Assembly: GCA_002839435.1 (NCBI GenBank)
Contig: PGYA01000007.1
Coordinates: 14,756-78,755 of the forward strand
Length of the DNA stretch: 64,000 nt
DNA from: Candidatus Riflebacteria bacterium HGW-Riflebacteria-2
Lineage (GTDB): Bacteria; Muiribacteriota; Ozemobacteria; Ozemobacterales; Ozemobacteraceae
Direction of reading: 5' to 3'
Program-made: the position numbers and the translations under genes
In this document: in pieces, positions 1 through 64,000 of the stretch
How the letters are laid out: each line of letters starts with the position of its first letter
Position numbering within the stretch: the stretch's first letter is position 1
The notes under the pieces: generated by a model
Databases searched by the model: none
What the model saw: only the letters and a program-made list of their open reading frames with translations
What the model was told of the DNA's origin: nothing

Positions 1-1428
1 AAGGATACGGGTTCCCAGTTCTTTATTAAGAGTCTCAAGGCGGGAAGCCAGGTTAACCGTTGTACCCATGACAGTGAATTCCTGCCGGCGCGAAGAACCA
101 ATGTTGCCGGCAAGCACTTCACCGGTGGCGATACCAACCCTTATATTGAACCCCTGCAAGCCACGATTGGCCCAGTCTGAACTCAGGAGTTCGAGTTCTT
201 CCATCATGGCGCAGGCAGCTTCCACAGCATTCTTAGCGGGATACGGCAGATCGCTGAGAACGCCAAAACGGGCCATAATAGCGTCTCCGATGAACTTGTC
301 GATTTCGCCCTGGTAATCGAGAATCACCTCGGTCATGCGTGACAGGTATTCGTTCATCAGGATGACAACTTCTTTGGGGTTCATACGAGAACTGAAAGCA
401 GTAAAACCAACTATGTCGGTGAACATAATTGCCGCAGTCTTGTTTACCCCACCGAGATCAATTTTTTCCGGGTTGCGCAACAGGCTTTCGATAAGCTCTG
501 CCGAAGTATAGCGCGAAAAAATTTCCTGCAATCGGCGTTTTTCAGCTATTTCATGTTCGGTCACCTGCTTGGCCGAGGTAAGCTCTTCACGCGTCTGCAC
601 AAAAATGTCAGCATTGGCCAGCGCACCGCCAATAAAGGTCGGTAGAGTTGACAAAAATCTGATCTCGCTTTCATCTATTTCGGTGTGGCCATCAGCAAAA
701 GCGGCTATATGCACAACGCCAAAATTCTTTTCCTTACCGAACAGCGGAATAGCGACAAGCATATTGGAAAGAGGTTCGCGGTCGAGTAATTTGCGTAACT
801 CGATATCGCTTGTCGCAGCATCGCGATAAATAGTCTGTTTTCTCTTGAGAGCGTAGGTCAGTGCATGCGCATTTTCGACCGACATTGAAAATTTTTCCAC
901 GGCTGAGTCGCTATAGCCCTGCCAACGAAAGGGGTAAAGCTCATGCTTGACTGGATCGACGAGAAAAATAACATAGCGGCTGGCGCCAATATCGACTTCG
1001 ATCAGGTTGGATATCGCATTGAAAAGCTCTTTGTGATCAAGCGTATCAAGCAGGTTTTTTACCTTGATCATGACCATCGTGAAACGTTGGCGCACCTGCT
1101 CGATCTTTTTGTCGAGTAAGGCCTGTTTGGCCTGATACTCGTTTCTTATCTTTCTAGCGTAAGAATCCTCAACTGTCTTTTTTACAGTGGCCTTGATCTG
1201 TACTGACTTGCCGAGCGACTTGTTAACCATTCCGAGAAATACGCCCAGCAAAGCTATGATGACAACCACCAGCGCAACTACGACTGACCAGGCAAAAGGC
1301 GAAGGCGCAATGACGATTGCCGGCGGGGTGTCGGCATGAGCACATGCCGCCACGGCAGCAATCGCTGCAATGACCAGCAGAATTATGCGAAAAGGCCGGC
1401 TGGACCTCGAATTAAACAATTTAACCAT
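1..1428 (-). CDS. GAF-domain class III adenylate/guanylate cyclase (5' partial; C-terminus runs off window start)
   Basis: Minus-strand translation starts at ATG 1428 (MVKLFNSRSS...) with a TM segment and GAF-like region. The cyclase core motifs are present: FTDIVGFT, KFIGDAIMARFG, VGIATGEVLAGNIGS and GTTVNLASRLE. Confidence 0.8.
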   Translation of the reverse strand, partial: MVKLFNSRSSRPFRIILLVIAAIAAVAACAHADTPPAIVIAPSPFAWSVVVALVVVIIALLGVFLGMVNKSLGKSVQIKATVKKTVEDSYARKIRNEYQAKQALLDKKIEQVRQRFTMVMIKVKNLLDTLDHKELFNAISNLIEVDIGASRYVIFLVDPVKHELYPFRWQGYSDSAVEKFSMSVENAHALTYALKRKQTIYRDAATSDIELRKLLDREPLSNMLVAIPLFGKEKNFGVVHIAAFADGHTEIDESEIRFLSTLPTFIGGALANADIFVQTREELTSAKQVTEHEIAEKRRLQEIFSRYTSAELIESLLRNPEKIDLGGVNKTAAIMFTDIVGFTAFSSRMNPKEVVILMNEYLSRMTEVILDYQGEIDKFIGDAIMARFGVLSDLPYPAKNAVEAACAMMEELELLSSDWANRGLQGFNIRVGIATGEVLAGNIGSSRRQEFTVMGTTVNLASRLETLNKELGTRIL

Positions 1429-1431
1429 AGA

Positions 1432-2106
1432 TCAGTATGTCGGTGCTGAATCTGAGAACGGCGCCACATTAAGACGAAATTTATGACTCATCGGAACTTT
1501 TAAATCTCTGGCGATATAGCCATCAGGCGGAGCCAGTGTCAGTGAGATTTCCAACAACGTACCAATTGCATCAGCATTGATACCTGCTACGATTTCTTCG
1601 GCATTGTTCGCTGTTTTTATAACAGAAGAAACGATGAATTCGATTGCCACCACATCATCGAGCACCGGTGCGCGACCGCCGCCGCCGTTGATAACCAGCC
1701 TCCGATTCTGTCTGGCAATCGAATATATACTGTGTTCGCTGGTGTGATTTGAACTGGCCATATCGTAAATTGTCCTGCTCACGTTCCAGGCAAGTATGTT
1801 GCCATTTGGAGCGGAGCTCGGGTCAGGATGAATTTTGACAGGCCGGGGCGATTCTGTCAGAGTAGGATTAAGAATGTCAGTACTGAATTCCAGCCGATTG
1901 GTCGCCTCTTCAAGAGCCTTACGCGCCTGGGCCCAGAAAATATCGGACTGTGCCGCACGCTCCTGCTTCCAGGCGGTAATTCTAAATGAGTCGCTGCTGC
2001 GACTGTACAAATACATTACCGCCATAATAAAAACAGAAAATACCATTATCGAAACGACAATTTCGATAATGGTAAAAGCTTTTTTATTCTGCAATCTTAA
2101 TCTCAA
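1432..2106 (-). CDS. pseudopilin / type IV pilin-like protein (prepilin N-terminal cleavage/methylation motif)
   Basis: N-terminus KKAFTIIEIVVSIMVFSVFIMAV matches the G/A-F-T-[LI]-I-E prepilin consensus with Glu at +5 followed by a hydrophobic helix. Confidence 0.6.
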   Translation of the reverse strand: MRLRLQNKKAFTIIEIVVSIMVFSVFIMAVMYLYSRSSDSFRITAWKQERAAQSDIFWAQARKALEEATNRLEFSTDILNPTLTESPRPVKIHPDPSSAPNGNILAWNVSRTIYDMASSNHTSEHSIYSIARQNRRLVINGGGGRAPVLDDVVAIEFIVSSVIKTANNAEEIVAGINADAIGTLLEISLTLAPPDGYIARDLKVPMSHKFRLNVAPFSDSAPTY

Positions 2107-2635
2107 CCAGTTCCTCCAGCGTTTTGCGGGTACCGTTAAAACTACCCCAAACCCTGACTCTCAGATAATCCTGCGTATAAAGACCGGACAAATTATGTGA
2201 AACCAGGTCGAACTCATCGACGCCAAAATCAAATGTACCGACGAGAGCAGCATCGCCAGCACCAGCAGAGCCTGTCTCAAGAAACTGCTTGATTTTTGCA
2301 GCCGGTGTATCAGCATTTGCCGTCTGCAGATCATGCAACCACATCATTCTGGTCATATTGAACTCGGCTGGGTCGGCGCCATTTTTAACATCAAGTGAAA
2401 GCTGATGTATCCGGTAGTATTCAGAAGGCAGAACGCGGTATTTATAAATCGCCAGCTGTATTCCCGACCTTGCCGCCATCAGAGCACGCGTCTGTTCATA
2501 CTGCTTGCCGAAAGTACCACGCTGCTGTCTGGTATTCATCAGCAGAATGCCAATCAGGGCGAGTATGGCAGTGCAAAATACCAATACCACAGCGATAGCT
2601 ACACCGCGTTTTGTACTATACAATTTTACCATCAT
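2084..2635 (-). CDS. minor pilin-like protein (GspK/PilX-like N-terminal anchor, no Glu5)
   Basis: N-terminus RGVAIAVVLVFCTAILALIGILL is a single N-terminal TM anchor of the PilX/GspK type. The ORF overlaps the flanking pseudopilin genes, so it sits in an operon. Confidence 0.45.
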   Translation of the reverse strand: MMVKLYSTKRGVAIAVVLVFCTAILALIGILLMNTRQQRGTFGKQYEQTRALMAARSGIQLAIYKYRVLPSEYYRIHQLSLDVKNGADPAEFNMTRMMWLHDLQTANADTPAAKIKQFLETGSAGAGDAALVGTFDFGVDEFDLVSHNLSGLYTQDYLRVRVWGSFNGTRKTLEELVEIKIAE

Positions 2636-3231
2636 CTGCTCATATCTGCGCGAAATGTTTCGAGATCAACCGCCTCGCGCTGACCATAATCAACCCGGAC
2701 CTTTACACAAACCAGGTCGTCGAAGCAGGAATAAGTCGCCACCGGTGCTGGAGGCGCCGGTGGAACCGGTGGAGGGCCGGGAGGAGCCTCGAAGTCTCTG
2801 AAACCAAAAACAAGAGCATCATTGTGCGGCGTTTCTATGTTCTGAGCTCGAAAAACCGTATTCACCCAGACACTTACCGAATAAGAAGCCCGGCCAATTG
2901 CTACCGCAGTCGAGCTTGCCGTCATGCCCGAGAATTCGAGAGAACCCTTGAACTCGCCCGATGGCGTCTGTATATTGAGAGGAATTGTGTCCAGCGAGCC
3001 TTCCAGCAGTTTGTTGTAGTTAACCGTCAACAAAACGTTGATAACAGCCTCACCAAGCTTTAGTGCCGTTTCCTGTTCTATCTGACGGGTGGCGGTGCCG
3101 TATGAAGTCGAAAAAGCGCCGATGGCAGGCAATATTGCAAGAGCCATAATTACAAGTGCGACAAGTATTTCGACCAGCGAAACCCCGCAGCGGGTACTTA
3201 AGGCTGTTCCGTGTCTACCTGTTCTTTTCAT
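2632..3231 (-). CDS. pseudopilin (prepilin N-terminal motif) with Pro-rich segment
   Basis: N-terminus GVSLVEILVALVIMALAILP matches the prepilin motif. There is a PPGPPPVPPAPPAP stretch near the C-terminus. Confidence 0.6.
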   Translation of the reverse strand: MKRTGRHGTALSTRCGVSLVEILVALVIMALAILPAIGAFSTSYGTATRQIEQETALKLGEAVINVLLTVNYNKLLEGSLDTIPLNIQTPSGEFKGSLEFSGMTASSTAVAIGRASYSVSVWVNTVFRAQNIETPHNDALVFGFRDFEAPPGPPPVPPAPPAPVATYSCFDDLVCVKVRVDYGQREAVDLETFRADMSR

Positions 3232-5656
3232 GCTTACGATCGATTACTCTGATGTTCGGGTTCTCATTGGTAACCCTCAGATACAGTCTCATGCTGCGTT
3301 CAAGACCGGCGTAATCAGTTGCCCTGACGTCAATGAACGGAAATCGTTGATTGATAAGCTCACCTTCCTCTGCACCGATAACATCAGGCGGGGTGGGTTC
3401 ACGGAAAACGACGCGAAGCTTGCCGTTAACACTTTCCTGCGTATCGATCGGTACCCGGTAACTGGCGCGTGGATGCTGGTTCGGCACTTCCACCATTATC
3501 TCACCATTATTGATACCGGTAGGAATGGAAACGATATTGTCGAGTTTCGCGCCGGCGCTGTCAATAGTTGCCCACTTGATGTTGTCATCGGTCCAGACAT
3601 CGATCAGATACTCAACGTCTTCCTGTATCATCGCTTTATTTCCAGGCAGTTCCAGCAGCGCAACTACCCTGCGCCCATAACTGTTGCGTTTACCAAAGGT
3701 TTCAATATCAAAATCCTGAGTTGCATCAGCTTGACGCATGTCAGACTGATCGTAAGACTCGAGTCTGAAATGCTTACGTATAAATTCGGGATCCGGGCTT
3801 GTTTTGAAGCGATTCAGCAAAATGCTTCGCTCCGTCGCATGCATTACATCACTATAAAAAATATCAACAATTCGAAAGTACAGGTCCTGACTGCCGTCCT
3901 CGACTCTGCTGCTCAAAAAGGGTATCGAGGTCGTCGGACCAAGAAAATCAACGTAATCAGCAACGTTCATATCGGCCGGTGCCGCTGATGACTTGTATTT
4001 TGTCGAATGAACTATAGTGAAATCGGGATCACCCTGTGGAATGACCGGCGGGAAGAAAATACGGCTGCCATCCTTGACCGATTCAAGCCTGATAACGATA
4101 TTTGGCAGATCGTTGTCGCGGATATTGACATAACCCTGGCCGCGGCGAAAATCAGAATTCAACTTGGCTTCCAGATCGCCCAGATAAACGTCATCAAAGG
4201 CTTCGACCGGGCGAAAATCAACCTGTATCGGCCAACCACGCGCAGCAAGAGGGTGCGTCAGCAGATTAGTATCTATAAGTTCGCCAGCAAAATTAACGTT
4301 AACGCTGCCAACAACCGTTGGTCCGAGACCGTAACAATTGACGGGATCATCATCATAAATCTTTGGATCCCCCGGATTCAAGTTACCGGACTCATCCCAG
4401 GCGTAAACCGTATAACGCATGGCACCATGGCATGAATTAGGCATGATGATATGATCAGTTTCGGCGCCAGACTGGATCACGCTGGGCTTTTCCATGACCC
4501 ATCTCTCTTCGTCTGCCCAGGTGATGGCCGGAGCTGCATCAATCTTGCCAAGCAACAGTGCTGTTCCGATTTTTCCGCCGGAATTGTCTTTGATTCTCAA
4601 GCCTTCAACCCGATACCAGTCACCGCTCGTGGCCGGTCTATTGATGCCAAGTTCAGGGAACTCTCCATCTATGCATCCTTCAATCATCGGTGGAGTTCGA
4701 TCTTTGAAGGTCATTATGAATTCTATTCCACTCTGATTTTCTACTATGGCAGAACCATCTTTTGTGTGCTCACCAATAATTGAAGCCAGATTCTTATAAA
4801 TATTGGGTTCGGTTACGTTGTGCTGGTCTCCCGAAGGTGAAGGATCTGACGGATCGGAAGGGTCGGAAGGGTCTGACGGATCGGAAGGGTCAGAAGGATC
4901 TGGCGGATCGGAAGGATCAGAAGGGTCTGGCGGATCGGAAGGGTCGGAAGGATCAGGCGGATCAGAAGGATCGGAAGGATCAGACGGATCGGAAGGATCG
5001 GAAGGATCAGACGGATCGGAAGGATCGGAAGGATCGGAAGGATCGGAAGGATCTGAAGGCGTCGCTCTGACGCAGGGAGGATATTCACAGAAAGCTCTGT
5101 ATTCCTGGCATGAAATGGCATTGGGCTCGGCCGTAAAAGGTTCAATGTATTTGTAATCTGTGCCCAGACACATAAAATATCTGCGCCGATGCGGATTTTC
5201 TGTATTCTCATAATCTCTAAAACGGAGACCGGCCAGAGGACGAAGTTTTTGCGGACGCCAGAACTCCTCACCGGTATCTTCATCGCGCTGCATGTAGCCA
5301 GAGTCGAGATAAAAATTCAGCAACAGGAAATCAGCAAAATTGATCCGAGCTGTAGAAAAAATCAGACCACCATTGCTGTTGAGCAGACTAAAAAAATCGT
5401 CGGCAGTTCTCTTTCTGGCAAAACCACCAAAGGTACTGCTGATATAGCCCTGATTGACAACCGAATCTTCGCTCGCAACCGTCATCTTGATGCCGGTTAT
5501 CCGGTCAACATCTTCATAGGTATCGACAGGGTTACCAAAGTCACTCTCAATCTGTACCGACTGAAGTATCGACATGGTATAGGCATCCTGAGCCATAACT
5601 CTGCCAGTTATCAGCGTTACGAACAAGAACAGACAAACACAAAACAGTCTTTTCAT
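3215..5656 (-). CDS. large secreted protein (813 aa) with a ~35x Pro-Ser-Asp tandem-repeat linker; possible pilus-associated adhesin
   Basis: Signal peptide MKRLFCVCLFLFVTLITGRVMA. Long (PSD)n low-complexity segment. The start overlaps the stop of the downstream pseudopilin gene, so it is in the same operon. Confidence 0.6.
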   Translation of the reverse strand: MKRLFCVCLFLFVTLITGRVMAQDAYTMSILQSVQIESDFGNPVDTYEDVDRITGIKMTVASEDSVVNQGYISSTFGGFARKRTADDFFSLLNSNGGLIFSTARINFADFLLLNFYLDSGYMQRDEDTGEEFWRPQKLRPLAGLRFRDYENTENPHRRRYFMCLGTDYKYIEPFTAEPNAISCQEYRAFCEYPPCVRATPSDPSDPSDPSDPSDPSDPSDPSDPSDPSDPSDPPDPSDPSDPPDPSDPSDPPDPSDPSDPSDPSDPSDPSDPSPSGDQHNVTEPNIYKNLASIIGEHTKDGSAIVENQSGIEFIMTFKDRTPPMIEGCIDGEFPELGINRPATSGDWYRVEGLRIKDNSGGKIGTALLLGKIDAAPAITWADEERWVMEKPSVIQSGAETDHIIMPNSCHGAMRYTVYAWDESGNLNPGDPKIYDDDPVNCYGLGPTVVGSVNVNFAGELIDTNLLTHPLAARGWPIQVDFRPVEAFDDVYLGDLEAKLNSDFRRGQGYVNIRDNDLPNIVIRLESVKDGSRIFFPPVIPQGDPDFTIVHSTKYKSSAAPADMNVADYVDFLGPTTSIPFLSSRVEDGSQDLYFRIVDIFYSDVMHATERSILLNRFKTSPDPEFIRKHFRLESYDQSDMRQADATQDFDIETFGKRNSYGRRVVALLELPGNKAMIQEDVEYLIDVWTDDNIKWATIDSAGAKLDNIVSIPTGINNGEIMVEVPNQHPRASYRVPIDTQESVNGKLRVVFREPTPPDVIGAEEGELINQRFPFIDVRATDYAGLERSMRLYLRVTNENPNIRVIDRKHEKNR
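4838..5057. repeat. imperfect 9-bp tandem repeat (GGATCGGAA-like units) encoding the (PSD)n linker
   Basis: Direct reading of the sequence shows about 25 tandem 9-mers with point variants (G/A/C at wobble positions). Confidence 0.8.
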
Positions 5657-7152
5657 GCTCCACTCCCTGTCTGGTCATCAATTATGGCATAAGCCATGCC
5701 TTCAAAAGTTTCATTGTCTTTCACTTTACTATAACTCATAATAAGGTCGCGCTCAATACGTTTGACAAATTTCGGGTGCCAGCCAGTAATTTGCGTCGCC
5801 AGACCGCTCAAAACCGCCTCTTCAAAGTCACTTTCATAAGCAGCATATTTGAGCTGCTTACGGGCAAGAGCGACAAAGTAATATGCACGTGAACGTAGAG
5901 AACCACTCTCGAGGCTATAGGTGAGAAAACGCTGAGCGCCCTCGATCTGACCGACTTTAAACAGGCTTATGCCGACTAGATAATTCAACCATGGTACGTT
6001 AAGATCGCGGGCAATACTGACAAGTTCGCCGAGACAATCAACCGGAGATCTAAAAAAAATCACCGGCAGGCATTTAACAAAGGTCCAGGCGGAACCCAGC
6101 GAAAAACGCATCAGCAGATCTTCGCCAGCTTTCCAGGAATAGTAGACAGCCAGCGGAATGAGTGCAATAAAGAAAAGCAGAAGAAGATACGAAGCCATGA
6201 AAGCCATAAAATGGCACTCAAAGCGGAAGCCCAGTGTCTGATAAGTCTTACCGGACTTTTCATTGCGACTGAAACCCAGTGCCATAAGATAGTCTTTCTG
6301 GCCGTAATAACATTCTGAAAACAACGGAAAAAGAGTATCATCATCAGGATTGAGATGATGATATTTCCAGAAATCAACCAGAGCATCATCGTAATCTTTC
6401 AGTTTGAGATGAGCCTTACCACGTAAAAGCAGGTATTCGATACGATCAGGTGAATCGGCGATCAAAACCGTCAATGCGTTGATCGTTTCAAGCATGCGGC
6501 CTTCCAGAAATGCGGTCTCAGCTTTTTCGACAAAGGTCTCGATCTGGTTGATGTGATCGATTCTGGCCTTCAACGCAAGCGCCGGCTTGTAGTCAGGTTC
6601 GCGCTTGAGTATTACATCAAGCATTTCCATGGATCTGACACGGTCGCCCTGCGCAAAAAAACCTTGCGCCCGGTTCATGTAGGAGATCGTCGAATAACTA
6701 TCGAGATCATGCGCTCGACCACTTGAAACATCGACCTGGATTCCCTGTGATTGGTATTCTTCTATTTTTCGGTATATCACGGTTACCCGCTGCATATTTT
6801 CAAGAGCAAACTGGTTTTCTGGCGATAAAGCCAGCATTTCCTGCAGCAGCTTTTCGGCGTCGGGAACATTTTTTGCCGACAGATAAAACTCGATCTGCTG
6901 CTGAAGTTTATCTATTTTTTCATCCAGCGCCCTCTTGAGCTTGTCAGAGAATTCCTTTACTTTTTCGTCATTCGCATCGATTTTTTCGGCACGCTGTAAA
7001 AAATTGCGGGCCTGGACAAGATTACCGTTGTCAAAGGAAACTTCGGCACGGCGGAGATACTCGCGCGCCTGCCCGCTGTACGCCAAAATCGGGGTTGGCA
7101 CCCCAACCATAAGCAATACAAGTATGCATACTATTAAGTAAACTTTTGTCAT
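5653..7152 (-). CDS. TPR-repeat protein with N-terminal signal/anchor and an internal TM segment
   Basis: Signal-like N-terminus. Several TPR-like helical repeats (e.g. ALGFSRNEKSGKTYQTLGF... AKARIDHINQIETFVEKAETAFLEGR). Internal hydrophobic stretch MAFMASYLLLLFFIALIPLAVYY. Confidence 0.55.
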   Translation of the reverse strand: MTKVYLIVCILVLLMVGVPTPILAYSGQAREYLRRAEVSFDNGNLVQARNFLQRAEKIDANDEKVKEFSDKLKRALDEKIDKLQQQIEFYLSAKNVPDAEKLLQEMLALSPENQFALENMQRVTVIYRKIEEYQSQGIQVDVSSGRAHDLDSYSTISYMNRAQGFFAQGDRVRSMEMLDVILKREPDYKPALALKARIDHINQIETFVEKAETAFLEGRMLETINALTVLIADSPDRIEYLLLRGKAHLKLKDYDDALVDFWKYHHLNPDDDTLFPLFSECYYGQKDYLMALGFSRNEKSGKTYQTLGFRFECHFMAFMASYLLLLFFIALIPLAVYYSWKAGEDLLMRFSLGSAWTFVKCLPVIFFRSPVDCLGELVSIARDLNVPWLNYLVGISLFKVGQIEGAQRFLTYSLESGSLRSRAYYFVALARKQLKYAAYESDFEEAVLSGLATQITGWHPKFVKRIERDLIMSYSKVKDNETFEGMAYAIIDDQTGSGA

Positions 7153-7270
7153 TTCCCGCTATTCTAACAGTATACGGCCGGAACCGTACCCTGCTGTCAA
7201 TTCCTGTTACAGAGATAACGTTGAAATCAAGTCGAAAGTTTCATAAGACTTTACAATTATTCGGCAGCTT

Positions 7271-7299
7271 TTGACAATTTTGGCAGCAACTGATAAGAT
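7271..7299 (+). promoter_or_regulatory. sigma70-like promoter upstream of fba (TTGACA-17 bp-TAAGAT)
   Basis: TTGACA at 7271-7276, a 17-nt spacer, then TAAGAT at 7294-7299. The RBS CAGGAGG sits 13 nt before ATG 7359. Confidence 0.45.
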
Positions 7300-7307
7300 G
7301 CGACTGA

Positions 7308-8300
<993 letters not shown>

Positions 8301-8343
8301 TTCATTGCAACCAGACAAAACACAGTGACATAATCGTATGACC

Positions 8344-8371
8344 GTAGGGGTTCAGCCTGCTGAACCCCTAC
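8344..8371 (+). terminator. intrinsic terminator-like hairpin after fba
   Basis: Perfect 12-bp stem GTAGGGGTTCAG/CTGAACCCCTAC with a 4-nt loop, followed by ATTCATTTTGAC. It lies 43 nt after the fba stop codon. Confidence 0.5.
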
Positions 8372-8415
8372 ATTCATTTTGACACCGGGTTGAATTGCGT
8401 CTAGAATATGTATCT

Positions 8416-8922
8416 ATGAATAACCTGAAAACAATATTCTGCCTGTTAACGATCTTTTGTATGGTGCTGATTTTGGCCGGCTGCGGCGGTGGTGGCGGGG
8501 GCAGCAGTGATTACACGCTGTCACCCGAAGAGCTTGAGGTAGCCACAGCAGTCGAAGCATTTGCTGCTGCCGTTAAGACCGAGAACCTTGCTTCTGCCAT
8601 GTCTTACGTTTTTTCTAACCTCAAGTATTTCAATTCGATCAAGCCAGCCGATCACACAGAGTTTCAGAAACGCCTTGAAAATTTGTTCGAAAAAGCCACG
8701 GTTGTAGACTTTACTATTACCAATATCGGCGTCAACATGGGTGGAGAGGATTTTGCTTCGATTATCGGCCAGCTGACACTCGTTTACAGCGTCGATGGAT
8801 CAGTTGCCACACTTAGCGAAAGCATTGACATCAGTTTGGAAAGAGATAGCGGGAAATGGGGCTTTACGCAGATATCCGGCCGCAATGAACTCATGATCAC
8901 CGCTTTTCCACCGGCATTGTAA
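8416..8922 (+). CDS. lipoprotein of unknown function
   Basis: Signal peptide with lipobox LILAGC, then a Gly-rich linker GGGGGGSS. Confidence 0.5.
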   Translation: MNNLKTIFCLLTIFCMVLILAGCGGGGGGSSDYTLSPEELEVATAVEAFAAAVKTENLASAMSYVFSNLKYFNSIKPADHTEFQKRLENLFEKATVVDFTITNIGVNMGGEDFASIIGQLTLVYSVDGSVATLSESIDISLERDSGKWGFTQISGRNELMITAFPPAL

Positions 8923-8949
8923 CAAAATTAACGGGAGGAGCCTGCTCTG

Positions 8950-10368
8950 ATGACCTGCACAGTAGTGCCCGTCGAATCGAAGGATCTGCTGCGACTTGAT
9001 TTTTCGCTGACTCCAGCAGCCTGGAGTGAAGTTGCCGGCGACAATGTTTCGATAATGGCGATCGAGAACGGTCTGGCGATCTTTTCGTTTGCGACCGGAG
9101 CAATGCTTGACAGTGCACCTGCTGATTCCCGCCTGCTGGCAAAATTGCCGACAGCAACTGCTGTTGCGCTGAATCGGCACACCCAGGGAACCGCAGCAGA
9201 AGAAAACCTGCTGTTCAAGTTCGAGCGTTTCGACCTGACCGGGCAATTTGCCGCAGGAATCAGTTTGCAGGCGACCGGCGACACAGCCGGCGCGATAACC
9301 GCATACCAGAAGGTAATAGAGGCTGATGCCGGCGTTGGCAGAGTTTATAATCTGCTTGGTCTGTGTCAGCGCCTGAAAAACGAGACTGCCGCCGCTGAAG
9401 CTTCTTACTACAAGGCACTCGAAGTTTTTGCCGATGCTCCTGATGCCTGGTGCAACCTTGGCATTCTCTACCAGAAAACAGGCCACGACATGAGAGCCCA
9501 GGAGTTTTTCAGCAAAGCACTCAAACGTGATGAGTTTTATTTCAACGCTCTGCTACGACGGGCGGCCTGGTTTCTTGAAACCGGCCAGGTCGCAAATTCT
9601 GAGTTTACCACGCTGAACCTCAGGCTGCTCATGCACTACAGCGAACTGGCAACGGTGCAGCGGCATCTCATCAGCAGTGCCGAGCGTCTCGACATGTCTA
9701 TCGAAGATTACTGCGAACAGCTGCACAGTGACCATGGTATTCTCGCCAACAGCAAAATTCAGCAGTATTTCAGACAAATAGAAGCGTTTATCAACAATGG
9801 CGCCTTTGCTCAGGCAACTGGTTATATACAGATGCTGAGCGGCCTTATTCGACAAATGCATGGTGAACAGCAGATAACCGGGTGGCTGCAACCCAGACTC
9901 AAAAAGATCGGCAGACGGTTTCCGACCGAATCTTCTTATGAATTCGTAAAAGCAGTCAGACAGTTGTCAACACCAGATAACCAGCCGCAGGCATCAGATA
10001 AACCTGAACGCAAACCCTTGACCGGCCCGGAGTTCTTTTCGATGGTACTGCTCGAAATAATGCGTGATGGGCAGATAGAGCCGGCCGAGCAGGAATTGAT
10101 AAAGAAGCTGAAGGCAGCGCTCAATGTTCCTGACGAAATGTTCATGAAAATGTTCAACAACGTCAGGCGTCAGCTTGCCGGCGTAGAACTTTCCGGCGGG
10201 TTACGTGAACGTTTCAGTCATCAGCGCCTGTTCAAAAACCTTTGTCAGGCAGCTTTTCGTGATGGCGTTATCGAAGAATCCGAAAAAAAGATTCTGGGTT
10301 TTGCCTGCCGGGCATTTGGTATATCATCAGAAGAGTTCAAACGAATAATATCCGAGGTTGTCAGATGA
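8950..10368 (+). CDS. TPR-repeat protein with C-terminal TerB-like tandem motifs
   Basis: TPR-like repeats (AITAYQKVIEADAGVGRVYNLLGLCQ... AWCNLGILYQKTGHDMRAQEFFSKALKRD). The C-terminus carries two DG[QV]IE...E..L motifs (DGQIEPAEQELIKKLKAALNVPDEMF and DGVIEESEKKILGFACRAFGISSEEFKRI) typical of the TerB fold. Confidence 0.55.
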   Translation: MTCTVVPVESKDLLRLDFSLTPAAWSEVAGDNVSIMAIENGLAIFSFATGAMLDSAPADSRLLAKLPTATAVALNRHTQGTAAEENLLFKFERFDLTGQFAAGISLQATGDTAGAITAYQKVIEADAGVGRVYNLLGLCQRLKNETAAAEASYYKALEVFADAPDAWCNLGILYQKTGHDMRAQEFFSKALKRDEFYFNALLRRAAWFLETGQVANSEFTTLNLRLLMHYSELATVQRHLISSAERLDMSIEDYCEQLHSDHGILANSKIQQYFRQIEAFINNGAFAQATGYIQMLSGLIRQMHGEQQITGWLQPRLKKIGRRFPTESSYEFVKAVRQLSTPDNQPQASDKPERKPLTGPEFFSMVLLEIMRDGQIEPAEQELIKKLKAALNVPDEMFMKMFNNVRRQLAGVELSGGLRERFSHQRLFKNLCQAAFRDGVIEESEKKILGFACRAFGISSEEFKRIISEVVR

Positions 10369-10946
10369 ACACGGACAATGACCAGCTGGAATCAGAATTC
10401 TCACCACTCGCGATCATCGCCCAGATAAAGACCTACCTGGATGCCGCCGAAATCAGATATCACGACATCGCCGATGATGCGATCGAGCTTTACATGCAGG
10501 GCCACAACCTGACGATGCACGTGGTCGTCTATGTACACAACAATCATCTCATTCTGCGCATACCCGGCTTCATCAGGAACATTGAAATGTACCGATCAGA
10601 CATCATGCAGTTTCTGATGCAGGTAATGAATGATATTCTCGATATCAGGTTCGAAATCGGCAAAGACGGCAAAAGCCTCTCAGCCTGCTGCCAACACATT
10701 CTCGAAGACACCATGATCACCCGACGTCAGTTTGACCTTGCTTTCATGGTGCTGATTCACATTGTTGACGATACTTACCCGCACCTGATGAAACTGATTT
10801 ACCAGTCCGATAGCGCCAATAGTCCAGAAATAGCTGGCGATTTTGCGGAAGCACCAGAGCAAAACAGCCTTGAAGAGGAAGAAAGCGAAGAAACTGAAGA
10901 CTTTGCACCAATCGAAGACAGCGAGCAAACCCGCAAGATTAACTGA
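10365..10946 (+). CDS. YbjN-like (T3SS-chaperone-like) small acidic protein
   Basis: About 190 aa with an acidic C-terminal tail. The pattern of alternating beta/alpha segments resembles the YbjN family. The start overlaps the upstream stop (ATGA), so it is probably translationally coupled. The family assignment is tentative. Confidence 0.4.
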   Translation: MNTDNDQLESEFSPLAIIAQIKTYLDAAEIRYHDIADDAIELYMQGHNLTMHVVVYVHNNHLILRIPGFIRNIEMYRSDIMQFLMQVMNDILDIRFEIGKDGKSLSACCQHILEDTMITRRQFDLAFMVLIHIVDDTYPHLMKLIYQSDSANSPEIAGDFAEAPEQNSLEEEESEETEDFAPIEDSEQTRKIN

Positions 10947-10968
10947 GAAAGAAAAAGGAGCTGCAACA

Positions 10969-12081
10969 ATGACGGCACGCCATATCAGGTCGACAAAACA
11001 CCTTGTCACAATCATGTTTCTCCTCTGCAGCTGTTTTGTGCAGGCGGCCACATTGCAGGTTCCCGAATGGTTCAGCCTCACTGCCCGGCTGGAGCGTGCG
11101 CCGGAACTCAACCAGAGCATTGAACTGCAGGCCGAACTGCAGTCTGTTATAGGCACTCTGAATGATGTTCAGATAAGGCTCATTCTGCCAGAAAGCTGGC
11201 AGGCAGAACCGGAATCAGCCAGAATAAGCGTAATAGAAGCTGGCAGTCGGCACAAGGCCGTTTTCAAGGTAACCCCGGGCAGCTATCTGTCGCAGGGTTC
11301 GATTGTTGTCGAAGCTGCTTTTGTGGTTCCCAAAAGCGAACTGATCGCCCATTTTAACCGCGAAATACCTGAAGATGCCGGCGAACTGAGCGAAACCGTG
11401 CGCCGCTGGCCTGATACTACAAAGCGTTACGTCGACATATCATTCGCCCTGACACCCGAAGAAACATTCTACCCGCTGGCTGATGATATGTGGCTCAGTT
11501 ACGACGATAGAATAATCGTGCATGATGGCTTCCGTGGGCCATCTTATTACGAAGACCCCTTGATCAGCGCTCACCAGGCACAAACTGATGTCGAAATGTT
11601 CGGAAAACTTGAAGAATACATCAAGTCTGACCCCAACCTGCTCGAAACAATGCAGAAATCAGGCATAGACGTCAAGCGCAAGCGCTATGACAAACTAAAT
11701 GGCCTATATGTTCTGGCGGTCAAGGCTTATCAGGATAACAGCCTCGATATGGCAGGCAATTTTATCGAGCAGTTTGAGTCTGCCATAAAATCTGAACCGG
11801 CGACGGCATACGAAAACCTGAGAATTGCCGCCGGTAACATCAGGGGCCTTGTATTCTGGGGCAAAGGGCAGCGCCGGCTGGCCGAAGAAGCATTTAAGAA
11901 AACCTTTTACAGCAATCGCAAGCACCCACTGCAACGCTACATACTGCGCAACATCGGTCTGCTCATGCTGGCCGGCAAAGACGCCGCAACCGCCGGCGAA
12001 ATGTTAAGACTGGCACGTGGCTTCAAAAAAGGCTACACATTACTCGACAAGGAAAGCGAGCTGCTTGGCAAGAACAGATAA
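10969..12081 (+). CDS. secreted protein of unknown function
   Basis: RBS AAAGGAG 8 nt upstream of ATG 10969. Signal peptide MTARHIRSTKHLVTIMFLLCSCFVQAATLQ. Confidence 0.5.
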   Translation: MTARHIRSTKHLVTIMFLLCSCFVQAATLQVPEWFSLTARLERAPELNQSIELQAELQSVIGTLNDVQIRLILPESWQAEPESARISVIEAGSRHKAVFKVTPGSYLSQGSIVVEAAFVVPKSELIAHFNREIPEDAGELSETVRRWPDTTKRYVDISFALTPEETFYPLADDMWLSYDDRIIVHDGFRGPSYYEDPLISAHQAQTDVEMFGKLEEYIKSDPNLLETMQKSGIDVKRKRYDKLNGLYVLAVKAYQDNSLDMAGNFIEQFESAIKSEPATAYENLRIAAGNIRGLVFWGKGQRRLAEEAFKKTFYSNRKHPLQRYILRNIGLLMLAGKDAATAGEMLRLARGFKKGYTLLDKESELLGKNR

Positions 12082-14538
12082 ATGGACGCAGTAAATGAAC
12101 TGTTCAACGACCTGAAATCTCCTGATCCGGCGATCAGGTTTTCGGTTCTTTCGCGAATCGAAGACATGGCCTGGTCAGATGAGCATAAAGAGGCTTTTCG
12201 CAAGATTTTTGCCGGCGAAAAAGACCCTGGCATTCGTTTTCACATGCAGAAAGTTCTCGCCAGGCTCGATAGCGGCGACAAAAACCGCGGCAGCCTTGAG
12301 GCCATTGAAGAACAGCTGCAAAACCCGTTGCGTGACGAAATAAACCTGGCCCTGATGCTGGAATCGGTCAAGCGCAACGAAGCCGCCGCTGTGGCCGAAA
12401 GCCTGCGCCGTGCCGAATGGCCAAAATTCTCGCAGCAGCTGCTGCCCTCGGTGTTAAAGTTTCTCAAAAAATACGGGGCGGCAGAAGATACGCCGGCCAT
12501 CGAAAAACTGTGCCGTCACCATGATCCCCGCGTTCTCAGCGCTGCCATCGAAGCTCTTGAAAAGCACAACCCCGAGCGCCTCAAAGCCCTGATAGTTCCG
12601 CTGCTGATCAACAGCAATTTCGGTATCAGATCGCGGGCCGTGCGCCTGCTACATCGCTGGGACCCATCAGAAGCATTGCGTCACTTTGAGTCGATGCTGT
12701 TTTCGAATCTCGAAACAGAGAAACATGCGGCGCTTTATCAGGCGTTCTTTTTTCCTTTCAAACAGATAGAGACTCTCATGTTGCGCTATATAAGTGTCGA
12801 GAGCGAGCCTGAGATGATCAAAAAGGCCGGACTGATATTTATGACCAACCCGGAACGCCACATTCCGGCCCGGCTGCTCGAGGTTCGTCAGGCCTGCACA
12901 GGTATCAAGCAAAGACTGGTCGATGTGATACTCAAAGGCGTTCTGCAGTCACTCTTTCAGGCCAGAATAGTAAATGCCGCACCAGAACAGATGCTGCAGG
13001 TGCTCGAAACACATTTCAAGGAAAAGCGCATCAGGCTTTTCATAGATCACCATGGCAACGCGCTGAAGTCGCCAGAAGCAGCTGTGCGTCTGCAATCAGC
13101 CCTCAAGCTGAGCGAAATCGCAAGACGCGGTGCTGAAGAAGCCAGACAGGTGGTCGAAGCATACCTGCCGCACGAACGCGACCTTAACAATGTCAGAAAA
13201 GTCAGATATTTTCTTGAGACCGGTCAGCTTGAAATTCAAAAAACCGCTGAAACTGAGCCTCCAAAGCAGCCGTCACCGCCAAAGCCTGTGCCAACCGGAG
13301 CATCAGCCAAGCCCGCGGCTGAAAACAAAATTTCGCCGGACTCCGGGGCAGCCGTCGTCAAAACCGAAAAACCAGCCAGTAAGACTGTCGAGAAGCGGCT
13401 CTTACAGGAATATACCGCAAGAGAACGGCAAAACTTCATTTCTGCGATTTCTGCTGAAAACTACGAGCAGTACATGGCTATTATCAGACCATTTTTCCGG
13501 GAAATGGACGTAAATGAGCAGATAGCGGTGATCAAACGCATCGAAAGATTTGGCGGCCAGTCGGATTCAGAGCTTCTCATCGGCTGTCTTCATAGCGACG
13601 ATGAAAACATTCTTGAGTCAACCATTGAAGCTCTCAGCGTCATCAACCCGGAAGCGCTGCACCCCTATCTGCCACAGCTTATCAAGCATCGCTACGACGA
13701 AGTAAAGCTGGCGGCCATAAAGGTTTTTTCGCTGTTTGACAAAAAACAGGCCATCTCTCTCGTCGAAAACATGTTGCTGTCTATCAAGCCGGCACAGCGC
13801 CAGACTGCCTTATTCTGCCTCGGCAGTTTCGACTATCACTCGGTCAGCCAGATTCTTATCAATGCCTTCAAAAGTGAGAATGACAGCGAAAATCTGAAGC
13901 AGATAAGCTCCATTCTGCGCTCAAATGCCGACGAAGACACTTTTTTCCGACTGTATGTAGACTACCAGGCCTGCAAATCTTCAAAAAGGGACGAATATGA
14001 GAAACTGTGCCGGGAACTCGCCGCCACAATCGTCGAAGCTGAGCCAGGCCGACCGATAGAGGCACTTTTCTCTGCCGGCGAAGAGATGGTAGCCGAAGAA
14101 GAGCGCAAGAAAACTGAACGCGCCGCCTATAAACTCGAAAAAATTCAGAAAATACGCGAAAACGTCGACAAAACAGTGGTCATTGATGCTTCGCTGGCCA
14201 GATTTACGGTTATCTCTTATGGCGTTGGCGCAGTATTGACCGCGCTTATCTGGTTTCTCTTTCTGGCGCCACCACCACCGCTGCCGCCTGATGCTTCGCC
14301 CAGGGCAACAACTGCCCGCAAAGTTATGGAGACAATTACCATAAAAGGACGAGTTGTTATTTCAGATAAAGCTCAACGCATTGTCGCAATAGAAACTGAA
14401 CCGGGCAGATTATACAAAATGCAGCTGCCCGAAAACTTCGGCAGGATGCCTGAGCCCGGTTCCAATTTTCAGGCTCAGATCAGAGCTGAAAAAGACAGCA
14501 GCGGCGAAATAGCGGCCGAATTTCTGACCGCCTTCTGA
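12082..14538 (+). CDS. HEAT/PBS-lyase-like repeat protein with a C-terminal TM helix and a small extracytoplasmic domain
   Basis: Repeated DPxxR/IRxxA HEAT-like units (DPAIRFSVLSRI, DPGIRFHMQKVL, DPRVLSAAIEALEKH, DENILESTIEALSVI). TM segment FTVISYGVGAVLTALIWFLFLA is followed by PPPPLPP and a ~100-aa tail. Confidence 0.55.
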   Translation: MDAVNELFNDLKSPDPAIRFSVLSRIEDMAWSDEHKEAFRKIFAGEKDPGIRFHMQKVLARLDSGDKNRGSLEAIEEQLQNPLRDEINLALMLESVKRNEAAAVAESLRRAEWPKFSQQLLPSVLKFLKKYGAAEDTPAIEKLCRHHDPRVLSAAIEALEKHNPERLKALIVPLLINSNFGIRSRAVRLLHRWDPSEALRHFESMLFSNLETEKHAALYQAFFFPFKQIETLMLRYISVESEPEMIKKAGLIFMTNPERHIPARLLEVRQACTGIKQRLVDVILKGVLQSLFQARIVNAAPEQMLQVLETHFKEKRIRLFIDHHGNALKSPEAAVRLQSALKLSEIARRGAEEARQVVEAYLPHERDLNNVRKVRYFLETGQLEIQKTAETEPPKQPSPPKPVPTGASAKPAAENKISPDSGAAVVKTEKPASKTVEKRLLQEYTARERQNFISAISAENYEQYMAIIRPFFREMDVNEQIAVIKRIERFGGQSDSELLIGCLHSDDENILESTIEALSVINPEALHPYLPQLIKHRYDEVKLAAIKVFSLFDKKQAISLVENMLLSIKPAQRQTALFCLGSFDYHSVSQILINAFKSENDSENLKQISSILRSNADEDTFFRLYVDYQACKSSKRDEYEKLCRELAATIVEAEPGRPIEALFSAGEEMVAEEERKKTERAAYKLEKIQKIRENVDKTVVIDASLARFTVISYGVGAVLTALIWFLFLAPPPPLPPDASPRATTARKVMETITIKGRVVISDKAQRIVAIETEPGRLYKMQLPENFGRMPEPGSNFQAQIRAEKDSSGEIAAEFLTAF

Positions 14539-14594
14539 TTTGTCGCCAGCCCTTTTGCATTGACTTGCCGGCAAAAAGGCTATATATTTTTTCC

Positions 14595-14945
14595 ATGAGT
14601 AACTTTACCGTCAAAACAGAAAATAACAGCGACATTTTTATCGTGCGCTCGAGCGGTTACCTCGACGAAAGCGGCGGTGCTGCAGTCTTTGAGGCAGTAC
14701 AGAACACCCTGCCGGATGACTGTCACAAGGTCATTCTCAATCTTAAAGACTCACCGGTCATCAACTCACAGGGAATCGCCCAGCTCATCGAGCTCAGCGA
14801 AATAATCGTCGATGACAAGGGCGGGGAACTGGCTTTTGTCGGCCTCAGCGACCTGACTTATGGCGTATTTAAGATGGTAGGCCTGCTGCAGATGGGAAAC
14901 CCCTTTGAAAGCGAATCTGAAGCAATAGAAGCGATGCGCCAGTAA
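14595..14945 (+). CDS. STAS-domain anti-sigma-factor antagonist (SpoIIAA-like)
   Basis: About 115 aa. Contains the STAS pattern VILNLKDSPVINSQGIAQLIEL...ELAFVGLSDLTYGVFKMVGL. Confidence 0.65.
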   Translation: MSNFTVKTENNSDIFIVRSSGYLDESGGAAVFEAVQNTLPDDCHKVILNLKDSPVINSQGIAQLIELSEIIVDDKGGELAFVGLSDLTYGVFKMVGLLQMGNPFESESEAIEAMRQ

Positions 14946-15015
14946 AGGTAGACGAAAAGCTGTAAATCAGATATATTTAAGGTAAGGTACACAAAAAGAC
15001 AAGGAGGTCTTAACT

Positions 15016-15801
15016 GTGGTTATCAAGGCAACAAATTCCAACAGGCTGCACAGCAGCCTTATAAAAAGTGAAGAGGCCAGAAGCAAAACCCTCGACCGAC
15101 TGGCAACAGGCAAAAAAATAAACAGTGCCAGCGACGACCCGGCCGGTTTATCAATGGTGATGAGCCTCGAATCGCAGACACGAGGTCTGCTGATGGGCAT
15201 TAACAACCGCCAGGACGAAATTTCCCTGCTGCAGACTGCCGAAGGGGCTTTGAGCTCGACCGGCGACATGCTGCAACGGATGAATGAACTGGCAGTTCAG
15301 GCTGCCAACGGCACATTGACCAGCGAAGACCGCAGCAATATTCAGCTCGAAATAGATCAGCTGGCACAACAGGTCGATCAGACTGCCAGCAACACCGTTT
15401 ACAATGATAAAAAGCTGCTTGACGGCAGTTTCAGCATTGAACTGCAGGGCGGTGAAACCATGTCGCTGCCGGCCGCCAGTGCCGAAGCACTCGGAGTAAA
15501 TTCGCTGAATCTGACTGCCAATGCCGAACAGGCAATTGGCCAGGTCAGTCAGGCCATCAATAACGTTGCAACCCAACGTGGCACGATCGGTGCCACCATC
15601 AACGGCATAAGTTCTCAGATTGCCGGGCTGCAGAGTGAGCTTATCAACACAACTGCTTCACAGTCACGCATCGAAGACGCCGATATCGCGGCAGAACTGA
15701 TCAACATGAATATGCAGGCGCTACAGTCCAAAGCAGCCATACAGGCGTTCAAAATGCAGGACGAAAACCGCGCGACCGTTCTCAAACTCATCAACGGCTG
15801 A
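15016..15801 (+). CDS. fliC: flagellin (short, 261 aa)
   Basis: GTG start with RBS AAGGAGG. The N-terminal flagellin signature is RLATGKKINSASDDPAGLSM. The C-terminal signature is QSRIEDADIAAELINMNMQALQSKAAIQAFKMQ. Confidence 0.8.
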   Translation: MVIKATNSNRLHSSLIKSEEARSKTLDRLATGKKINSASDDPAGLSMVMSLESQTRGLLMGINNRQDEISLLQTAEGALSSTGDMLQRMNELAVQAANGTLTSEDRSNIQLEIDQLAQQVDQTASNTVYNDKKLLDGSFSIELQGGETMSLPAASAEALGVNSLNLTANAEQAIGQVSQAINNVATQRGTIGATINGISSQIAGLQSELINTTASQSRIEDADIAAELINMNMQALQSKAAIQAFKMQDENRATVLKLING

Positions 15802-16278
15802 TTACAGTGAGAGTGGTTTGAATTCCGGCTGAAACTTGAGCGGGCGACTCGCGATCGCAGCCTTTACCTGCTCAATGCTTTTGCCATGCCCCATCCCCGA
15901 GAAACTGCCGTCCGCTTCGACGGGCCAGCTGCCCTGAGGCGAGTTGAACACTTCATAATGATTATCGACAGCGCGCAAAAAAAGCAGGTAGCTTTTGCCT
16001 TCAACGAAATCGACGTTGTCTTCGATGCCGCGCCAGGTTCGGATTCTGATTTTTTCACCGGCGGCACTACCACCCTTGAGGCATTCTTTTATCTCAAACA
16101 GGCTCGCCACAACCTCTACCCCGTCAGTTTTCGTTTCGCCAGCCCGAACGCCGGCGATTCTGCCGCTCACTACCAGATCAGCACCCTGTGCGAGCTGCTC
16201 AAGACTCAAAGTTTCAATCATTGCATATCCTCCCATGCTCAACATCACCAGAAACAGTGTCAGGGCGAGATTTTTCAT
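15802..16278 (-). CDS. small secreted protein of unknown function
   Basis: RBS GGAGGAA before ATG 16278. Signal peptide MKNLALTLFLVMLSMGGYAM. Confidence 0.45.
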   Translation of the reverse strand: MKNLALTLFLVMLSMGGYAMIETLSLEQLAQGADLVVSGRIAGVRAGETKTDGVEVVASLFEIKECLKGGSAAGEKIRIRTWRGIEDNVDFVEGKSYLLFLRAVDNHYEVFNSPQGSWPVEADGSFSGMGHGKSIEQVKAAIASRPLKFQPEFKPLSL

Positions 16279-16382
16279 GCTTTCCTCCATCGGCGGGCGT
16301 CTGATCGACTCCAACATTGTAACAGTTTTTCGCGACGGGATAAAGCGTTGACAATAACGCCCGGGGTTGAGATTATTTAATT

Positions 16383-18494
16383 ATGCACTCAATGCTGTCT
16401 CGATCATCAAATTTAATAAAACGTAATGGCTTTGCCATAATGTTTGCCGTCGTCATCGGCACTGTCATGCTTATTCTGGCAGTGTCACTTTACACATTCG
16501 TCGGGCACCAGCACACTGGAATTCAAAGCATAGTCAACGGCGAAATCGCGCATTTTCTTGCTGAAGCAGGCATCAACAGCAGCATAGGCTCAGTACGTGA
16601 GGCCGTCGCCAAAGTTATGTCCGGCACTTCGGGCAACCAGCAGCTCAACGAAATACTGCTAAAACCCGGTGATCTCGATGATGTCTGTATCAATGACATG
16701 CTCGATGCCAACTGGAACCGCGACCTCGAAGAGTTTGCGCGCGAAATGGACAAAGATGCCTCGATCAAAGTCGAAGTCTGGCTGAGAGATTTCAGCAACT
16801 GCGAAACCGCGCCTGGCAGCTGGGCCGACCCGGTTGCCAAAGACGGTCATCTGGTAATTGAATCGACAGGCACCTTCAAGGGCAGCAGCCGGGTAATTCT
16901 GGTCAAGCGCAGAGTAAGAGTGGGAAATACCGTTCCCGCCTGGCTGAGCAAGTTCAGCCTGTTCGTCAACGATGCCGCCCGCGCCGGCGAAGGCGGCTTC
17001 AACCTTATCCGTAACGACTACCGCGGTATGATAACCGACGGCCCTAAGGCGCTGATTGTCTACAACCACGCCACCCCTGACGCGCCCTTCGAGGCCGGCA
17101 ACATGAGCGATATTCTGCGCGAAGAAGGCGATAAAGACATCTGGCAACGCCGCGGCTGGCTCTGGATGGGAGGCCGGCGCAGCCGGCTGAATCTCTGTTC
17201 CGGCGCCGGCGATCTCGGCGAAATATTCCATTTTTACGATGTCAGCAACCCGAATATCTTTTCGCCGGTCAAGTTCTCGACACCGGCAGAAGCTCTTCCC
17301 GAAGCTTTTTCTACGTCGCTGATGATTCCGTGGGACAAAAGCGACACCTCAGTCCGCCAGGTCAGTTACAGATTCGGGCACAGTTTCGTGCTCGATGGCT
17401 TTCACGACCGCAGCAACCGCAAAGAAAGCGACGCGATGTACGAAGGCAACATCCTTTCAACTGGTGAAAAAAACTCCTATTCATCTAAATCATCGATTCT
17501 GCACCTGTTCGGTGATGCGCGCAAGGGTTACCAGTCGCGCACCCGCGTGTTTGGCAACGTTCACATCGCTTTCCCGCGCTATGCCAGCCTTGAAGTAAAA
17601 GCTGACGAACCCGACGTCGAGGCACTCTTTACCGCGGTCAACCCGCCGCCGCTTTATCTGCTGCCTTCGGTTTCAGAGAGCGCCTGGCACAATTCGATCA
17701 TGATTCAAGACATCATGGGCCGCAAGTTTGGCGGGCCGTTACTGCAATCAGGCATGCTCTGCCGCAGTTACGCTGACTACGCGCAACTGATGAGCCGAAT
17801 CAGCGAACTGCCTTATGCTGAATCCTACAACAGCATGCAGGACGTCTACAGTAATAAGGCCGGCCGGGTGTTTCCATCAGATGCCAGCATTCTTGCCATG
17901 GACAACGGCCTCAACCTCGAAATTTCGCGCGACAGTCACGTTTTTTTCAAGGGCCGACCGACAGCACAGGGACTGCTTCAGGTTATAGACAACCGCACAC
18001 AAATCGAAGTCGATTCGATAAACGATTTCTGGAAACGTTTTCTCAATGAGCGCGATGAGCTTGAGCTCAATGCCATAGTCAGTATAAAGAATCCGCGTCA
18101 GCTCGACATGCAGATTCCAGCCGCCGGCAAACCACAACCGATGACAGTAAAAGGCGGCGGAATGATCATACTCCGGCAGGGCAACCTGGTATTGCGCGGC
18201 ATCAGCTGTGCATCACCCGACGAGGCACTGACCGTCGTTCTCGCCGGTAACGGTTCGGTAAGCTTTTCTTCGACGCAGCCCAATCATGTAAACATTGTTG
18301 CGCCCAACGCCGAGCTGGGTTATGGTTCTAAATTCGACATGTATGGCTCCATGTGCGTCGGCTCTATCTACGCCGACCATCGTTTTCAGGGCGGCACCCT
18401 GCGCTTTCGCCCCGGCCAGGATCCTGCCACTTCCGGTTACAACCGATATTACAAGGTATTTATCGATCCCAAGGATTCATTCTGGAATGAATAA
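16383..18494 (+). CDS. large (703 aa) PilX/GspK-like minor pilin / putative pilus-tip protein
   Basis: N-terminal anchor KRNGFAIMFAVVIGTVMLILAVSLYTF is PilX_N-like with no Glu5. It is followed by a large globular region and lies directly upstream of two canonical pseudopilin genes. Confidence 0.5.
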   Translation: MHSMLSRSSNLIKRNGFAIMFAVVIGTVMLILAVSLYTFVGHQHTGIQSIVNGEIAHFLAEAGINSSIGSVREAVAKVMSGTSGNQQLNEILLKPGDLDDVCINDMLDANWNRDLEEFAREMDKDASIKVEVWLRDFSNCETAPGSWADPVAKDGHLVIESTGTFKGSSRVILVKRRVRVGNTVPAWLSKFSLFVNDAARAGEGGFNLIRNDYRGMITDGPKALIVYNHATPDAPFEAGNMSDILREEGDKDIWQRRGWLWMGGRRSRLNLCSGAGDLGEIFHFYDVSNPNIFSPVKFSTPAEALPEAFSTSLMIPWDKSDTSVRQVSYRFGHSFVLDGFHDRSNRKESDAMYEGNILSTGEKNSYSSKSSILHLFGDARKGYQSRTRVFGNVHIAFPRYASLEVKADEPDVEALFTAVNPPPLYLLPSVSESAWHNSIMIQDIMGRKFGGPLLQSGMLCRSYADYAQLMSRISELPYAESYNSMQDVYSNKAGRVFPSDASILAMDNGLNLEISRDSHVFFKGRPTAQGLLQVIDNRTQIEVDSINDFWKRFLNERDELELNAIVSIKNPRQLDMQIPAAGKPQPMTVKGGGMIILRQGNLVLRGISCASPDEALTVVLAGNGSVSFSSTQPNHVNIVAPNAELGYGSKFDMYGSMCVGSIYADHRFQGGTLRFRPGQDPATSGYNRYYKVFIDPKDSFWNE

Positions 18495-18930
18495 GACACA
18501 GCGTAGCGGCTTATCAATGATTGAAATCGTCTTTTCGATCGGCATACTTGCCCTGATCATGCTGCCTGTGTTCATGACGTTTTCGAGTGGCAACCGCAAT
18601 ATACAGCTGACAGACTCAGAATTCAGGGCACACACAGCCGCGATCGAGCTGATGGAACAGATTGTTTCGCTGCCGTTCGGCCAGATAAAAAGCGGTGAAT
18701 ATGACAGTGACACGATTATCGACGGCGGGCAGTTTGCCGACGGCCCGGTTTTGTTCAAGCTTTCGCCAGTCGAAGATCTCAGGCACACATTGAAAATTGA
18801 GGATATCAAACGTGACGGCAAAACTCTGTTCAAGAAAGTCACGGTAACGATAAAGTTTGCCGCGGCGCCTGGTTCAGACCGTATCCGCGAATTTTTCATG
18901 AAAACGCTGGTGGCCAATGAAAACCTGTAA
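18487..18930 (+). CDS. pseudopilin (prepilin N-terminal motif)
   Basis: Start MNKTQRSGLSMIEIVFSIGILALIML contains the G-LSMIE motif with Glu5. ATG 18487 overlaps the stop of the upstream gene. Confidence 0.6.
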   Translation: MNKTQRSGLSMIEIVFSIGILALIMLPVFMTFSSGNRNIQLTDSEFRAHTAAIELMEQIVSLPFGQIKSGEYDSDTIIDGGQFADGPVLFKLSPVEDLRHTLKIEDIKRDGKTLFKKVTVTIKFAAAPGSDRIREFFMKTLVANENL

Positions 18931-19498
18931 AACCCGGGCATTTACACTGGTCGAAATTATTGTCGTCTGCGGCATAGTTACCGTTTTTCTCGGCACGGCC
19001 ATTATGCTTTTCACCAACTTCCGGCGAGGCTTCAGCCGCAGTGAAGGCACGGCGGTCCTGATGCAGGATGGCGCCCTCTTTCTGGCGCGCCTGCGCACCG
19101 ATCTTAACAACGCGGTTATAGCGCCCGACGCTTCCGGCGGCACCCCGGCCCAGATCAATACAACTCCCGATCAGCTGAGCTTTATGGTTTACAGCAGTCG
19201 TGAGGCGAAAGCCCTGCCGGTAATCTACCGCTATCTGGCCGCAGAGAACGGCGGCAGTATTTTTCGGCGCGAGGGCGGCGAGAAAGAGCGCGAACTGATA
19301 AAGGATCGCGTCGCATCTCTCACCTGGCAGACCGAACTGGAAAGGTTTGTAGAACCTGATAGTACTGGTTCCGGCACCATAAGGCTCAGCATTGGCCTCG
19401 ACATGAAACTTAAAATGAAAAGTGGCGACGAGAAACCTTTTTCGCTGAAAACCTCTATTTTCCCGGCCCGTCTCAATCGTCAGCTCAACTCGCCCTGA
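18917..19498 (+). CDS. pseudopilin (prepilin N-terminal motif)
   Basis: MKTCKTRAFTLVEIIVVCGIVTVFLGTAIML carries the classic A-FTLVEI motif. Confidence 0.65.
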   Translation: MKTCKTRAFTLVEIIVVCGIVTVFLGTAIMLFTNFRRGFSRSEGTAVLMQDGALFLARLRTDLNNAVIAPDASGGTPAQINTTPDQLSFMVYSSREAKALPVIYRYLAAENGGSIFRREGGEKERELIKDRVASLTWQTELERFVEPDSTGSGTIRLSIGLDMKLKMKSGDEKPFSLKTSIFPARLNRQLNSP

Positions 19499-19577
19499 CC
19501 TCTGTCACTTTTTTGCAACAAATAGAAGGAAAATTTCGTATAATTATACAGGCGAATGTACAGGGGGAGGTATTTAT

Positions 19578-20789
19578 ATGACACAGAAATGGCTGATCCT
19601 GGTGAGCATACTGCTTTTCACTGCTTTTGCTCCAGTTTATGGGCAGAGCGGCAGTTATCTCGACAGCATCTACAGCGCAGACGGCCAGGGCACCTCAGCC
19701 ATAGCTGACGAACCCGAAACCCGATATGTAGACGACAGCGATAATCCTCCCGAAGTCGTTGACGTCCCGGAACCAACTGGTGACCCGGCACAACAGAAAG
19801 CCCTCGAACGCCTGCAGAACATCATCAATCAGATCATGCGTATAATTGGCGGTAAAATGTGCGGCGCCAGAATTGTCGTGGTGGTAATTCCCTGCGAAAA
19901 AATAGTGCCAAAGCCCAAGCCCCCGGTAACCAGCACATCGACTTCTACTGCTACCTCGACCTCGACTGCGACCTCTACCGGCACGCAGACCTCTACCAGC
20001 ACAACCACTTCGACAAGCACGCAGACCTCGACGAGCACATCGACTTCGACCGCCACCTCTACTGGCACGCAAACCTCTACCAGCACAGCGACTTCGACCG
20101 GAACTTCAACGGCGACGGCGACGGCCACTTCCACCAGCACCGGCACCAGCACGGCAACAGGCAAAGAAGCAGTACGTGCCGCTATCCGGCAAAAATACGG
20201 CATAAATGCCGCCGATGGCCAGAATCAGACCTGGAGCGAAAATCAGCTGCGGGCAGCTGACGAAGCACTTGCTTCCTTACCATCGTTCTTCCGCAAGTGC
20301 ACCGATACAGTCTATCGTGACGGCCCGCCATACGACTCGAGAATACCACCCAGCGCCGCGGCCTATGTTATAGTGCCTCAGCACAAAGTTCATATGCTCG
20401 ATCTCAGCGCCCAGATGACACAGGGCGCCTACAATTCGCTGGTAGCGGCCTATGGACGCGCACCAACCACCGAAGAGCAGATGGCCTATCTCAAGCATAA
20501 TTTCAAACGCACTCTGGTGCATGAGATGACGCACTGTTTCCAGAATACCTACCCACAGGTCATGCAGAACTGGAGCAGACAATTCTGGCCGGGTGGCCGC
20601 CTCGTCGGACAGTGCCCAACCGGTTATGGTCGCACTCAGCCGGTTGAAGACATGTCAGAATCGGTAGCCACCTACTGGACCGGCGGCTCGATCAAAAATG
20701 GCGTATTCGTTTCAAGAAGCGGTGCCACCATGGATCTCGAACGCTACAACTTCATCAAGCAATACATCATGGATGGCAAGGAATACTGA
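19578..20789 (+). CDS. secreted HExxH zinc-metallopeptidase-like protein with a Thr/Ser-rich linker
   Basis: RBS GGGGGAGG. Signal peptide. A ~75-aa (T/S/A/G)n linker. The C-terminal domain has LVHEMTHCF (HExxH) and a downstream EDMSES motif with a candidate third Zn-ligand Glu. Confidence 0.55.
   Translation: MTQKWLILVSILLFTAFAPVYGQSGSYLDSIYSADGQGTSAIADEPETRYVDDSDNPPEVVDVPEPTGDPAQQKALERLQNIINQIMRIIGGKMCGARIVVVVIPCEKIVPKPKPPVTSTSTSTATSTSTATSTGTQTSTSTTTSTSTQTSTSTSTSTATSTGTQTSTSTATSTGTSTATATATSTSTGTSTATGKEAVRAAIRQKYGINAADGQNQTWSENQLRAADEALASLPSFFRKCTDTVYRDGPPYDSRIPPSAAAYVIVPQHKVHMLDLSAQMTQGAYNSLVAAYGRAPTTEEQMAYLKHNFKRTLVHEMTHCFQNTYPQVMQNWSRQFWPGGRLVGQCPTGYGRTQPVEDMSESVATYWTGGSIKNGVFVSRSGATMDLERYNFIKQYIMDGKEY
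19927..20160. repeat. degenerate tandem repeat of ACN/TCN codons encoding the Thr/Ser linker
   Basis: Repeated units such as acctcgac / acctctac / acttcgac are visible in the sequence. Confidence 0.7.
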
Positions 20790-20806
20790 GCTGAAAGGAT
20801 CAAGCA

Positions 20807-22162
20807 ATGAATAGACTGGCACTGGTTCTGACAATCCTTCTGGCCCTTTCAGCTCCTGCCTGGAGCCAATCAGGCAGCTACCTCGACGCCGTCTACCAGG
20901 TCTACGACAACGCCAGCGACACCGACCCGCTGGAAACCCTTAAAAACAGCATTCGCGATCAGTTCGAAATCGAGATTGCCGATGACCCAGATGTTCATCG
21001 CTGGTCAGAAGACTGGCTAAATGCCACGAAAACCGTGCTGACCGCGCTTCCAGCCAGTTTTCGCGCGGCGACCCGCATGATCTACCTCGAACCCAGCAAC
21101 CTTGATTTCGAAGTCAAATACAATGGCTACAACGATCAGCATGGCATAGTTCAGATGGGCCATGGTTCGATGTATCCATCATCGGTTTACGTCAGCAAGT
21201 TCAAGGCGACCTATAACCGCCTGCCTACAAGCGCCGAAAAAATAGCACGTTTCAAGTATATCCTGGCGAGAGGCATGGCCTACAGCTTCATTCAGGAAAA
21301 CCCCGACATTTTCAAGGCATACGGTCAGACGATTACCTACGGTGACTACCCGACCAAAGTCTACGGGCCGGGTGCCGAAGCCAACATGGTTGTACTTCCC
21401 GGCAAAACACCATTGATGATCGATCTGGCATTTGCCATCGGTGAATACTGTGCGGCGCCTTCCAGCCTGCAGAAGAAATCAAAAGATCGCTTTGATTTCG
21501 TAAAAGCCCACGTTATGGGCGGCACTGCCATCTCCGGCTGGGATTACAAGCCAATCGATGACTCAGCCTCGAACACCACCGACCCCGGCAACGACGATCC
21601 GGGCAATAATGTCGAAGTTCCTACTGCCAGCGGCGCTCCCGAGATTCCAGATGGCGACTACATGCCGATTGTCACCGAAGTCGATGTCGGCACCGCTGCC
21701 GCCAATCTGCCGACTGAATGGAAAACCGCACCCGATCTGCTCAAGAGCGCAATTGCCGAGCTTTTCGAAGTGTTGCCCAAGTTTTTCTCGACCTGCACTC
21801 AGGCTATTGCCTATATGCCGACAACCGATACCGAAACCGCTTTTTCCGCCGAAGGCTTCGTCTTTATCACCCAGAATTCATGGTTCATGTCATCATTTGT
21901 CGATCTCGACGATGCCGCGCGCGGCAAGCGTTTTAAAGAGATACTGATGCGTGAAATGGCACTGCGCTTTCTCTACTTCCACCCTGAAGTCACGCAGAAG
22001 TGGAAAGACACCTTCGACAAGACCCAGAGCAGTTACGACGCCTATATCGACATGCAGCAGGCAGTTGTCGGCTATTTCGCAGCCCCGGCCTGGCTCAAAC
22101 AGGTGAACCAGGCGCGCTACAACTTCATCAAAACCGAGTTCATGCAGGGCAAAGAATTCTAG
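20807..22162 (+). CDS. secreted paralog of the upstream metallopeptidase-like protein, with an internally duplicated domain and degenerate (His-less) active-site motifs
   Basis: It shares the N-terminus (signal peptide + QSGSYLDxVY) and the C-terminus (RYNFIKxxxMxGKE[YF]) with the 19578 gene. The motif positions read ILARGMAYSF and LMREMALRF instead of HEMTH. Confidence 0.5.
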   Translation: MNRLALVLTILLALSAPAWSQSGSYLDAVYQVYDNASDTDPLETLKNSIRDQFEIEIADDPDVHRWSEDWLNATKTVLTALPASFRAATRMIYLEPSNLDFEVKYNGYNDQHGIVQMGHGSMYPSSVYVSKFKATYNRLPTSAEKIARFKYILARGMAYSFIQENPDIFKAYGQTITYGDYPTKVYGPGAEANMVVLPGKTPLMIDLAFAIGEYCAAPSSLQKKSKDRFDFVKAHVMGGTAISGWDYKPIDDSASNTTDPGNDDPGNNVEVPTASGAPEIPDGDYMPIVTEVDVGTAAANLPTEWKTAPDLLKSAIAELFEVLPKFFSTCTQAIAYMPTTDTETAFSAEGFVFITQNSWFMSSFVDLDDAARGKRFKEILMREMALRFLYFHPEVTQKWKDTFDKTQSSYDAYIDMQQAVVGYFAAPAWLKQVNQARYNFIKTEFMQGKEF

Positions 22163-22192
22163 TCCTTTGTCACATAAGAGTTTGGTGTTATC

Positions 22193-22265
22193 TGTCATTG
22201 CGAGCAAAGCGAAGCAATCTCACAGACAGAAGGATTGCTTCGTCGCTACGCTCCTCGCAATGACA
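22193..22265. repeat. palindromic intergenic element (TGTCATTGCGAG...GAAGCAATC // GATTGCTTC...CTCGCAATGACA), full copy, between convergent genes
   Basis: Nested inverted repeats are readable directly. Related copies occur at 36945, 45765 and 59795. Confidence 0.75.
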
Positions 22266-22302
22266 GTTTTCAAACACACATTCAAATGTGACAGAGGACT
22301 CT

Positions 22303-24846
22303 TCAGGTGCTGGAGCGGCGGGCAATCTGTTTTTTGGTGCCGCGGCTGGCGACGGCGATGGTGGGATCATCGGGCCAGGGGTGTTTCGGGTAGCGGCCTT
22401 TGAGCTCTTTTATCACCTGCGGATACCCGGTCTGCCAGAAAGAGGCAAGATCGGCGGTTATCTGTACCGGTCGCCCGGCCGGTGAGAGCAGGTGCACCAG
22501 CAATCGGCACTGGCCATCACAGATGGCTGGCGTCTGTGCCATGCCAAAGAGTTCCTGAATTTTTACAGCGAGAATCGGCGCCGCCTCAGCCGCCTGATAT
22601 TGCAGGCACAGGGCGCTGCCAGAAGGCACTGTAAAGCGCTCAGGCACCAGTTTTTCGAATTTTTCGCGATTTTTCCAGCTTAAATTCTGCAGGTATAACT
22701 GTTCGAGCGACTGCCGCTGCATATCGGCAAAACCGCGACATGTCGATGCCAGCGCGCGTATCTGCATCGCCAGCCAGTCATCGTCGATCGCCGGAAAATC
22801 AGCGCCAGCCCGACAAGCTTTGAGTGTAGTAACCCGGTTGATAAAGTTGCGGTTGGCGTCAGCATCGAGCGCCAGTGCCTTGCCGGGGTCAGCCAGCGCA
22901 GCGGCAACCAGAATTTCGACGGCTGCGTCAGCCTCGTCAGGCCTCACTGCTGCCTCATTTTCGCGCAGCATCAGTTTGCCGTAGAAAACACGCTCGCGCG
23001 CCATAACACGCGCGTGGGACCTGCTGAAAAACAGCTCGCGCCGACGCTGATAGAGACGCTGTTCGGCCAGCAAAGATTCTTCGAGCGCACAGGCAAGAAA
23101 TATCCGGCCGTCACCGATTCTCTGAGTCTGATCCAGGCGTAACGCGAGAATCAGCGGTTCCCCTGGCAACAGCCCGTTTTCACTGATAACAAAACCCTGG
23201 CCACCACAGATAGTATAACTGCCCGAACGCCCGTCACTGCGCCTTTGACAGACACGATCAGGAAATGCCGCGAGCAAAGCCCGGTGCAGTTTGTCGCCAG
23301 AAATTGTGGGCACTTGTGCCGGCTTTCTGCGCATGAGTTCGAGCAGCTGCTTCTGTATGTTATAAATTCTTCTGACCGCGTTGCGGTCAATTTCGATGTC
23401 TGGCGGCAAACTGCCGAGATCGCCGGCGGCAAGAAGCTGGAGACGCCATTCGAGGTCGGCATCGACCCGGTTTCTGCCGGTTCTTAAAAAGTCTTTCTCA
23501 GAAATCACGGCGGCGGCTAAAGCCGCGGTTTCGCCAATGCCAAGCTGCGCGGCAACAATCAGCATGCGCGCCAGCCTGGGCTCAAGCGGCAGTTCTGACA
23601 TCTTGCGACCGGCAGTTGTGATCTTGCCGCTTTCATCTACTGCGCCAAGCATTTGCAGCAGTTCCAGCGAACGCGCAATTTTTTCGGGGCCCGGCGATTG
23701 CAGCCAGTTGAAGTGTAATGGATCGCGACAGCCCCAGGCAAAAAGCTCGAGAACAGCAGAAGTCGGATCGATTCTGAGTATCTCGGGCGGATCGTTTTCG
23801 GCCATCTGATGATGTTCTGGCTGGCTCCAGAGGCGGTAAGCGCGGCCCGGCTTCAGACGACCGGCGCGGCCGGCGCGCTGCGCCGCCGAAGACCGGCTGA
23901 TACGATGCAGACTGAGCTGTTCAAGGCCGCTTTGTGAATCTATTTCGAGCCAGCGTGCTTCGCCGGAGTCGATTACTACGGTGATTCCATCGATGGTCAG
24001 AGAAGTTTCGGCGATATTGGTGCTCAAAATAATGCGCGGCCGCGCGGCTGGTCGCAAAACCTTTTCCTGTTCGCTTACTGGCAACGAACCGTGCAGATGC
24101 ATGATTTGATGCCCGGAAAGACTGGCGGCCAGATGTTCAGATACCCGCATTATTTCGCCCATTCCAGGCAAAAAGACAAGAAATTCCTCGGCGCGGCCAG
24201 ACTCAGCAACTATCTGCGCAATCGCACCGGCCAATTCACCGATGCGGTCACGGCCAGACGAAAAAGGCCGGTATTGAATATCTACCGGGTAAAGAAAGCC
24301 TTTACCTTCTATCAGTTGCGGCCGGTCAAGAAAGCTTTGCGCCAGTTCAAGGTCTGCGGTCGCTGACATCAGCATCAGCCTGAGATCAGGCCGCACCTCA
24401 CGTTTTATTTCGCGGCACAGGGCAAGGCAAAGATCGGTGTGCACCGAGCGTTCGTGAAATTCATCGAAAATTACCAGTCCAACGTCTTCGAGCAGAGGAT
24501 CCTTCTGCAGGCGCCGGGTAAGAATACCCTCGGTAAGCACTTCTATACGTGTTGCCGACGTGATATTGCTGTCGAAGCGGACTCTATGGCCGATCACGGC
24601 ACCTGGCGGCGAAGCGTCGAGACTGGCCATGCGGCGCGCCAGCGCCACGGCAGCGATTCGGCGTGGTTGCAATATCACGATGCGTTTTCCGGCCAGCCAG
24701 GCTTCGTCTTTCAGCGCCAGCGGCACGATGGTAGACTTGCCGGCCCCGGGCGCCGCCGACAGAATCACATCGCGATTATCAGCAAGAGCAGCCTTGATCT
24801 GAGGCAGACTCTCTTCTACCGGAAACCCGCGCGATCTTTGATTCAT
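22303..24846 (-). CDS. hrpB: ATP-dependent DEAH-box helicase HrpB
   Basis: Motifs GAGKST, DEFHER and SATAD are present. The protein is 847 aa with the characteristic HrpB C-terminal domain. Confidence 0.9.
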   Translation of the reverse strand: MNQRSRGFPVEESLPQIKAALADNRDVILSAAPGAGKSTIVPLALKDEAWLAGKRIVILQPRRIAAVALARRMASLDASPPGAVIGHRVRFDSNITSATRIEVLTEGILTRRLQKDPLLEDVGLVIFDEFHERSVHTDLCLALCREIKREVRPDLRLMLMSATADLELAQSFLDRPQLIEGKGFLYPVDIQYRPFSSGRDRIGELAGAIAQIVAESGRAEEFLVFLPGMGEIMRVSEHLAASLSGHQIMHLHGSLPVSEQEKVLRPAARPRIILSTNIAETSLTIDGITVVIDSGEARWLEIDSQSGLEQLSLHRISRSSAAQRAGRAGRLKPGRAYRLWSQPEHHQMAENDPPEILRIDPTSAVLELFAWGCRDPLHFNWLQSPGPEKIARSLELLQMLGAVDESGKITTAGRKMSELPLEPRLARMLIVAAQLGIGETAALAAAVISEKDFLRTGRNRVDADLEWRLQLLAAGDLGSLPPDIEIDRNAVRRIYNIQKQLLELMRRKPAQVPTISGDKLHRALLAAFPDRVCQRRSDGRSGSYTICGGQGFVISENGLLPGEPLILALRLDQTQRIGDGRIFLACALEESLLAEQRLYQRRRELFFSRSHARVMARERVFYGKLMLRENEAAVRPDEADAAVEILVAAALADPGKALALDADANRNFINRVTTLKACRAGADFPAIDDDWLAMQIRALASTCRGFADMQRQSLEQLYLQNLSWKNREKFEKLVPERFTVPSGSALCLQYQAAEAAPILAVKIQELFGMAQTPAICDGQCRLLVHLLSPAGRPVQITADLASFWQTGYPQVIKELKGRYPKHPWPDDPTIAVASRGTKKQIARRSST

Positions 24847-25246
24847 TACTTATCAAAACCTGCTATAGAAATAATTAAACCTGTATATATTCTGCCTACC
24901 CGGGCTCTCGGCGGGATTAGGCCGATCTTACGACTTTAGTCGTTAGAGCGGCGGATCCCTTTAGGGGCCCAACGCTTCAACTCTCACCAGACGAAAACTG
25001 ATTTTAAAAAGCTATGGCTTTGCGTCAAAGGTGCCTGGCTCGGCCTAGCTGCTCTATCCTGCGCAGCTCGGCATAAGCACCTCCCTGTGCAAAAAGTTTA
25101 CGCTTATGGGATACCCACCTGCGCCCTCAATATACTTATTTTTGTATAGAAATGCTTACCAGCAGAGCATGTTGAAGGGATGAACAATATTAACTGCTAC
25201 TATAAAATCGGTTAAATCGGCGGAATCTGCGGATTATTTTCCGCGT

Positions 25247-25765
25247 TTACTTTTGCTGGCGCTTCAAAGTGCCGTCAGTGAACTCGAACACTGCGGTGTC
25301 TTCAACCTGAGGTTCGACGTCGGTGTCGGTATAGGCGATATAAACCCGCTTACGACCGCTGCCGTCGCGATCTTCGATCGAGGCTTCGCCGGCGGCATAA
25401 CCGGTTTCAAGCCAGACTGGCAGATAAACGCCTTCTTTGAAATGCAGCAGCTCAAACTCGCGATAACCGCCGGAACCACCGAGATCCATCTGAATAAGCA
25501 GCTCACCGATACCGTCACCATCGAGGTCTTCGTGAATGACCTGCTGAATGGCGCGCCCTTCCGATTCGAAAACCTCTATGGCTTCGTCGCCCTGCTCAAG
25601 CACAATACTGTCGTTAAAAGCCAGGCCGTCGGGTATGGCAGAGCGCTCTAACACAAGCTTGCCATGCGGCAGTTCAGCGATAATCGAACGCTCTGACGGC
25701 TGGGCGAAGCCTGGAGTTATTCCTGACAACAAAGCGATCAAGACCGAAAAGATGATTTTATTCAT
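25247..25765 (-). CDS. secreted protein of unknown function (DxDGDG motif)
   Basis: RBS AGGGAAA before ATG 25765. Signal peptide MNKIIFSVLIALLSGITPGFAQ. Contains DLDGDGIGE. Confidence 0.45.
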   Translation of the reverse strand: MNKIIFSVLIALLSGITPGFAQPSERSIIAELPHGKLVLERSAIPDGLAFNDSIVLEQGDEAIEVFESEGRAIQQVIHEDLDGDGIGELLIQMDLGGSGGYREFELLHFKEGVYLPVWLETGYAAGEASIEDRDGSGRKRVYIAYTDTDVEPQVEDTAVFEFTDGTLKRQQK

Positions 25766-26067
25766 ATTGTTTCCCTGTATGCCAATTCTATAGTTAATCG
25801 TAAAACTCGTCAGCTGATTCGTCAACGTCTGATAATACAAAAGTAATTATACTTCAAATGCAAGCACATCTTCACGGCGCCGGCGCAAAAGTTTTTAAAC
25901 GTTGTCAACTTTAGCTGTCCATAGTTTAACTGTTAATAATTGTAAAGACGGTTCATCGGCTTGTGCCGTCGTGATATCATTTATGCGTAAAAAAATCAGA
26001 GGCTGTTTTTACAAACGGCTTTTTGCCGCCAGAACACCGTAAACAGGCACATCAACAGGAGAAGATA

Positions 26068-27300
26068 ATGAAAAAATTCGCACTGACATTCATTCTTGGT
26101 CTTGCGATAGCCGGCGTTATAATTCACACAATACAGGGCGGATCAGGCACAAAAACGGGTGGCCCCGGACGACGCGGGCCAGGCGTTGCCAGGGTTGCGG
26201 TTGAAATCACTCCGATAAAAGTTGCCAGCCTGGTCGATGAGGGCCGTTTCGTCGGTTCTCTTGAATCGAAGTCAAAATTCATGGTGGCGCCCAAGATTTC
26301 GGGCCGTCTTAAAAAGCTGCTGGTCGATATAGGCGACAGCATCGATAATGGTGAAACCGTAGCATTTCTCGATGACGAAGAGCTGCTTCTCTCGGTTAAA
26401 CAAGCTGAAGCCGATATGGAAATAGCCCGCGCCAATTTCACCGAAAGCACCGAATTGCTCGAGATTTCGCAGCGCGAGCTCGACCGTGTCAAAACCATGC
26501 GCCAGCAGAAGGTTTCGTCAGAAGTTGATGTCGAAAACGCTCAGGCAGCGCATAAGACCCGCCAGGCCAGACACCAGGTCAACCGGGCGCTGCTCAGCCA
26601 GAAGGAAGCCGCTCTTGAAACCGCAAAAGTCAGGTTATCTTATGCCAGGGTAACCGCTTCCTGGAGCGACAGTAATGGCAGTCGCTTCATAGCCGAGCGC
26701 TTTCTCAACGAGGGCGCGATGATCTCGGCCAACACACCGATTGTTTCGGTCATCGACATAGCGACGATAACCGCAGTAATAGATGCGGTAGAGCAGGACT
26801 ATTTCAAATTAGAAACAGGACAAATGGCTGAGATCGAGCCATCGGCGACACCCGGCCGCACTTATCAGGCAAGAATTTCGCGCATAGCACCAATGCTCGA
26901 TGAGGCTTCCCGCCAGGCCCGTATTGAGCTTGAACTCAGCAACAGCGATTATCAGCTCAAACCCGGGATGTTCATCCGAGCCCGCATTATTTTCGCAAAG
27001 CATAACGACGCAACGGTGGTTCCGGCTTCGGCCATGGCCAGGCGCAACGAGCGTGAGGGCGTTTTTCTGATCGACCACGAAAGTGAGAAGGCCAACTTCA
27101 TACCAATCGAAAGAGGCTTTACCGAGGGTGAATTTGTCGAAATAGCATCTCCCAGCCTTTCCGGCGATGTTGTCACACTTGGACATCACCTGCTGGAAGA
27201 CGGTATGGCGATTATTCTTGCCGACAAGAATCGGCCAGCAGAGAAGAGCGAAAAGAAAGGCAAGGGCCCGGGCGCGACGAAAGGCGGTCGGCAGCCATGA
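26068..27300 (+). CDS. RND efflux membrane fusion protein (periplasmic adaptor, HlyD/AcrA family)
   Basis: RBS AGGAGA. N-terminal anchor, coiled-coil hairpin region, beta-barrel and MP domain motifs (VTASWSDSNGSRFIAERFLNEGAMI...). It overlaps the downstream permease gene. Confidence 0.8.
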   Translation: MKKFALTFILGLAIAGVIIHTIQGGSGTKTGGPGRRGPGVARVAVEITPIKVASLVDEGRFVGSLESKSKFMVAPKISGRLKKLLVDIGDSIDNGETVAFLDDEELLLSVKQAEADMEIARANFTESTELLEISQRELDRVKTMRQQKVSSEVDVENAQAAHKTRQARHQVNRALLSQKEAALETAKVRLSYARVTASWSDSNGSRFIAERFLNEGAMISANTPIVSVIDIATITAVIDAVEQDYFKLETGQMAEIEPSATPGRTYQARISRIAPMLDEASRQARIELELSNSDYQLKPGMFIRARIIFAKHNDATVVPASAMARRNEREGVFLIDHESEKANFIPIERGFTEGEFVEIASPSLSGDVVTLGHHLLEDGMAIILADKNRPAEKSEKKGKGPGATKGGRQP

Positions 27301-30300
27301 TTCTCGCTAACATCTCGGTTAAGCGCCCGATTGGCGTAACGATGATCATGTGCATCGTTATCATCTTCGGCGCTATTTCTCTGTATAAGTTACCGGTAGA
27401 TCTGATGCCCGACATCACCTATCCGACGATCACAGTTATGGCCAGCTATTCAGACGCCAGCCCGACCGAAGTCGAAACCCTTATTACCAGACCATTAGAG
27501 CAGGCGGTGGCCGCTATCCCCGGTGTCGAAGAAATCAACTCGACCTCGACCGAAGGCCGCAGTCGCGTGCGCATTTCGTTTGCCTGGGGCACCGATCTCG
27601 ATGCCGCCTCGAATGACCTGCGCGACCGTATCGACCGCATTCTTTCGCGATTTCCCGATGATGTCGACAGACCAACCATCCGCAAGTTCGACGCGGCCGC
27701 TTTTCCGGTGCTGATTATCGGTGCCGCCAGCGATCTCGATCCCGTGCAGATGCTCGATCTCATCGACGATCAGGTAAAGTATCGCATCGAGCGTATTCCC
27801 GGCGTGGCGGCAATTGACGTCATGGGCGGCAATCAGCGCGAGATACAGGTTAACATCGACATAAACAAGGTTAAGGCGCTAAAAATTGCTCCTGACCAGG
27901 TCATCAGCCGACTGCGGGCAGAAAACATCAACCTGCCGGCCGGGATGATCGAGTCAGGAAACTACGAACTGAGACTGCGCACACCCGGCGAATTCAAAGA
28001 CGTCAAGGAAATAGAACGACTTGTCATCGGCGAGACAGCCGGCAAACTGATCAGGCTGCGTGATGTCGCCGAAATACTCGACCTCTGGGAAAAACGCCGC
28101 AGCATAGTGCGTATTAACGGCAAACCCGGCGTGCGCATCATGGTCAACAAGCAATCGGGCAGCAATACCGTCGCAGTCGCCAAGGCCGTCAAGAGCGAAC
28201 TTGAAAAAATCAATGAAGAAATACCGCAGCTGCGACTGGCGCCGATTGTCGATAGTTCAAAATACATCGAGCGCTCGATCAATAACGTCAGCTCTTCGGC
28301 GCTTTATGGAGGGCTTCTGGCGATTCTTATCCTGCAGTTTTTTCTTGGCAATCTTGCCAGTACCGGCATTATCGCGACAGCAATACCGGTTTCGATCGTA
28401 GCGACCTTTGCACTGATGTATTACTTCGGCTTTACCCTCAATATCATGTCACTCGGCGGTGTCGCTCTCGGCATCGGCATGCTCGTCGATAACTCGATCG
28501 TCGTGCTCGAAAATATTTTCCGCTACCGCGAAAAGGGTATGGGCATGATGGAAGCAGCCATAAAGGGCAGTTCTGAAGTTGCCATGCCGGTTCTCGCCAG
28601 CACCCTGACCACAGTTGTCATCTTTCTGCCGCTGCTTTTCGTCGAAGGCATGACCGGTGTCATGTTCAAACAGCTGGCCTACATAGTGGCATTCTCGCTG
28701 CTGTGCTCGATGGTAATTTCATTAACCGTCGTGCCCATGCTGACGTCGCGCTATCTGCGCCTCGGCAACGGAAAACGCAGCATATTCCGACAATTATCCG
28801 AAGCCGCGATAAGAGTTATTCTGTCCGCGCACGGCGGCGCCCTCAACCTCATACTGTTGCACCGCAAAAAGGCTGTATTCGTTCTCGGCATACTGGCAGC
28901 GTCAGCTCTCGGCCTCGCCCGCAACATTGGCACCGAGCTGATGCCGACCGCCGACGAAGGCGAAGTTCGCGTTAACATCGAACTCGAGGAAGGCACTCGT
29001 TTGAGCCTGACCGAACGGATTTTCAGCGGCGTCGAAGCGATCGTCATTGCTGCCGTGCCGGAAGCCGAAACGGTATTCACCAACGTTGGCGGCGGCATGG
29101 GCGGCGGCGGCGGTTCTTTGAACAGCGGGTCGATACGAGTTCCTCTCAAAAGCAGCAAAGATCGCAAACGCAGCAGTGCCGAAGTTTCGGCCGAACTGCG
29201 CCGCCAACTTAGCGGTACTCCCGGCGCAGTAGTCAGAATCAGAGAAGGTCAGGGCTTGTTCATGATGCGCATGGGTTCTGGCTCAGGCGATGAACTTGAA
29301 GTACAGATACGCGGTTTCGACCTGAAGACCGCCGATCTTCTTGGCGAGTCGGTCAAGAAAGTGCTCGAAGGCATAGAAGGCGTAACCGACGTTCAGCTTT
29401 CACGCGAGAAGGGCGTGCCTGAGCGTCTCGTCGTCATCGATCGTGCCAAGGCCGCCGACCAGAAACTGACAGTATCGAAAATATCGTCATTTCTAGAAAC
29501 CATGATGTCAGGCAGCAGCGCCGGCAACCTGCGTGAAGGCGGCGATGAATACCGCATTCAGGTCAAGGCGAAAAATGCCGAATACCTCAAACTCGATGAA
29601 ATTCTCAACCTGACAATTACCAACTCAGCCGGGCGCCAGGTCATGCTGCGCAATGTCGCGCACATCGAGAGTCAGCAGGGCCCGACCCAGATTGAACGCC
29701 GTGACCAGGAGCGCGTGCTCAATGTCGAAGCCAATATCGAAGGGCGTGCCATCGGATTCGTCATCGCCGAAGCCCAGGAGAAGCTGCGAGGAATCCCGCT
29801 GCCGGCGAACTTCAGCATTGTCATGTCGGGCGATTACGAAGAGCAGCAGAAGTCGTTCCGCGAACTGCTGTTCAGCTTTTTCCTGGCACTAGTGCTGGTT
29901 TACATGGTCATGGCGGTGCAGTATGAATCGCTGTATGACCCGATCATCGTCATGTTTACCGTGCCGTTCTCATTGCTGGGCGTCATCCCGCTGCTGTACT
30001 TCACCGGCACCACTTTCAACGTGCAGTCATTCATTGGCTGCATCATGCTCGGCGGCATAGTGGTCAACAACTCGATCCTGCTGGTCGATCACATCAACGA
30101 CCTGCGCAGCAAAAGCGACCTCGACCTGATGAGCGTGATCAAGGAAGCCACCCGCGACCGCTGCCGGCCAATCATGATGACGGCACTCACTACCATGCTC
30201 GGCCTGCTGCCGCTGGCGATAGGAATCGGCGAAGGTGGCGAAGTCCAGGCACCGATGGCACGCGCTGTAATTGGCGGACTGCTCTGCTCGACCTTCATTT

Positions 30301-30383
30301 CACTGCTGTTCATCCCGATCGTTTATTACGAATTTGAAATGGCGTTCCGCAGCAAACCCGCCGAAAAAGAGGTTGATTCATGA
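27297..30383 (+). CDS. RND family efflux permease (AcrB/HAE1-like)
   Basis: 1028 aa with 12-TM RND topology and two large periplasmic loops. N-terminus MILANISVKRPIGVTMIM. Confidence 0.9.
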   Translation: MILANISVKRPIGVTMIMCIVIIFGAISLYKLPVDLMPDITYPTITVMASYSDASPTEVETLITRPLEQAVAAIPGVEEINSTSTEGRSRVRISFAWGTDLDAASNDLRDRIDRILSRFPDDVDRPTIRKFDAAAFPVLIIGAASDLDPVQMLDLIDDQVKYRIERIPGVAAIDVMGGNQREIQVNIDINKVKALKIAPDQVISRLRAENINLPAGMIESGNYELRLRTPGEFKDVKEIERLVIGETAGKLIRLRDVAEILDLWEKRRSIVRINGKPGVRIMVNKQSGSNTVAVAKAVKSELEKINEEIPQLRLAPIVDSSKYIERSINNVSSSALYGGLLAILILQFFLGNLASTGIIATAIPVSIVATFALMYYFGFTLNIMSLGGVALGIGMLVDNSIVVLENIFRYREKGMGMMEAAIKGSSEVAMPVLASTLTTVVIFLPLLFVEGMTGVMFKQLAYIVAFSLLCSMVISLTVVPMLTSRYLRLGNGKRSIFRQLSEAAIRVILSAHGGALNLILLHRKKAVFVLGILAASALGLARNIGTELMPTADEGEVRVNIELEEGTRLSLTERIFSGVEAIVIAAVPEAETVFTNVGGGMGGGGGSLNSGSIRVPLKSSKDRKRSSAEVSAELRRQLSGTPGAVVRIREGQGLFMMRMGSGSGDELEVQIRGFDLKTADLLGESVKKVLEGIEGVTDVQLSREKGVPERLVVIDRAKAADQKLTVSKISSFLETMMSGSSAGNLREGGDEYRIQVKAKNAEYLKLDEILNLTITNSAGRQVMLRNVAHIESQQGPTQIERRDQERVLNVEANIEGRAIGFVIAEAQEKLRGIPLPANFSIVMSGDYEEQQKSFRELLFSFFLALVLVYMVMAVQYESLYDPIIVMFTVPFSLLGVIPLLYFTGTTFNVQSFIGCIMLGGIVVNNSILLVDHINDLRSKSDLDLMSVIKEATRDRCRPIMMTALTTMLGLLPLAIGIGEGGEVQAPMARAVIGGLLCSTFISLLFIPIVYYEFEMAFRSKPAEKEVDS

Positions 30384-31912
30384 ACAAGCACTGTCTTACC
30401 GCAACACTTATATTGCTGACGACTCTGGCTCCACTGGCGGCTGAAGTCAGCGAACTGCCAAAATCAGGCTGCCGCGAATTCGGTGCCGTCAGTATCTTCG
30501 CCAGCGACTCTGCTGCCCTGTTGATCTCACTCGATGACGCCATCAACAGCGCCCTGCGTAACAACATCGCCCTCAGTGTCGAAAACTTCAAACCACAGAT
30601 CAGTGAAACCGGCGTCGAAAAGGAAAAGGCCCGCTTCGACCCGACCCTCAGTGCCGAACTGTCGAGCAGCGAGCGCGTCGGCAAATCTCTCTCGCAGCAA
30701 CGCAGGCTTAATGACTCGATCAACAACTCGACTGACGCCGAGGTGGCGGTCAACCAGTTGTCAACTTCAGGCACCAGAACGGCTCTGGCGCTCAGCCAGT
30801 CGCGCAGCCGCTCAGCTACAATCGACGACCTCTACAACACACGCTTTGGCCTCGAACTGCAGCACCCACTGCGCCGCGGTGCCGGGCGCAGTGTTAATCT
30901 GGTTTCTCTTCGCAAAGCTGAGCTCGAGCTCAACTGGTCGGAATACGAATTGCAGGGTTTCGTGCTGGCACTGACCGCACGCGTCGAGACGCTTTACTGG
31001 CAGTATTATCTGCGCCTGCGCCAGCTCGAAATCGTCAAAGAATCTCTGCAACTTGCAGAACAACAGCGCGAAGAAACCGGGCGGCGCATCGAAGCCGGCA
31101 GTATACCCGAATCAGAAGCGGCAGCGGCCGAAGCCGAAGTGGCACTGCGCTACGAAGAACAGATCAATGCCGAAAGCCAGGCGGTAACCGCTGCTGTCGC
31201 ACTTTTGCGGGCCATCAACCACGACAGCGAAAAATTCTGGTCGCTGCGCCCGGAGCTGACCGACGCACCACTGCTCAAGCAGATCGAACAGCTCGATCTC
31301 TGCAGTCACATTGCAACCGCCATGCAAAAACGGCCGGAACTCGCACAAGCACGCCTGCTGAGCGAGCAGGACGCACTCGATATAGTTGAGAGTGAAAACG
31401 GCCTGCTGCCACGTCTCGACTTCTTTGCGACCATCGGCACGACCGGTTACGCGACCAGTTCGGGCAAGTCTTTCAGCCGAATCGGCGACAGAGACACCTA
31501 TGATATCAGCGCCGGTTTTGTCTACGAAATCAGCCGTGGCCACCGCGCCGAGCAAGCCGAGCTGAAACGCGCCAGGGTCTCACACGCAATGCGTCGTGAA
31601 GCGATCAGAAATCTCGAACAGGTTATCCAGGAAGACGTCATCAATGCTTTCATCGAGGTTAAGCGCACGATTCAGCAGATGACCGCAACCGCCGCTACTT
31701 CCCAGAAACAGCTCGAAAAACTGCGCGTCGAAGAGGTACGCTTCAGCGTCGGTAAGACAACCTCGTTTCAGGTGGCTCAGGCACAGCGTGACCTTACTGC
31801 CGCCCGTATCGCCGAGGTCAAGGCGGCGGTTGAATACACCAACGCCATTATCGAACTGTTCAGAGCCGACGGCTCACTGCTCGAACGCAACCGCATTGCC
31901 CTGGAAAAATAG
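30380..31912 (+). CDS. outer membrane efflux protein (TolC-like OMF)
   Basis: Signal peptide and two OEP repeats (LSLDDAINSALRNNIALSV..., LDIVESENGLLPRLDFF...). It overlaps the RND permease stop codon. Confidence 0.8.
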   Translation: MNKHCLTATLILLTTLAPLAAEVSELPKSGCREFGAVSIFASDSAALLISLDDAINSALRNNIALSVENFKPQISETGVEKEKARFDPTLSAELSSSERVGKSLSQQRRLNDSINNSTDAEVAVNQLSTSGTRTALALSQSRSRSATIDDLYNTRFGLELQHPLRRGAGRSVNLVSLRKAELELNWSEYELQGFVLALTARVETLYWQYYLRLRQLEIVKESLQLAEQQREETGRRIEAGSIPESEAAAAEAEVALRYEEQINAESQAVTAAVALLRAINHDSEKFWSLRPELTDAPLLKQIEQLDLCSHIATAMQKRPELAQARLLSEQDALDIVESENGLLPRLDFFATIGTTGYATSSGKSFSRIGDRDTYDISAGFVYEISRGHRAEQAELKRARVSHAMRREAIRNLEQVIQEDVINAFIEVKRTIQQMTATAATSQKQLEKLRVEEVRFSVGKTTSFQVAQAQRDLTAARIAEVKAAVEYTNAIIELFRADGSLLERNRIALEK

Positions 31913-31926
31913 GAGGCTTCAACCAC

Positions 31927-32550
31927 ATGCGCATGAAAATATGGTCACTTTTACTTTTCTACATAGTGATAAACAGCACCTGCAGCGCCTATACAACTGA
32001 CTACAAGGCAATGATCGAAAAATATGGCCCGGTCCCTGAAGCCATACTTGAACCACCTTCCGAAGAAATGATTGCCCGCGAAAAAGGCTCATTGCTCGGC
32101 AACATTTTCGGCCATCGCGGAGCACGCTTCGATGCCCGAACAAAGGCCTGTTACGCCAATCAACGCATTACCCTCGGCGCCATCGAAATGTATAACATGG
32201 ACAACACCACCATGTATACGACTCTTGCCTACCCAGACGTCGCAGATGCCGGTGGTCTGCTGGTTACCGGCAAATACCTCAGAAGCCCTGTTTATCAACC
32301 AGAACCCTACTGCCATCTGCGCAGTTACGGTGATCTGAGCGACATTGCCATAATCTACTGCGATTACCATGGCTGCCTGGAAGAAGATCGCGATGGCCTG
32401 CGCGCTGCCAGTGGATACACGCCAAAGCACCGTGTCTCCAAAGATAGTTCCGACCATACCATAGTGTTCGTTGTAATTGTGCTCGGCGTGCTGTCAGTTG
32501 GCGTTATGATAGTTCTACACAACGTGCTGCCCAAAGCCCCAGGCGCCTGA
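31927..32550 (+). CDS. signal-peptide protein with C-terminal TM anchor, unknown function
   Basis: Signal peptide MRMKIWSLLLFYIVINSTCSA. C-terminal hydrophobic helix IVFVVIVLGVLSVGVMIVL. Confidence 0.45.
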   Translation: MRMKIWSLLLFYIVINSTCSAYTTDYKAMIEKYGPVPEAILEPPSEEMIAREKGSLLGNIFGHRGARFDARTKACYANQRITLGAIEMYNMDNTTMYTTLAYPDVADAGGLLVTGKYLRSPVYQPEPYCHLRSYGDLSDIAIIYCDYHGCLEEDRDGLRAASGYTPKHRVSKDSSDHTIVFVVIVLGVLSVGVMIVLHNVLPKAPGA

Positions 32551-32557
32551 ATTCAGG

Positions 32558-33169
32558 TCAGGTGCGGCTTTTGAGAGTAATCGTGACCCATCTGACGCCT
32601 TCGCGACCAAGACTGTCTGCTTCTTCGCTGCCGACATCGGCGTCAAAGCCGCTCGCGGCAAAAACCCGCGTCCATTCTTCGACCGGCATCAGATTGAAAA
32701 CCCGGCCATGCTCATCAAGTCCGGAAAGATCGACATCCGGGCGACCGACCGGCAGTGAAACAAGACCACCGTGGCGAACCACACGATGAATCTCGCTCAT
32801 CACAACATAAAGATCGTCTGATGGCAGATGCATCAGGCAGGCAACGCTGTAAAAGCCGGCAAAAGTCTTGTCGGCAAAGGGAAGTTGACATGGCAGCACC
32901 ATTTGAAAAAGTCTGCCATCAAGCTCAGGATGAAGTTTCTGTGCCTCTTTCAGCAGACGATGCGAAGCATCTATGGCCGCCACATCGAAACCACTGCTGA
33001 TGGCGCGGGCCGCATCACGTCCCGAACCACAGCCAATCTCGAGCAGGCAGCTTCCCGGCTCGAAACAGGTTTTCAGGGTCTGATGAAAAGAATCGAGGCT
33101 GACACTTTCGTAGCGTTCGCAAAGTTCAGCCGCATTTTGTTCGTAATAATCGATAGTCCTCTGTTTCAT
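32558..33169 (-). CDS. class I SAM-dependent methyltransferase
   Basis: Motif I LLEIGCGSGRD is present, followed by the post-I acidic residue (AAIDAS). Confidence 0.7.
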   Translation of the reverse strand: MKQRTIDYYEQNAAELCERYESVSLDSFHQTLKTCFEPGSCLLEIGCGSGRDAARAISSGFDVAAIDASHRLLKEAQKLHPELDGRLFQMVLPCQLPFADKTFAGFYSVACLMHLPSDDLYVVMSEIHRVVRHGGLVSLPVGRPDVDLSGLDEHGRVFNLMPVEEWTRVFAASGFDADVGSEEADSLGREGVRWVTITLKSRT

Positions 33170-33173
33170 CCTG

Positions 33174-34466
33174 TTACACAGGATCTGAACAACCAACCGC
33201 CTGTTCGATACCAACCACGATATCGCTCTGGCGCCGGCGGAATTCTGATTCCTTGCCAAACACCAGTTCGTAGACGTCGATAGCAATCTGCAGCTCCTCG
33301 TTTGTCGGCACCACAACCACTGTAACCGGCGAGTGAGCTTCAGATACTATTCCTTCGTTCGATCCTTTCTCCTTGTTTAATTTATAATTCATGCAGATTC
33401 CGAGATTTTCGAGACGGTGACAGATGCGCTCGCGCATGCGCCAGCCGTGCTGACCTATGCCACCAGTAAATACCAGCATATCAAGCTTGACCAGGTTGGC
33501 AGAGTAAGCACCAATATATTTGCGCACGCGGTAGGCGTAGCATTCTATCGCTTCCTTGGCGCGCCGGTTCCCCTCTGCGGCGGCTTTTTCGAGATCGCGC
33601 AGATCGTTGGAAATGCCGCTGAGACCGACCAGACCACTCTCTTTGTTGAGAATCTTCATGAGATCCTTGGCTGAATAGCCGCGATCCATAAGGTAGCCAA
33701 AAATCGCCGGGTCGATATCGCCGGAGCGCGTGCCCATCATGATGCCTTCGAGTGGAGTAAAGCCCATCGAGGTATCGATCGATTTGCCATGCGCGATAGC
33801 TGTAAGCGAAGCGCCATTGCCGAGGTGGCATGAAATCAGGTTGGTATTGATCGGGTGGCGGTGGCAGAGATGCATGGCGCGCGCTGACACATAGCGGTGA
33901 CTGGTGCCATGAAAGCCGTAACGGCGAATTTTAAGCTCGTCGTAAAACTTGCGCGGCAGGCCGTAAAGATAGGCGTGCGGCGGCATAGTCTGATGAAAGG
34001 CGGTATCAAAAACTGCAACCTGCTGCACTTTTGGCATAAGTTCGCGGGCAACACGAATGCCGGTGAGGTTGGGCGGATTATGCAACGGCGCCAGCTCGAT
34101 AAATTCTTCGACCGCGTCCACCACGCTCTGATCGATGACAACAGAAGAAGAATACTTGTCGCCGCCGTGTACGACACGGTGACCGATACCACAAATCTCA
34201 TCGACACTTTTGATAATGCCTTCGTCAGGGTCGGTAATAGCACGCATGACCAGTTCGAGCGCCTCTTTGTGATCCGGGATCTTCTGCTCGATAACCAGCT
34301 TTTTATCGCCACAACGCTGATCGAGCGAACCTTTTTCTTCGCCGATGCGTTCGACGATACCGCGACCCAGGCTCATGCGGTGTGGCATTCTGATCAGATC
34401 GTATTTGAGCGACGAGCTGCCGCAATTTAATACCAGAATTACTTTTGCATCATCTTCAGCGACCAT
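33174..34466 (-). CDS. ackA: acetate kinase
   Basis: ILVLNCGSSSLKY at the N-terminus, plus HGTSHRYV and VVPTNEELQIA acetate/propionate kinase signatures. Confidence 0.9.
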   Translation of the reverse strand: MVAEDDAKVILVLNCGSSSLKYDLIRMPHRMSLGRGIVERIGEEKGSLDQRCGDKKLVIEQKIPDHKEALELVMRAITDPDEGIIKSVDEICGIGHRVVHGGDKYSSSVVIDQSVVDAVEEFIELAPLHNPPNLTGIRVARELMPKVQQVAVFDTAFHQTMPPHAYLYGLPRKFYDELKIRRYGFHGTSHRYVSARAMHLCHRHPINTNLISCHLGNGASLTAIAHGKSIDTSMGFTPLEGIMMGTRSGDIDPAIFGYLMDRGYSAKDLMKILNKESGLVGLSGISNDLRDLEKAAAEGNRRAKEAIECYAYRVRKYIGAYSANLVKLDMLVFTGGIGQHGWRMRERICHRLENLGICMNYKLNKEKGSNEGIVSEAHSPVTVVVVPTNEELQIAIDVYELVFGKESEFRRRQSDIVVGIEQAVGCSDPV

Positions 34467-34624
34467 GGTGGCCTCCCTTTCATTCCCTTCGTACAGCTGA
34501 TGTTAGCGTTTTTGCTGCATTGTGTCAAGATTTTTATGCTGCGTCCGCACAATAACTTTCTGGTTCCGGCCCTTTATATCTGGTATTATATTTACCACAT
34601 TCTTAACCGGGAAAGCAAAAAATC

Positions 34625-35053
34625 ATGCAGACACAGATACATCCATTCAGCAACGCCGACCGGCAGTGGTTGGCACGCAGCCTTGAGCGCGGTCGCGCGA
34701 TATGTACACACTTCAAGCTTCTGGAAACCAGCCGCGATGCTGCGGCGCTCGATCAGGCCTTTCTGCTCTGGGCCAGGTCGCCAGCCGGTGCTGGCCAATT
34801 CAGCGCCGATGAAATTGCCGACGGGCTCGGAAGTCTTTTTGGCGAACTGCTGCAGCGTCAGTTTAACTTCAGCTGGTGCCAGATCGAAGACCAGCATGGA
34901 CGTGAAATCGCTCTGCTCGAAGAAACTACTGGCAGCATCGTCATGCCGGTCAACGCGGTGCACAAACGCATCGAACCGGAACTACAGAAACAGCCATTTT
35001 TCGCGCCGATGTGGCAGATGATCGCCGCCCATCTTGAGAAAAAAGAAAACTGA
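34625..35053 (+). CDS. hypothetical protein (142 aa)
   Basis: ORF with protein-like composition. It overlaps alternative-frame ORFs, so the call is weak. Confidence 0.3.
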   Translation: MQTQIHPFSNADRQWLARSLERGRAICTHFKLLETSRDAAALDQAFLLWARSPAGAGQFSADEIADGLGSLFGELLQRQFNFSWCQIEDQHGREIALLEETTGSIVMPVNAVHKRIEPELQKQPFFAPMWQMIAAHLEKKEN

Positions 35054-35296
35054 AGAGTATCGCACAAAGACGCAGAGACACGAAAAAAGCCTTAAGACAG
35101 AAGAGTCTCACGCAGAGACGCTGAGGCGCAGGCAAAAGACAAAACCGAAGAACCGCGCACTAAGGCACGGAAACCCAAAGAAGACTTCAGTATGAGAGCA
35201 GAAGGCCCTCACGCAGAGGCCTGAGACCCTGAGGCCAGAAATATTAGAAAACTAATCTTTATTGCAAAACTAATCTATTTTGGTTATATTAGTAAT

Positions 35297-35554
35297 ATGA
35301 AAACCCTTAATGTTAGACTTGATGATTGGACACATAAAAACCTCAAGGCTCTTGCAGCTTTGAAAGAAACAACCATTGCGGAATTACTGAAAATGCTGGT
35401 CGGCAAAGAAATCGAAGAAAACCCTCAAGAGTGCGAACTTTGCCGCAAATTTGGGCATGAACCGAACGAAACTACCAGAAAAGCAATGGCTGAAAAAGGT
35501 GGCAAATCATTCAAGTCGATAAAAGCGCTCATGGAAGACCTGCAGAGTGATTGA
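35297..35554 (+). CDS. type II antitoxin (ribbon-helix-helix, DinJ/RelB-like)
   Basis: N-terminus MKTLNVRLDDWTHKNLKALAA has an RHH beta-strand/helix pattern. It overlaps the downstream YafQ-like toxin gene. Confidence 0.55.
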   Translation: MKTLNVRLDDWTHKNLKALAALKETTIAELLKMLVGKEIEENPQECELCRKFGHEPNETTRKAMAEKGGKSFKSIKALMEDLQSD

Positions 35555-35819
35555 CAAAATCCTTCGTAAAACCCAGTTTAAGAAAGACTTCAAGCGCATC
35601 ATCAAGCAGGGGAAAAATCCCCAGGAAATTTCAAAATTACTGTCCATGCTCATTGAAGAAAAGCCAATCCCGGAAAAGTACAAAGACCATCCTCTTATTG
35701 GTGATTACAGCGGTTATCGGGAACTCCACATAGCACCAGACTGGCTTCTGGTTTACAAAATTGAAGATAATACGCTGACCCTTGCAAGAACAGGTTCTCA
35801 CTCAGAACTTTTTGGCTGA
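35547..35819 (+). CDS. yafQ: type II toxin, YafQ/RelE family mRNA interferase
   Basis: KDFKRIIKQGKNPQEISKLLSMLIE...DHPLIGDYSGYRELHIAPDWLLVYKIEDNTLTLARTGSHSELF matches the YafQ consensus. Confidence 0.8.
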   Translation: MIDKILRKTQFKKDFKRIIKQGKNPQEISKLLSMLIEEKPIPEKYKDHPLIGDYSGYRELHIAPDWLLVYKIEDNTLTLARTGSHSELFG

Positions 35820-36036
35820 TTTTAGAAGAGCCGCGCACAAAGACACGGAGACACAAAGAAAGCCTTTATTTTTTAGAGTTGCAGTCAAATAATTGCCGCC
35901 GGCTTTGTGACTTTGTGGCTCTGTGCGAGAAGAAAAGTCTCACGCTGAGCTGCTGAGGCGCAGGTTTTGCCTTTTTGTTGAAAAACGGGTATTATTATAC
36001 ATATAATCGTATTCGAAATTACAGGAGGCCAATCTT

Positions 36037-36264
36037 ATGGAACGACCAAGAGTTACTTTTACGATCGACAGGAACATCCTGCTCGAGCTCGACAGTATTG
36101 CCAAAGAATTGGGCCAGAAGAAGAGCCACATTGTAGAACAGGCGCTGGAACTTTACTTTGATACTGTTGATACGATGATCGCTGACCGTAGGCTTGACCG
36201 GCTGGCCAGCGGCAAAGATAAAACTATTCCGGCTGAAGACGTCTGGAAGGAACTCGACCTGTAA
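36037..36264 (+). CDS. relB: type II antitoxin (RHH, RelB/DinJ family)
   Basis: RBS CAGGAGG. RVTFTIDRNILLELDSIAKELGQKKSHIVEQALELYF is an RHH fold. Its stop codon overlaps the toxin start. Confidence 0.7.
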   Translation: MERPRVTFTIDRNILLELDSIAKELGQKKSHIVEQALELYFDTVDTMIADRRLDRLASGKDKTIPAEDVWKELDL

Positions 36265-36527
36265 TGTACCGACTGGAATTCCTGCCGGGTGCTGTTAAAG
36301 ATTTGAAAAAGCTGGATTTTGTCGTTCAAAAAATGATCAAAAACAAGCTTGAGATTCTTGCAGACAACCCTGGACAGCTGAAAAACGACATTAAAGCTCT
36401 CAAAGGAAACCATACCGGCAAATACAGATTGCGGGTCAGAGATTATCGCGTGATATTTCAGAGGCGAGATGATGTTCTGATAATTCTGATTGTCGGCATC
36501 GGGCATCGAAAAAGCGTGTACAAATGA
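36264..36527 (+). CDS. relE: type II toxin, RelE/ParE family
   Basis: YRLEFLPGAVKDLKKLD...KYRLRVRDYRVIFQRRDDVLIILIVGIGHRKSVYK matches the RelE consensus (RVGDYRIIY...IGHRKDVY). Confidence 0.8.
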   Translation: MYRLEFLPGAVKDLKKLDFVVQKMIKNKLEILADNPGQLKNDIKALKGNHTGKYRLRVRDYRVIFQRRDDVLIILIVGIGHRKSVYK

Positions 36528-36663
36528 CGATCATAACCATCATTCCGCACCCATAATGTTTTTTCGAGACAGAAGAGACTCGCACGAAGACACAGAGATA
36601 CTAAGAAGATTTTGAGCTGCTCAGCAGCAGCCCACACAAGACAAGCAATCATGACCTGAAATT

Positions 36664-36752
36664 AATCTGCGCCTATCTGTGTAATCACCCGGGCGCTTCC
36701 ATCCTGATGCGCCCAAGTATCACCCACATCCTGTGGGCGACGGCGGATACTG
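36664..36752. repeat. composite MITE-like repeat, copy A (AATCTGCG...ATCACCCGGGCGCTTCCATCCTGATGCGCCCAAGTATCACCCACATCCTGTGGGCGAC.GCGGAT)
   Basis: Near-identical to 47746-47830. Related copies lie at 39587 and 50054. Confidence 0.7.
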
Positions 36753-36785
36753 TCTTTCTCTTAAAAGTCGTATCGGGATCGAAAT

Positions 36786-36832
36786 CGAAAACCAAAACCA
36801 AAACCAAAACCAATACCAATACCGATACCAAT
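36786..36832. repeat. microsatellite (AAACC)4(AATACC)2-like
   Basis: Readable directly from the sequence. Confidence 0.7.
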
Positions 36833-36944
36833 TAGAAGATAAGACATAGGTCTGGATTAGTGGCGGGGATTTTATTGTAATTGCATGTAGACGGAAAAAC
36901 TTTTATCATCGAGATTCAGGAATACGGGCAACCGGTATTTTGCC

Positions 36945-37001
36945 TGTCATTGCGAGGAATTCTGCGTAGCGTTACGCGGAGCAGAATGACGAAGCAATCT
37001 C
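36945..37001. repeat. palindromic-element copy (TGTCATTGCGAGG...GACGAAGCAATCTC), half-site variant with inner hairpin
   Basis: Shares both terminal motifs with the 22193 element. Confidence 0.65.
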
Positions 37002-37073
37002 AAGAAGCTGGCCCTGAAATCCTGATATTGCATGAGTTTCTTATGCAGATGAACTGATGAAAGGGCTGCCATT

Positions 37074-39371
37074 TTGCTGGTTTTATACTCGGCGACGGTT
37101 TTTCTGTCGGCTTTTCTGATTTTTCTCGTGCAGCCGATGATCGGCAAGATGATTCTGCCGCTGGTCGGCGGCGCGCCGGCAGCCTGGAACAGCTGCCTGT
37201 TCTTCTTTCAGGCATTGATGCTGGCCGGTTATGCTTACGCACATTTTTCGCTGCGCCGGCTCGGACTGGCACGGCAGGCACTGACACATCTTGTGCTCAT
37301 GCTGGTTGCACTGGTTCTGCTGCCGATATCGTTTGACCGCAGTGTCGCAGTGCCGGAAGATCCGACCTTCTGGCTAATTATCAGACTTTTCAAAAGCGCT
37401 GGCCTGCCATTTTTCGTGTTGGCCGCACTGTCGCCCCTACTGCAGACCTGGTTCAGCCGCACCGGGCATGTCCGAGCTGAAAACCCCTACTTTCTCTTCT
37501 CCGCCAGCAACCTCGGCAGTTTTGCAGCCCTGCTGCTCTACCCGACACTGGTCGAGACCAGATTCGATCTTACTTTTCAAACAAAAATCTGGGCAGGCGG
37601 CTTCGCACTGCTGCTGATTCTGCTGGTGGCCTGCCGACTGTATGTTAAATCGGTAGAAACAGTCGCGGTTGCCGATGACACAGCCACCCCTGGTTCTGAC
37701 ACACCCGACAATAGAATTAAATGGCTGATAGCAGCAATGCTTCCTTCGGTGTTGCTGCTTGCTGTCACCCAGTTCATAACCGCTGATATCGCTCCGATCC
37801 CCTTACTATGGGTAATACCACTGGCAATCTATCTGATTACCTATGTAATGGCATTCAGCAATCGCAACCTGTCACCAGCCAAAATCGAAACGCTTTTCCT
37901 GCTGGCCATACTGCTGTTTCCGGTTGCTTATTTCAAGCTTAATCAAAGCCTTGCAGCTGCATTGCCGACTCATCTGTTCATTTTGTTCGCAATCTCACTC
38001 TATTGCCACAGCTACCTCGCCAGCAGTCGCCCGAACGCAAAAAATCTTACCGGTTACTACACGATTATGTCGCTTGGCAGCGTAATTGGCAGTCTTGGCG
38101 TAACTTTCATAGCGCCTTTGCTTTTTTCCAACGATGCCGAATACCCGCTGACCATAATATTCGCCTGCTCCATGATAAAGCGCTTCAGACAGTCTGACGG
38201 TGAAGCAACCGATAGCAGAGAAGAAAGCCTTTCATTGTCAATTGCCATAGGCATATACGCAGCTGCCGCGCTTGTTGCCATTGAAAACGTCAACTTCGGA
38301 CGTTATCTGCAACAGACAGCACACAGCCTGGGATTCGACCCCGGTAGCGGGAACCTTAACGCCATGATTCATTTTCTGGCGGCAAGGCAGCTTGTAACCA
38401 CCATGCTGTTTCTGTTTATCGCTGCCGCCCTGCCACTTCTCATCGTCAAAAAAATGCCGCGACTCAATCTGGCGCTTTTTTCATTAATCAGCATAGGCTT
38501 GCTGGCAATAAACCATGCTGGAACCATGCCCCTCAGACTGCACAGCTCACGCAACTTCTTCGGAATCAAGAAAGTCACGGTCGCAAGTGAAAAAAACACC
38601 ATAGCCATGATTCATGGTTCCACCATGCACGGCATGCAAAGCCTGCTGCTTGATAAAATGTTAGAACCGCTTGCCTACTTTCATAAAAATGGCCCAATCG
38701 GCAGCATTTTTGCGCAGGAATTCGCAAAAAAGTCCGATTTCAAGGCCGGAATTCTCGGGCTGGGTATAGGCTCGATGCTCGCTTACGCAAAGCCTGGTCA
38801 GGAATTCACTTTTTATGAGATAGATCCTGAAGTCATCAAAATAGCGCAGAACCCTGACTACTTCAGCTATCTTTCAGCATTCAAGGATCGCGCGCGAATA
38901 ATCTGCGGAGACGGGCGGCGCATGATCGAGCAGAGCCCGAGCAGGTATTTCGATGCAATTTTTGCTGATGCTTTTTCTTCTGACTCTATTCCTGTGCATC
39001 TCGCAACAGAGGAGGCACTGAATATCTACGCCGACAGGCTCCAACCCGATGGAATCATTGTTTTCAATATCAGCAATCGCTATATCGACCTTAAACCGGT
39101 ATTGGCCACACTGGCTCACAATGCGGACTTCATTGCCATGCACGTTCTTGACAACGTCTTTGCCAAAGACGACCCGGCCAATTTCGGCCGCCATGTCTCT
39201 GAGTATGTTGTATTTACCAAATCAGAGCAGATGGCAGAGAGCCTCATGACAAGCCCGATTCTTGCATGGCACAAATTGGCTGACCGTATTTCTTCTGACA
39301 AGACGACAGCAGCAGTTCGCTGGACAGATAACAGTTCAAGCCTTTTCCCGCTGTTCAAAATGTTCCGCTGA
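37074..39371 (+). CDS. fused MFS-like membrane domain / spermidine-synthase-like protein
   Basis: TTG start. About 11 TM helices at the N-terminus. The C-terminal PABS-like fold carries GILGLGIGSM...FYEIDPEVIKIA...FDAIFADAFSSDSIPVHLATEE. Confidence 0.65.
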   Translation: MLVLYSATVFLSAFLIFLVQPMIGKMILPLVGGAPAAWNSCLFFFQALMLAGYAYAHFSLRRLGLARQALTHLVLMLVALVLLPISFDRSVAVPEDPTFWLIIRLFKSAGLPFFVLAALSPLLQTWFSRTGHVRAENPYFLFSASNLGSFAALLLYPTLVETRFDLTFQTKIWAGGFALLLILLVACRLYVKSVETVAVADDTATPGSDTPDNRIKWLIAAMLPSVLLLAVTQFITADIAPIPLLWVIPLAIYLITYVMAFSNRNLSPAKIETLFLLAILLFPVAYFKLNQSLAAALPTHLFILFAISLYCHSYLASSRPNAKNLTGYYTIMSLGSVIGSLGVTFIAPLLFSNDAEYPLTIIFACSMIKRFRQSDGEATDSREESLSLSIAIGIYAAAALVAIENVNFGRYLQQTAHSLGFDPGSGNLNAMIHFLAARQLVTTMLFLFIAAALPLLIVKKMPRLNLALFSLISIGLLAINHAGTMPLRLHSSRNFFGIKKVTVASEKNTIAMIHGSTMHGMQSLLLDKMLEPLAYFHKNGPIGSIFAQEFAKKSDFKAGILGLGIGSMLAYAKPGQEFTFYEIDPEVIKIAQNPDYFSYLSAFKDRARIICGDGRRMIEQSPSRYFDAIFADAFSSDSIPVHLATEEALNIYADRLQPDGIIVFNISNRYIDLKPVLATLAHNADFIAMHVLDNVFAKDDPANFGRHVSEYVVFTKSEQMAESLMTSPILAWHKLADRISSDKTTAAVRWTDNSSSLFPLFKMFR

Positions 39372-39550
39372 TTGCAGTTCGATTGACAAAAGAAATAACC
39401 GAAGAACCTCTCACGAAGGCACAGAGACACCAAGAAAAGCTTTAGCATGAATAGCAGCAAATTTCACATTGAAGCGCTGAAAAGGCTTATCGTGCGTGTC
39501 GCAATCGACATCAGGCCTTCATCCTGCGCGCATAATGACAGAGAGAAACT

Positions 39551-39578
39551 GATTACGATTACGAGCACGAGCACGAAT
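39551..39578. repeat. short tandem repeat (GATTAC)2(GAGCAC)2
   Basis: Same module as at 61590-61676. Confidence 0.6.
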
Positions 39579-39586
39579 TAATATAC

Positions 39587-39681
39587 AAATCTGCGGCAAT
39601 CTGTGTAATCACCCGGGCGCTTCGCCCCTGGGAGCCCTGCGGATTCTCCTATGCTTCTGTGCCTTTGTGGCTTTGTGCGAG
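39587..39681. repeat. composite MITE-like repeat, copy B (shorter)
   Basis: AAATCTGCGGCAATC...ATCACCCGGGCGCTTCGCCCCTGGGAGCCCTGCGGATTCTCC...CTTTGTGGCTTTGTGCGAG. Confidence 0.65.
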
Positions 39682-39846
39682 ATTTGTTTGTCAAAAAATT
39701 TTGCTCTAGTGTAAAAAGTATTTTCGAGAATTAACTACAACCCATATCAGCTACAGTGTATAATATAAGAGAGACAGCGAAAACACAGCCGGATTCTGGC
39801 ATGGTTGTTGCGACATAAAAGCTGGTTGGGCGAGAAGGGGTTGCGT

Positions 39847-42800
39847 ATGTACCGGATATTTCTTTATCTGAGGCGCCGCGGTTTTACGCTGGCCGAAATT
39901 CTGGTGGCGACGGTAATCGCCGGATACTGCATCATGCCGATAGTTGGCAGCATGCAGGGCGGAATCAGACATACCGAAAACTTCAATCACCGCGAAAAAC
40001 TGCGCCTGCTCGCCCGGTCGCGCCTCAATAAAGAACTTGCAGCTGGCGCTTTCGACCATTCCGCAGTTAACTCAGCCCCGGCCTACCATTATGTTTTCAG
40101 GCACCCTGTCAGCGCAGACTATATTTCCTTTGACACTGGAATGACCACCGACAATGCCAGCTTCCCTGACCTGATCACCCCTTCGGGAATCGGAATCGAT
40201 GATCTGCTGTACTCATACAGAGTCAATGTTTCGGTCAGAGAAAATGTAACCATTGCGACAACATCTTCAAGTATTGATCCCAATATGCTAAAGGGTCCAC
40301 GCGGCCTCAAAGCAGTTGTAGTTAATGCCGAACTGCTCGACGGCCCCTATGTTATAGCTACTGATTCGATAAGCTACTTTTCACTGCTGACAGTGCCGAG
40401 TTTCGGCGACCAGTTCATCTGGATTTCCAACTCGAGCATGGTGCGAATTCTGGCCGTAGATGCCAGTACCCGCTCTATTGCTGAAACATTCCAGCTACCC
40501 TACGATACGAGCAAAGCCTTCGACAAAGCCGAACAGGACCCTTTTCGACCATGGAACATCGACCTGCACCCCAGTCGTCGATTAATTGGCGTTCAGTCAA
40601 GACAAAAGATAAGGCTGCTCAACATAGACAAATCGCACTCCTCCTATCAGCAAACTTCCGGATTTGTCGATGTTGCCAGCCATCTTGGTACCGACCCGGA
40701 TCCAGCCAAAAACATTTATGCCGACGCAAAAGCTGACGCAGCCAAAGCCGAAGAAGATCGCGGCATCGTTTTTCGACCAGACGGCAAGTATTTTTTCGTC
40801 AGCAGTCATAGTGACAAATCTTTATACGTCTACAAAATCGATGTTGCCACTTTCACCGATCCGGTCTGGTGGTCACAGGCAGCAGCGTCTGTTGCTCTGG
40901 CCAAACGTTTTGGCCTGAAAGCTGCTGAAGAAGGCGATTCTGATACAGAACACGATAAATTCACCGATATGATCGCCGGCAACGATGGCTATCTCTACCT
41001 CTCCATAAAAGACAAGAAAAACATCATCAGATTTCCCATGTATCCAAACTCTTTCGCCAGCGGCTGGACTTATGAATACGTACTTAAACCAACCGTCGAC
41101 AAAACGGTAAACTCGGTCTGGACTTCAAAAGATGGCAAATATGTGTATATACTCGATGATGAGTACAGGGTCGCCCAGTTCAAATCACACCCATTTGGCA
41201 AAATAGGATACGCCACATTATTCTCAGATGAAAAAATGCGTGATTTCAAGCTTTCTCAGGACTCAAGATATCTTATGGTAACAGATGTCAAAAGTGCGTC
41301 AAACAAGGGTGGTTTGTGGATCAAGAAAATCAATGAAATCAACTTTGCCAGCAATCCCACAATCGCCGCAGTGGATATGAGCAAAGTATATCCTGGTTAT
41401 GCGCTGAAATCTGACCTCTGCGTTCTTTCTCCGACTGGTTATGAAGTTCTATTTTCGCATAAAGACAAGCCTGAGCTGTATTTTGCCGGCATCGCCAGTG
41501 CAGCGAATAATGATTACACATCAAGTCTGCCCGCAGGCCAGATACTGGTTTACGACGGCACCGGCAAACCCTGCGCCGACATCGTGACGCGTGTGCCCGA
41601 GCACATGCTGGTAGGAACAAGTGACAGCAGAATCAAATTCTTCGACCTGCACACTTTCAAATTCGACGAAGACAGAGAGATAACTGGTCTGCGCGGAGTA
41701 CCGAGAACCATCGGGGTAAGCCCGCAGGGCACCAGATTCAAGGTCGGTTATGACGATGTCGTAAGCGGCCTCGATGCCTATAACATGATAGATTCCTCCA
41801 ACATTTCGGTTAATGAACTTACAGGAAACAGCAGGATAGTTTCTTATGCCGCCGACGATGAAACAGTGCGCCATGCCAGCGGTGTTGCAACATATTCAGA
41901 TAACTTTTATGCCACTCTGGAAGTAGATGGCTCAGCTACCCCTAACGGCTACTGGTTAAGAGACGCTCCCATCGGCAGTTTTGGCGACAACAACATCGAT
42001 GCAGCCTGGGTTCCACAGGACATGAAAGCCATGCCGAAAGGCGGCTTTCTCATGCTTTACAGAAAGAGCGATGGTTCCGCCATGCTCGACTGGGTCGGCA
42101 AAATCAAATGGGGCGCCAGCAAAGGCAAATACCAGCGCTTCGCCCGCTGGATAAGTCCATCCGCACCGTCCACCCTTCCCACATCACCAGAGCCAGGAAA
42201 CCCCGGAAATGTAGACACATCGGTTGGGTGTATTCAATTGCTCCAGGCAAGCAATTTCCCAGTTGGCACGACAATAACCCATGTCACTTACACTACGGGT
42301 CCCTTTGCCGGCACAAGATATTTTACTCCAGTGATAGTAGAAATAAATGGTGGAGTAAAAACAATAAAAGACTATGCAACATCGATTTCATCAACCCAGA
42401 ACCTTACTGATATTACGTCCGCAATCTCATGGCAGGTCAATGGAGGTCTGATTCAAACGTCCAATTATTATGTCGGCTTCTGGTTTGGACAGATCGGAGG
42501 CAGCGCTGGACAGGGCTTATTCGATCATGCCAATACAGGCGGTTCTTATGGATCAGACTACGTTAACGCTGGCCCAACAGCCATAACCTCGGCACAAATT
42601 GTTGGTGGCAACCATGTAATAACTTCTGGACCTAACGATACCAACAGGCAATACCCGGTTAAATTCACCGGGACTTTACCAGTAACCAGTTCTTTCCCGC
42701 CACGCTATGCACAGAATATCGCGATCAGCCAAGACGAAGGTTTCCTGGCCATTGAAGCTTCCGGAACTCCGCATGTGGTCTATCTTTATGACTTCGCCAC

Positions 42801-45711
42801 CAACAATTTCGGTCACGAAACGCAGCTGCCCGGTTTGATCATGGATAACCGGAATACCGGCACCGATTTTAATGTGGCGGTTCCAGCCGGCTCCCGCTTT
42901 ACCGGAGGTGGAATCAAATTGAGAGAAACGTTCACCGCCAACCACGCCTGGGCATATTTAAAAACTGAGCCGGTGAATTATAACAACGCCACCACTGACG
43001 CCAAACGTGTTTTTGGCTATTTTCAGCCAAAAGGTACGGTTGATAAGTTTTATCTGATCAGAGAGGATGTAGCCAGACTCTTTGTCGATAACTCACCGCC
43101 CAATGAATTGCTTAAAATCTGGTCTCTGGCTACCACACCATACGGGCCCGGTGCAAGACAGATTCTTGCCAGCACAAGCGTATTCATACAGGCTGATCAC
43201 GGTACTGACGGCGTGGGCAATGGAGGCATAGCCCCAATGTATACCACGAATGCTGCAGTATCAACAATAACTCAACCATCGGTGTCAGGAAGTAAATACG
43301 GCACAACGGCGAACTGGCAACACATAACAGCCTCTGAGACCAGACCGCTCAATTTTCAGCCGATTTTGCTGCGCTCTTATCCGTTAAGCGGGTGTAACAC
43401 GGTTCATGATACCGCGCTGGCATTTTCGCGCGATCTCGCCAACCCGATACTGTTTCAGCTCGACCCCGGCCAGGACGACATCTGGGCGTTAAAACCCGGT
43501 GCCTCATTCACCCGAATCGATATTGGCGGGACTTTCGAAGTGTCTGACAAACAGTTTGTTGTCAGTCCCGATGGACAGAAGCTGATTTTTGCCGAAGACA
43601 CAGGCTCTAACCGAATCTTTGTAACCAATATCGGCAATCCCGACAGCTTTGCTTTTGATGGTACCCCTGTGACGCAGTCTTCTATTTCTCCGGCAAGTTT
43701 TGGCAGCCTGATAACTGCAGTCGGCTGTAGTGCTCCGCCGAAAGCGCTCGGCGTCATGCCGTTCAATTCTTACAAATCAACCTCGCGTCTCGGTAAATAC
43801 GAGCAGGTGGCTACTCTGCCAAACCTTATTTATGGCAACAACAACGCGACTCTGGCAAATGGTGCCATCTACATAATGGGCGGCGCAATTAGCGAGGGGG
43901 CAGCGCCATTAAACAAAATATACAAATTTGAACCAATGGCAACGCCGGCAACCGTTTCAACGCAAATAGCAACTCTGACTCAGACAACCAAACTCAATTC
44001 AGTTGTTGCTTACGACAACAAAATATATAGCTTCAACGGCGCCAAAAACGCCGTTGTGGGCGATGTTACCAGCTGGGTTCAGCGCTTCGACCCCGCCACC
44101 GACCAGGTAATTTCTTCATTCGATCCAGTTGCCGGAACACCGACAGAAATTCAGGTCTCGTTTAATCAAGTTAGTTTGCCATCCCCTACCACGGTTACCG
44201 ATTCTGGCGACATAAGCGGATCTGCTGGTCCAGGTTCTCAAGCATTTGATGGCAGTATTGCAATTGGTAGTGCTTGGGCAACAAATTCCAACAGCCAGTA
44301 TCTTGAATATTATGCAGGAAATACAAGTTTGTCATTTGTAGTTAATAAAATATGGGTTAATAATTCTGTTACCGATACTGATGGAGGAACACATGACTAT
44401 TCCTTTTTTGGTTATGATGGTTTATCGTGGATTCCTCTCCTTACTCACACGATTCCAGAAGCTTCTACAAACTATAGCCAAAACTTCAGTAATTCTAGCG
44501 CTTACCAAGCATATCGGTTTCAAACGACTTCAAGATGTGGCAGCTTTGCAAGCTACTACGGTGTACGTGAAATCAAATTTTATTTATCTGGTGTAATTAA
44601 AATACCTGCTGTGGCATTGACTTCCAACTCCGGGCCATCGCCGTATACTGCTTATCAAAGTAGTACGAATAGTGGAAACGACGGTTACAAAGCTTTTGAT
44701 TCTGGAATAACAACTACTTGGTGGGAGGCTGGCAACAACTCAAATGAATGGGTCGGGATTTACACAGGAAATCTCAGTGGTGAAGTTGTAAAATATGTGA
44801 GAATTCTTTGCAACGAATCGGCTGGAAGACTTAATAATTTCTGGATAGAGGGAGCTTATAACAACACTTTTTCATCCTCAGTAATTATACCATTTTCAGA
44901 TGGAGCTGCTGTTGCAGCCCATCAAAACACCAATGCCAGCTATGTTTATACATTGAATAATATCATTCCATATACTTATTATAGACTATATTGTCAATCT
45001 ACTCATGATGGTAACAATCCAAGGATATACAATGTTGAGTTTTATACTGAATCTGGAGGATTAATTTCTGCTGGCGAACCCATCATGACCAAAACCATTA
45101 CCGACGCGCGTGGTTCTATCGCAGTATCGAGCAACGCAGCCTGCCAGACACCATACGGAATCGTCATCGCCGGCGGTTATACGGGTGCGGCAACGACCAC
45201 CGCCATAGTTTACTGGCCACATGCGCTCGATGAATATACCGATGCAACCAACCATTCATTTGGCATTTCGCGCTCTCTGCCACCTCTGCCAACCAGAATG
45301 ATGATGCATTCTCTGGTCTGGCACAAGGGAAAACTTTATCGCATAGGCGGAAGGCCAGACCCATCAAGCACCGCCACCAATATTCACATTTTTGACTTTG
45401 ACTCCAACAGCTGGTCAGCTGACATTCTCTTTACTAACACCGCATATTTTTCCACCAATGCAACTCTTGCTTTACAGAAGTATTCAGCCGCGGCCTGTTC
45501 TTTTGGCGATGAGATATTTGTGTTTGGTGGTTATAACAGCAGCGGCGACCTACAAAGCACTGCATTCGCATGGAACCCTGAAAGTACCGTGGTCAGGCAA
45601 CTTGGTGACATGCCGGTAGCAAAAGCCGGCCTGACCGCCGTTCCCTGTGGCTCATCGATCTACCTCATCGGCGGCACCAGCGACGCATCCGTTTACAAGT
45701 TCACCCCATGA
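39847..45711 (+). CDS. giant (~1955 aa) type IV pilin-like protein: prepilin N-terminus fused to beta-propeller, discoidin-like and Kelch-like domains
   Basis: RBS GAGAAGGGG then ATG 39847. N-terminus MYRIFLYLRRRGFTLAEILVATVIAGYCIMPIV is a textbook prepilin cleavage/methylation motif. Lactonase-type YVYK/YVTN repeats follow. Two F5/8-C-like segments sit around aa 1400-1650. C-terminal Kelch-like blades (KLYRIGG..., EIFVFGGYNS..., SIYLIGGTS). Confidence 0.7.
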   Translation: MYRIFLYLRRRGFTLAEILVATVIAGYCIMPIVGSMQGGIRHTENFNHREKLRLLARSRLNKELAAGAFDHSAVNSAPAYHYVFRHPVSADYISFDTGMTTDNASFPDLITPSGIGIDDLLYSYRVNVSVRENVTIATTSSSIDPNMLKGPRGLKAVVVNAELLDGPYVIATDSISYFSLLTVPSFGDQFIWISNSSMVRILAVDASTRSIAETFQLPYDTSKAFDKAEQDPFRPWNIDLHPSRRLIGVQSRQKIRLLNIDKSHSSYQQTSGFVDVASHLGTDPDPAKNIYADAKADAAKAEEDRGIVFRPDGKYFFVSSHSDKSLYVYKIDVATFTDPVWWSQAAASVALAKRFGLKAAEEGDSDTEHDKFTDMIAGNDGYLYLSIKDKKNIIRFPMYPNSFASGWTYEYVLKPTVDKTVNSVWTSKDGKYVYILDDEYRVAQFKSHPFGKIGYATLFSDEKMRDFKLSQDSRYLMVTDVKSASNKGGLWIKKINEINFASNPTIAAVDMSKVYPGYALKSDLCVLSPTGYEVLFSHKDKPELYFAGIASAANNDYTSSLPAGQILVYDGTGKPCADIVTRVPEHMLVGTSDSRIKFFDLHTFKFDEDREITGLRGVPRTIGVSPQGTRFKVGYDDVVSGLDAYNMIDSSNISVNELTGNSRIVSYAADDETVRHASGVATYSDNFYATLEVDGSATPNGYWLRDAPIGSFGDNNIDAAWVPQDMKAMPKGGFLMLYRKSDGSAMLDWVGKIKWGASKGKYQRFARWISPSAPSTLPTSPEPGNPGNVDTSVGCIQLLQASNFPVGTTITHVTYTTGPFAGTRYFTPVIVEINGGVKTIKDYATSISSTQNLTDITSAISWQVNGGLIQTSNYYVGFWFGQIGGSAGQGLFDHANTGGSYGSDYVNAGPTAITSAQIVGGNHVITSGPNDTNRQYPVKFTGTLPVTSSFPPRYAQNIAISQDEGFLAIEASGTPHVVYLYDFATNNFGHETQLPGLIMDNRNTGTDFNVAVPAGSRFTGGGIKLRETFTANHAWAYLKTEPVNYNNATTDAKRVFGYFQPKGTVDKFYLIREDVARLFVDNSPPNELLKIWSLATTPYGPGARQILASTSVFIQADHGTDGVGNGGIAPMYTTNAAVSTITQPSVSGSKYGTTANWQHITASETRPLNFQPILLRSYPLSGCNTVHDTALAFSRDLANPILFQLDPGQDDIWALKPGASFTRIDIGGTFEVSDKQFVVSPDGQKLIFAEDTGSNRIFVTNIGNPDSFAFDGTPVTQSSISPASFGSLITAVGCSAPPKALGVMPFNSYKSTSRLGKYEQVATLPNLIYGNNNATLANGAIYIMGGAISEGAAPLNKIYKFEPMATPATVSTQIATLTQTTKLNSVVAYDNKIYSFNGAKNAVVGDVTSWVQRFDPATDQVISSFDPVAGTPTEIQVSFNQVSLPSPTTVTDSGDISGSAGPGSQAFDGSIAIGSAWATNSNSQYLEYYAGNTSLSFVVNKIWVNNSVTDTDGGTHDYSFFGYDGLSWIPLLTHTIPEASTNYSQNFSNSSAYQAYRFQTTSRCGSFASYYGVREIKFYLSGVIKIPAVALTSNSGPSPYTAYQSSTNSGNDGYKAFDSGITTTWWEAGNNSNEWVGIYTGNLSGEVVKYVRILCNESAGRLNNFWIEGAYNNTFSSSVIIPFSDGAAVAAHQNTNASYVYTLNNIIPYTYYRLYCQSTHDGNNPRIYNVEFYTESGGLISAGEPIMTKTITDARGSIAVSSNAACQTPYGIVIAGGYTGAATTTAIVYWPHALDEYTDATNHSFGISRSLPPLPTRMMMHSLVWHKGKLYRIGGRPDPSSTATNIHIFDFDSNSWSADILFTNTAYFSTNATLALQKYSAAACSFGDEIFVFGGYNSSGDLQSTAFAWNPESTVVRQLGDMPVAKAGLTAVPCGSSIYLIGGTSDASVYKFTP

Positions 45712-45764
45712 TTCAGGAGAAGAGGCTCACGCGGAGGCGCAGAAAGGTTATTATGACTGAAAAC

Positions 45765-45850
45765 TGTCATTGCGAGGAGGGCATCAGCCCGACGCGGCAA
45801 TCTCCATGTCCAAAAAGATTGCTTCGTTGGCTTTGCCGACTCGCAATGAC
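45765..45850. repeat. palindromic-element copy (full hairpin) downstream of the giant gene
   Basis: TGTCATTGCGAGG...GGCAATCTC...GATTGCTTCG...CTCGCAATGAC. Confidence 0.7.
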
Positions 45851-45892
45851 GGCAGGAACCTGCTCTGCGGCTCTGCGTAAGAAAAATTCTTT

Positions 45893-46507
45893 ATGAAAAT
45901 TTTGTTTAAAAAAGGTTACACGCTGATGGAATTGCTGGCCGGGCTGGCGCTGATTTCGATAGTTTCCAGTATCGTATTGCCTGGTATTGCCAACTTCTAT
46001 TCAGGCCTGCAGGTCAAAACCGAAGGCGAAATTTTTGTGCAGAACGTCAGGCTGGCTCGTTACAAGGCAATAGGAGAGCAGGCCGTCTACCGCCTGATAT
46101 TCGACACCGACCCTGTGGTTACGCCGCCATTGGCCTATCGTGTACAAACCCACGCTGCTTATGACGACCCACCTATCGGCACATATGACTCAGGTTCCTA
46201 CGACGACGGCGACTATAACAGCACAAACTGGTTCGATGCGATCGAAGCCGAAGAAATCATTTTCGACACCGGCACCGAAATCAAAACCAACCTGCCGCAG
46301 GTGCTTTATTTCTGGCCAAATGGGCAGATATACACAGATCCAGATATAAATAGCCCGTTTGCAACACCGATTCCAGAATACTACATCGCTTTCAGCTACG
46401 GAAGTGCCGGGATCAAGGTTGTCGTTACCCCAATGGGTATTTTCAGTTCTGAATCTTATGCTGCCGATATTGTAGATGCCGAAGATGACAGCGAGGTTTT
46501 GTGGTGA
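45893..46507 (+). CDS. pseudopilin (GspH-like)
   Basis: MKILFKKGYTLMELLAGLALISIVSSIVLP is a prepilin motif with Glu5. Confidence 0.65.
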   Translation: MKILFKKGYTLMELLAGLALISIVSSIVLPGIANFYSGLQVKTEGEIFVQNVRLARYKAIGEQAVYRLIFDTDPVVTPPLAYRVQTHAAYDDPPIGTYDSGSYDDGDYNSTNWFDAIEAEEIIFDTGTEIKTNLPQVLYFWPNGQIYTDPDINSPFATPIPEYYIAFSYGSAGIKVVVTPMGIFSSESYAADIVDAEDDSEVLW

Positions 46508-47013
46508 ATAAAAAGGGGTTTTCGCTGGCTGAGATAATCGTTTCCACAATTGTCATGACCATGCTGATGGTGAGTGTCATTGGCTACATTCAGTACAGCG
46601 GCGAAATCTGGCAGGACGGTTACAGCAAAATTTCAGGTATTAACTACATGCGTATGACCACCGAAATACTGCGACAGGACCTGCTGCGGGCGGTAACCAT
46701 TGCATCGCCAAGCGCAGTTCTTGGAGGAAATGCCACTCCGACTGCCCAGCTTAACTACAGAATATCAGGGCTTCCCGGCAGTTTCACAATAAGAATCGCT
46801 ACAGACAGTGATTTGCTGCTGAGATTATCAGACGGAGTTGCCGCCATGAATAATCGTATAGCAAAAAATGTGGCATCGTTCAGCGTAATGCGCATCTCAA
46901 CCTGGACGCTGCAGATACATATTCAGATTCATAACGATATCACTGAAGAAGATGAGACCTACCGGATAATCGCCAGTGACACATTGTCTTTTATGGCACC
47001 AGGCGCGGGATGA
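46501..47013 (+). CDS. pseudopilin
   Basis: VNKKGFSLAEIIVSTIVMTMLMV is a prepilin motif. GTG start overlaps the upstream stop. Confidence 0.6.
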   Translation: MVNKKGFSLAEIIVSTIVMTMLMVSVIGYIQYSGEIWQDGYSKISGINYMRMTTEILRQDLLRAVTIASPSAVLGGNATPTAQLNYRISGLPGSFTIRIATDSDLLLRLSDGVAAMNNRIAKNVASFSVMRISTWTLQIHIQIHNDITEEDETYRIIASDTLSFMAPGAG

Positions 47014-47022
47014 GGAGCAACC

Positions 47023-47688
47023 ATGAACATTGAAAAGCCTCGTGGGATGGCCGGTACTATATTGGTAATTCTGATTTTCGGGCTGCTGGTTTCGATATCT
47101 ACTGCCTATATCAAAATGGTACAAACAGAGACTCAGGTTCAGGGTATGATCGACAACTCCGATCGCGCGCTCGACGCTGCATTTTCAGGTGTCAACATGG
47201 TAATTGCCATTTTACAGAGCCAGGAAGATAAAATTCCCTTCATAAACGACACGACCACAGCGAAATCAAGAATCTATTTCATCCGACCCGGCTATCTCTC
47301 TACCGACTGGCTTGGGATCAATATCAACCCTCTCACCTCAGCAAGTTTTCCAAACGCTACCAGCAGCGACTGGTTTTATCTGAACGAGAGTCTTGATCTT
47401 TTTGACTATGGCGACACTGGCAGCAGCACAAAACCATATCAATTCAGAACACACTCTTACCCCGGAACAACGGGCGCCGGTGTAATCATACCGGCAAGCT
47501 ATACGATCAAGTCACAGGGTCGCTTTCTTGTTTATGGTCCAGACCAGACAACGGTTCTTGCAACTTATACCTCGCAAATCATAGCGGACTGTTCTATAGA
47601 TTTCACCCGCAAAGTAATTCAGCTTAAACGCTGGCGTTATATGCCATACGAAGACAACGCCTCATTTGCCAAAGCAGTTTACTACTGA
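47023..47688 (+). CDS. PilX/GspK-like minor pilin
   Basis: RBS GAGGAG. N-terminus PRGMAGTILVILIFGLLVSISTAYI is a PilX_N-like anchor without Glu5. Confidence 0.5.
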   Translation: MNIEKPRGMAGTILVILIFGLLVSISTAYIKMVQTETQVQGMIDNSDRALDAAFSGVNMVIAILQSQEDKIPFINDTTTAKSRIYFIRPGYLSTDWLGININPLTSASFPNATSSDWFYLNESLDLFDYGDTGSSTKPYQFRTHSYPGTTGAGVIIPASYTIKSQGRFLVYGPDQTTVLATYTSQIIADCSIDFTRKVIQLKRWRYMPYEDNASFAKAVYY

Positions 47689-47745
47689 TTCAAGGTTGAA
47701 CCCCTGCAAAGATCGCTGCTTAAAGCATACCCCACCACCCTTAAA

Positions 47746-47913
47746 AAATCTGCGTTAATCGGCGGCATCACCCGGGCGCTTCCATCCTGATGCGCCCAAG
47801 TATCACCCACATCCTGTGGGCGACTGCGGATGTTCTCCTTCTTCTCCGGGTTTCTGCTCTTCTGCCCAAAGATTTCCGGCTGCCTTCTTTGCGGCTTTGT
47901 GTCTCTGTGCGAG
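47746..47913. repeat. composite MITE-like repeat, copy C (longest, ~170 bp)
   Basis: Contains all three modules in order: AATCTGCG..AATCGGCGGC, ATCACCCGGGCGCTTCCATCC...GCGGATGTTCTCC, and CTTTGCGGCTTTGTGTCTCTGTGCGAG. Confidence 0.7.
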
Positions 47914-47951
47914 GTATTGTATAATAGAGAAAATGCGGGGCGGAGGTTTTT

Positions 47952-48578
47952 ATGGCGGGATCGACAAAGAAAAAGCAGCAGCGGTATTCTTACGCAGATT
48001 ATCTGACCTGGGATGACGACAATCGTTACGAGATAATCGACGGTGAAGTATTCGATATGACTTCGCCGAGTTTGCTTCACCAGAGCATAAGTGGTGAATT
48101 GTTCAGACAAATGGCAAACTATTTTGAAGATAAGCCATGTAAAGTATTCGCAGCACCTCTAGACGTGCTGCTGGCAAAGAATGCCAGCAGATCGGACGAA
48201 GTATTTACCGTGGTGCAGCCTGATATCATGGTCGTCTGCGACCCGAAAAAACTCGAGGAACGCGGCATAGTCGGCGCGCCCGACCTGGTGGTAGAGATTA
48301 TCTCGCCGTCAACTTCATCGAAAGACAACATTATCAAGCGCCGGGTCTACGAGCAGGCCGGCGTCAGGGAATTCTGGCTGATAAGCCCGGTCGAGCGTCT
48401 GATCAGGGTGAACAAACTCGGCAAAGACGGCCGCTTCGAGCGCGAAGAAATTTATGACGACACGGCAGAGATCGAGATTGCGCAGTTTGCCGGTTTGAGC
48501 GTCGACTGCCGCCGGCTGTTTCCACCCCTGCCGAAAGTTAAACGGGTAAAATCGCCACCACCACCAAAGTATGGGTGA
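47952..48578 (+). CDS. Uma2-family (DUF820) putative endonuclease
   Basis: YSYADYLTWDDDNRYEIIDGEVFDMTSPSLLHQ...VVQPDIMVV...GAPDLVVEIISPST matches the Uma2 consensus. Confidence 0.8.
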   Translation: MAGSTKKKQQRYSYADYLTWDDDNRYEIIDGEVFDMTSPSLLHQSISGELFRQMANYFEDKPCKVFAAPLDVLLAKNASRSDEVFTVVQPDIMVVCDPKKLEERGIVGAPDLVVEIISPSTSSKDNIIKRRVYEQAGVREFWLISPVERLIRVNKLGKDGRFEREEIYDDTAEIEIAQFAGLSVDCRRLFPPLPKVKRVKSPPPPKYG

Positions 48579-48673
48579 GATTCTCTTGACGCGGTCTGTT
48601 GTACATGCGATATAATAAAGATTGAAAAACGCGATGCTGTTCTCGTTGAAACTTTGCAAGCGGAGATGTGTTT

Positions 48674-48970
48674 ATGAGCCCGGAAGTATCTGAGGTCATC
48701 AGGATTCTTTCAAGCCTGAAAGCCGAAATTAAAGCGCGATTCAAGGCTGATCTCAAAGGAGTTTTCGGTTCTTTCGCCCGCTCTGAAGCAACCCCGGACA
48801 GCGATATCGACATTCTCGTCGATTTTCTGCCATCTGCGAACCTTTTCGATATGGCCGAGCTTACACTTTATTTAGAAGACAAGCTGCATCGCAACATCGA
48901 CCTGGTGCCAGAAAGTGGCATCAGAACGGAATTACGGCAAACAATTCTGCAAGAGGCAATCATGCTGTGA
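48674..48970 (+). CDS. mntA: minimal nucleotidyltransferase (MntA-type antitoxin)
   Basis: [27 protein letters not shown] is the NTase GS-x9-DxD motif. Its stop overlaps the HepT start. Confidence 0.75.
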
Positions 48971-49308
48971 GAAATTTTGTTCTATACCTCGAGGACATTC
49001 TTGCAGCTATTCTTGCCATTGAAGAATTCGTTAAGAACATGGATCTGCAAGGGTTCAAACTTGACGACAAGACCTCGAGCGCGGTGATTCGCAAGTTCGA
49101 AATCATTGGCGAAGCAGCCAAAATGGTGCCCGTAGAAGTTCAGGAGAAATACCCAGAAGTTCCATGGCGAGCCATGGCCAGAATGTGCGACAAACTCATT
49201 CACTTTTACTTTGGGGTGCAACATGAGCTGGTCTGGCACACCATAGCTGATTCTCTGCCAGCCCTGAAGCCACATATCGAAAAGGCGATATCTGAACTGA
49301 AGAATTAA
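48967..49308 (+). CDS. hepT: HepT-like (DUF86) toxin
   Basis: About 113 aa with a DUF86-like helical pattern. It contains R-x4-HxY-like KLIHFYF. The pairing with the upstream NTase supports the call. Confidence 0.7.
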
Positions 49309-49430
49309 TATTATCAGATTGCGATTGCGCCGTTTGCTGGTTTGAGCATCGACTGCCGCCGGCTGTTTCCACCCCTGCCAAAGCCGAAAAAAGTAAAATC
49401 GCCGCCAGCGCCGAAGTATGGGTGATGGTA

Positions 49431-49754
49431 TCAGCTCATTGCCAGCTGGGTTCGAATAGCCTTTTCGACTTTGATCAGATCGTCTGATGAAATGTTGCTG
49501 AACAGGTTAGCGAGACGGGTTTTGCTGACTGTCGTTATCTGGTCGGCCATGGCCTTTACCTGGCGACCGCCCAGCGTCACATAAGCCTCGCTGGGGTAAA
49601 GTCGGTCGGTGCTGGTAGTCAGCGGTATGACCTGAACACGATTGAGAAAACGATTTGAAGAATCATTACTGACTATAATTGCCGGGCGGGTCTTTTTTAT
49701 TTCACCGCCAGCCGCCGAAGCAAAATCGACCCACCAGACTTCACCACGGTTCAT
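49431..49754 (-). CDS. mazF: MazF/PemK family toxin
   Basis: GEVWWVDFASAAGGEIKKTRPAIIVSND...VQVIPLTTS matches the PemK/MazF consensus. Confidence 0.8.
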   Translation of the reverse strand: MNRGEVWWVDFASAAGGEIKKTRPAIIVSNDSSNRFLNRVQVIPLTTSTDRLYPSEAYVTLGGRQVKAMADQITTVSKTRLANLFSNISSDDLIKVEKAIRTQLAMS

Positions 49755-49971
49755 CTATGGTTTCTCCAAGGGTTCCTTCGCACCATTCTTCGGCTTCACG
49801 TTCTCTTGCTTCGTCTTTTGCCATTTTTTTGTATTCAGAATCGAGAGAGTTGCCCAGAACATGTGGCCGCAGCAAATCTTCGATAAACTGGCTGATTTTG
49901 CCGCGGCCGATAACCCGGTGCAGCCTTTCGTATACCTGTTCGTCGAGCGTGATAGTCAATTTTTTATGCAT
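49741..49971 (-). CDS. antitoxin (RHH/MazE-like) partner of MazF
   Basis: 76 aa, MHKKLTITLDEQVYERLHRV, with an acidic C-terminus. It overlaps mazF by 14 nt. Confidence 0.6.
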   Translation of the reverse strand: MHKKLTITLDEQVYERLHRVIGRGKISQFIEDLLRPHVLGNSLDSEYKKMAKDEAREREAEEWCEGTLGETIDEPW

Positions 49972-50053
49972 TTACGGATCCCTCAATACGTATTATACAC
50001 GTATATATTGCAACTTGTCAAAACTGACAGCAGCAAATGCTGCCAGTTTCAAA

Positions 50054-50144
50054 AAATCGGCGGCAATCGGCGCAATCTGCGGTTTCTGCTCTTCTGGCCT
50101 AAGTTGGCGGCTGCATTCTTTGCGGCTTTGTGTCTTTGTGCGAG
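50054..50144. repeat. composite MITE-like repeat, copy D (internally deleted)
   Basis: AATCGGCGGCAATCGGCGCAATCTGCGG...CTTTGCGGCTTTGTGTCTTTGTGCGAG. Confidence 0.65.
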
Positions 50145-50169
50145 AAAATGACCGGCGATTAATGCAGCG

Positions 50170-50904
50170 TTACAGGCTGTTGAAGTCTTCGGCGGGCTGG
50201 AAGCCGGCGGCCATAAGAATATCGGCGCCGCGCTCGCGGTCGTCGGCAAGGTTGCCGGTACCAGCACTGTACTGATAAGTTGATGGCGCGGCTTTGGGCA
50301 TGTTCAGTGAGCGCAGCAGATCGTCGATTTCGCGGGGCGGCTCAAATTGAAGCAGATCGCCGGTTTTTTCGAGATAAGTGCGGTCGGCGATGATAAAAGC
50401 GCCAACACCATGATCTTCGGCGGTTTCGGGGCACCAGATGAAAACATAGTCGGCCGGGTCGCCGGCCGGCGAATAGACATAGCTTTCATTCATTATCTGC
50501 AGCTGATGATCAACGATTGAAACGTCGTAGTTATCGTCGGAATCGAGCGTAACCCGCAGTTTTACGCGCATTCTTTCGGGGCGGGGAGCGGCATATTTGA
50601 GGAAAATGCGGTTGATGGTTTCCTGGCGGTCAGGCGGGCATTGCAGAGCAAAGCTGATCTGGCTGGCATAAAGTTGCAGGTGCTCTAAGGCTTTCTGCTG
50701 GCCGGCATCGTTGCGATCGTAGTCGCCAAGCCGGGTAATTTCGCCAAAGATGTTGGAAACCTCAAATGCGTCAACAATATATGCTTTTTCATAACTTATC
50801 AGCCTGATATCGGCCCAGATTTCGAGCAGGTTCTGACTGGCGCTGGCAGAACCGGCCGCCATCGCAAAAAAGCACAGAGTTAAAATTGCCAGAAATCTTG
50901 TCAT
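50170..50904 (-). CDS. secreted protein of unknown function
   Basis: Signal peptide MTRFLAILTLCFFAMAAGSASA. Confidence 0.45.
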   Translation of the reverse strand: MTRFLAILTLCFFAMAAGSASASQNLLEIWADIRLISYEKAYIVDAFEVSNIFGEITRLGDYDRNDAGQQKALEHLQLYASQISFALQCPPDRQETINRIFLKYAAPRPERMRVKLRVTLDSDDNYDVSIVDHQLQIMNESYVYSPAGDPADYVFIWCPETAEDHGVGAFIIADRTYLEKTGDLLQFEPPREIDDLLRSLNMPKAAPSTYQYSAGTGNLADDRERGADILMAAGFQPAEDFNSL

Positions 50905-51173
50905 CGCAGAATCACAAACCTTAATTCACGTAGTAGAATTACAATTGTTTTGTACACAAGAGCATTTAAAAGCAAGTTTTATGCCAGTTGCAGACTGACC
51001 ACTGATAAGCGTTAGCGCTCATTCAGTCTGGAAATGCAGAATATCTGCCAGCTTTATGCCAAAATATCAGCTCCTGTGCTATCGCTATAATAGTCGGAAG
51101 GTGAGTTATGTCAGCTCTATACATGGAATGAAAGTATGGTATTCTGATGCAAATGTTTACAGGAGATTGACTT

Positions 51174-52022
51174 ATGAAGACGTATAAACCGGTGTTTATT
51201 CTGCTGGCCGTTCTGCTGTTTACGAGCAGCAGTGTTATGGCTGAAGTCGATGCTCCGGGCCAGAAACTGCAGCAGAAGGAAATCGACAAGGCAACAGCAC
51301 AATGCCGCGAAATAATCAGACCTTACAGTTCTGAATCAGGATTTCCGGAGATTCTGCCAGAAGGATTACGCGGCAAAGACTGGGAAACGATACGCCGAAA
51401 AGTTGCTGAAGACTGCTTTAAATGTTCGAAAATAATGCTTGATCTGCTTGAAAAAAACAGGCTGCCGATCAAGCTGCGGCTCGGCGCGAAGTATTTTCGC
51501 AAAAGATTCATTATGGGAACCGCTATTTACCCGCACAAAGATGAAAGCGACAAGATTCATGAATTTCAGTGCCGCAGTTTCGCAAGTGACTGTGAAGTCG
51601 GCCTCAACGAAATGCACTACTGGCAGAAAGCCGAACCTGAATCAACCGGTGACGCCCGGTGGTTGAAAACTGCCAGAGATGGTCTTGTCAGGGTTAAGCA
51701 GATGTTGCCGGTATTTCCTGATGAAATAGGCGGCGAAGAAGCCCGAGAATTCTGGCGACAGGCGGCCGAGAGAGCGACACAAGCCGGAAACGAGGCTGGC
51801 ATGACGGCAAGCCGCATCGGCGACTTCAATTCTCCGGCATGGCGCCTTAAATTTGCGATAAAGTATTGCAAGGCTGCTACCAGAGCTGCGGTTTCTGACA
51901 GTCTGCATGCGCGTGAATCTGACCCAGAATACTGGCGACTGGCTGTCATAAAGCTGCAGGAGTCTATCGAACCGCTTGGCAGCGAAATCGATGAACTGCT
52001 CAAATCTCTGTCCAAAAGATAG
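51174..52022 (+). CDS. secreted protein of unknown function
   Basis: RBS AGGAGA. Signal peptide MKTYKPVFILLAVLLFTSSSVMA. Confidence 0.45.
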   Translation: MKTYKPVFILLAVLLFTSSSVMAEVDAPGQKLQQKEIDKATAQCREIIRPYSSESGFPEILPEGLRGKDWETIRRKVAEDCFKCSKIMLDLLEKNRLPIKLRLGAKYFRKRFIMGTAIYPHKDESDKIHEFQCRSFASDCEVGLNEMHYWQKAEPESTGDARWLKTARDGLVRVKQMLPVFPDEIGGEEAREFWRQAAERATQAGNEAGMTASRIGDFNSPAWRLKFAIKYCKAATRAAVSDSLHARESDPEYWRLAVIKLQESIEPLGSEIDELLKSLSKR

Positions 52023-52307
52023 TCTCCAGCGCTGCCGGCCTTTTTGGCCTGCGCTTTGGGAGGTGCCACCAGCTTTACCGGGTCGCTGATAACCTTGAAG
52101 TCGAGATTTGCCAAGGCGCGAGCCGCTACGGCCAGAAACCTTTTCAAGTTGTTCAAAATGGCTATCATGCATAAGGAATGGTGCAAAGCAATCGAATTTT
52201 CAGATTTTTCGGCGAGATTTCACGGCATTACGTTTTTTCTGTCTCTGGTGTATGCTTATAAGATATACAAGTGACTTTGAGCATTAAGCAAATAATCGGA
52301 GGCTTTT

Positions 52308-53876
52308 ATGGCCAGGCATAAGGTTATCGGCGTAGTTTTTATTCTCGCAGTCTTTATGGCTTCGCTCATGCCGGTTAGAGCTGAGCAGTTGATGAATCGC
52401 ATCGACCGATTTTTTGTATTTGGCAGTAATCTGGCCTGGTTTAATAACAATTATGGCGCTGATATCGGCACCAATCATGCTGAAGGTGGCTGGTCACCGA
52501 CCTTTTCTCAGGAACACTGCGAAAAGGTGTTTGCCAATCTCGAAAAGATGGGGTGCCCGGTGATAAGAATCTGGGCGTTTGAAAGACAGGAAGGTCTTAC
52601 TTTTACGGCTGACCTGACTTCTGACCCGGCTTATCCTTATCATGAAGTTACCGGCCTCGACGACAAATTCATGGAGAATTGCCGCTTTTTGATGGATTGC
52701 GCGGACAGACACCATGTAAAAGTTTACTGGTCTCTGCTTAACCATCTGATTCGCGAAGAACAGGATGGCCGACACATGCGCATCATTACCGACAAAAAGG
52801 TGCGTAAAAGCTATATCAACCATGCGGCACTGCCATTTTTGCAGGAATTTGCGCGCCACCCGGCTTTTTTTGCCGTCGATATCATGAACGAAGCTGATGG
52901 CGCGATTGGCGGCATAGATTTTCTCAGCGGTGGCATGAATCCCAAACTTGGCTGCACCTGGAAACAGATGCGGGTATTTATCAAGGAATGTGCAAATGCT
53001 TTTCATCAGGCAATTCCCGGCATAAAAGTCACCTGCAGCAGTGGCTGGCATGAATATAAAAACGTTAAGGCCGGCCGTTTTTCAGGGCTTGGCCTGGATT
53101 TTTATGACTGGCATTCTTATAAAGACGAGCCTGATCTGCCGCATGCCCGCGAACTTAAGCTTGATAAGCCGGTTATCATTGGTGAATGCGGGCCAAAAAC
53201 TCAGGAACCGGACGAGCACTATTCTCTGCAGGGTAAAAACTGGAACGCCTATCTGGCGCAGGCCCGCAAAGGCTATGCTGGGCTGTTGACCTGGTCTTAT
53301 GGCAATCAGGGCGCTGCCAGTAACTTCACCATGGTTAACAAAGACCATAGCTGGCGCAGCGGAGCAAAATTCATTTATCGGGCAACGCGGGGCGAACTGA
53401 TTCCAGACGCTGGGCCGCTGTTGCTAACTGATGCGGAAGCAAAGGCTCTGAAAACCCTTAACAGCGCCCTGAAAATTGTAATCGACCTGAAAGACCATTC
53501 GAACCCGAGATCACTGAATACTGCACAGAAGCGGCTGGTATGGCTCGGCAACGAAACCGCAAAATATTATCCCTATGTAAATCCAAGATACGCTGTTTTC
53601 AGCTTTATCAGAGCCCTGAATGAGATTTCCAATGCCGGTGAATGGGAACTGCGCAACCGCTCAGAAGGCTTTGCCGAAAGAACTGCTGCGTTACAGAAAA
53701 TCGGCGCGGCTCTGCTCGATCAGGAGGGCACCATCAAGTCGACCAGGCTGGCGCAGGCAACCGCACGGCTGGCCGATTTCCTTAAAAGAGACCCGGCCGC
53801 AAAAAACACGGCAACCCCGTCGCCATTTGATGTAGATAGTGCAGGAAGCGGCGCCGCTGTGCCCGAGGTAGAATAA
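52308..53876 (+). CDS. secreted glycoside hydrolase family 5 (mannanase/cellulase-like)
   Basis: Signal peptide. VIRIWAF, DIMNE (candidate acid/base NE) and IIGECG (candidate nucleophile Glu) are in GH5 order. Confidence 0.65.
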   Translation: MARHKVIGVVFILAVFMASLMPVRAEQLMNRIDRFFVFGSNLAWFNNNYGADIGTNHAEGGWSPTFSQEHCEKVFANLEKMGCPVIRIWAFERQEGLTFTADLTSDPAYPYHEVTGLDDKFMENCRFLMDCADRHHVKVYWSLLNHLIREEQDGRHMRIITDKKVRKSYINHAALPFLQEFARHPAFFAVDIMNEADGAIGGIDFLSGGMNPKLGCTWKQMRVFIKECANAFHQAIPGIKVTCSSGWHEYKNVKAGRFSGLGLDFYDWHSYKDEPDLPHARELKLDKPVIIGECGPKTQEPDEHYSLQGKNWNAYLAQARKGYAGLLTWSYGNQGAASNFTMVNKDHSWRSGAKFIYRATRGELIPDAGPLLLTDAEAKALKTLNSALKIVIDLKDHSNPRSLNTAQKRLVWLGNETAKYYPYVNPRYAVFSFIRALNEISNAGEWELRNRSEGFAERTAALQKIGAALLDQEGTIKSTRLAQATARLADFLKRDPAAKNTATPSPFDVDSAGSGAAVPEVE

Positions 53877-53889
53877 GCCTGGCGCACAA

Positions 53890-56787
53890 TCAGTTCTGGC
53901 GCAGGGCAGTCAGCTCATAGAGCGGGTATTCGCGGCTTTTGCCCTTGATTTCGGTTCTTGCCAGAAAACTGACGCGGGCGCGGCCGCGCAGCAGGCGTAT
54001 GGTCGAAGGTGCCACAATGATGCCGGTCTGTGTTGTTCTATGCGCTTCGGCTTTGAGACGGGCAGCCAGATTAACCGCATCACCGATGACGGTAAAATCG
54101 AGTTTGCCGAGACGCGAGCCGATGCGGCCGGAAACCACGCTACCGCTGGCAATACCGCCGCGCAAATGAAAGCTGCGTTGGCGCATGGCTTCGACCAGAT
54201 CGAGAATGGCTGAGGCAGCGGCCAGGGCATGGTCGGGCAAATCTTGCGAGCTGCGAAATACCAGCATGAGAGTGTCTTCGATGAGCTTATCGACGACGCC
54301 GCCGCGCGGCATGACAGCACGATTGGCCTCGTCAATGAAAACACCGAGAGCTTTGAACACTTGATCGCCGGCCTGGTCGTGCAGATCATGCAGGCGCACA
54401 AAAGCGACACTGGCTTCGATACGAATACCACCCGGCGCCATACTGTCGTCGGCATCTTCTTCTACCGCACGCATGGCTTCGCTTGAGAGAAAATGAGAAA
54501 GGCGGCGGCGCTGTTCGAGGCCTTTGATCATCTCGTCAAACGCCGACTTGAGTTCACCAAACTCGTCGCTGCCGGTCAGAGCCACCCGCTGCTGGTAGTC
54601 GCCGGCCGCCACGCATTCGGTTACTCTGACAAATTCTGCGATTGGCCGCAGGTAGATGAGTTTGAAAACCAGCAGAATCAGAAACATCAGCGTCAGGCCA
54701 TATAAAGGCAGAAGCATCATATAGCCCGGTGTTATCAGTTGTCCGGCCGCAATCTCAGCCTGTGTCAGCATGAACAAAGGCATATCGGCCATCGAAAAAA
54801 TCTGAGCCAGATGGTTCTTTTCAGGCTCATAAAGATTGTGACCCGAAATCGATGCCAGCTTGAGATGCTCGAGCAATATCGGGTCAGCAACTTCGCTGTT
54901 GTCTGAAAGATCGTAAAAACGCGGAATGCCAAAATCTTCACGCTGAATGAAAAATTGATGCCGCAGATCAGAAACTCCTTTAAAGTGACGATTGGCAAAT
55001 TCACCCAGCAGAATATCACGGTCAAAAGATGCGGTCAGTATTGCCCTGATGCTGTTTTTACCAGGATAGTTGAAATAGATCGAAGAAAAGCGTCGATCAC
55101 TGCCAAATGCGGCAAACTGATAAATTCCGCCGCAACGGTTAACCACCTCGTTGATGAAAGTCGAATCCATCGCGGTAACACTTTCTTCCTCACCCGTAGA
55201 ACTAACGCCGGTAAGAATGCCCTGCTCGTTGAAACCATGCATTATCGTCGCGGCAAACAGTCGCATGCTGGATTCATCTATATTTGACCGATTGTTTGAG
55301 AAATGTGGCGAACTCATATACAAACCATCGAGAAACTTGCGATCGAGTCTCAATTCTGCCAGAGCAGGGCTCTCTTCAAAACAACCCGCGAAAATTGCGC
55401 TAATCTCGTCATCTTTGCCGGCTTCCAGCCGACCTTCGATTTTCAGCGCCAGATCATAGTTAGCGTGCTGCAGATCGAGCAGATAAGAAGCCAGACCCTC
55501 GGTAAAATCGGTAAAAAGCTGCTGTTGTCGAGATTCGAGCCGATAGCGACCAATCACCTGATTGAACTGGTTCCAGCTGACAAAGCCCGCAAACAACAAC
55601 AAGAATGGCAAAACCAGAAGGAATGCAGTGGCAACGATACTCTTGCTGGTAATACCTGCTTTGAACTCAAAGCCAAACAGATAAAGATTTACCAGAAGCA
55701 AGGTACCAGCCAGTATAAAAAGTCGGCCGGCAAAACTGATGTGAGATCGGTAAGCAAACAGAGGGTGCTGCAACTGCGACTCCGCAACCGATATTTCGAG
55801 AAGCGGCAGCCTGCTGGCAATTTCCTGCAGTCGGGCAGGCACGAAAGTGCCACCATGCACAAGGTCAACCATACTGCTACGCGACATTGTCGATTGCAGA
55901 TGATAGCCCTGGTCATCTTCGACAAAGCGAGTTATCGGCTTTTGCAAAGAATGTTTTTGTTCCCAGAGACTGTCAGAAAATCTGACAAAGCTACGTTGCA
56001 GGCCGGGGATAAAGCGCTTAACCGCAGCTCTGGCAACCTTCTGCCAGGCAATATCGCGACCGTTCACGACCAGCAGACAGCCCCCGGTAATACGGGAAAC
56101 GCCGGCCTGCGTCGCTTTGAAGGGGTGATAATAGAAATAGATGGAACCGCCAGGTTTTGCCGAAACAGATCGGCTGACACGAAATGGAACCACCGGCACT
56201 TCAGCGATAAGCGCAAACATGCGCCTGAAAAAAAGATCGGCATCTTTCTTCGCTTTGAGCGGGTTGCTGAAACGAAAAAGAGCCTGTATCGACTCTGCGG
56301 CAGCAGAGCTGTGAAAACCATACAGCTGCTGTTCGTTTACTGAAACGAACCAGCGTCTGGTAAGAGTTCGCGAAATATTCGACAGGCTCCTTCCGAGCTC
56401 CTCGTTGAACCAGTAATCAACACTCTGCGTATCAGCAGAATGAGTAATTACACCAGCAGCCGGCACCCCGGTCTTATCTCGCATGCTCTCAGCCAGTTTT
56501 GCCGGGTCATTGATATTCTGTGAAGCAGGATCGGCAAAAAAAACTTCGCAACTTCGTTGCAGAAAGCTTTCCATTTCGAGATCATTGCGGAAGCGATCCA
56601 TCTCGTTGGTCATTTTAGCGGTCATTGCGCGCAGATTAGCCTGTCTCGTCTGCTTGAACAGAAAATCCAGACTCAACTGTAGAATCAACACCGGTATAAC
56701 AAACACGGCCAGCCATATCGCCAGCAGGGTAAAAGTTCCGATTCGGCGTTCAATATTTATTGCAACTGATCCAGATCGTTCAGTCAT
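53890..56787 (-). CDS. membrane sensor class III adenylate/guanylate cyclase (periplasmic domain + HAMP + cyclase)
   Basis: The C-terminal cyclase block is VAFVRLHDLHD...IASGSVVSGRIGS...FTVIGDAVNLAARL. A HAMP-like segment lies before it. Two TM regions flank a ~300-aa extracytoplasmic domain. Confidence 0.75.
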   Translation of the reverse strand: MTERSGSVAINIERRIGTFTLLAIWLAVFVIPVLILQLSLDFLFKQTRQANLRAMTAKMTNEMDRFRNDLEMESFLQRSCEVFFADPASQNINDPAKLAESMRDKTGVPAAGVITHSADTQSVDYWFNEELGRSLSNISRTLTRRWFVSVNEQQLYGFHSSAAAESIQALFRFSNPLKAKKDADLFFRRMFALIAEVPVVPFRVSRSVSAKPGGSIYFYYHPFKATQAGVSRITGGCLLVVNGRDIAWQKVARAAVKRFIPGLQRSFVRFSDSLWEQKHSLQKPITRFVEDDQGYHLQSTMSRSSMVDLVHGGTFVPARLQEIASRLPLLEISVAESQLQHPLFAYRSHISFAGRLFILAGTLLLVNLYLFGFEFKAGITSKSIVATAFLLVLPFLLLFAGFVSWNQFNQVIGRYRLESRQQQLFTDFTEGLASYLLDLQHANYDLALKIEGRLEAGKDDEISAIFAGCFEESPALAELRLDRKFLDGLYMSSPHFSNNRSNIDESSMRLFAATIMHGFNEQGILTGVSSTGEEESVTAMDSTFINEVVNRCGGIYQFAAFGSDRRFSSIYFNYPGKNSIRAILTASFDRDILLGEFANRHFKGVSDLRHQFFIQREDFGIPRFYDLSDNSEVADPILLEHLKLASISGHNLYEPEKNHLAQIFSMADMPLFMLTQAEIAAGQLITPGYMMLLPLYGLTLMFLILLVFKLIYLRPIAEFVRVTECVAAGDYQQRVALTGSDEFGELKSAFDEMIKGLEQRRRLSHFLSSEAMRAVEEDADDSMAPGGIRIEASVAFVRLHDLHDQAGDQVFKALGVFIDEANRAVMPRGGVVDKLIEDTLMLVFRSSQDLPDHALAAASAILDLVEAMRQRSFHLRGGIASGSVVSGRIGSRLGKLDFTVIGDAVNLAARLKAEAHRTTQTGIIVAPSTIRLLRGRARVSFLARTEIKGKSREYPLYELTALRQN

Positions 56788-59722
56788 CAGACACCTCATC
56801 AGCAACCAGGCAAAAGGCCGGCAAACCACATAAATCAGTCACATCAGACATGGCCGCGGCATTTTTAACACCGGCAGCAGTCTGCTGACAAAGCAAGATC
56901 CGCGACCCGACATGCCGGCTCGCACTTTCGAGCTTTTCAGCAATATGAGTCACTTCACCAATTACTGAAAGCACCTGACGCCCATCAGGGCTGCCGGCGA
57001 TGCCGGACACAGCTTCGCCGGTGGCAATGCCAATTCCGTTATCGATAACAAAAAGTCCGGCAGCGGCGCGCCGGGCATTGAGAGCAACCAGTCGCCGGCG
57101 CATACACATGGCAGCCGTGAGCGCGCGTTCTTCTGGCCGATCAGCCTGATCATGGTAAAAAACTGCCACTACAGCATCGCCGACAAAACGCTCGATAAAG
57201 CCGCCAGATTCCTTGATAGCGGTTTCCATCTCGGTAAAATAGTCGTTGAGCAGGCTCACGATCTGTTGTGGCTCATGTTTTTCACTGAGTGAAGTGAACC
57301 CGCGAATATCACTGGCAAGCAAGGTTACCATACTGCTTTTCGTGCACTCGCTCGCGCTCAGCCCCAGCTGTTCAAAAAGATTATCAGAAACAAAGCGCCG
57401 CATTTTTTCGCGCTGCACTAGACCGGTCGCCATGCGATTGAAAGAACTGGCCAACAGTGAGAACTCGTCAGAATCGGGCATCTGTACGGCAACCTGGTAA
57501 TTGCCTGCCGTTATCTCAGCTGTTGCCTTCTGAAAACCGGAAACAGGGTGTATAAACATTGCTGAAAGCAGATCTGCAAAAAGCAGAAGGCAAAATAATG
57601 TCATTGCCAGCAGAACGAAGGGAAAAAGCTTGAGCAGCAGTTCAAGCCTGAGATCTTGCGAAGCCGTTGAAATACCGGCAAAGACAAGACTGTCACCGCT
57701 TATGTAACGACGATTGACAAATTTGTAATTGCCGTCAGCATTTTGCATGAGGTGTGAACCGCCACTGCGGCTGGCCGCGGCAATATCCAGCTGCTGTTTG
57801 AGCTCGGATGATGAATTGACATAAGCCGGCCACCAGCGCAATATCGTATCATCTACCCGACGCTGCCCGATAAGAAAATCATGTTGTCGCCACGGCATAC
57901 GCTGCGAATATATTTCTGGAACAAACAGTCCAGGGTTAATCAAGATATAATTGGGACTGCTCGTACTGGTATTGCCTATTGCGCGTAAGGGATTTCCGGG
58001 CAATCTGGTATCGGGCAGCAACATATATACCATGCGCGACAATTCGTCGGCCTTTTTCCAATCTCGCGTTTCGACGCATTCACGATGCATGGTCAGGTGT
58101 TCTGAATAAGACTGCTGCAAAGAATCGATAGCGAGAGAATAAAAATCCCCCTGGTCTATGTACTTGCTATTGGTCGGAACCCTGCGGTCGAGGATACCGA
58201 GATGATCGAGATACCTGGCTGCCAGATAACAATCGGCGCGCCGCGAAGAGATGCTTGCTGGATGCCGTGATCTGAAAGCTCTTGTCATACCGTCGTCGCG
58301 ATAAAAGAACAGTTCAAAAAAATTGTCTGGCAACACAATCTTGTGTGAGTGCATTTGTAAAAGCTCGCTTGAAGGTCTTGCCACATGTTCGATAATTCGC
58401 TGTTTGGTCTTGAGGATCTCGAGATTCAGCTGCAGTTTCTGGTCATAGTAATAGCTGATCAGGCGGTACATTGAACTCGTGGCGTCTGCCCTCAGTTCAT
58501 GGCCGGTCAGGTTGTGAAAACTGTCAAACAGGCTCAGGCAGAAGTAGCCAAGCATCGTCCACGGCAGGCAGATAGAAAGAGCTATTATGGTGAGCATGCG
58601 CAGACGCAGGCGAAATGCATCAGGAAACCCGAACAGCATAAAATATATGGCAACTGCCAGAGTGATGATTATGACAAAACGACAGACGAAAGCAATTGAT
58701 CCCAGATGAGCCGCGTGTTCTTTTCTCAAGCTTTTAATCGAAAGTTCGACGCCGATTCGTGTTGGCAGCTGGTTCTGATAACCGCTGATACGACTGTAAC
58801 CTGCCAGTTCAACTGGAAAAGGCTGATTCAACCTGAGTGTATCAGGATCAGTGCTGTTACCAGATGGCGGTGAAGTGTAAAACAGCCTTCTTGTTCCCGG
58901 CCGCGAACTCTTTGTTGCCAGTTCGAGAATTTGATCTACCCCGATATCTCTGCTGGCAAACATGACAAAATAGCCTCCATAAACTAGTTCACCGGCTTTA
59001 ACCGGCAGATTATAGACAAAAAAGCGCCGGCTGCCAAAACGGGTTGTTGCCATCTCGTAAACAGCACCATGATGCGGTGGGCGATAGGCAAGATCGCCAA
59101 CATAGTCGTAAAAGAATTGATGATAAGTGCGTTCACGCCTGCCTGTTTTTACAACCTCAAATAGAAAATTCTGCAATGATTCACCAGCTTTGTGATTATT
59201 GGCAATCACTGCGCTGAAAGTCGCAGTATCGGCAACAATAAACGGCACCACCGCTTCAAAACGCTTTCGATGCTGAATGGGAAAATCCCGCAATTCACCA
59301 TAACTTTGGTTGAACCAGCTCCAGATATCTGTGAAATCGGTGTTGAAGGTGACTATGGCCAGTGGCTGTATTCCTGCCTCTTTCTGATAAAATTCACAGA
59401 GTTGGCCGATTGTTGCTGCCGTAAAGATACCAGCTTCCTGGTTTTGCGGAAAAATTGGGTGATTCATTGTTGCCGAAACAAGGCCGAGCTGAATCTCAGC
59501 CCGTTTGATCAGATTTTCGACAAACTGACGTGGAATGAGGCTCTTGCGAAAATCTGCCAGCTCTTCCTTGAGGCTTTGTTGAGCAACTTCGAGTTGTTGC
59601 TGCCAAAGACGCCCGGAAATATGATTCAAGTCGCTGACAATAAAGAAAAGAGGCGCAAGAACGACAATGGCAAAGACCAGACTTATCGAAAGACGAAGAT
59701 GCAACTCTCTGTTTTTAACCAT
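56780..59722 (-). CDS. membrane sensor class III adenylate/guanylate cyclase (paralog of the downstream gene)
   Basis: Same architecture as the 53890 gene: a HAMP segment (IHPVSGFQKATAEITAGNYQVAV) followed by the cyclase domain (LLASDIRGFTSL...FVGDAVVAVF...IGIATGEAVSGIAG). Confidence 0.75.
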   Translation of the reverse strand: MVKNRELHLRLSISLVFAIVVLAPLFFIVSDLNHISGRLWQQQLEVAQQSLKEELADFRKSLIPRQFVENLIKRAEIQLGLVSATMNHPIFPQNQEAGIFTAATIGQLCEFYQKEAGIQPLAIVTFNTDFTDIWSWFNQSYGELRDFPIQHRKRFEAVVPFIVADTATFSAVIANNHKAGESLQNFLFEVVKTGRRERTYHQFFYDYVGDLAYRPPHHGAVYEMATTRFGSRRFFVYNLPVKAGELVYGGYFVMFASRDIGVDQILELATKSSRPGTRRLFYTSPPSGNSTDPDTLRLNQPFPVELAGYSRISGYQNQLPTRIGVELSIKSLRKEHAAHLGSIAFVCRFVIIITLAVAIYFMLFGFPDAFRLRLRMLTIIALSICLPWTMLGYFCLSLFDSFHNLTGHELRADATSSMYRLISYYYDQKLQLNLEILKTKQRIIEHVARPSSELLQMHSHKIVLPDNFFELFFYRDDGMTRAFRSRHPASISSRRADCYLAARYLDHLGILDRRVPTNSKYIDQGDFYSLAIDSLQQSYSEHLTMHRECVETRDWKKADELSRMVYMLLPDTRLPGNPLRAIGNTSTSSPNYILINPGLFVPEIYSQRMPWRQHDFLIGQRRVDDTILRWWPAYVNSSSELKQQLDIAAASRSGGSHLMQNADGNYKFVNRRYISGDSLVFAGISTASQDLRLELLLKLFPFVLLAMTLFCLLLFADLLSAMFIHPVSGFQKATAEITAGNYQVAVQMPDSDEFSLLASSFNRMATGLVQREKMRRFVSDNLFEQLGLSASECTKSSMVTLLASDIRGFTSLSEKHEPQQIVSLLNDYFTEMETAIKESGGFIERFVGDAVVAVFYHDQADRPEERALTAAMCMRRRLVALNARRAAAGLFVIDNGIGIATGEAVSGIAGSPDGRQVLSVIGEVTHIAEKLESASRHVGSRILLCQQTAAGVKNAAAMSDVTDLCGLPAFCLVADEVSDD

Positions 59723-59794
59723 TGCGCAGTCGCTTACCTGTTAAAAAGCCCTAAAAGCCTAAGGCTTTCAGGGCTGAAACATTTCAATACCGTT

Positions 59795-59833
59795 GAGATT
59801 GCTTCGTCGGACTTTCGCCCGCCTCGCAATAAC
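59795..59833. repeat. palindromic-element half copy (GAGATTGCTTCGTC...CCTCGCAATAAC)
   Basis: Matches the right half of the 22193 element. Confidence 0.55.
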
Positions 59834-59841
59834 TGTTCATC

Positions 59842-61203
59842 CTAGTTCTTCATGCTGTGGACGGGAGGCGGGATACGGCCGCCGCGGCGCACGAATACAG
59901 AAGGTGAGTGGCGGCCGACTTCCATTACCGGCCCTTTGCCGAGGAGGCCGCCGAAATCGACGATGTCGCCGGCTTTCATACCGGGAACCGGAATCAGACG
60001 GCAGGCGGTGGTCTTGTGGTTGATCATGCCGATAGCAGCTTCATCAGCGATTATACCGGCGATTACATCAACCGGAGTATCACCGGGAATTGCCACCATA
60101 TCGAGGCCGACCGAGCAGACACAGGTCATGGCTTCGAGTTTTTGAATGTTGAGAGCACCGTCTTCAATGGCGCGGCACATGCCGGCATCTTCGGTAACCG
60201 GAATAAAGGCACCGCTCAGGCCGCCGGCGTAGGTAGCCGCCATCATGCCGCCTTTTTTAACGGCATCGTTGAGCATGGCGAGAGCGGCGGTGGTGCCATG
60301 GCAACCGGTGCGTTCGAGGCCCATGAGCTCAAGAATATCAGAGATCGAATCGCCTTTAGCCGGTGTTGGAGCGAGCGAGAGATCGATAATACCAAAAGGA
60401 ATACCCATCATGCGTGAGGCTTCACGACCAACCAGTTCACCCGTGCGGGTGATCTTGAAGCTGACCTTCTTAATCAGCTCGGAAAGTTCGCCGAAGTTCA
60501 GGTTGTGAGAGCCTGCCAGTGCGGCCCGCACCACGCCGGGGCCGGAGAGACCAATGTTGAGTATGGCTTCGGCTTCACCTGGCCCAAGGAATGAGCCGGC
60601 AATAAAGGGGTTGTCTTCGACTGCGTTGCAGAATACGACCAGCTTGGCGCAGGCAAGGCCATTAGTAGCACTTGAGCGTTCAGCCGCTTCCTTAACAATT
60701 TCAGCCATACGGAAAACGCCATCCATGTTGATGCCTGACTGTGAACTACCGATATTAACGCTTGAGCACACGCGGTCGGTGCTGCACAAGGCATCTGGGA
60801 TCGAATTGAGAAGAATCTGGTCGCCACGGGTAAAACCCTTTTGAATAAGGGCACCAAAACCGGCGATGTAGTCGATGCCAAGTTCTTTAGCGGCATTATC
60901 AAGGGCAATCGCAATCGGTACCGCGGTGGGTTCGGTAAAGGCGTTGGCAAGTATTGACACTGGAGTTACCGAAATACGCTTGTTAACTATGGGTATGCCA
61001 TATTTTTTCTCGAGTATACGGGCAGTCGGCACGAGGTCACGTGCCACTTTGATTACCTTCTCGTAGACTTTTTCAGCGCATTTGTGAACGTCTGAATCAG
61101 CACAGCTCATGATGTTGACACCGCACGAAATCGTACGGATATCGAAAGTTTCAACACCTACTGCGCTGATGGTTTCGATGACTTCTTCAAGAGAAAAAAG
61201 CAT
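59842..61203 (-). CDS. UPF0210 (DUF711) family protein
   Basis: End-to-end similarity to the UPF0210 family: FDIRTISCGVN, KVCSSVNIGSSQSGINM, AKLVVFCNAVEDNPFIAGSF, GTTAALAMLNDAVKKGG, GGLSGAFIPVTED and PPVHSMKN. Confidence 0.85.
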   Translation of the reverse strand: MLFSLEEVIETISAVGVETFDIRTISCGVNIMSCADSDVHKCAEKVYEKVIKVARDLVPTARILEKKYGIPIVNKRISVTPVSILANAFTEPTAVPIAIALDNAAKELGIDYIAGFGALIQKGFTRGDQILLNSIPDALCSTDRVCSSVNIGSSQSGINMDGVFRMAEIVKEAAERSSATNGLACAKLVVFCNAVEDNPFIAGSFLGPGEAEAILNIGLSGPGVVRAALAGSHNLNFGELSELIKKVSFKITRTGELVGREASRMMGIPFGIIDLSLAPTPAKGDSISDILELMGLERTGCHGTTAALAMLNDAVKKGGMMAATYAGGLSGAFIPVTEDAGMCRAIEDGALNIQKLEAMTCVCSVGLDMVAIPGDTPVDVIAGIIADEAAIGMINHKTTACRLIPVPGMKAGDIVDFGGLLGKGPVMEVGRHSPSVFVRRGGRIPPPVHSMKN

Positions 61204-61222
61204 TTATGGCCTCCACCAGGTA

Positions 61223-61507
61223 TCAGAGACGATGTTGATATCTGAAAACATCTTCGTGCTGAATGAAAACTTTGACCTGAAGCTGATCGCCCATTGTCTG
61301 CATGCGATTCTGGAATTCCTCAAAGCTGCAGTTGGCTGCAGAAAAATCGGTCATCATCATAAGGGCAAAAAGATCCTGCATGATCTTCTGACTGACGTCT
61401 TCGACGTTGACGTTCGAGTCAGCGATAGTACGGGTAATACCGGCAAGAATACCGGGCTTATTGGCACCGAGTACGGTAATAACGACCTGTTCCTTGTTGT
61501 TGTTCAC
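61223..61507 (-). CDS. ACT-domain protein (UPF0237-like), usual partner of UPF0210
   Basis: Proposed GTG start 61507 with AGGGGG RBS. VVITVLGANKPGILAGITRTIADSNVNVEDVSQKIM is an ACT fold. The longer tool ORF (to 61672) is a translation of the tandem repeat. Confidence 0.6.
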   Translation of the reverse strand: MNNNKEQVVITVLGANKPGILAGITRTIADSNVNVEDVSQKIMQDLFALMMMTDFSAANCSFEEFQNRMQTMGDQLQVKVFIQHEDVFRYQHRL

Positions 61508-61589
61508 CGGGAAGCCCCCTGTTGTCACTATTCTACTGACGCAATATATCAGATAGTTTCGACAAGGTAAAGAATCTTTTCTGCCCAAA

Positions 61590-61676
61590 TCGTGCTCGTT
61601 CGCGTAATCGTAATCGGAAAACGAGAAATAGATTAATAGGACGAAGACGATTACGAGCACGATTACGAGCACGAAA
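61590..61676. repeat. short tandem repeats (CGATTACGAGCAC units in both orientations)
   Basis: gtaatcgtaatcg ... gattacgagcacgattacgagcac. Confidence 0.7.
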
Positions 61677-61680
61677 GAAG

Positions 61681-61712
61681 GGAAATAGAAAAGTCCCCGT
61701 TTGACCGGGGAC
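61681..61712 (-). terminator. rho-independent terminator (minus strand)
   Basis: Minus-strand RNA reads GUCCCCGG-UCAAAC-GGGGAC followed by UUUUCUAUUUC. The stem is 8 bp and GC-rich. Confidence 0.6.
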
Positions 61713-61719
61713 TTTATTG

Positions 61720-62750
61720 AACTAACAGATTAGAATCGGTTTTCCTTCTTGAAGACCTTTCAGTGGGTGGTTACCAGTCACGTCACCGCTTCTGGTTTCC
61801 CCTTCTTGTCGTTACATGTCATCTAGAGTATTAACGCAATTGCACTATGACGCACATTGGTTACGCCAAGCCTAAGGCGTTCATCGCCTTCGAGGCCTTC
61901 GATACAATCACCAGACTGGAGTTAACAAGTCTTTCTATCCTCTTTTCGACTTCTGCCGACTTCAAGGTTCAACACACACTTTCATTGGTTGGATAACACC
62001 AACGCCTTCCTAGGTTTCTTCCCTCTTAGCGCCATCACTACCGGACGTGACAGACAGGATTCCGGCCCTGTCGCATTCCGCTCCCAGGTTTTCTCAACCT
62101 CTCAGCAGAACTTGCGTCGTTAGTAGCTTGCGGGTTTATTCCGCCCCGCTGGCACTTGCAGGGTAATGATCTACAGAGTTTTCCCCTGAGCCGATCGACA
62201 ACTGTTTCCAGCTGTCCTGCTCCTTCGCTGTTACTGTCTCTACACGGTCTTCTTCCAGAAATCACTGGCAGTTCCCACTGCCTGACCGTCGAACTTACAT
62301 TCACCCGATCCTGGTTTTTCCTGGCCCCTTGCTGCAAGCAGCCGGTTTCCATCTTGAGATTCAGCCAACCTTGAAGCCTTGCTCCCGGTTCAGAGCGTCT
62401 CTTACGTTGCCAGGTTTCACCCCGACTCCGCGATTACAACTCTCCTGACCTTTTGTCCTTCGGGGTATCTGGCTATGACAGCCCTGGATAAATCCTTCCT
62501 CCTTCAGGGTTCGAAACCCTCCTGGAGTTTTTCTGCTGCCGTAGTTGGTTTCTCCGACGATGCGGAGCCCTCCCCCCATGGAATTTTTGCCTTTCGACCT
62601 ATACTTCTTCTTCAGTTTCACGTTACCCGAGGTTATTTGTTCCCTTCGGGACCTTAACACCTGTTACCAGATACCAGTATCCTTCTTGAGATAACTGCCT
62701 GAAACCTGCCGGAGCTCAGAAGTATTTGCCTTGCGGCCACCGATTCTATT
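61720..62750 (-). ncRNA. candidate large structured non-coding RNA (ORF-poor ~1 kb upstream of the minus-strand terminator); class unidentified
   Basis: No ORF longer than 104 aa occurs in any frame, and the available ORFs have non-protein-like composition. Many local hairpins are present (e.g. AGGGUUUCGAACCCU, GGUCCCGAAGGGAAC). The region ends at the intrinsic terminator. Confidence 0.25.
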
Positions 62751-63037
62751 GTCAATGATCTGTTCGTTCAACAATTACAGCTTACCGCAAACCGGCAACT
62801 AAAGTCAAACATTTTAAAAAAATATTTTTAAACAACCACAAACACCTATCAACAAAGAACTACAAACAAAACATGTCTTTGGTCGGGCATGGTATGGTCG
62901 AACAATTTTAACTCTACCAGGATACTTATAGTTGTAATAGTCTGGAAACACATTTAATGTTAACGATGTAAGAAGCTGGATGTGCTGCGTTGTTCTTGAT
63001 GCACAGGAAGTAACTTTCGGTTGCGTAATCTCCCTCT

Positions 63038-63086
63038 TGTTTATCTCCAGTATGTATCATATAATTATACTTATTGGAGATAAACA
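63038..63086 (+). promoter_or_regulatory. 12-bp perfect inverted repeat (TGTTTATCTCCA-25 nt AT-rich-TGGAGATAAACA) overlapping the abiEi start: candidate autoregulatory operator
   Basis: Readable directly. The right arm ends at the ATG. Confidence 0.5.
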
Positions 63087-63679
63087 TGTTTAAAGACCAT
63101 GCATTTTTGATGCAGGAACTCAAAGACTATGCCTCGCCTCGGGCAAAGCTTACCAGAATGATCAAGAGCGGCGAAATCATTCAGGTGCGCCGGGGTCTCT
63201 TTCTGGCGGCAAGCGAAAAGGGCTATTCGCTAAAAAGTCTGGCTGCAATCATCTATGGCCCTTCTTACATTTCTTTTGAGTCAGCAGCAAGCTATCATGG
63301 ATTGATTCCTGAACGCGTCAGTGCGATTACTTCAGCGACTTACAAAAAAAATAAAAATCGCAGTTTTCATACGCCGTTTGGCGATTTTTTCTACTATTAT
63401 CTGCCTGCGGCAGTTTACCCTCATTCTGTCAGTTGTGCACAGGAAAATGGCATGAACTTTCTGATTGCGTCACCGGAAAAGGCTCTCTGCGACATGATCT
63501 ACCGCACAGGTAAGGTGTGCAGGCGCGAGGCTATGCGCCAATTGCTGTTTGAAGACTGGCGCATTGAACCAGAAAAGCTCACTGAACTTGACTTTGAGGT
63601 TTTTCGCTTTATCGCGCCACTATATCGAAAAAGAGTGTTCAGCTGCCTGCTATCGCTTTTAGCAGAGGAGCGTTCGTGA
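63086..63679 (+). CDS. abiEi: AbiEi-family antitoxin (type IV TA system)
   Basis: MFKDHAFLMQELKDYASPRAKLTRMIKSGEIIQVRRGLF is an AbiEi_4-type N-terminal wHTH. Its stop overlaps the start of the downstream NTase-like toxin. Confidence 0.7.
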   Translation: MFKDHAFLMQELKDYASPRAKLTRMIKSGEIIQVRRGLFLAASEKGYSLKSLAAIIYGPSYISFESAASYHGLIPERVSAITSATYKKNKNRSFHTPFGDFFYYYLPAAVYPHSVSCAQENGMNFLIASPEKALCDMIYRTGKVCRREAMRQLLFEDWRIEPEKLTELDFEVFRFIAPLYRKRVFSCLLSLLAEERS

Positions 63680-64000
63680 ACAGCGCCATTAAAAGCATGC
63701 TTGATCGTTATTCCTGTTCAAGCGTTGATGATTACCGCAATGCACTCAAGGAGATTGTGCAGGAAATAGCGCTTCTGGGCCTGTATCGCGGCGGGTTTTT
63801 TAGTCATGCCGCATTTTACGGCGGCACGGCTTTGCGCATATTTTATGGCCTGGAGCGCTTTTCGGAAGATCTTGATTTCAGCTTGATCAAGCCTGATCGC
63901 TCATTTCAACTCGTGAATTTTATGCGGACGCTGCAGGATGAGCTAGGTTCATACGGGCTTGAAATGACTGTCGAAGAAAAGTTAAAAAGCAACCGGTCGG
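63676..64000 (+). CDS. abiEii: AbiEii/AbiGii-family nucleotidyltransferase toxin (3' truncated by window end)
   Basis: IALLGLYRGGFFSHAAFYGGTALRIFYGLERFSEDLDFSL is the DUF1814 NTase N-terminal signature. Confidence 0.7.
   Translation, partial: MNSAIKSMLDRYSCSSVDDYRNALKEIVQEIALLGLYRGGFFSHAAFYGGTALRIFYGLERFSEDLDFSLIKPDRSFQLVNFMRTLQDELGSYGLEMTVEEKLKSNRS

Follow-up and report, generated by a model that had tools for sequence, protein, structure and literature searches.

The 64 kb window (the whole stretch of DNA analysed) carries, on its forward strand, a cassette of four genes: a giant gene with the features of a modular pilin (39,847–45,711; 1,954 aa plus stop) and three small genes whose products resemble minor pilins. 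The frame of the giant gene is open without interruption from 39,805 to 45,711, with the start placed at the ATG at 39,847 and GAAGGGG found just upstream. The N-terminus reads MYRIFLYLRRRG|FTLAEILVATVIAG, where the leader peptide (aa 1–12, MYRIFLYLRRRG; 39,847–39,882), recognised by direct reading of the sequence, ends in Gly-1 and the mature protein begins FTLAEILV, placing Phe at +1 and Glu at +5. Read as RRRG|FTLAEILVATVIAGYCIMPIVG, this is a class III signal, with a basic leader, Gly-1, Phe+1, Glu+5 and a hydrophobic stretch. A basic leader and G|F..E are common to all 32 giant homologs aligned (sole deviation at -1, Ala in P0024), the closest of which, encoded in a syntenic position in Ca. 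R. amylolyticum, has 73% aa identity over 100% of the length; the organism is accordingly a relative of Candidatus Rifleibacterium. Distant representatives (n = 83) are proteins of 1.4–2.5 kaa, most of which keep the prepilin signal; among 69 further representatives it is retained in 46, the remainder being mostly N-truncated fragments. In an exhaustive search all family members with an organism name are from Riflebacteria, and throughout the family current annotation is either hypothetical or kelch-repeat protein. The prepilin-motif frame of ~1,955 aa reported in the preliminary description is real. Because colinear full-length homologs (1,950–2,150 aa) occur in at least nine independent assemblies, the architecture is not the frameshift or join artefact against which that description had cautioned, and a pseudogene reading was likewise rejected.

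The pilin module (aa 13–186; 39,883–40,404) consists, in an AF2 model, of a 53-residue α1 helix (aa 15–67) and an antiparallel β-sheet head (strands at 79–85, 92–97, 120–132, 155–163 and 174–181), the predicted structure thus matching the pilin fold of an extended ~50-residue α1 packed on an antiparallel β-sheet. The model covers 960 residues of the giant protein, and its propellers dominated the Foldseek matches. The α1 landmarks Phe+1, Glu+5, Gly+14 and Pro+19 are present and are retained, with Gly-1, across the 32 homologs at identities as low as 24% (F13, E17, P31 and G34 invariant in the alignment, G26 nearly so). Profile scores are marginal misses: N_methyl (PF07963) gives 16.9 bits with the whole protein and 21.0 bits with the isolated N-terminus (cutoff 21.2), and TIGR02532 gives 15.7 (cutoff 16.3). 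In hhalign comparisons the N-terminus matches GspG at 94% (α1N only), GspI at 74% (37 columns) and GspJ at 39%, and the cassette’s own J-like family at 95%. From these alignments the module would be of I/J type, with the I slot proposed by elimination. We know of no GspI or GspJ with a 1,770-residue extension.

The pilin module is followed by a region (aa 187–770; 40,405–42,156) that probably forms a tandem propeller, with about 11–12 four-stranded β-propeller blades assigned by DSSP in the model. Foldseek retrieved tandem WD40 propellers (E 1e-17) and the YVTN propeller 1l0q (TMt 0.61), while Pfam returned single-blade WD40, Arylesterase and Lactonase matches, all sub-threshold. The blades, earlier described as lactonase-type repeats, are real in the model, but their lactonase type is unsupported: of the Lactonase/SGL profiles (PF10282, PF08450), Lactonase reaches 12.7 bits over one blade (cutoff 21.7), and membership was rejected on this score and on the match of the fold to generic tandem WD40/YVTN propellers. 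Next lies an optional, allelic insert (aa 771–948; 42,157–42,690), predicted to be a β-sandwich (strands between 775 and 945), with no Pfam match and no recognised family. It is 99% identical in P0001, represented by a 42%-identical allele in P0002 and L012, and missing in P0003–P0009 and in L013/L014, with the same left junction (42,154/42,155) in all comparisons. The succeeding middle region (aa 949–1290; 42,691–43,716), conserved across the giant family, has only a faint PD40 match in Pfam and no PDB profile match.

A Kelch propeller occupies the remainder and is split in two. Its N-terminal part (aa ~1291–1435; 43,717–44,151) carries Kelch_6 (37 bits) together with Kelch_1 and PF24681 (aa ~1333–1418), and its C-terminal part, with a linker (aa 1766–1954; 45,142–45,708), matches the same three profiles, confirming the C-terminal Kelch-like blades noted earlier (Kelch_6 74.9 bits, cutoff 25.3; Kelch_1 57.0, cutoff 20.1; PF24681 60.7, cutoff 50). 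Blades at aa ~1330–1420 and ~1820–1950 thus flank a pair of discoidin/CBM-like modules on both sides. For module 2 (aa 1584–1765; 44,596–45,141) a five-sequence family profile matched the carbohydrate-binding module PDB 2yb7 (E 1.3e-9), the discoidin-domain CBM32s 2rv9/4zxe (E 2e-3) and the NanJ CBM32 (E 0.15). Module 1 (aa 1436–1583; 44,152–44,595) has no direct Pfam or PDB match and is recognised by hhalign to module 2 (98.4%, E 5e-15, 137 columns). In the giant protein itself F5_F8_type_C and PF22633 have no Pfam match even at E ≤ 10, and a single-sequence PDB search was also empty, but an ortholog (P0010) passes PF00754 F5_F8_type_C with 49.3 bits in a match that aligns with module 2. Two discoidin-like modules, as first proposed, are thus absent as direct Pfam matches and recovered through the module 2 profile, the homology of module 1 and P0010; this indirect support suggests that the tandem modules splitting the propeller are related to F5/8-C/CBM32-type carbohydrate-binding modules. 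LamG, pentraxin, malectin or legume-lectin domains are found at the corresponding region of homologs. About 1,300 residues of the giant protein are without Pfam coverage.

Comparison with relatives indicates that the giant gene is strongly mosaic, with variation focused on the insert and on the lectin modules (modules 1 and 2 are 46% and 41% identical to those of P0001). A tract of ~1.5 kb (about 42,040–43,520), to which the middle region belongs, is 98–100% identical to Ca. R. amylolyticum, between flanks of 46–88% and with housekeeping neighbours at about 82%. Such a pattern could also arise if the assembled gene were in part a chimera of alleles from co-occurring strains or species, in which case the family would be real and the exact 1,954-aa protein present in no cell. 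An exact look-up found no record of this protein, and an independent MEGAHIT contig, 100% identical downstream, stops at window position 45,172, within the gene. However, a like mosaic is seen in several independent assemblies, where the middle region is 94–97% conserved and the insert varies as described at a constant junction, and the frame is kept throughout, colinear with the full-length homologs. Chimerism is on balance quite improbable and would leave the nature of the locus unchanged.

The first small gene (45,893–46,507) encodes a GspH/FimU-like minor pilin of 204 aa (KKGYTLMELL) that clears both N_methyl (22.4 bits, cutoff 21.2) and TIGR02532 (24.9, cutoff 16.3). It aligns with E. coli GspH (hhalign 92%, 63 columns), and in a profile search the first matches beyond its own family are GspH/FimT pseudopilins with PF12019; against PDB sequences, profile matches are to α1N only. 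NCBIfam matches to XpsH, GspH and ComGD are weak and below the family cutoffs, and the protein is accordingly termed H-like and not a certified GspH member. The second gene (46,501–47,013) overlaps the first by 7 nt and encodes a GspJ/PilW-like candidate of 170 aa (KKGFSLAEIIV). The motif KKG|FSLAE is present, with F7 and E11 invariant among orthologs; N_methyl (18.4 bits) and TIGR02532 (13.9) are sub-threshold, and hhalign gives GspJ 87% (61 columns, N-terminal third only) against 10–36% for GspG, GspH and GspI, with no PDB profile match. The third gene (47,023–47,688) begins 9 nt past the end of the second and encodes a 221-aa protein with the N-terminus PRGMAGTILVIL, in which Glu+5 is missing. 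Its predicted structure has a GspK-like fold, with the T2SS pseudopilin GspK/XcpX as the closest structural match; a Foldseek search with the model returned nothing significant, sequence methods (PDB profile search, Pfam, hhalign) gave no link to GspK, and a Pfam scan of 51 members of this K-like family found nothing relevant. The protein would therefore be GspK/PilX-like by modelled fold. With 221 aa against 327 in GspK, and 108 residues aligning to 3ci0_K, it probably lacks the GspK α-domain. All three genes thus appear pilin-like, as first described: the H-like one by profile searches and hhalign, the J-like one by hhalign and the K-like one by predicted fold.

Faint N-terminal NCBIfam matches to Verru_Chthon proteins C and A raise a different affiliation, in which the locus would be a Verru_Chthon-type four-gene prepilin-motif cassette with one very large member. 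The layout is similar to that of Verru_Chthon (TIGR02596, TIGR02598, TIGR02599, TIGR02600), a cassette of four genes present in multiple copies, whose products have prepilin-type N-termini and comprise one very large protein beside small ones. Scores are nowhere near the NCBIfam thresholds (12.3 bits against 256.5 for protein C and 12.4 against 332.3 for protein A) and involve N-terminal helices only, and membership was rejected; moreover, the giant protein itself has no such match, and the exhaustive search places its family in Riflebacteria only, a different phylum. This affiliation is extremely improbable. A literature search found no work on Riflebacteria pili, on proteins combining prepilin and kelch features, or on the Verru_Chthon cassette.

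The four genes remain together where the giants are 29–73% identical, in neighbourhoods that are unrelated. Assembly-machine genes never adjoin it: homologs of PilB, PilC, PilD and PilQ are absent from the window and from the 10-kb surroundings of the cassette at 21 related loci, Peptidase_A24, T2SSE, T2SSF and Secretin have no match among the scanned ORFs of the window, and tblastn with E. coli GspC/D/E/F/L/M/O found none in the window plus the 21 loci (373 kb in total). A distinct filament system, suggested by the preliminary description, is unsupported by these data, and the cassette looks like an orphan minor-pilin set, necessarily served by a machine encoded elsewhere. A scan of genome contigs, saturated with matches to the generic pilin pattern, recovered at least two loci. 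TolC-like OEP and RND genes, also present in the window, point to a diderm. Two more pilin-like clusters are located within the window.

In silico, the signal, the predicted pilin fold, the Kelch blades and the CBM-like modules best fit what was proposed at first sight, a glycan-binding modular pilin of very large size. The four genes probably constitute a self-contained minor-pilin set of a type IV filament (T4aP-/T2SS-like), in which an I/J-type subunit has become a giant glycan-binding tip adhesin. Gene structure, conservation of the signal and of the cassette, predicted pilin folds, lectin-type modules and mosaicism come from the analysis itself; leader cleavage, placement at the tip, the class of ligand and the machine used for assembly are what we infer here. 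A prepilin peptidase encoded elsewhere would cut after Gly12, and the four α1 helices would then join in the inner membrane as a tip/priming complex that starts filament growth, with the Glu5-less K-like subunit at its apex. The ~1,770-residue extension (tandem propeller, optional β-sandwich, conserved middle region, Kelch propeller with two CBM32/discoidin-like inserts) would ride at the pilus tip and bind glycans of polymers, particles or other cells, and recombination that exchanges or deletes binding modules between lineages would diversify specificity.

Alternatively, the giant protein may be periplasmic or located on the cell surface, anchored in the membrane or tethered to a pseudopilus, and no pilus-tip adhesin. 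Its prepilin-like N-terminus would then act only as an inner-membrane anchor and export signal, or belong to a short pseudopilus of T2SS type with the small pilins as a short piston. The propeller, CBM and Kelch modules would serve in the capture or processing of glycans close to the envelope, the Kelch part possibly as a sugar-handling domain similar to galactose oxidase or NanM. This would agree with the GspK/XcpX match of the K-like protein and the Gsp matches of the H- and J-like proteins, with weak NANM and galactose-oxidase-type Kelch matches of the giant in Pfam, and with the lack of a T4P machine nearby. The head may also be too bulky for the secretin, and we know of no precedent, for any pilin, for passage of a ~210 kDa multi-propeller head through an outer-membrane secretin. 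However, the Gsp matches do not discriminate between systems, because GspHIJK and T4aP FimU/PilVWX are homologous (PMC10191384), and T2SS genes are just as absent nearby. No catalytic family scores above threshold, and lectin-type modules and fast swapping are typical of exposed binding proteins. A tethered protein seems unlikely to us.

On the best reading, the known modular pilins gain a new and extreme form in the giant. Modular minor pilins include Streptococcus sanguinis PilB (vWA module) and PilC (lectin module), as well as ComZ, CofB and GspK, and the ‘most extreme case’ in a survey of such proteins had 860 residues (Raynaud et al. 2021, PMC8179133). Common to these and the giant are an N-terminal class III signal, a small pilin module with binding modules grafted onto it, lectin-type included, an expected location at the filament tip, and genes beside those of other minor pilins. 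In contrast, the giant exceeds PilB and PilC about four-fold in size and the 860-residue extreme more than two-fold, has at least six additional structural units (three propeller regions among them), is confined to one candidate phylum, and has modules that are allelic, optional and swapped. In the T2SS tip complex GspH-GspI-GspJ-GspK (PDB 3ci0, 5vtm) the order is H-I-J-K, whereas in the cassette it is giant-H-J-K, with no gspC–G or gspL–O near it in the window and the 21 loci. Kelch blades are also joined to discoidin-fold CBMs in galactose-oxidase-type Kelch proteins with F5/8-C (CBM32) and in glycoside hydrolases with CBM32/CBM62. Unlike the galactose-oxidase-type proteins, the giant has its two CBM-like modules between Kelch blades, no detected catalytic family, and the whole assembly attached to a pilin.

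PilY1 and four minor pilins form a priming/tip complex, of which a genome carries several sets (Treuner-Lange et al. 2020, PMC7541494). As in PilY1/PilC with FimU/PilV/W/X or PilHIJK, a large propeller-bearing adhesin is encoded here with H/J/K-type minor pilins, its variable parts are presumably adhesive, a genome has several sets, and assembly priming and pilus capping are the presumed roles. PilY1 itself is not a pilin and has a Sec signal, docking onto minor pilins, whereas the giant carries the pilin module itself and appears to fill one of the four minor-pilin slots. Membership of PilY1/PilC (PF05567/IPR008707) was rejected, with no Pfam match at E ≤ 0.1 for the whole protein or E ≤ 10 for segments; in view of this and the class III signal, the giant can only be a functional analogue. 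It would take the role of the non-pilin PilY1/PilC of classical T4aP in a form fused to a pilin. A bolder proposal, which we advance tentatively and rate as doubtful, is that Riflebacteria have replaced a PilY1-type tip adhesin by a pilin of ~210 kDa, from the largest pilin family so far seen, and that the lectin modules of this pilin, being exchangeable, serve as a reprogrammable ‘grappling hook’ for glycans at the pilus tip. If this replacement were real, export would need a wider secretin or passage route, or sequential threading with folding outside the cell, and type IV filaments would have a new way to display very large cargo.

Modular pilins are thought to account for many functions of simple filaments, and the studied examples bear one grafted domain. 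Pilins of ~2,000 residues, conserved across a phylum, that bear three propeller regions and exchangeable carbohydrate-binding modules and are each encoded alongside H/J/K minor pilins of their own, would raise the upper bound of type IV filament cargo. They would make testable both the passage of bulky tip cargo through the envelope and the notion of pilin fusion and PilY1 docking as alternative routes to one tip architecture. A likely function is also provided for about 80 protein clusters now labelled ‘hypothetical’, and a route is suggested by which uncultured, polysaccharide-fermenting Riflebacteria may attach to substrates or partners. Candidate new domain families are found in the ~1,300 family-less residues and in the Pfam-less K-like family (88 clusters).

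A promoter/terminator scan did not yield operon limits that could be used. Between the giant gene and the 204-aa gene, a gap of 181 nt contains a nested palindromic (REP/MITE-like) element (45,766–45,850), recognised by its inverted repeats: outer arms GTCATTGCGAG/CTCGCAATGAC with 100% complementarity and an inner 15-nt pair. A related motif is present at 22,238–22,262.

The giant gene lies in one uninterrupted open frame (39805..45711, +) and starts at ATG 39847, with GAAGGGG just 5′, giving a 1,954-aa protein (gene 39847–45711) with N-terminus MYRIFLYLRRRG/FTLAEILVATVIAGYCIMPIVG (slash, cleavage site). Three genes on the same strand complete the cassette, encoding the H-like (45893–46507; 204 aa, ...KKGYTLMELLAGLALISIV), J-like (46501–47013; 170 aa, ...KKGFSLAEIIVSTIV; 7-nt overlap with the H-like gene) and K-like (47023–47688; 221 aa, ...PRGMAGTILVILIFGLLVSI; beginning 9 nt past the J-like gene and lacking Glu+5) proteins. 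The coordinates and size in the preliminary description were correct. A fused MFS/spermidine-synthase gene lies upstream of the cassette and a Uma2-family endonuclease gene downstream.

A class III signal (basic leader, Gly-1, replaced by Ala in one, Phe+1, Glu+5) is present in 32/32 homologs of the giant, down to 24% identity; in their alignment F13, E17, P31 (+19) and G34 do not vary, and G12 and G26 (+14) hardly do. The prepilin motif was also found inside the first 80 residues in 46 of 69 additional representatives, the remainder being mostly N-terminally truncated fragments. On the giant itself the motif is evident by eye and in alignment, but the curated cutoff was narrowly missed in the HMM check that the preliminary description had proposed: N_methyl (cutoff 21.2) scored 16.9 bits when the whole protein was scanned and 21.0 for the N-terminus in isolation, and TIGR02532 15.7 (cutoff 16.3). 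The AlphaFold2 model of aa 1–960 (33-sequence alignment, mean pLDDT 78.3, pTM 0.62) has a single long helix (15–67) and then five beta strands to ~181, a predicted alpha1-plus-sheet pilin architecture. The prepilin start claimed for the giant is upheld by the conserved signal and this predicted helix, and by sequence and predicted fold the protein qualifies as a type IV pilin, save for the marginally sub-threshold HMM scores.

The cassette partners of the giant are H-, J- and K-like, and the three small downstream genes are pilin-like, as first described. The H-like protein passes both N_methyl and TIGR02532, has its best and longest alignment with E. coli GspH (hhalign 92%, 63 columns), and in a profile search its first matches beyond its own family are GspH/FimT pseudopilins. 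The J-like protein has an invariant F/E motif and matches GspJ at 87% (hhalign), versus 10–36% for GspG, GspH and GspI. As expected of the subunit that caps known tip complexes (PMC10191384), the K-like protein lacks Glu5. For the giant pilin module, hhalign does not decide between I and J (GspI 74%, GspJ 39%, cassette J-like family 95%); by elimination, it would fill the I slot of an H-I-J-K set.

Beyond the pilin module, the model contains ~11–12 four-stranded blades (aa 190–770) followed by a beta-sandwich (aa 775–945), and Foldseek matched it to tandem WD40-type double propellers (E ~1e-17) and a YVTN propeller; the ‘lactonase-type’ label given earlier rests on one 12.7-bit single-blade match and is not established. 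Neither aa 771–948 (the insert) nor aa 949–1290 matches any known family. Kelch repeats do pass Pfam cutoffs, as anticipated (Kelch_6, 74.9 bits), and because the blades (aa ~1333–1418 and ~1821–1948) flank aa ~1436–1765, the C-terminal half would contain a Kelch propeller broken by an insertion. This insertion comprises two homologous CBM/discoidin-like modules (module 1, aa 1436–1583; module 2, aa 1584–1765; hhalign 98.4%, E 5e-15, 137 columns). Among solved carbohydrate-binding modules the module 2 profile matches 2yb7 over nearly its whole length (E 1.3e-9), with the discoidin-domain CBM32s 2rv9/4zxe (2e-3) and the CBM32 of a sialidase (0.15) next. The two discoidin modules of the preliminary description are thus favored by profile match, mutual homology and an ortholog (P0010) in which the aligned region passes Pfam F5_F8_type_C (49.3 bits), but the same domain was not detected in a Pfam scan of the giant itself. 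Elsewhere in the family this region has Laminin_G_3/pentraxin, malectin or legume-lectin domains.

Candidatus Rifleibacterium amylolyticum has the best homolog of the giant, a hypothetical protein of 1,960 aa (73% identity, full length), and the locus encoding it shares synteny with the window (OEP, acetate kinase, giant, three small genes, Uma2, two HAMP-cyclases). A word-indexed search gave 32 relatives (1,240–2,400 aa), and exhaustive phmmer with aa 1–770 against 1.84 billion cluster representatives yielded only 83 matches at E<=1e-3, 61 of them at E<=1e-10 and mostly of 1,400–2,500 aa. All source-named members are from Riflebacteria, Ozemobacteraceae or Rifleibacteriota, and annotations are ‘hypothetical’ or ‘kelch repeat-containing’ only. 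The cassette is kept beside giants of 29–73% identity (small genes of ~176–217, 162–220 and 208–226 aa) in otherwise unrelated neighborhoods (e.g. adjoining gidA/trmE in locus L011), with a looser arrangement in the most distant locus, L009; giant and cassette are a real feature. Among complete or near-complete Riflebacteria genomes, GCA_009917695.1 and GCA_015233565.1 have the cassette, as does locus L003, the 5.2 Mb contig ERZ25042269 ctg13250l. In L003, the gene at 8168–8911 encodes a 247-aa product that matches PilN weakly and precedes the gene of the giant homolog, P0024, by ~1 kb; a 2,968-aa PA14/GLEYA-type protein is encoded ~0.9 kb downstream of the cassette, with one 259-aa gene between.

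No T2SSE, T2SSF, Peptidase_A24 or Secretin match was found among the larger ORFs of the window, and E. coli K-12 GspC/D/E/F/L/M/O as tblastn queries gave no match across 373 kb, the window and 21 related loci combined. The cassette therefore appears to be an orphan minor-pilin set and not a self-contained filament system, and the ‘distinct filament system’ suggested earlier is not supported. Two further pilin-like clusters in the window suggest that this organism makes heavy use of pilins, recalling the multiple minor-pilin/PilY1 sets of Myxococcus (PMC7541494). The second cluster (1432–5656, −) encodes an 813-aa protein in which an ordinary Sec signal is combined with a long (PSD)n repeat (3215–5656, −), followed by a prepilin of 199 aa (GVSLVEILV), a protein of 183 aa whose PilX/GspK-like N-terminus has no Glu5, and a further prepilin of 224 aa (KAFTIIEIVV). 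Its layout, a large non-pilin plus minor pilins, is similar to that of a PilY1-style set and contrasts with the pilin-fused giant. The third (16383–22162, +) encodes a protein of 703 aa, without Pfam match, whose N-terminus resembles GspK/PilX (KRNGFAIMFAVVIG), two prepilins (18508–18930 and 18917–19498, both +), and then two secreted paralogs of 403 and 451 aa that share an N-terminal SGSYLD motif, one with a long (TS)n tract.

Giant and H-, J- and K-like proteins probably form a tip/priming complex displaying a glycan binder. Prepilin peptidase would cut the giant after Gly12, the four subunits would assemble into the complex, and the filament would grow beneath it, with the propeller-CBM-Kelch array exposed at its tip to bind glycans and module swapping diversifying specificity. 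The window's OEP/RND genes point to a diderm host. Passage of a ~210 kDa multi-propeller head across a diderm envelope is problematic given the size of the outer-membrane secretin. A glycan-binding protein that is envelope-anchored or pseudopilus-tethered and never leaves the cell is a less likely alternative. The tip-complex reading has a functional parallel in PilY1 with four minor pilins, but here the putative adhesin is itself a pilin, as with PilB and PilC, modular pilins of S. sanguinis (PMC8179133). Since modular pilins have already been described (>1,200 proteins, 264 architectures, the most extreme quoted case having 860 residues; PMC8179133), the giant is of a known kind; what is new is its family's size (1.4–2.5 kaa), multi-propeller plus inserted-CBM architecture, dedicated H/J/K cassette, one-phylum restriction and allelic module exchange. 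Our literature search found no published description of this family. Tested for membership of PilY1, Verru_Chthon and Lactonase, the giant could be assigned to none.

Compared with the Ca. R. amylolyticum homolog (P0001), amino acid identity is 93% in alpha1, 88% in the pilin head, 64–74% in the propellers, 99% in the insert, 96% in region 949–1290, 63–64% in the Kelch parts and 41–46% in the CBM-like modules. In DNA, ~1.5 kb of the giant gene (~42040–43520) has 98–100% identity to this locus, versus 46–88% for the rest of the gene and ~82% for housekeeping neighbors, which points either to a recent recombination between lineages or to an assembly that is chimeric for strains. For the insert there are three states, an allele at 99% identity (P0001), one at 42% and of equal length (P0002 and L012, independent assemblies) and no insert at all (P0003–P0009, L013, L014), with the left junction at 42154/42155 in every comparison. 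Such mosaicism probably reflects exchange of modules by recombination, mostly within the presumed binding parts, and brings an assembly risk for this copy. An independent 45 kb MEGAHIT contig (L023; ENA ERZ27239240 k141_11483) is 100% identical to 45172–56507 and stops at 45172, inside the giant gene just past the second CBM-like module, which fits an assembly-graph break from allelic variation in that module; exact look-up found no database record of the giant protein sequence. That this copy is partly an assembly chimera seems improbable, and would leave the nature of the locus unaffected: the family architecture is secure, though this combination of alleles still calls for confirmation by reads.

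The 181-nt gap between the giant and H-like genes contains a perfect nested palindrome (45766–45850; GTCATTGCGAG...CTCGCAATGAC plus an inner 15-nt inverted pair), with a related motif at 22238–22262 (−); in Ca. R. amylolyticum a PDDEXK_3 gene is inserted in its place. Short intergenic repeats, REP-like in appearance, flank the MFS/spermidine-synthase gene and the cassette (36664–36759, 39588–39630, 47747–47842; also 35038–36607, 39387–39436, 45718–45751), one family reading AATCTGCG...ATCACCCGGGCGCTTC... and a second GAAGA.C.C.CAC.AAG.CAC.GAGACAC.AAGAA, in both orientations. The Uma2 gene and a nucleotidyltransferase/HepT-like toxin-antitoxin pair (47884–49308) have 94% DNA identity to the Ca. 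R. amylolyticum locus, well over the ~82% background; two or three Uma2 copies adjoin the cassette in loci L001 (Ca. R. amylolyticum), L004 and L015, and a 110-nt segment is duplicated (48469 and 49316). A tandem pair of ~980-aa HAMP + adenylate/guanylate cyclase genes (53890–59722, −), kept downstream of the cassette in L001, L004 and L005, could encode signaling partners or be mere syntenic neighbors.

Follow-up and report, generated by a model that had tools for sequence, protein, structure and literature searches.

The Uma2 and toxin-antitoxin islet of Candidatus Riflebacteria HGW-Riflebacteria-2 is probably a short, partly decayed form of a hypervariable cassette array

The window, a stretch of 64,000 nt from Candidatus Riflebacteria HGW-Riflebacteria-2 (NCBI name; contig PGYA01000007.1, assembly GCA_002839435.1), contains an islet of ~2.4 kb in which a Uma2 gene, an MntA-HepT pair and a convergent MazF-type pair lie between two repeat copies, C and D (Table 1). 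These gene calls of the original prediction were borne out by Pfam. Judged from the sequences, every component comes from an already known family, and the islet appears to be of an ordinary kind. The complete islet is 100% identical in contigs of three metagenome assemblies (JGI 3300038336, ENA ERZ27239240, and ERZ27239244), and a Logan assembly that covers part of it is identical there. The islet contains no transposase, recombinase or target-site duplication, and neither tRNA nor tmRNA genes are available as integration sites. Rfam gave no match for the whole window at the gathering threshold or for the islet at E<=1. The base composition of the islet shows no GC anomaly, which is consistent with exchange among close relatives.

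Table 1. Features of the islet, numbered from the first nucleotide of the window.
Feature	Position	Strand	Basis
Repeat copy C, D-type Uma2 leader (AATCNGCG repeats, then X core 47877-47913) with extra insert	47746-47913	+	leader alignment; family D7
55-nt double-hairpin element within copy C	47770-47824	+	second copy at 36687-36741
Uma2 promoter-like element and ribosome-binding site (GTATTGTATAATAG...GGAGG)	47914-47951	+	alignment of 20 unit upstream regions
Uma2 (DUF820), PD-(D/E)XK-fold nuclease-like, 208 aa	47952-48578	+	PF05685, E=4.6e-33
mntA-hepT promoter region (TTGACG...GATATAAT)	48579-48673	+	read from sequence
MntA-type nucleotidyltransferase antitoxin, 98 aa	48674-48970	+	Pfam NTP_transf_2 2e-12, Polbeta 5.7e-11
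HepT (HEPN) RNase toxin gene, 113 aa	48967-49308	+	Pfam HepT-like 3.8e-24
Uma2 3'-end relic (assigned to a second paralogue)	49316-49425	+	family D6; nhmmer E=7e-31
PemK/MazF-family endoribonuclease toxin, 107 aa	49431-49754	-	Pfam PemK_toxin 2.5e-23
MazF antitoxin partner, 76 aa, RHH/DUF6364-like	49741-49971	-	weak Pfam/NCBIfam matches
mazEF promoter and terminator-like hairpin	49992-50045	-	promoter and terminator scan
Repeat copy D, short D-type leader without Uma2 behind	50054-50144	+	alignment

The Uma2 protein scores 114.5 bits against PF05685 (cut-off 27), with residues 15-184 of 208 covered. Its solved homologues in PDB are 9y1l (E=9e-24) and 6okh. The qPD and aPDlvvEi motifs have the same residues in both structures, which are without described activity. 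The protein also matches the PADLOC profile PDC-S03 (E=1.7e-55), which, like PDC-S09, denotes a candidate phage-defence system only. The promoter-like element and ribosome-binding site in front of the gene are conserved before most Uma2 copies of related arrays.

The mntA-hepT promoter region begins immediately past the Uma2 stop codon, and its -35 and -10 parts are common to the VapBC cassettes of the related contigs L021, L023, and L025. The mntA gene is upstream of hepT and overlaps it by 4 nt (GTGA); the GS...DxD motif is visible in its translation. The matches to NCBIfam MntA_antitoxin (8e-12, 45 bits) and HepT_toxin (20.5 bits) are both under the cut-off of 60. The pair thus seems related to the characterised type VII systems, not equivalent to them. 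Codon 74 of hepT (49186-49188, TGC) encodes Cys in place of the catalytic Arg of the Rx4H motif (R74C), with His79 and Tyr81, the tyrosine of H-x-Y, being present. A phmmer search of HepT against PDB sequences gave no match, and the motif was compared with library representatives instead. Position 74 is Arg in the orthologues from L022, L020, and L024 and in 23 of the 27 representatives in the HepT alignment. Cys74 recurs in three assemblies. Loss of the catalytic Arg has probably left this HepT inactive or weakened. In L020 and L024, hepT has an internal deletion while the MntA protein is still 97% identical; such decay of the toxin gene with the antitoxin gene kept is the usual order of TA decay.

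The toxin of the third module scores 82.8 bits against PF02452 (cut-off 23.1). Its gene is convergent with the Uma2 relic, and 5 nt separate their stop codons. The antitoxin gene in the mazE position is upstream of mazF with a 14-nt overlap. The 76-aa product shows weak sub-threshold matches to DUF6364 (0.0039), VAPB_antitox (0.0066), and NCBIfam MazE (8.7e-5). As the antitoxin of a MazF-family toxin, it would be better called RHH-like than MazE. The promoter, TTGACA-18-TATAAT, is a perfect sigma-70 type (12/12 matches). Just upstream of it, a terminator-like hairpin closes the g244 transcription unit. Homologues of mazEF on proteobacterial plasmids show 65-69% nucleotide identity, and their antitoxin is annotated as "addiction module antitoxin". 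No other part of the C-to-D unit was matched in the plasmid collection, and the phage collection gave no match.

Two repeat copies do flank the segment, as originally proposed. C and D are direct repeats alignable across ~90 nt, with 95% identity over 37 nt (47877-47913 against 50108-50144). In the full alignment, C corresponds to D plus ~75 nt, which consist of the 55-nt element and a 20-nt piece. The 55-nt element shares an identical 29-nt core with its second copy, and its DNA fold has z = -3.97, with 0/200 shuffles folding equally well. It is missing from copy D and from the aligned leaders of L020, L009, and L023. The window has eight occurrences of the X core, CTTTGTGNCTYTGTGCGAG, where chance would give 0.09. 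It forms the leader before most Uma2 copies in related arrays, and it is also a dispersed intergenic repeat that recurs at 35-36.8 kb in a second TA islet. No Uma2 follows copy D, an orphan leader kept at the same place in the sister species. The contig of another relative, L008, whose g244 protein is 86% identical, stops inside the D repeat.

The original prediction also described a near-duplicate of the Uma2 3' end at 49320-49400 as a recombination scar. The alignment confirms the duplication with slightly wider limits: 48469-48578 aligns ungapped with 49316-49425 at 85% identity over 110 nt, and each segment stops at a TGA. The fragment corresponds to positions 592-710 of the unit profile, up to its stop codon, and has no usable start codon. 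Its nearest tail is the mazF-adjacent relic of L023 (91.8%), not that of the window's own Uma2 (84.5%), and on this ground a copy of the adjacent Uma2 tail was rejected. The relic is contiguous with mazEF in L009, L023, and L058, whose Uma2 part is longer. In the sister species (L009-L018 and L058), homology extends without a break from g244 across D and mazEF to 49316-49425, and goes on into a longer Uma2 pseudogene that an IS4-type transposase interrupts. The L009-homologous block containing the relic is 90% identical overall, and the relic alone is 83.6% identical. These alignments identify the 110-nt fragment as a relic of a second, mazF-adjacent Uma2 paralogue, and they support its reading as a recombination or deletion scar.

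The islet occupies an array position between a prepilin-type operon and adenylate/guanylate-cyclase genes. The comparison sequences are all metagenome contigs, many of which break at repeats, and full arrays are known for few only. In relatives, the same prepilin operon is followed by two to four co-oriented Uma2 paralogues, most of them with the X-core leader. The cassettes between these copies are HicAB, PIN/VapBC, HigBA, DUF4160/DUF2442, ParE-like, Schlafen-AlbA_2 ATPase, and AAA_14/DUF4143. Cassettes of eight types start ~0-3 nt from a Uma2 stop codon. The window Uma2 is the prepilin-proximal copy of the array. The post-prepilin copies of L020, L021, and L022 are 95-98% identical to it in protein and 92-94% in nucleotides, and the mazF-adjacent paralogue of L009 is 82.7% identical in nucleotides. 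Distant Uma2 homologues in other metagenomes stand singly among housekeeping genes; 40 of their neighbours, inspected for linkage to TA genes, were mostly housekeeping genes, suggesting that the array is specific to the present lineage.

Relics of Uma2 are found in the arrays of relatives as well, starting at profile positions 494, 508, 554, 592, 654, and 658. Their left ends coincide with the end of the preceding cassette, and a partial leader is never retained. The relic tails are decaying at their own ends. The relic junctions are strikingly regular, and random deletion does not predict such placement.

The modules of the islet are held separately by relatives. In L022, the prepilin operon is followed by leader-Uma2-MntA-HepT, without mazEF or g244. 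In L021 and L025, VapBC occupies the MntA-HepT position. In the sister species, the relic-mazF-mazE-D-g244 block adjoins the IS-disrupted longer Uma2 pseudogene, without MntA-HepT. Identity levels differ accordingly among the modules. The leader-Uma2-MntA-HepT block is 94.7% identical to L022 (mntA 99.0%, intergenic region 98.9%, hepT 93.5%, and Uma2 92.7%). Compared with L009, mazE is 98.2% identical, mazF 97.2%, g244 86.1%, D 85.9%, and the cyclase genes 78.7%. The prepilin operon is ~75% identical to that of L020-L022, and the flanking core genes as a whole are only 75-79% identical to those of relatives. By these comparisons, the modules of the window appear to assort independently. The left breakpoint of the block common with L022 is at 47884, inside the X core of copy C, so the X-core repeat appears to supply transferable homology for exchange. 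This point speaks for the original prediction; C and D as the two ends of a single cassette are not supported.

A scan of the genome collection with g244 found one relative only, on a contig stopping inside the repeat, and no empty-site allele. L059 was considered as an IS-free allele and rejected, as it carries the same IS with an internal deletion. Joining the prepilin-side and IS/mazEF-side contigs of the sister species was rejected as well, since they do not overlap.

The segment is probably this genome's short, partly decayed version of a hypervariable Uma2/TA cassette array of the Riflebacteria lineage. In relatives, such an array is a run of co-oriented Uma2 genes, most with a common leader (X-core repeat, promoter, and ribosome-binding site), and small self-contained cassettes, mostly TA pairs, begin right behind the Uma2 stop codons. 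The window combines three independent modules: leader C with Uma2, mntA-hepT, and the convergent mazEF-type pair. The last 110 nt of a second Uma2, which formerly faced mazF, separate module 2 from module 3. The leader of that gene and its initial ~520 nt would have been lost by a deletion or illegitimate join ending 7 nt past the hepT stop codon. We infer a single deletion step here, because no relative with the intact ancestral order (hepT, leader, full Uma2, and mazFE) was found among the comparison contigs. Turnover of the array may proceed by exchange between genomes via Uma2/leader homology, by deletions, and by IS insertion. The TA pairs may stabilise the array. The proteins would have the biochemical roles of their families, with MntA neutralising HepT by AMPylating the conserved tyrosine.

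An unlikely alternative is that a piece consisting of a Uma2 tail, mntA, and hepT entered a resident Uma2, restoring a full Uma2 upstream and displacing the old 3' end downstream, either by one-sided homologous recombination with an illegitimate join or by Campbell-type integration of a small circle. The layout of full Uma2, cassette and 3' relic recurs in relatives with varied cassettes and relic starts, the relics in every case extend to the stop codon and lie directly behind a cassette end, and there are short microhomologies at junctions, for example between hepT GAAGAATTAA and Uma2 GAAAGTTAA in L022. However, the upstream Uma2 matches the prepilin-proximal type and not the mazF-adjacent paralogue, so the hybrid gene that such an insertion predicts is not seen, and one deletion from an L022-like ancestor accounts for the window equally well.

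There is a slim chance that Uma2 is no passenger but the scaffold of an integrase-free capture system, in which new TA or defence cassettes are acquired at the Uma2 stop codon. Breaks at the boundary between cassette and leader, possibly made by the Uma2 nuclease, would be repaired with an anchor in Uma2 homology. This would explain why cassettes start at Uma2 tails and why relics start exactly at cassette ends.

It is very improbable that the array works like an integron, with the Uma2 3' tail (...GTATGGGTGA) as the site at which a site-specific recombinase inserts and excises cassettes. The start of eight cassette types at the Uma2 stop codon would fit such a site, as would the units of SLFN-ATPase with relic654 and VapBC with relic494, which recur in differing array contexts. 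Against it, the tail DNA folds no better than shuffles (z = +0.2 and +0.6), tail conservation is no higher than in the rest of the gene, the relic tails decay, and no integrase was found within +/-10 kb and no Rfam match. Uma2 tails and copy D were also rejected as attC-like sites, since neither folds better than shuffled controls.

The view that the 2.4 kb from C to D is one mobile cassette, moved or lost as a unit by recombination between direct repeats, is the least tenable and largely refuted by the comparative loci: the direct repeats, the identical islet in three assemblies and the breakpoint in the X core of C speak for it, but the two halves occur apart in the sister species and L022, the identity of the modules varies with the relative, the repeat precedes Uma2 genes in general and is also dispersed between other genes, recombinase, transposase and target-site duplication are all absent, and the plasmid and phage collections matched mazEF only. 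A composite transposon or MITE pair was rejected as well, as there is no target-site duplication or transposase and the whole unit was found at no other locus.

As it stands, the islet is a routine TA/defence islet, with three gene modules of described families. Its worth is as a worked example, where relatives show which parts are mobile and which are relics, and where comparison shows that the flanking repeats are common leaders, not cassette ends. With their alternation of Uma2 and TA cassettes, the arrays of the Riflebacteria lineage could be used to study the function of Uma2, a candidate defence protein of PDC-S03, and the reason for its link to TA modules. That Uma2 relics are placed so regularly may point to directed recombination of an undescribed kind.

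Sedentary chromosomal integrons, such as the Vibrio superintegron, string together many short cassettes in one orientation, with a repeated sequence between them; their TA cassettes carry promoters of their own and are regarded as stabilising the array. The present arrays are similar in the co-oriented series of short cassettes split by repeated sequence and in the TA cassettes. They differ in that no integrase is nearby, and the repeat unit is a protein-coding gene with its leader, where integrons have folded attC sites. The Uma2 tail DNA shows no such folding, and the relics at the junctions are decaying. Chromosomal TA/defence islands at hypervariable hot spots also combine small unrelated TA modules and a nuclease-like defence candidate between conserved flanks. 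As there, the content varies among close relatives, pseudogenes and an IS insertion are present, and the mosaic identity implies exchange. Unlike those islands, the present one is punctuated by one paralogous gene, Uma2 with its common leader, and Uma2 3' relics mark many cassette junctions.

REP/BIME-like repeats are short, dispersed and intergenic. The X, Y, and Z modules are likewise short and intergenic, occur in both orientations at gene or cassette borders, and break assemblies. However, the X core is no palindrome, there was no sign of a RAYT-type transposase, and the X core is fixed in the Uma2 leader of the array. In type VII HepT-MntA systems of the Shewanella oneidensis type, the MntA nucleotidyltransferase neutralises the HepT RNase by AMPylating a conserved tyrosine. 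The window pair shares the upstream nucleotidyltransferase antitoxin gene overlapping the HEPN toxin gene, the H-x-Y tyrosine, and matches to both Pfam families. It differs in scores under the NCBIfam equivalog cut-offs and in the Cys at the Arg of Rx4H.

DUF820/Uma2 genes have been called "TA associated" and are expanded in cyanobacteria (PMC4963859, PMC9403480; PD-(D/E)XK survey PMC3424549). The cyanobacterial genes belong to the same protein family, are multi-copy, and adjoin TA modules. The phylum is different, and in the present lineage the genes form a tandem array with a common leader at one conserved locus.

The five genes originally predicted between repeat copies C and D are confirmed by the ORF list and Pfam (see table), and all islet components belong to known kinds. 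The hepT start overlaps the stop codon of the nucleotidyltransferase gene (GTGA). The 76-aa partner of MazF gave only weak matches, to RHH-type antitoxins, in profile searches, and its gene is preceded by a perfect TTGACA-18-TATAAT promoter. GC content shows no anomaly at the islet, Rfam gave no match over it, and no tRNA genes are present in the whole window. The window corresponds to JGI metagenome contig Ga0246098_00099, and NCBI assigns the g244 protein beside the islet to Candidatus Riflebacteria bacterium HGW-Riflebacteria-2. The islet is 100% identical on contigs of two ENA assemblies; one Logan contig also matches it without differences over the portion covered.

Positions of the islet genes, repeats and neighbouring features in the window
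Feature	Position	Strand	Remark
9-nt-period tandem repeat	4785-5108		about 24 overlapping register copies; presumably a coding low-complexity region
18-nt-period repeat	19929-20162		ACC/TCG-rich; presumably a coding low-complexity region
Second TA islet	35040-36860
DUF6290/ParD-like antitoxin + YafQ toxin	35297-35819		second TA islet
RHH antitoxin + ParE toxin	36037-36527		second TA islet
55-nt element, second copy	36687-36741		29-nt core recurs exactly (36686-36714)
GATTACGA...GAGCACGA repeat	39551-39579, 61587-61615, 61637-61675		direct and inverted, 22 kb apart
Giant protein (~1960 aa)	39805-45711		stands first in the prepilin operon, upstream of the array; prepilin-type N-terminal methylation motif, C-terminal Kelch repeats
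Repeat copy C	47746-47913
55-nt double-hairpin element	47770-47824		part of copy C insert; DNA fold z = -3.97
Uma2/DUF820	47952-48578	+	Pfam E=4.6e-33
Minimal nucleotidyltransferase (MntA)	48674-48970	+	ORF list + Pfam
HepT-like HEPN protein	48967-49308	+	ORF list + Pfam
PemK/MazF toxin	49431-49754	-	ORF list + Pfam
mazE-like (76 aa)	49741-49971	-	MazF partner; overlaps mazF upstream
Repeat copy D	50054-50144
g244 (244-aa protein)	50170-50904		beside islet

Loci of relatives have L numbers, L009-L018 being from a sister species. Related arrays lie on contigs retrieved when metagenomes were scanned with the Uma2 protein. On these contigs, the same prepilin operon (three genes, encoding 204, 170, and 221 aa; the products of the first and second match the Pfam N_methyl motif; ~75% nucleotide identity to the window's) is followed by two to four co-oriented Uma2 paralogues. 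The cassettes between them are MntA-HepT, MazFE, PIN/VapBC, two kinds of HicAB, HigBA, DUF4160/DUF2442, an RHH protein with a ParE-like toxin, a Schlafen-AlbA_2 ATPase, and an AAA_14/DUF4143 ATPase. VapBC follows the first Uma2 in L021 and L025, at the place of the window's MntA-HepT, and a 495-aa ATPase gene lies between the first Uma2 and MntA-HepT in L020. Most array copies are preceded by the leader CTTCTTTGCGGCTTTGTGTCTCTGTGCGAG-GTATTGTATAATAG-...-GGAGG, which is composed of the X core of C and D, a promoter, and a ribosome-binding site. Distant Uma2 homologues (~45% identity) from other metagenomes are single copies among housekeeping genes. The Uma2 array is specific to the window's lineage.

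The repeat copies themselves are real. The 3' parts of C and D are 95% identical over 37 nt, and C aligns as D with ~75 inserted nt. In C, the 55-nt element interrupts a leader that is otherwise of D type; the leaders of relatives are without it. Possibly it is a very small mobile or structured element. The X core has eight occurrences in the window, where 0.09 would be expected by chance. All copies lie within 35-50 kb, where they border TA cassettes or operons, and both orientations occur. Both pairs of the second TA islet are flanked by X, Y, and Z repeat modules in either orientation.

The interpretation of the islet as a single cassette delimited by C and D is rejected, as comparison of related loci indicates that its modules assort independently. 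The segment 47884-49308 (X core, Uma2, mntA, hepT) is 94.7% identical to L022, and directly upstream of 47884 there is no alignment to L022 whatever. The nucleotide identity to L022 is 99.0% for mntA, 98.9% for its promoter region, 93.5% for hepT, and 92.7% for Uma2; for the prepilin operon of L020-L022 it is ~75%. The identity to L009 is 98.2% for mazE, 97.2% for mazF, 86.1% for g244, 85.9% for copy D, 83.6% for the Uma2 fragment next to mazF, and 78.7% for the cyclase genes. These steps suggest that individual modules were recently exchanged among related genomes. Because the block common to the window and L022 has its left breakpoint inside the X core, this repeat probably acts as portable homology.

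The Uma2 fragment, predicted as a near-duplicate of the Uma2 3' end and a recombination scar, is indeed such a scar. Positions 49316-49425 align without gaps to 48469-48578, at 85% identity over 110 nt, and each segment ends at TGA. Read in the Uma2 frame, the fragment gives ...IAIAPFAGLSIDCRRLFPPLPKPKKVKSPPAPKYG*; it lacks a plausible start and is in frame with the hepT stop codon that precedes it. Read-through of this stop (TAA) over 49306-49428 would give HepT a 39-residue tail; the shared frame is probably a coincidence. Local duplication of the neighbouring Uma2 tail is ruled out. The tail, 740 nt upstream, is 84.5% identical to the fragment, whereas the mazF-adjacent relic of L023, its nearest sequence, is 91.8% identical, indicating a remnant of another paralogue. 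In the sister species, whose g244 protein is 84% identical to the window's, homology at 90% is unbroken through g244, D, mazE, and mazF and ends exactly at 49316. Beyond this point that species has another ~460 nt of Uma2 sequence, a frameshifted pseudogene whose 5' end is cut off by an IS4-type transposase gene; no MntA-HepT adjoins it. The 110-nt fragment is thus the counterpart of an older Uma2 facing mazF. The IS4-type DDE transposase gene (525 aa; L009 11949-13526) lies inside the mazF-adjacent Uma2 also in L010-L013 and L016, and L059 carries the same IS internally deleted.

The simplest ancestor would have contained the prepilin operon, leader, Uma2#1, mntA-hepT, (leader), Uma2', mazFE, and D. 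The present state would result if a deletion or an illegitimate join had linked the point 7 nt past the hepT stop with profile position 592 of Uma2'. No intact intermediate was found among the relatives, and we thus infer this step.

Such relics are regular. At least seven independent Uma2 3' relics were observed in related arrays with the Uma2-unit profile, all co-oriented with intact copies. Their starts are at profile positions 246, 494, 508, 554, 592, 628, 654, and 658. All reach the stop-codon end with one exception, common to L020-L022 and L024, which is cut ~13 nt before it. A relic behind a co-oriented cassette starts -4 to +23 nt from the end of that cassette's last gene, and where the cassette is inverted (L023, L027) the relic follows its upstream promoter region. 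No relic keeps any piece of the 85-130 nt leader, and the only one keeping the 5' end is an internal deletion in L034. Other tiny gene remnants occur in these arrays, among them the last 15-17 nt of mazF behind a Uma2 copy (L021 8327-8345), and ~45 nt from the 3' end of a ParE-like toxin gene, joined to a 35-nt relic of a Uma2 tail before the next leader (L022 6330-6372; also L020, L021, L024).

Eight cassette types start ~0-3 nt from a Uma2 stop codon. Survival of the right ends of relics is explained by selection exerted by the neighbouring TA modules, because the promoter of the next cassette starts at the stop codon. The sharp left ends are not accounted for by this selection; they could stem from site-directed breakage where cassette and leader meet, or from one-sided homologous recombination anchored in Uma2. 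An attC-like site at the Uma2 tail is unlikely, as the tails do not fold, are conserved no better than the rest of the gene, and decay in relics, and no integrase lies within 10 kb. That Uma2 organises cassette capture is of low probability.

In HepT, codon 74 (49186-49188) is TGC, replacing the catalytic Arg of Rx4H with Cys; His79 and Tyr81 are retained. Arg is present in the orthologues from L022, L020, and L024 and in 23 of 27 library representatives. Residue 74 is Cys in three assemblies, and the toxin is probably disabled. L020 and L024 show an internal deletion in hepT instead. mntA is nearly unchanged while hepT decays; loss of the toxin first is the usual order of TA decay. Uma2 keeps its acidic motifs, aligning with the solved homologues 9y1l and 6okh. 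Uma2 and MntA match the untested PADLOC candidates PDC-S03 and PDC-S09, respectively. The Uma2 paralogues are most divergent at residues ~38-83 (48063-48200), with 64-76% pairwise nucleotide identity against 85-93% elsewhere in the gene, as expected if these residues set specificity.

The array ends directly at the cyclase gene in L022 and L028, so the variable region in the window may extend to about 53.9 kb. It may also include g244, g282, and g522 (50170-53876), which gave no significant family match in Pfam, NCBIfam, or PADLOC. They are missing or elsewhere in relatives, and g244 is at another locus in L019.

DUF820 proteins have been termed "TA associated" in Synechocystis (PMC4963859) and are expanded in some cyanobacteria (PMC9403480); a survey places them among predicted endonucleases that show signs of transfer (PMC3424549). 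The locus fits a general TA/defence island at a variable hot spot. Its local peculiarity is that the cassettes alternate with one paralogous gene and the relics of that gene.

Follow-up and report, generated by a model that had tools for sequence, protein, structure and literature searches.

A stable and highly structured non-coding RNA of about 1,057 nt is, with good confidence, encoded by a stand-alone gene on the minus strand of the analysed window, the whole 64 kb stretch of DNA from Candidatus Riflebacteria (Rifleibacteriota). The RNA runs from 62772 to 61716, with a promoter reaching up to 62808 and a terminator extending to 61680. The initial annotation had proposed a large minus-strand non-coding RNA ending at a terminator, and this proposal is supported by conservation above that of the flanks, significant covariation and the promoter and terminator (together the general marks of a structured RNA gene), as well as by the lack of a coding signature and of a match to any catalogued family. 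The span originally given, 61720-62750, indeed holds the gene, with limits that were set slightly too narrow.

The surroundings are as first described, with ACT and DUF711/UPF0210 genes downstream and an AT-rich tract and the AbiE side at the other end. No gene lies upstream on the minus strand, where the AT-rich tract (GC 0.33-0.39) is followed by a plus-strand AbiEi/AbiEii pair. The longest ORF overlapping 61720-62750 in any frame has the 104 aa reported before (62038-62352, minus), the next-longest being 99, 92 and 72 aa. Pyrimidines strongly predominate on the plus strand (GC skew about -0.2, AT skew down to -0.35), and the RNA strand therefore consists of 30% G and 31% A; this strand skew was absent from the initial annotation.

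Promoter, terminator and ends of the RNA

The elements of the transcription unit are as follows.

62803..62808, minus strand: predicted promoter -35 hexamer TTGACT; TTGACT or TTGACA at the equal alignment position in relatives
62779..62784, minus strand: predicted promoter -10 hexamer TAAGCT, after an 18-nt spacer from the -35 hexamer
61716..62772, minus strand: mature RNA body, ~1,057 nt; 30% G, 31% A, 19% U, 20% C
61680..61715, minus strand: intrinsic terminator, stem-loop 61715-61690 and U-rich tail 61689-61680

Sequence conservation starts with GUUGAACGAAC (62772) in every copy, the predicted transcription start being G62772, and the last base of the -10 hexamer is positioned 7 nt ahead of where the terminal helix begins. 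Promoter conservation was judged in alignment A2, comprising Riflebacteria-type sequences whose upstream flank is included; here the -10 element of other species reads TAAACT, TAGACT, TATATT or TATACT at the aligned position, and an A/T-rich tract is found upstream of the -35 hexamer. On this comparative basis, the site is a predicted σ70-type promoter that is conserved and belongs to the RNA gene itself. In the window genome TAAGCT is weak, and it was overlooked by the promoter scan because just 3/6 bases fit the consensus. The promoter called by the scan, TTGAAC-17-TAGAAT (62771-62743), was rejected, as it falls within the conserved RNA and is made up of terminal-helix bases; the real promoter is found 30 nt further upstream.

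At the other end, a terminator scan recovered the minus-strand terminator noted initially, AAAGTCCCCGG-TCAAA-CGGGGACTTT (61715-61690) followed by TCTATTTCCC, with a hairpin scored at 10 pairs, 6 of them G-C, and a 6-nt loop. The stem covaries between species (GUCCCCGG/CGGGGAC, GCCUCCGG/CCGGAGGC and ACCCCCCG/CGGGGGU). Contigs of RNA length (L036, L105, L012 and those of tier 2) start at the terminal helix and finish there or within the terminator stem, with L036 both starting and finishing on the terminal helix. From such lengths and shared ends, rather than from sample metadata, we infer that the contigs of ~1.0-1.3 kb are assembled transcripts. The RNA would accumulate as a discrete, end-defined molecule.

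Fold and covariation

The initial annotation had suggested aligning homologous regions for covariation, which proved extensive. The alignment, of 30 sequences, backs a model of 52 helices and 305 base pairs, with 94.3% of cells paired versus 37-42% in slid controls, compensatory double changes at 185 of the 305 pairs versus 58-69 in controls, and a covariation score of 0.391 versus 0.07-0.09. The observed values were equalled by 0 of 500 shuffles; the sequences of alignment A3 are related, so that shuffle-based controls overstate the significance and the slid-partner controls represent the fairer comparison. Comparative analysis hence shows a predicted fold of about 52 helices in five domains, closed by a 22-bp terminal helix of three segments, P1, in which the first 34 nt pair with the last 25 nt.

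62766..62772, minus strand: P1 outer, 5' strand GUUGAAC; partner 61716-61722, compensatory changes
61716..61722, minus strand: P1 outer, 3' strand GUUCAAU; partner 62766-62772
62758..62762, minus strand: P1 middle, 5' strand CAGAU; partner AUCUG at 61726-61730
61726..61730, minus strand: P1 middle, 3' strand AUCUG; partner 62758-62762
62739..62748, minus strand: P1 inner, 5' strand UAGAAUCGGU; helix 1, partner 61731-61740
61731..61740, minus strand: P1 inner, 3' strand ACCGAUUCUA; partner 62739-62748
62589..62737, minus strand: domain 1, RNA positions 36-184, helices 2-9
62456..62582, minus strand: domain 2, RNA positions 191-317, helices 10-16; holds the invariant CCAUGGGGGGAGG
62168..62450, minus strand: domain 3, RNA positions 323-605, helices 17-31
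62021..62163, minus strand: domain 4, the superfamily core, RNA positions 610-752, helices 32-39
62076..62110, minus strand: invariant stem-loop UUCUGCUGAGAGGUUGAGAAAACCUGGGAGCGGAA of domain 4, helices 37 and 38
61744..62014, minus strand: domain 5, RNA positions 759-1029, helices 40-52

The 3' strand of the outer segment (61716..61722) is likely the 3' end of the mature RNA. Compensatory changes in this segment are present in L123 (GUUGAGC/ACUCAAC), in L130 (GUUAAGC/GCUUAAC) and in L036 and L076 (GUUGGGUGGU/GACCACCCAAC), while the middle segment reads AUUUG in L026, a change on one side that turns a G-C pair into G-U. The inner segment, helix 1, has 10 pairs, 6 of which are changed on both sides, with 97% of cells paired, and takes the form GCGAACUGGU/ACCAGUUCGC in tier-2 homologs. 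Double changes are equally seen in domain 1, at 10/12 pairs of helix 3 and 9/11 of helix 6, and in domain 5, at 9/9 pairs of helix 52 and 7/8 of helix 43. Domains 2 and 3 are linked by the invariant 23-mer GAUACCCCGAAGGACAAAAGGUC (62469-62447), and the invariant stem-loop of domain 4 has the layout CUGCUGAG-AGGUU-GAGAA-AACCU-GGGAGCGG, with the 20-mer GCUGAGAGGUUGAGAAAACC at 62106-62087 within it.

Conservation, gene neighbours and relatives in other bacteria

A lack of conservation in relatives was what the initial annotation had held would speak against an RNA gene. The RNA is instead more conserved than the coding genes that flank it, and the identity ends at the promoter and terminator. Identity of the RNA amounts to 91.4% with L004 and 83.9% with L007, where the corresponding values are 84.1 and 79.2% for DUF711 and 86.3 and 82.8% for ACT; among the other flanking genes, the cyclases reach 65-71% and the integrase 75.6% (L007). 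The 23-mer retrieved 12 species-level genomes, mostly labelled Candidatus Riflebacteria or Rifleibacteriota, and 12/12 hold a full-length copy. The invariant stem-loop (62110-62076), which is unrelated to that 23-mer, is kept in these 12 genome copies.

Many Riflebacteria loci, like the window, have the RNA directly upstream of ACT-DUF711 on the same strand, and a structured RNA followed by a terminator and an operon is the classic attenuator layout, as would be expected of a giant cis-acting leader (riboswitch or attenuator) governing the downstream ACT-DUF711-cyclase operon via the terminator. Such a role is nevertheless very unlikely. Constant pairing with one downstream gene, as for a riboswitch or leader, was not found: the clade of L017, L020 and L070 is without ACT/DUF711 downstream, the next gene of L070 being a convergent 470-aa ORF, and the neighbours are unrelated in L123, L130 and the cluster-A locus L148. 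Moreover, the spacer from terminator to ACT is poorly conserved and has a length between about 170 nt and about 570 nt depending on the locus, a separate promoter-like site with an extended -10 is present just upstream of ACT (61571-61543), and the RNA-length contigs stop at the terminal helix. Riboswitches are not known to approach 1 kb.

The stand-alone gene also lacks a conserved protein-gene partner across the loci compared, where p968 or p385 is found upstream and ACT/DUF711 or other genes downstream. Neither upstream gene was retained as a partner. p968 has no Pfam or PDB match and just a weak local match to SprA, does not look RNA-related and was not found outside Riflebacteria; SprA itself is an outer-membrane translocon. 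From its translation, p385 appears to be a membrane protein with two passes and a zinc ribbon; it likewise does not look RNA-related and was not found beyond Riflebacteria. A link to AbiE was likewise rejected, as the AbiE pair is present in the window genome alone.

Beyond Riflebacteria, a 150-nt core around the hairpin at 62110-62076, with covariation, is common to about 100 other GC-rich contigs of 1.0-2 kb. A covariance model of this core, R1, scores 173.7 bits at domain 4, the single place matched within the window, and at E<=0.001 finds 98/100 environmental contigs (E 1e-19 to 4e-5), the match covering the full model in 96. The superfamily contigs were retrieved with the exact 20-mer, so that invariance of the hairpin among them is circular, by construction. 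In the R1 alignment, which was fitted to the model, 92.4% of cells are paired versus 33-46%, with 804 double-change cells versus 57-149. L074 and L044 were discarded as members, being chance 20-mer matches with no R1 match at E<=0.001; the 20-mer of L074 sits within a real amidohydrolase-like gene.

Cluster A alone displays 390 pairs, 91.7% canonical versus 39-47%. An identical 5' start is shared by 40/51 cluster-A contigs, and one copy (L148) is located on a MAG chromosome with its own terminator. A terminal helix was not recovered by RNAalifold from the cluster-A alignment, which is gappy; by eye, a possible one is apparent in individual sequences only, e.g. GGUUCCCGCC/GGCGGAACC in L029. Cluster C includes contigs of 2.8-3.6 kb, which may represent a single long non-coding RNA or several lying side by side. 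Judged by these comparisons, the core, whose flanking helices carry compensatory changes, ties the Riflebacteria RNA to at least four further clusters of RNAs, 1.0-2 kb in length and from GC-rich bacteria, in a superfamily that is apparently undescribed. In the literature searched (Riflebacteria non-coding RNA, large non-coding RNA classes and DUF711/ACT) the RNA is not described; a description beyond that literature is possible.

Comparison with catalogued RNAs and possible function

A search of the whole window with Rfam 15 (4,227 models) at gathering thresholds returned no match, and at E<=10 over 61500-63100 it gave noise of 16-22 bits, none meaningfully overlapping the RNA body. Similarly, 12 related contigs gave no match at gathering thresholds, and 9 contigs one spurious match or none at E<=1. 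The covariance-model scan with all of Rfam, advised in the initial annotation, thus yielded no GOLLD, ROOL, OLE or group II intron match, and Rfam and ARAGORN gave the same outcome as the earlier attempt to recognise RNase P, tmRNA, SRP, 6S or rRNA by eye.

That a divergent or expanded form of one of these housekeeping RNAs (or an rRNA fragment) was missed by the covariance models is highly improbable. Like RNase P, SRP and 6S RNAs, the RNA is single-copy and strongly conserved and has a terminal helix; as in RNase P RNA, this helix joins the ends of a stable and probably trans-acting molecule, the core is multi-domain with invariant junction nucleotides, and the gene has its own promoter and terminator. 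Two short stretches, CCGGGAGCAAAG and GUGCCAG...GGAA.AAACCCAC, show a likeness to RNase P motifs by eye only. However, their order differs from that of RNase P RNA in our own reading, and no model of the housekeeping families, RNase P included, was found at E<=10 over the region or at E<=1 on ten other superfamily members. Neither ARAGORN nor Rfam detected a tmRNA, i.e. a tRNA-like domain with a tag reading frame, and 1,057 nt corresponds to 2.5 to 10 times the size of the housekeeping RNAs (about 2.5 times for RNase P RNA).

Large ornate bacterial RNAs are a handful, namely rRNAs, RNase P, group I and II introns, tmRNA, OLE, GOLLD, ROOL, raiA and HEARO, and every known class was eventually recognised as a ribozyme, as the core of an RNP or as an RNA-only assembly without precedent. 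GOLLD (about 800 nt) and ROOL (about 580 nt) are both often phage-associated; OLE, with about 600 nt, occurs mainly in Bacillota and has a link to oap genes. An RNA of a mobile or selfish element, be it a group II intron lacking an ORF, a guide RNA of the retron- or IS-associated kind or a relative of GOLLD and ROOL carried by phages, would fit with the AbiE toxin-antitoxin pair and the tyrosine recombinase gene nearby in the window genome, yet is scarcely to be expected. The locus is syntenic and single-copy across species, AbiE is confined to the window genome as stated above, and the recombinase is a conserved chromosomal neighbour (76-96% identity). A group II intron is comparable in size and also has a multi-domain architecture radiating from a central junction; in contrast, the Riflebacteria RNA has no match to domain V or D1-D4 and no intron-encoded protein, does not interrupt a gene, and is equipped with a promoter and a terminator of its own. 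The ORFs of the locus include none for an RT or a transposase, and no flanking direct repeats were found around it. A phage or prophage location and adjacent tRNA genes, as is typical of GOLLD and ROOL, were not observed: ARAGORN detected no tRNA or tmRNA genes across the 64 kb, a distant-mode blastn with the 1.1 kb region as query had no match in phages (50,697 records) or plasmids, and viral contigs scanned with a 24-mer and a 20-mer were equally without a match.

The stand-alone RNA does share with GOLLD and ROOL a very large size, several domains, covariation support and many conserved unpaired nucleotides. It differs from them in lacking covariance-model similarity, in its length (1,057 nt, with relatives up to about 2 kb), in being chromosomal and syntenic without tRNA neighbours or viral matches, and in its host phylum. 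GOLLD, ROOL and OLE form RNA-only homo-oligomeric assemblies as shown by cryo-EM (PMC12286853), and by analogy such a homo-oligomer is a plausible mode of action for the Riflebacteria RNA. OLE is a large, highly conserved, single-copy chromosomal RNA that works within an RNP, and its size and conservation have been argued to imply a sophisticated function (PMC12054373, PMC12265935). The Riflebacteria RNA is alike in size, conservation and its single chromosomal copy, but has no Rfam match, is found in Rifleibacteriota and other GC-rich hosts, and is without a conserved protein-gene partner.

The region is not translated. The initial annotation had weighed a frameshifted pseudogene with clear protein homology, and no coding signature was detected: Pfam found nothing in the five longest ORFs, substitutions by codon position (366/393/306 and 241/257/258) display neither a third-position excess nor periodicity, variable columns are distributed 50/50/49, and in nearly all relatives 2-6 stops or else frameshifts interrupt the reading frame. 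That the region is a decayed or frameshifted protein-coding gene, or codes for the ~85-aa protein annotated by gene callers, can be practically dismissed, for although an 85-86-aa ORF is predicted and 12 'hypothetical proteins' match at 70-94% identity, these lack any domain, stem from RNA-length contigs and are explained by conservation of the nucleotide sequence alone, the substitution pattern being accounted for by compensatory base-pair changes. A search with spurious ORFs of tier 2 gave matches only on contigs of 1.1 kb or less.

The lack of conserved gene neighbours makes an action of the RNA in trans the most likely. It would be transcribed from its own promoter and ended at the covarying intrinsic terminator, and may then serve as a stable RNP scaffold, as an RNA architecture that assembles by itself or as a ribozyme, the putative functional centre being the invariant hairpin. 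Since no catalogued RNA family matches, it is most suitably regarded as the first member of a new class. More tentatively, and with considerable doubt, it may belong to an unrecognised and phylogenetically broad class of the largest non-ribosomal structured bacterial RNAs (1.0-2 kb, possibly >3 kb), which would be abundant in cells and act as a new natural ribozyme or as a self-assembling machine, of RNA or RNP, with the invariant GAGAGGUUGAGAAAACCUG hairpin at its centre. If this holds true, it would represent a housekeeping-grade RNA that was overlooked because its hosts are uncultured.

With ~1,060 nt and ~300 covarying pairs, the RNA would exceed GOLLD and be among the largest structured non-ribosomal bacterial RNAs reported. 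It is not limited to one candidate phylum; relatives recur with defined ends in many environmental assemblies, and spurious 'hypothetical proteins' are now annotated inside it in >130 database clusters. The finding raises the testable questions of what role so complex an RNA has, whether it oligomerises like ROOL, GOLLD and OLE, and which proteins bind the invariant hairpin, and the alignments and the core covariance model are enough to begin structure probing, cryo-EM and a systematic census.

Coding potential and transcription unit

The region 61720-62750 had been singled out as an ORF-poor stretch of about 1 kb, and indeed the longest overlapping ORF in any frame is 104 aa. The gene layout likewise confirms its position between the UPF0210/ACT genes and the AT-rich tract preceding the AbiE module.

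Features of the locus
62808-62803, minus strand: promoter hexamer TTGACT/TTGACA (20-sequence alignment)
62784-62779, minus strand: second hexamer TAAGCT, TAAACT, TAGACT, TATATT or TATACT, 17-18 nt after the first
62772-62766 with 61722-61716, minus strand: terminal-helix segment, GUUGAAC with GUUCAAU
62762-62758 with 61730-61726, minus strand: terminal-helix segment, CAGAU with AUCUG
62748-62739 with 61740-61731, minus strand: terminal-helix segment, UAGAAUCGGU with ACCGAUUCUA
Start about 61509, same strand as the RNA, downstream: ACT gene
61203-59842, same strand as the RNA, after ACT: DUF711/UPF0210 gene
Upstream of the RNA: AT-rich tract, then the AbiEi/AbiEii pair (plus strand)

The judgement that the ORFs are not protein-like is borne out by comparison with relatives. 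Neither of the two long ORFs on the RNA strand has a third-position excess of substitutions (366/393/306 and 241/257/258 at codon positions 1/2/3; variable columns 50/50/49), and in almost every relative, including those of the same phylum, 1-7 stops or frameshifting indels break the frames. Searching five ORFs of the region against Pfam gave no match, and a frameshifted pseudogene with protein homology was rejected on this ground and the lacking third-position excess. More than 130 database clusters of 'hypothetical proteins' (P0001-P0132) are spurious ORFs within this RNA superfamily, including a recurrent antisense peptide, ...RSQVFSTSQRF..., encoded by the invariant hairpin. Pyrimidines are strongly enriched on the plus strand over exactly the extent of the element (GC skew about -0.2, AT skew down as far as -0.35); G and A therefore make up 30% and 31% of the minus-strand product, as is typical of structured RNAs.

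A consensus scan recovered the proposed strong minus-strand intrinsic terminator at 61715-61690, with 10 pairs (6 G-C) and a 6-nt loop followed by UCUAUUUCCC; in the 20-sequence alignment its stem covaries across species (GUCCCCGG/CGGGGAC, GCCUCCGG/CCGGAGGC, ACCCCCCG/CGGGGGU). Both promoter hexamers occur in all rows of this alignment that include the upstream flank, and the invariant sequence starts with GUUGAACGAACAGAUC (62772), seven nt past the second hexamer. The scan's own candidate, TTGAAC-17-TAGAAT, was rejected as promoter because it falls within the conserved RNA, where it contributes to a helix.

A 23-nt near-perfect palindrome, TGTTTATCTCCAGTATGTATCAT / ATTATACTTATTGGAGATAAACA (63038-63086), abuts the AbiEi start codon (63087) from upstream and looks like a candidate operator for AbiEi autorepression. 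The spacer between terminator and ACT, poorly conserved among relatives, holds an imperfect 27-nt inverted repeat of CGATTACGAGCA-like units (61588-61674; arms 61590-61616 and 61648-61674, 81% complementary).

Structure, conservation and gene context

The alignment of relatives for covariation proposed in the initial annotation comprised 21 Riflebacteria-type sequences and nine full-length homologs of much greater divergence (tier 2), for which RNAalifold predicted 52 helices with 305 pairs. As control, helix partners were slid by 1-3 columns, and 500 shuffles were generated, none of which attained any observed value.

Base pairing in the 30-sequence alignment (observed; slid)
Cells with standard pairs: 94.3%; 37-42%
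Pairs changed on both sides: 185; 58-69
Cells changed on both sides: 1,021; 136-186
Covariation score: 0.391; 0.07-0.09

A terminal helix in three segments joins the first 34 nt of the RNA to its last 25 nt, and every segment shows compensating changes among relatives (for example GCGAACUGGU/ACCAGUUCGC, GUGAGCUGGU/ACCUGCUCAC, GUUAAGC/GCUUAAC and GUUGGGUGGU/GACCACCCAAC). It encloses five domains, with GNRA tetraloops capping five consensus hairpins and long invariant single-stranded or junction stretches including CCAUGGGGGGAGG, GAUACCCCGAAGGACAAAAGGUCA and GCGCUAAGAGGG.

The exact DUF711 protein was found on three metagenome contigs, all identical across the RNA region. Using as bait a spurious 72-86-aa ORF that gene callers place inside the region, we recovered 12 domain-less 'hypothetical proteins' (70-94% identity), the contigs of which hold the whole element of about 1.1 kb at 84-92% nucleotide identity. 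The similarity begins near 62774-62857 and ends at 61680, the terminator end, and the element is more conserved than the neighbouring genes.

Identity to two related loci (L004; L007)
RNA: 91.4%; 83.9%
DUF711: 84.1%; 79.2%
ACT: 86.3%; 82.8%
Cyclases: 67-70%; 65-71%
Integrase: no match in locus; 75.6%

Twelve species-representative genomes were recovered with an invariant 23-mer: seven labelled Candidatus Riflebacteria/Rifleibacterium/Ozemobacteraceae, four 'uncultured bacterium' and one Erysipelotrichia. Each of the 12 has a full-length copy; the NCBI lineage is candidate phylum Rifleibacteriota. The Erysipelotrichia-labelled contig (L019, SABV01000126.1) is probably mis-binned, given its Riflebacteria synteny: it has the full order of integrase, p968, RNA, ACT and DUF711, at 85-87% protein identity for ACT, DUF711 and integrase and 69% for p968. 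The 3' end of a Logan SRR26977042 contig (L010), AGATCGGAAGAGCACACGTCTGA, is Illumina adapter sequence and thus an assembly artefact, not the RNA end.

The commonest Riflebacteria neighbour is an upstream protein of about 950 aa without Pfam domain (p968), sometimes followed by a membrane protein of about 380 aa with a zinc ribbon (p385); in the window genome only, an insertion, the AbiE pair, separates the p385 gene from the RNA promoter. ACT/DUF711 lie downstream in many species, but the clade of L017, L020 and L070 lacks them there, and the next downstream gene of L070 is convergent. Unrelated neighbours surround L123 and L130, both diverged copies, and L148, a locus of cluster A (one of the groups of the wider superfamily described below). 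The window holds one core copy, no flanking direct repeats were found around it, and phage, plasmid and viral collections gave no match to the RNA. We infer that the RNA acts in trans, not in cis.

As to the neighbours themselves, p968 (L001 2073-4979, beyond the window; homologs in L007, L008, L016-L020, L025, L027, L070 and L116) is encoded directly upstream of and co-oriented with the RNA in most Riflebacteria, preceded by a XerC/D-like recombinase gene. This conserved protein has no Pfam or PDB match; its sole resemblance is a weak local one, of residues 273-373 to the T9SS translocon SprA (E 8.6e-12, far below cut-off). Two to three tandem paralogous HAMP/guanylate-cyclase-domain membrane proteins of about 970 aa follow DUF711 (56780-59722; L001/L004). 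These diverge rapidly, with about 66-70% nucleotide identity from one species to another; L004 carries a further such pair upstream of the RNA.

A wider superfamily

A second, independent invariant 20-mer, GCUGAGAGGUUGAGAAAACC (62106-62087), its invariance among the scanned contigs being by construction, was found on at least 120 contigs of a metagenome collection. Profile searches and clustering sorted the matches listed.

Groups among the matches listed
Riflebacteria-type: 11 copies
Tier 2, full-length but divergent homologs: 9; contigs 1,018-1,096 nt
Cluster A: 51 contigs; ~1.34 kb, GC 63%
Cluster B: 19 contigs; ~1.1 kb
Cluster C: 16 contigs; 1.09-3.6 kb
Cluster E: 7 contigs; 1.6-2.0 kb, GC 48%

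Clusters A, B, C and E are sequence-alignable over a core of about 110-250 nt only. At E<=0.001, R1, a covariance model built on the 150-nt core, hit 98 of 100 contigs (E from 1e-19 to 4e-5), and 96 of these hits span the whole model; the two misses were dismissed as chance 20-mer matches. In 96 distinct sequences, aligned by fitting to this model, 92.4% of cells in the helices round the invariant hairpin form pairs, against 33-46% for slid partners, and double changes occur in 804 cells, against 57-149. Cluster A alone yields 390 predicted pairs, 91.7% canonical (versus 39-47%), including 293 double-change pairs (versus 140-158).

Among the matches listed, the contig 3' end typically lies about 385-430 nt from the motif, whichever the cluster, 40 of the 51 cluster-A contigs start at the same CGGAACGGUUCC, many end at ...CUGAC, and tier-2 contigs both start and end on the terminal helix. 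Such shared ends suggest assembled discrete transcripts, and the RNA itself probably accumulates as a discrete stable molecule. For cluster A, a spurious-ORF search gave 112 database 'proteins', nearly all of them from contigs no longer than about 1.3 kb. The single long contig, a 12.5 kb contig of an NCBI MAG, carries an RNA gene of about 1.47 kb among ordinary chromosomal genes, with its own intrinsic terminator 10 nt past ...GACUGAC; thus, these RNAs are DNA-encoded. Seven GC-rich cluster-C contigs of 2.8-3.6 kb (L045, L054, L063, L075, L113, L127, L135), with the core near 560-710, run on for 2-2.9 kb past it without a convincing ORF, and L045, L054, L063 and L135 gave no Rfam match at gathering thresholds. 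They could represent non-coding transcripts of far greater length, or several ncRNAs side by side.

Relation to known RNA families

The covariance-model scan suggested earlier, with Rfam 15 at gathering thresholds, returned no match in the whole 64 kb window; at E<=10 only noise appeared over 61500-63100, and ARAGORN found no tRNA or tmRNA, in line with the failure to recognize RNase P, tmRNA, SRP, 6S or rRNA by eye. Seventeen representatives across clusters had no credible Rfam match even at E<=1. The reading as a large minus-strand ncRNA is upheld: this is an independent and conserved gene for a non-coding, extensively base-paired RNA, equipped with its own promoter and terminator and with a helix that closes the molecule. 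It is present across the candidate phylum, and other large RNAs share a structured core homologous to that of this RNA.

The closest analogues, GOLLD, ROOL, OLE and RNase P RNA, are similarly large, multi-domain and stable. The RNA differs from them in each criterion of membership that could be checked: match to the family model, host range, phage/tRNA association and partner genes. Since, in addition, the literature searched and Rfam 15 hold no description of it, though descriptions elsewhere are possible, we rate it a new class within the already known category of large ornate ncRNA. By analogy with large conserved RNAs of this kind, such as OLE, GOLLD and ROOL, which assemble as RNPs or from RNA alone (PMC12286853, PMC12054373), the RNA probably serves as the scaffold of an RNP, as a self-assembling RNA or as a ribozyme. 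The invariant hairpin of domain 4 (62110-62076) would then be its likely functional centre.
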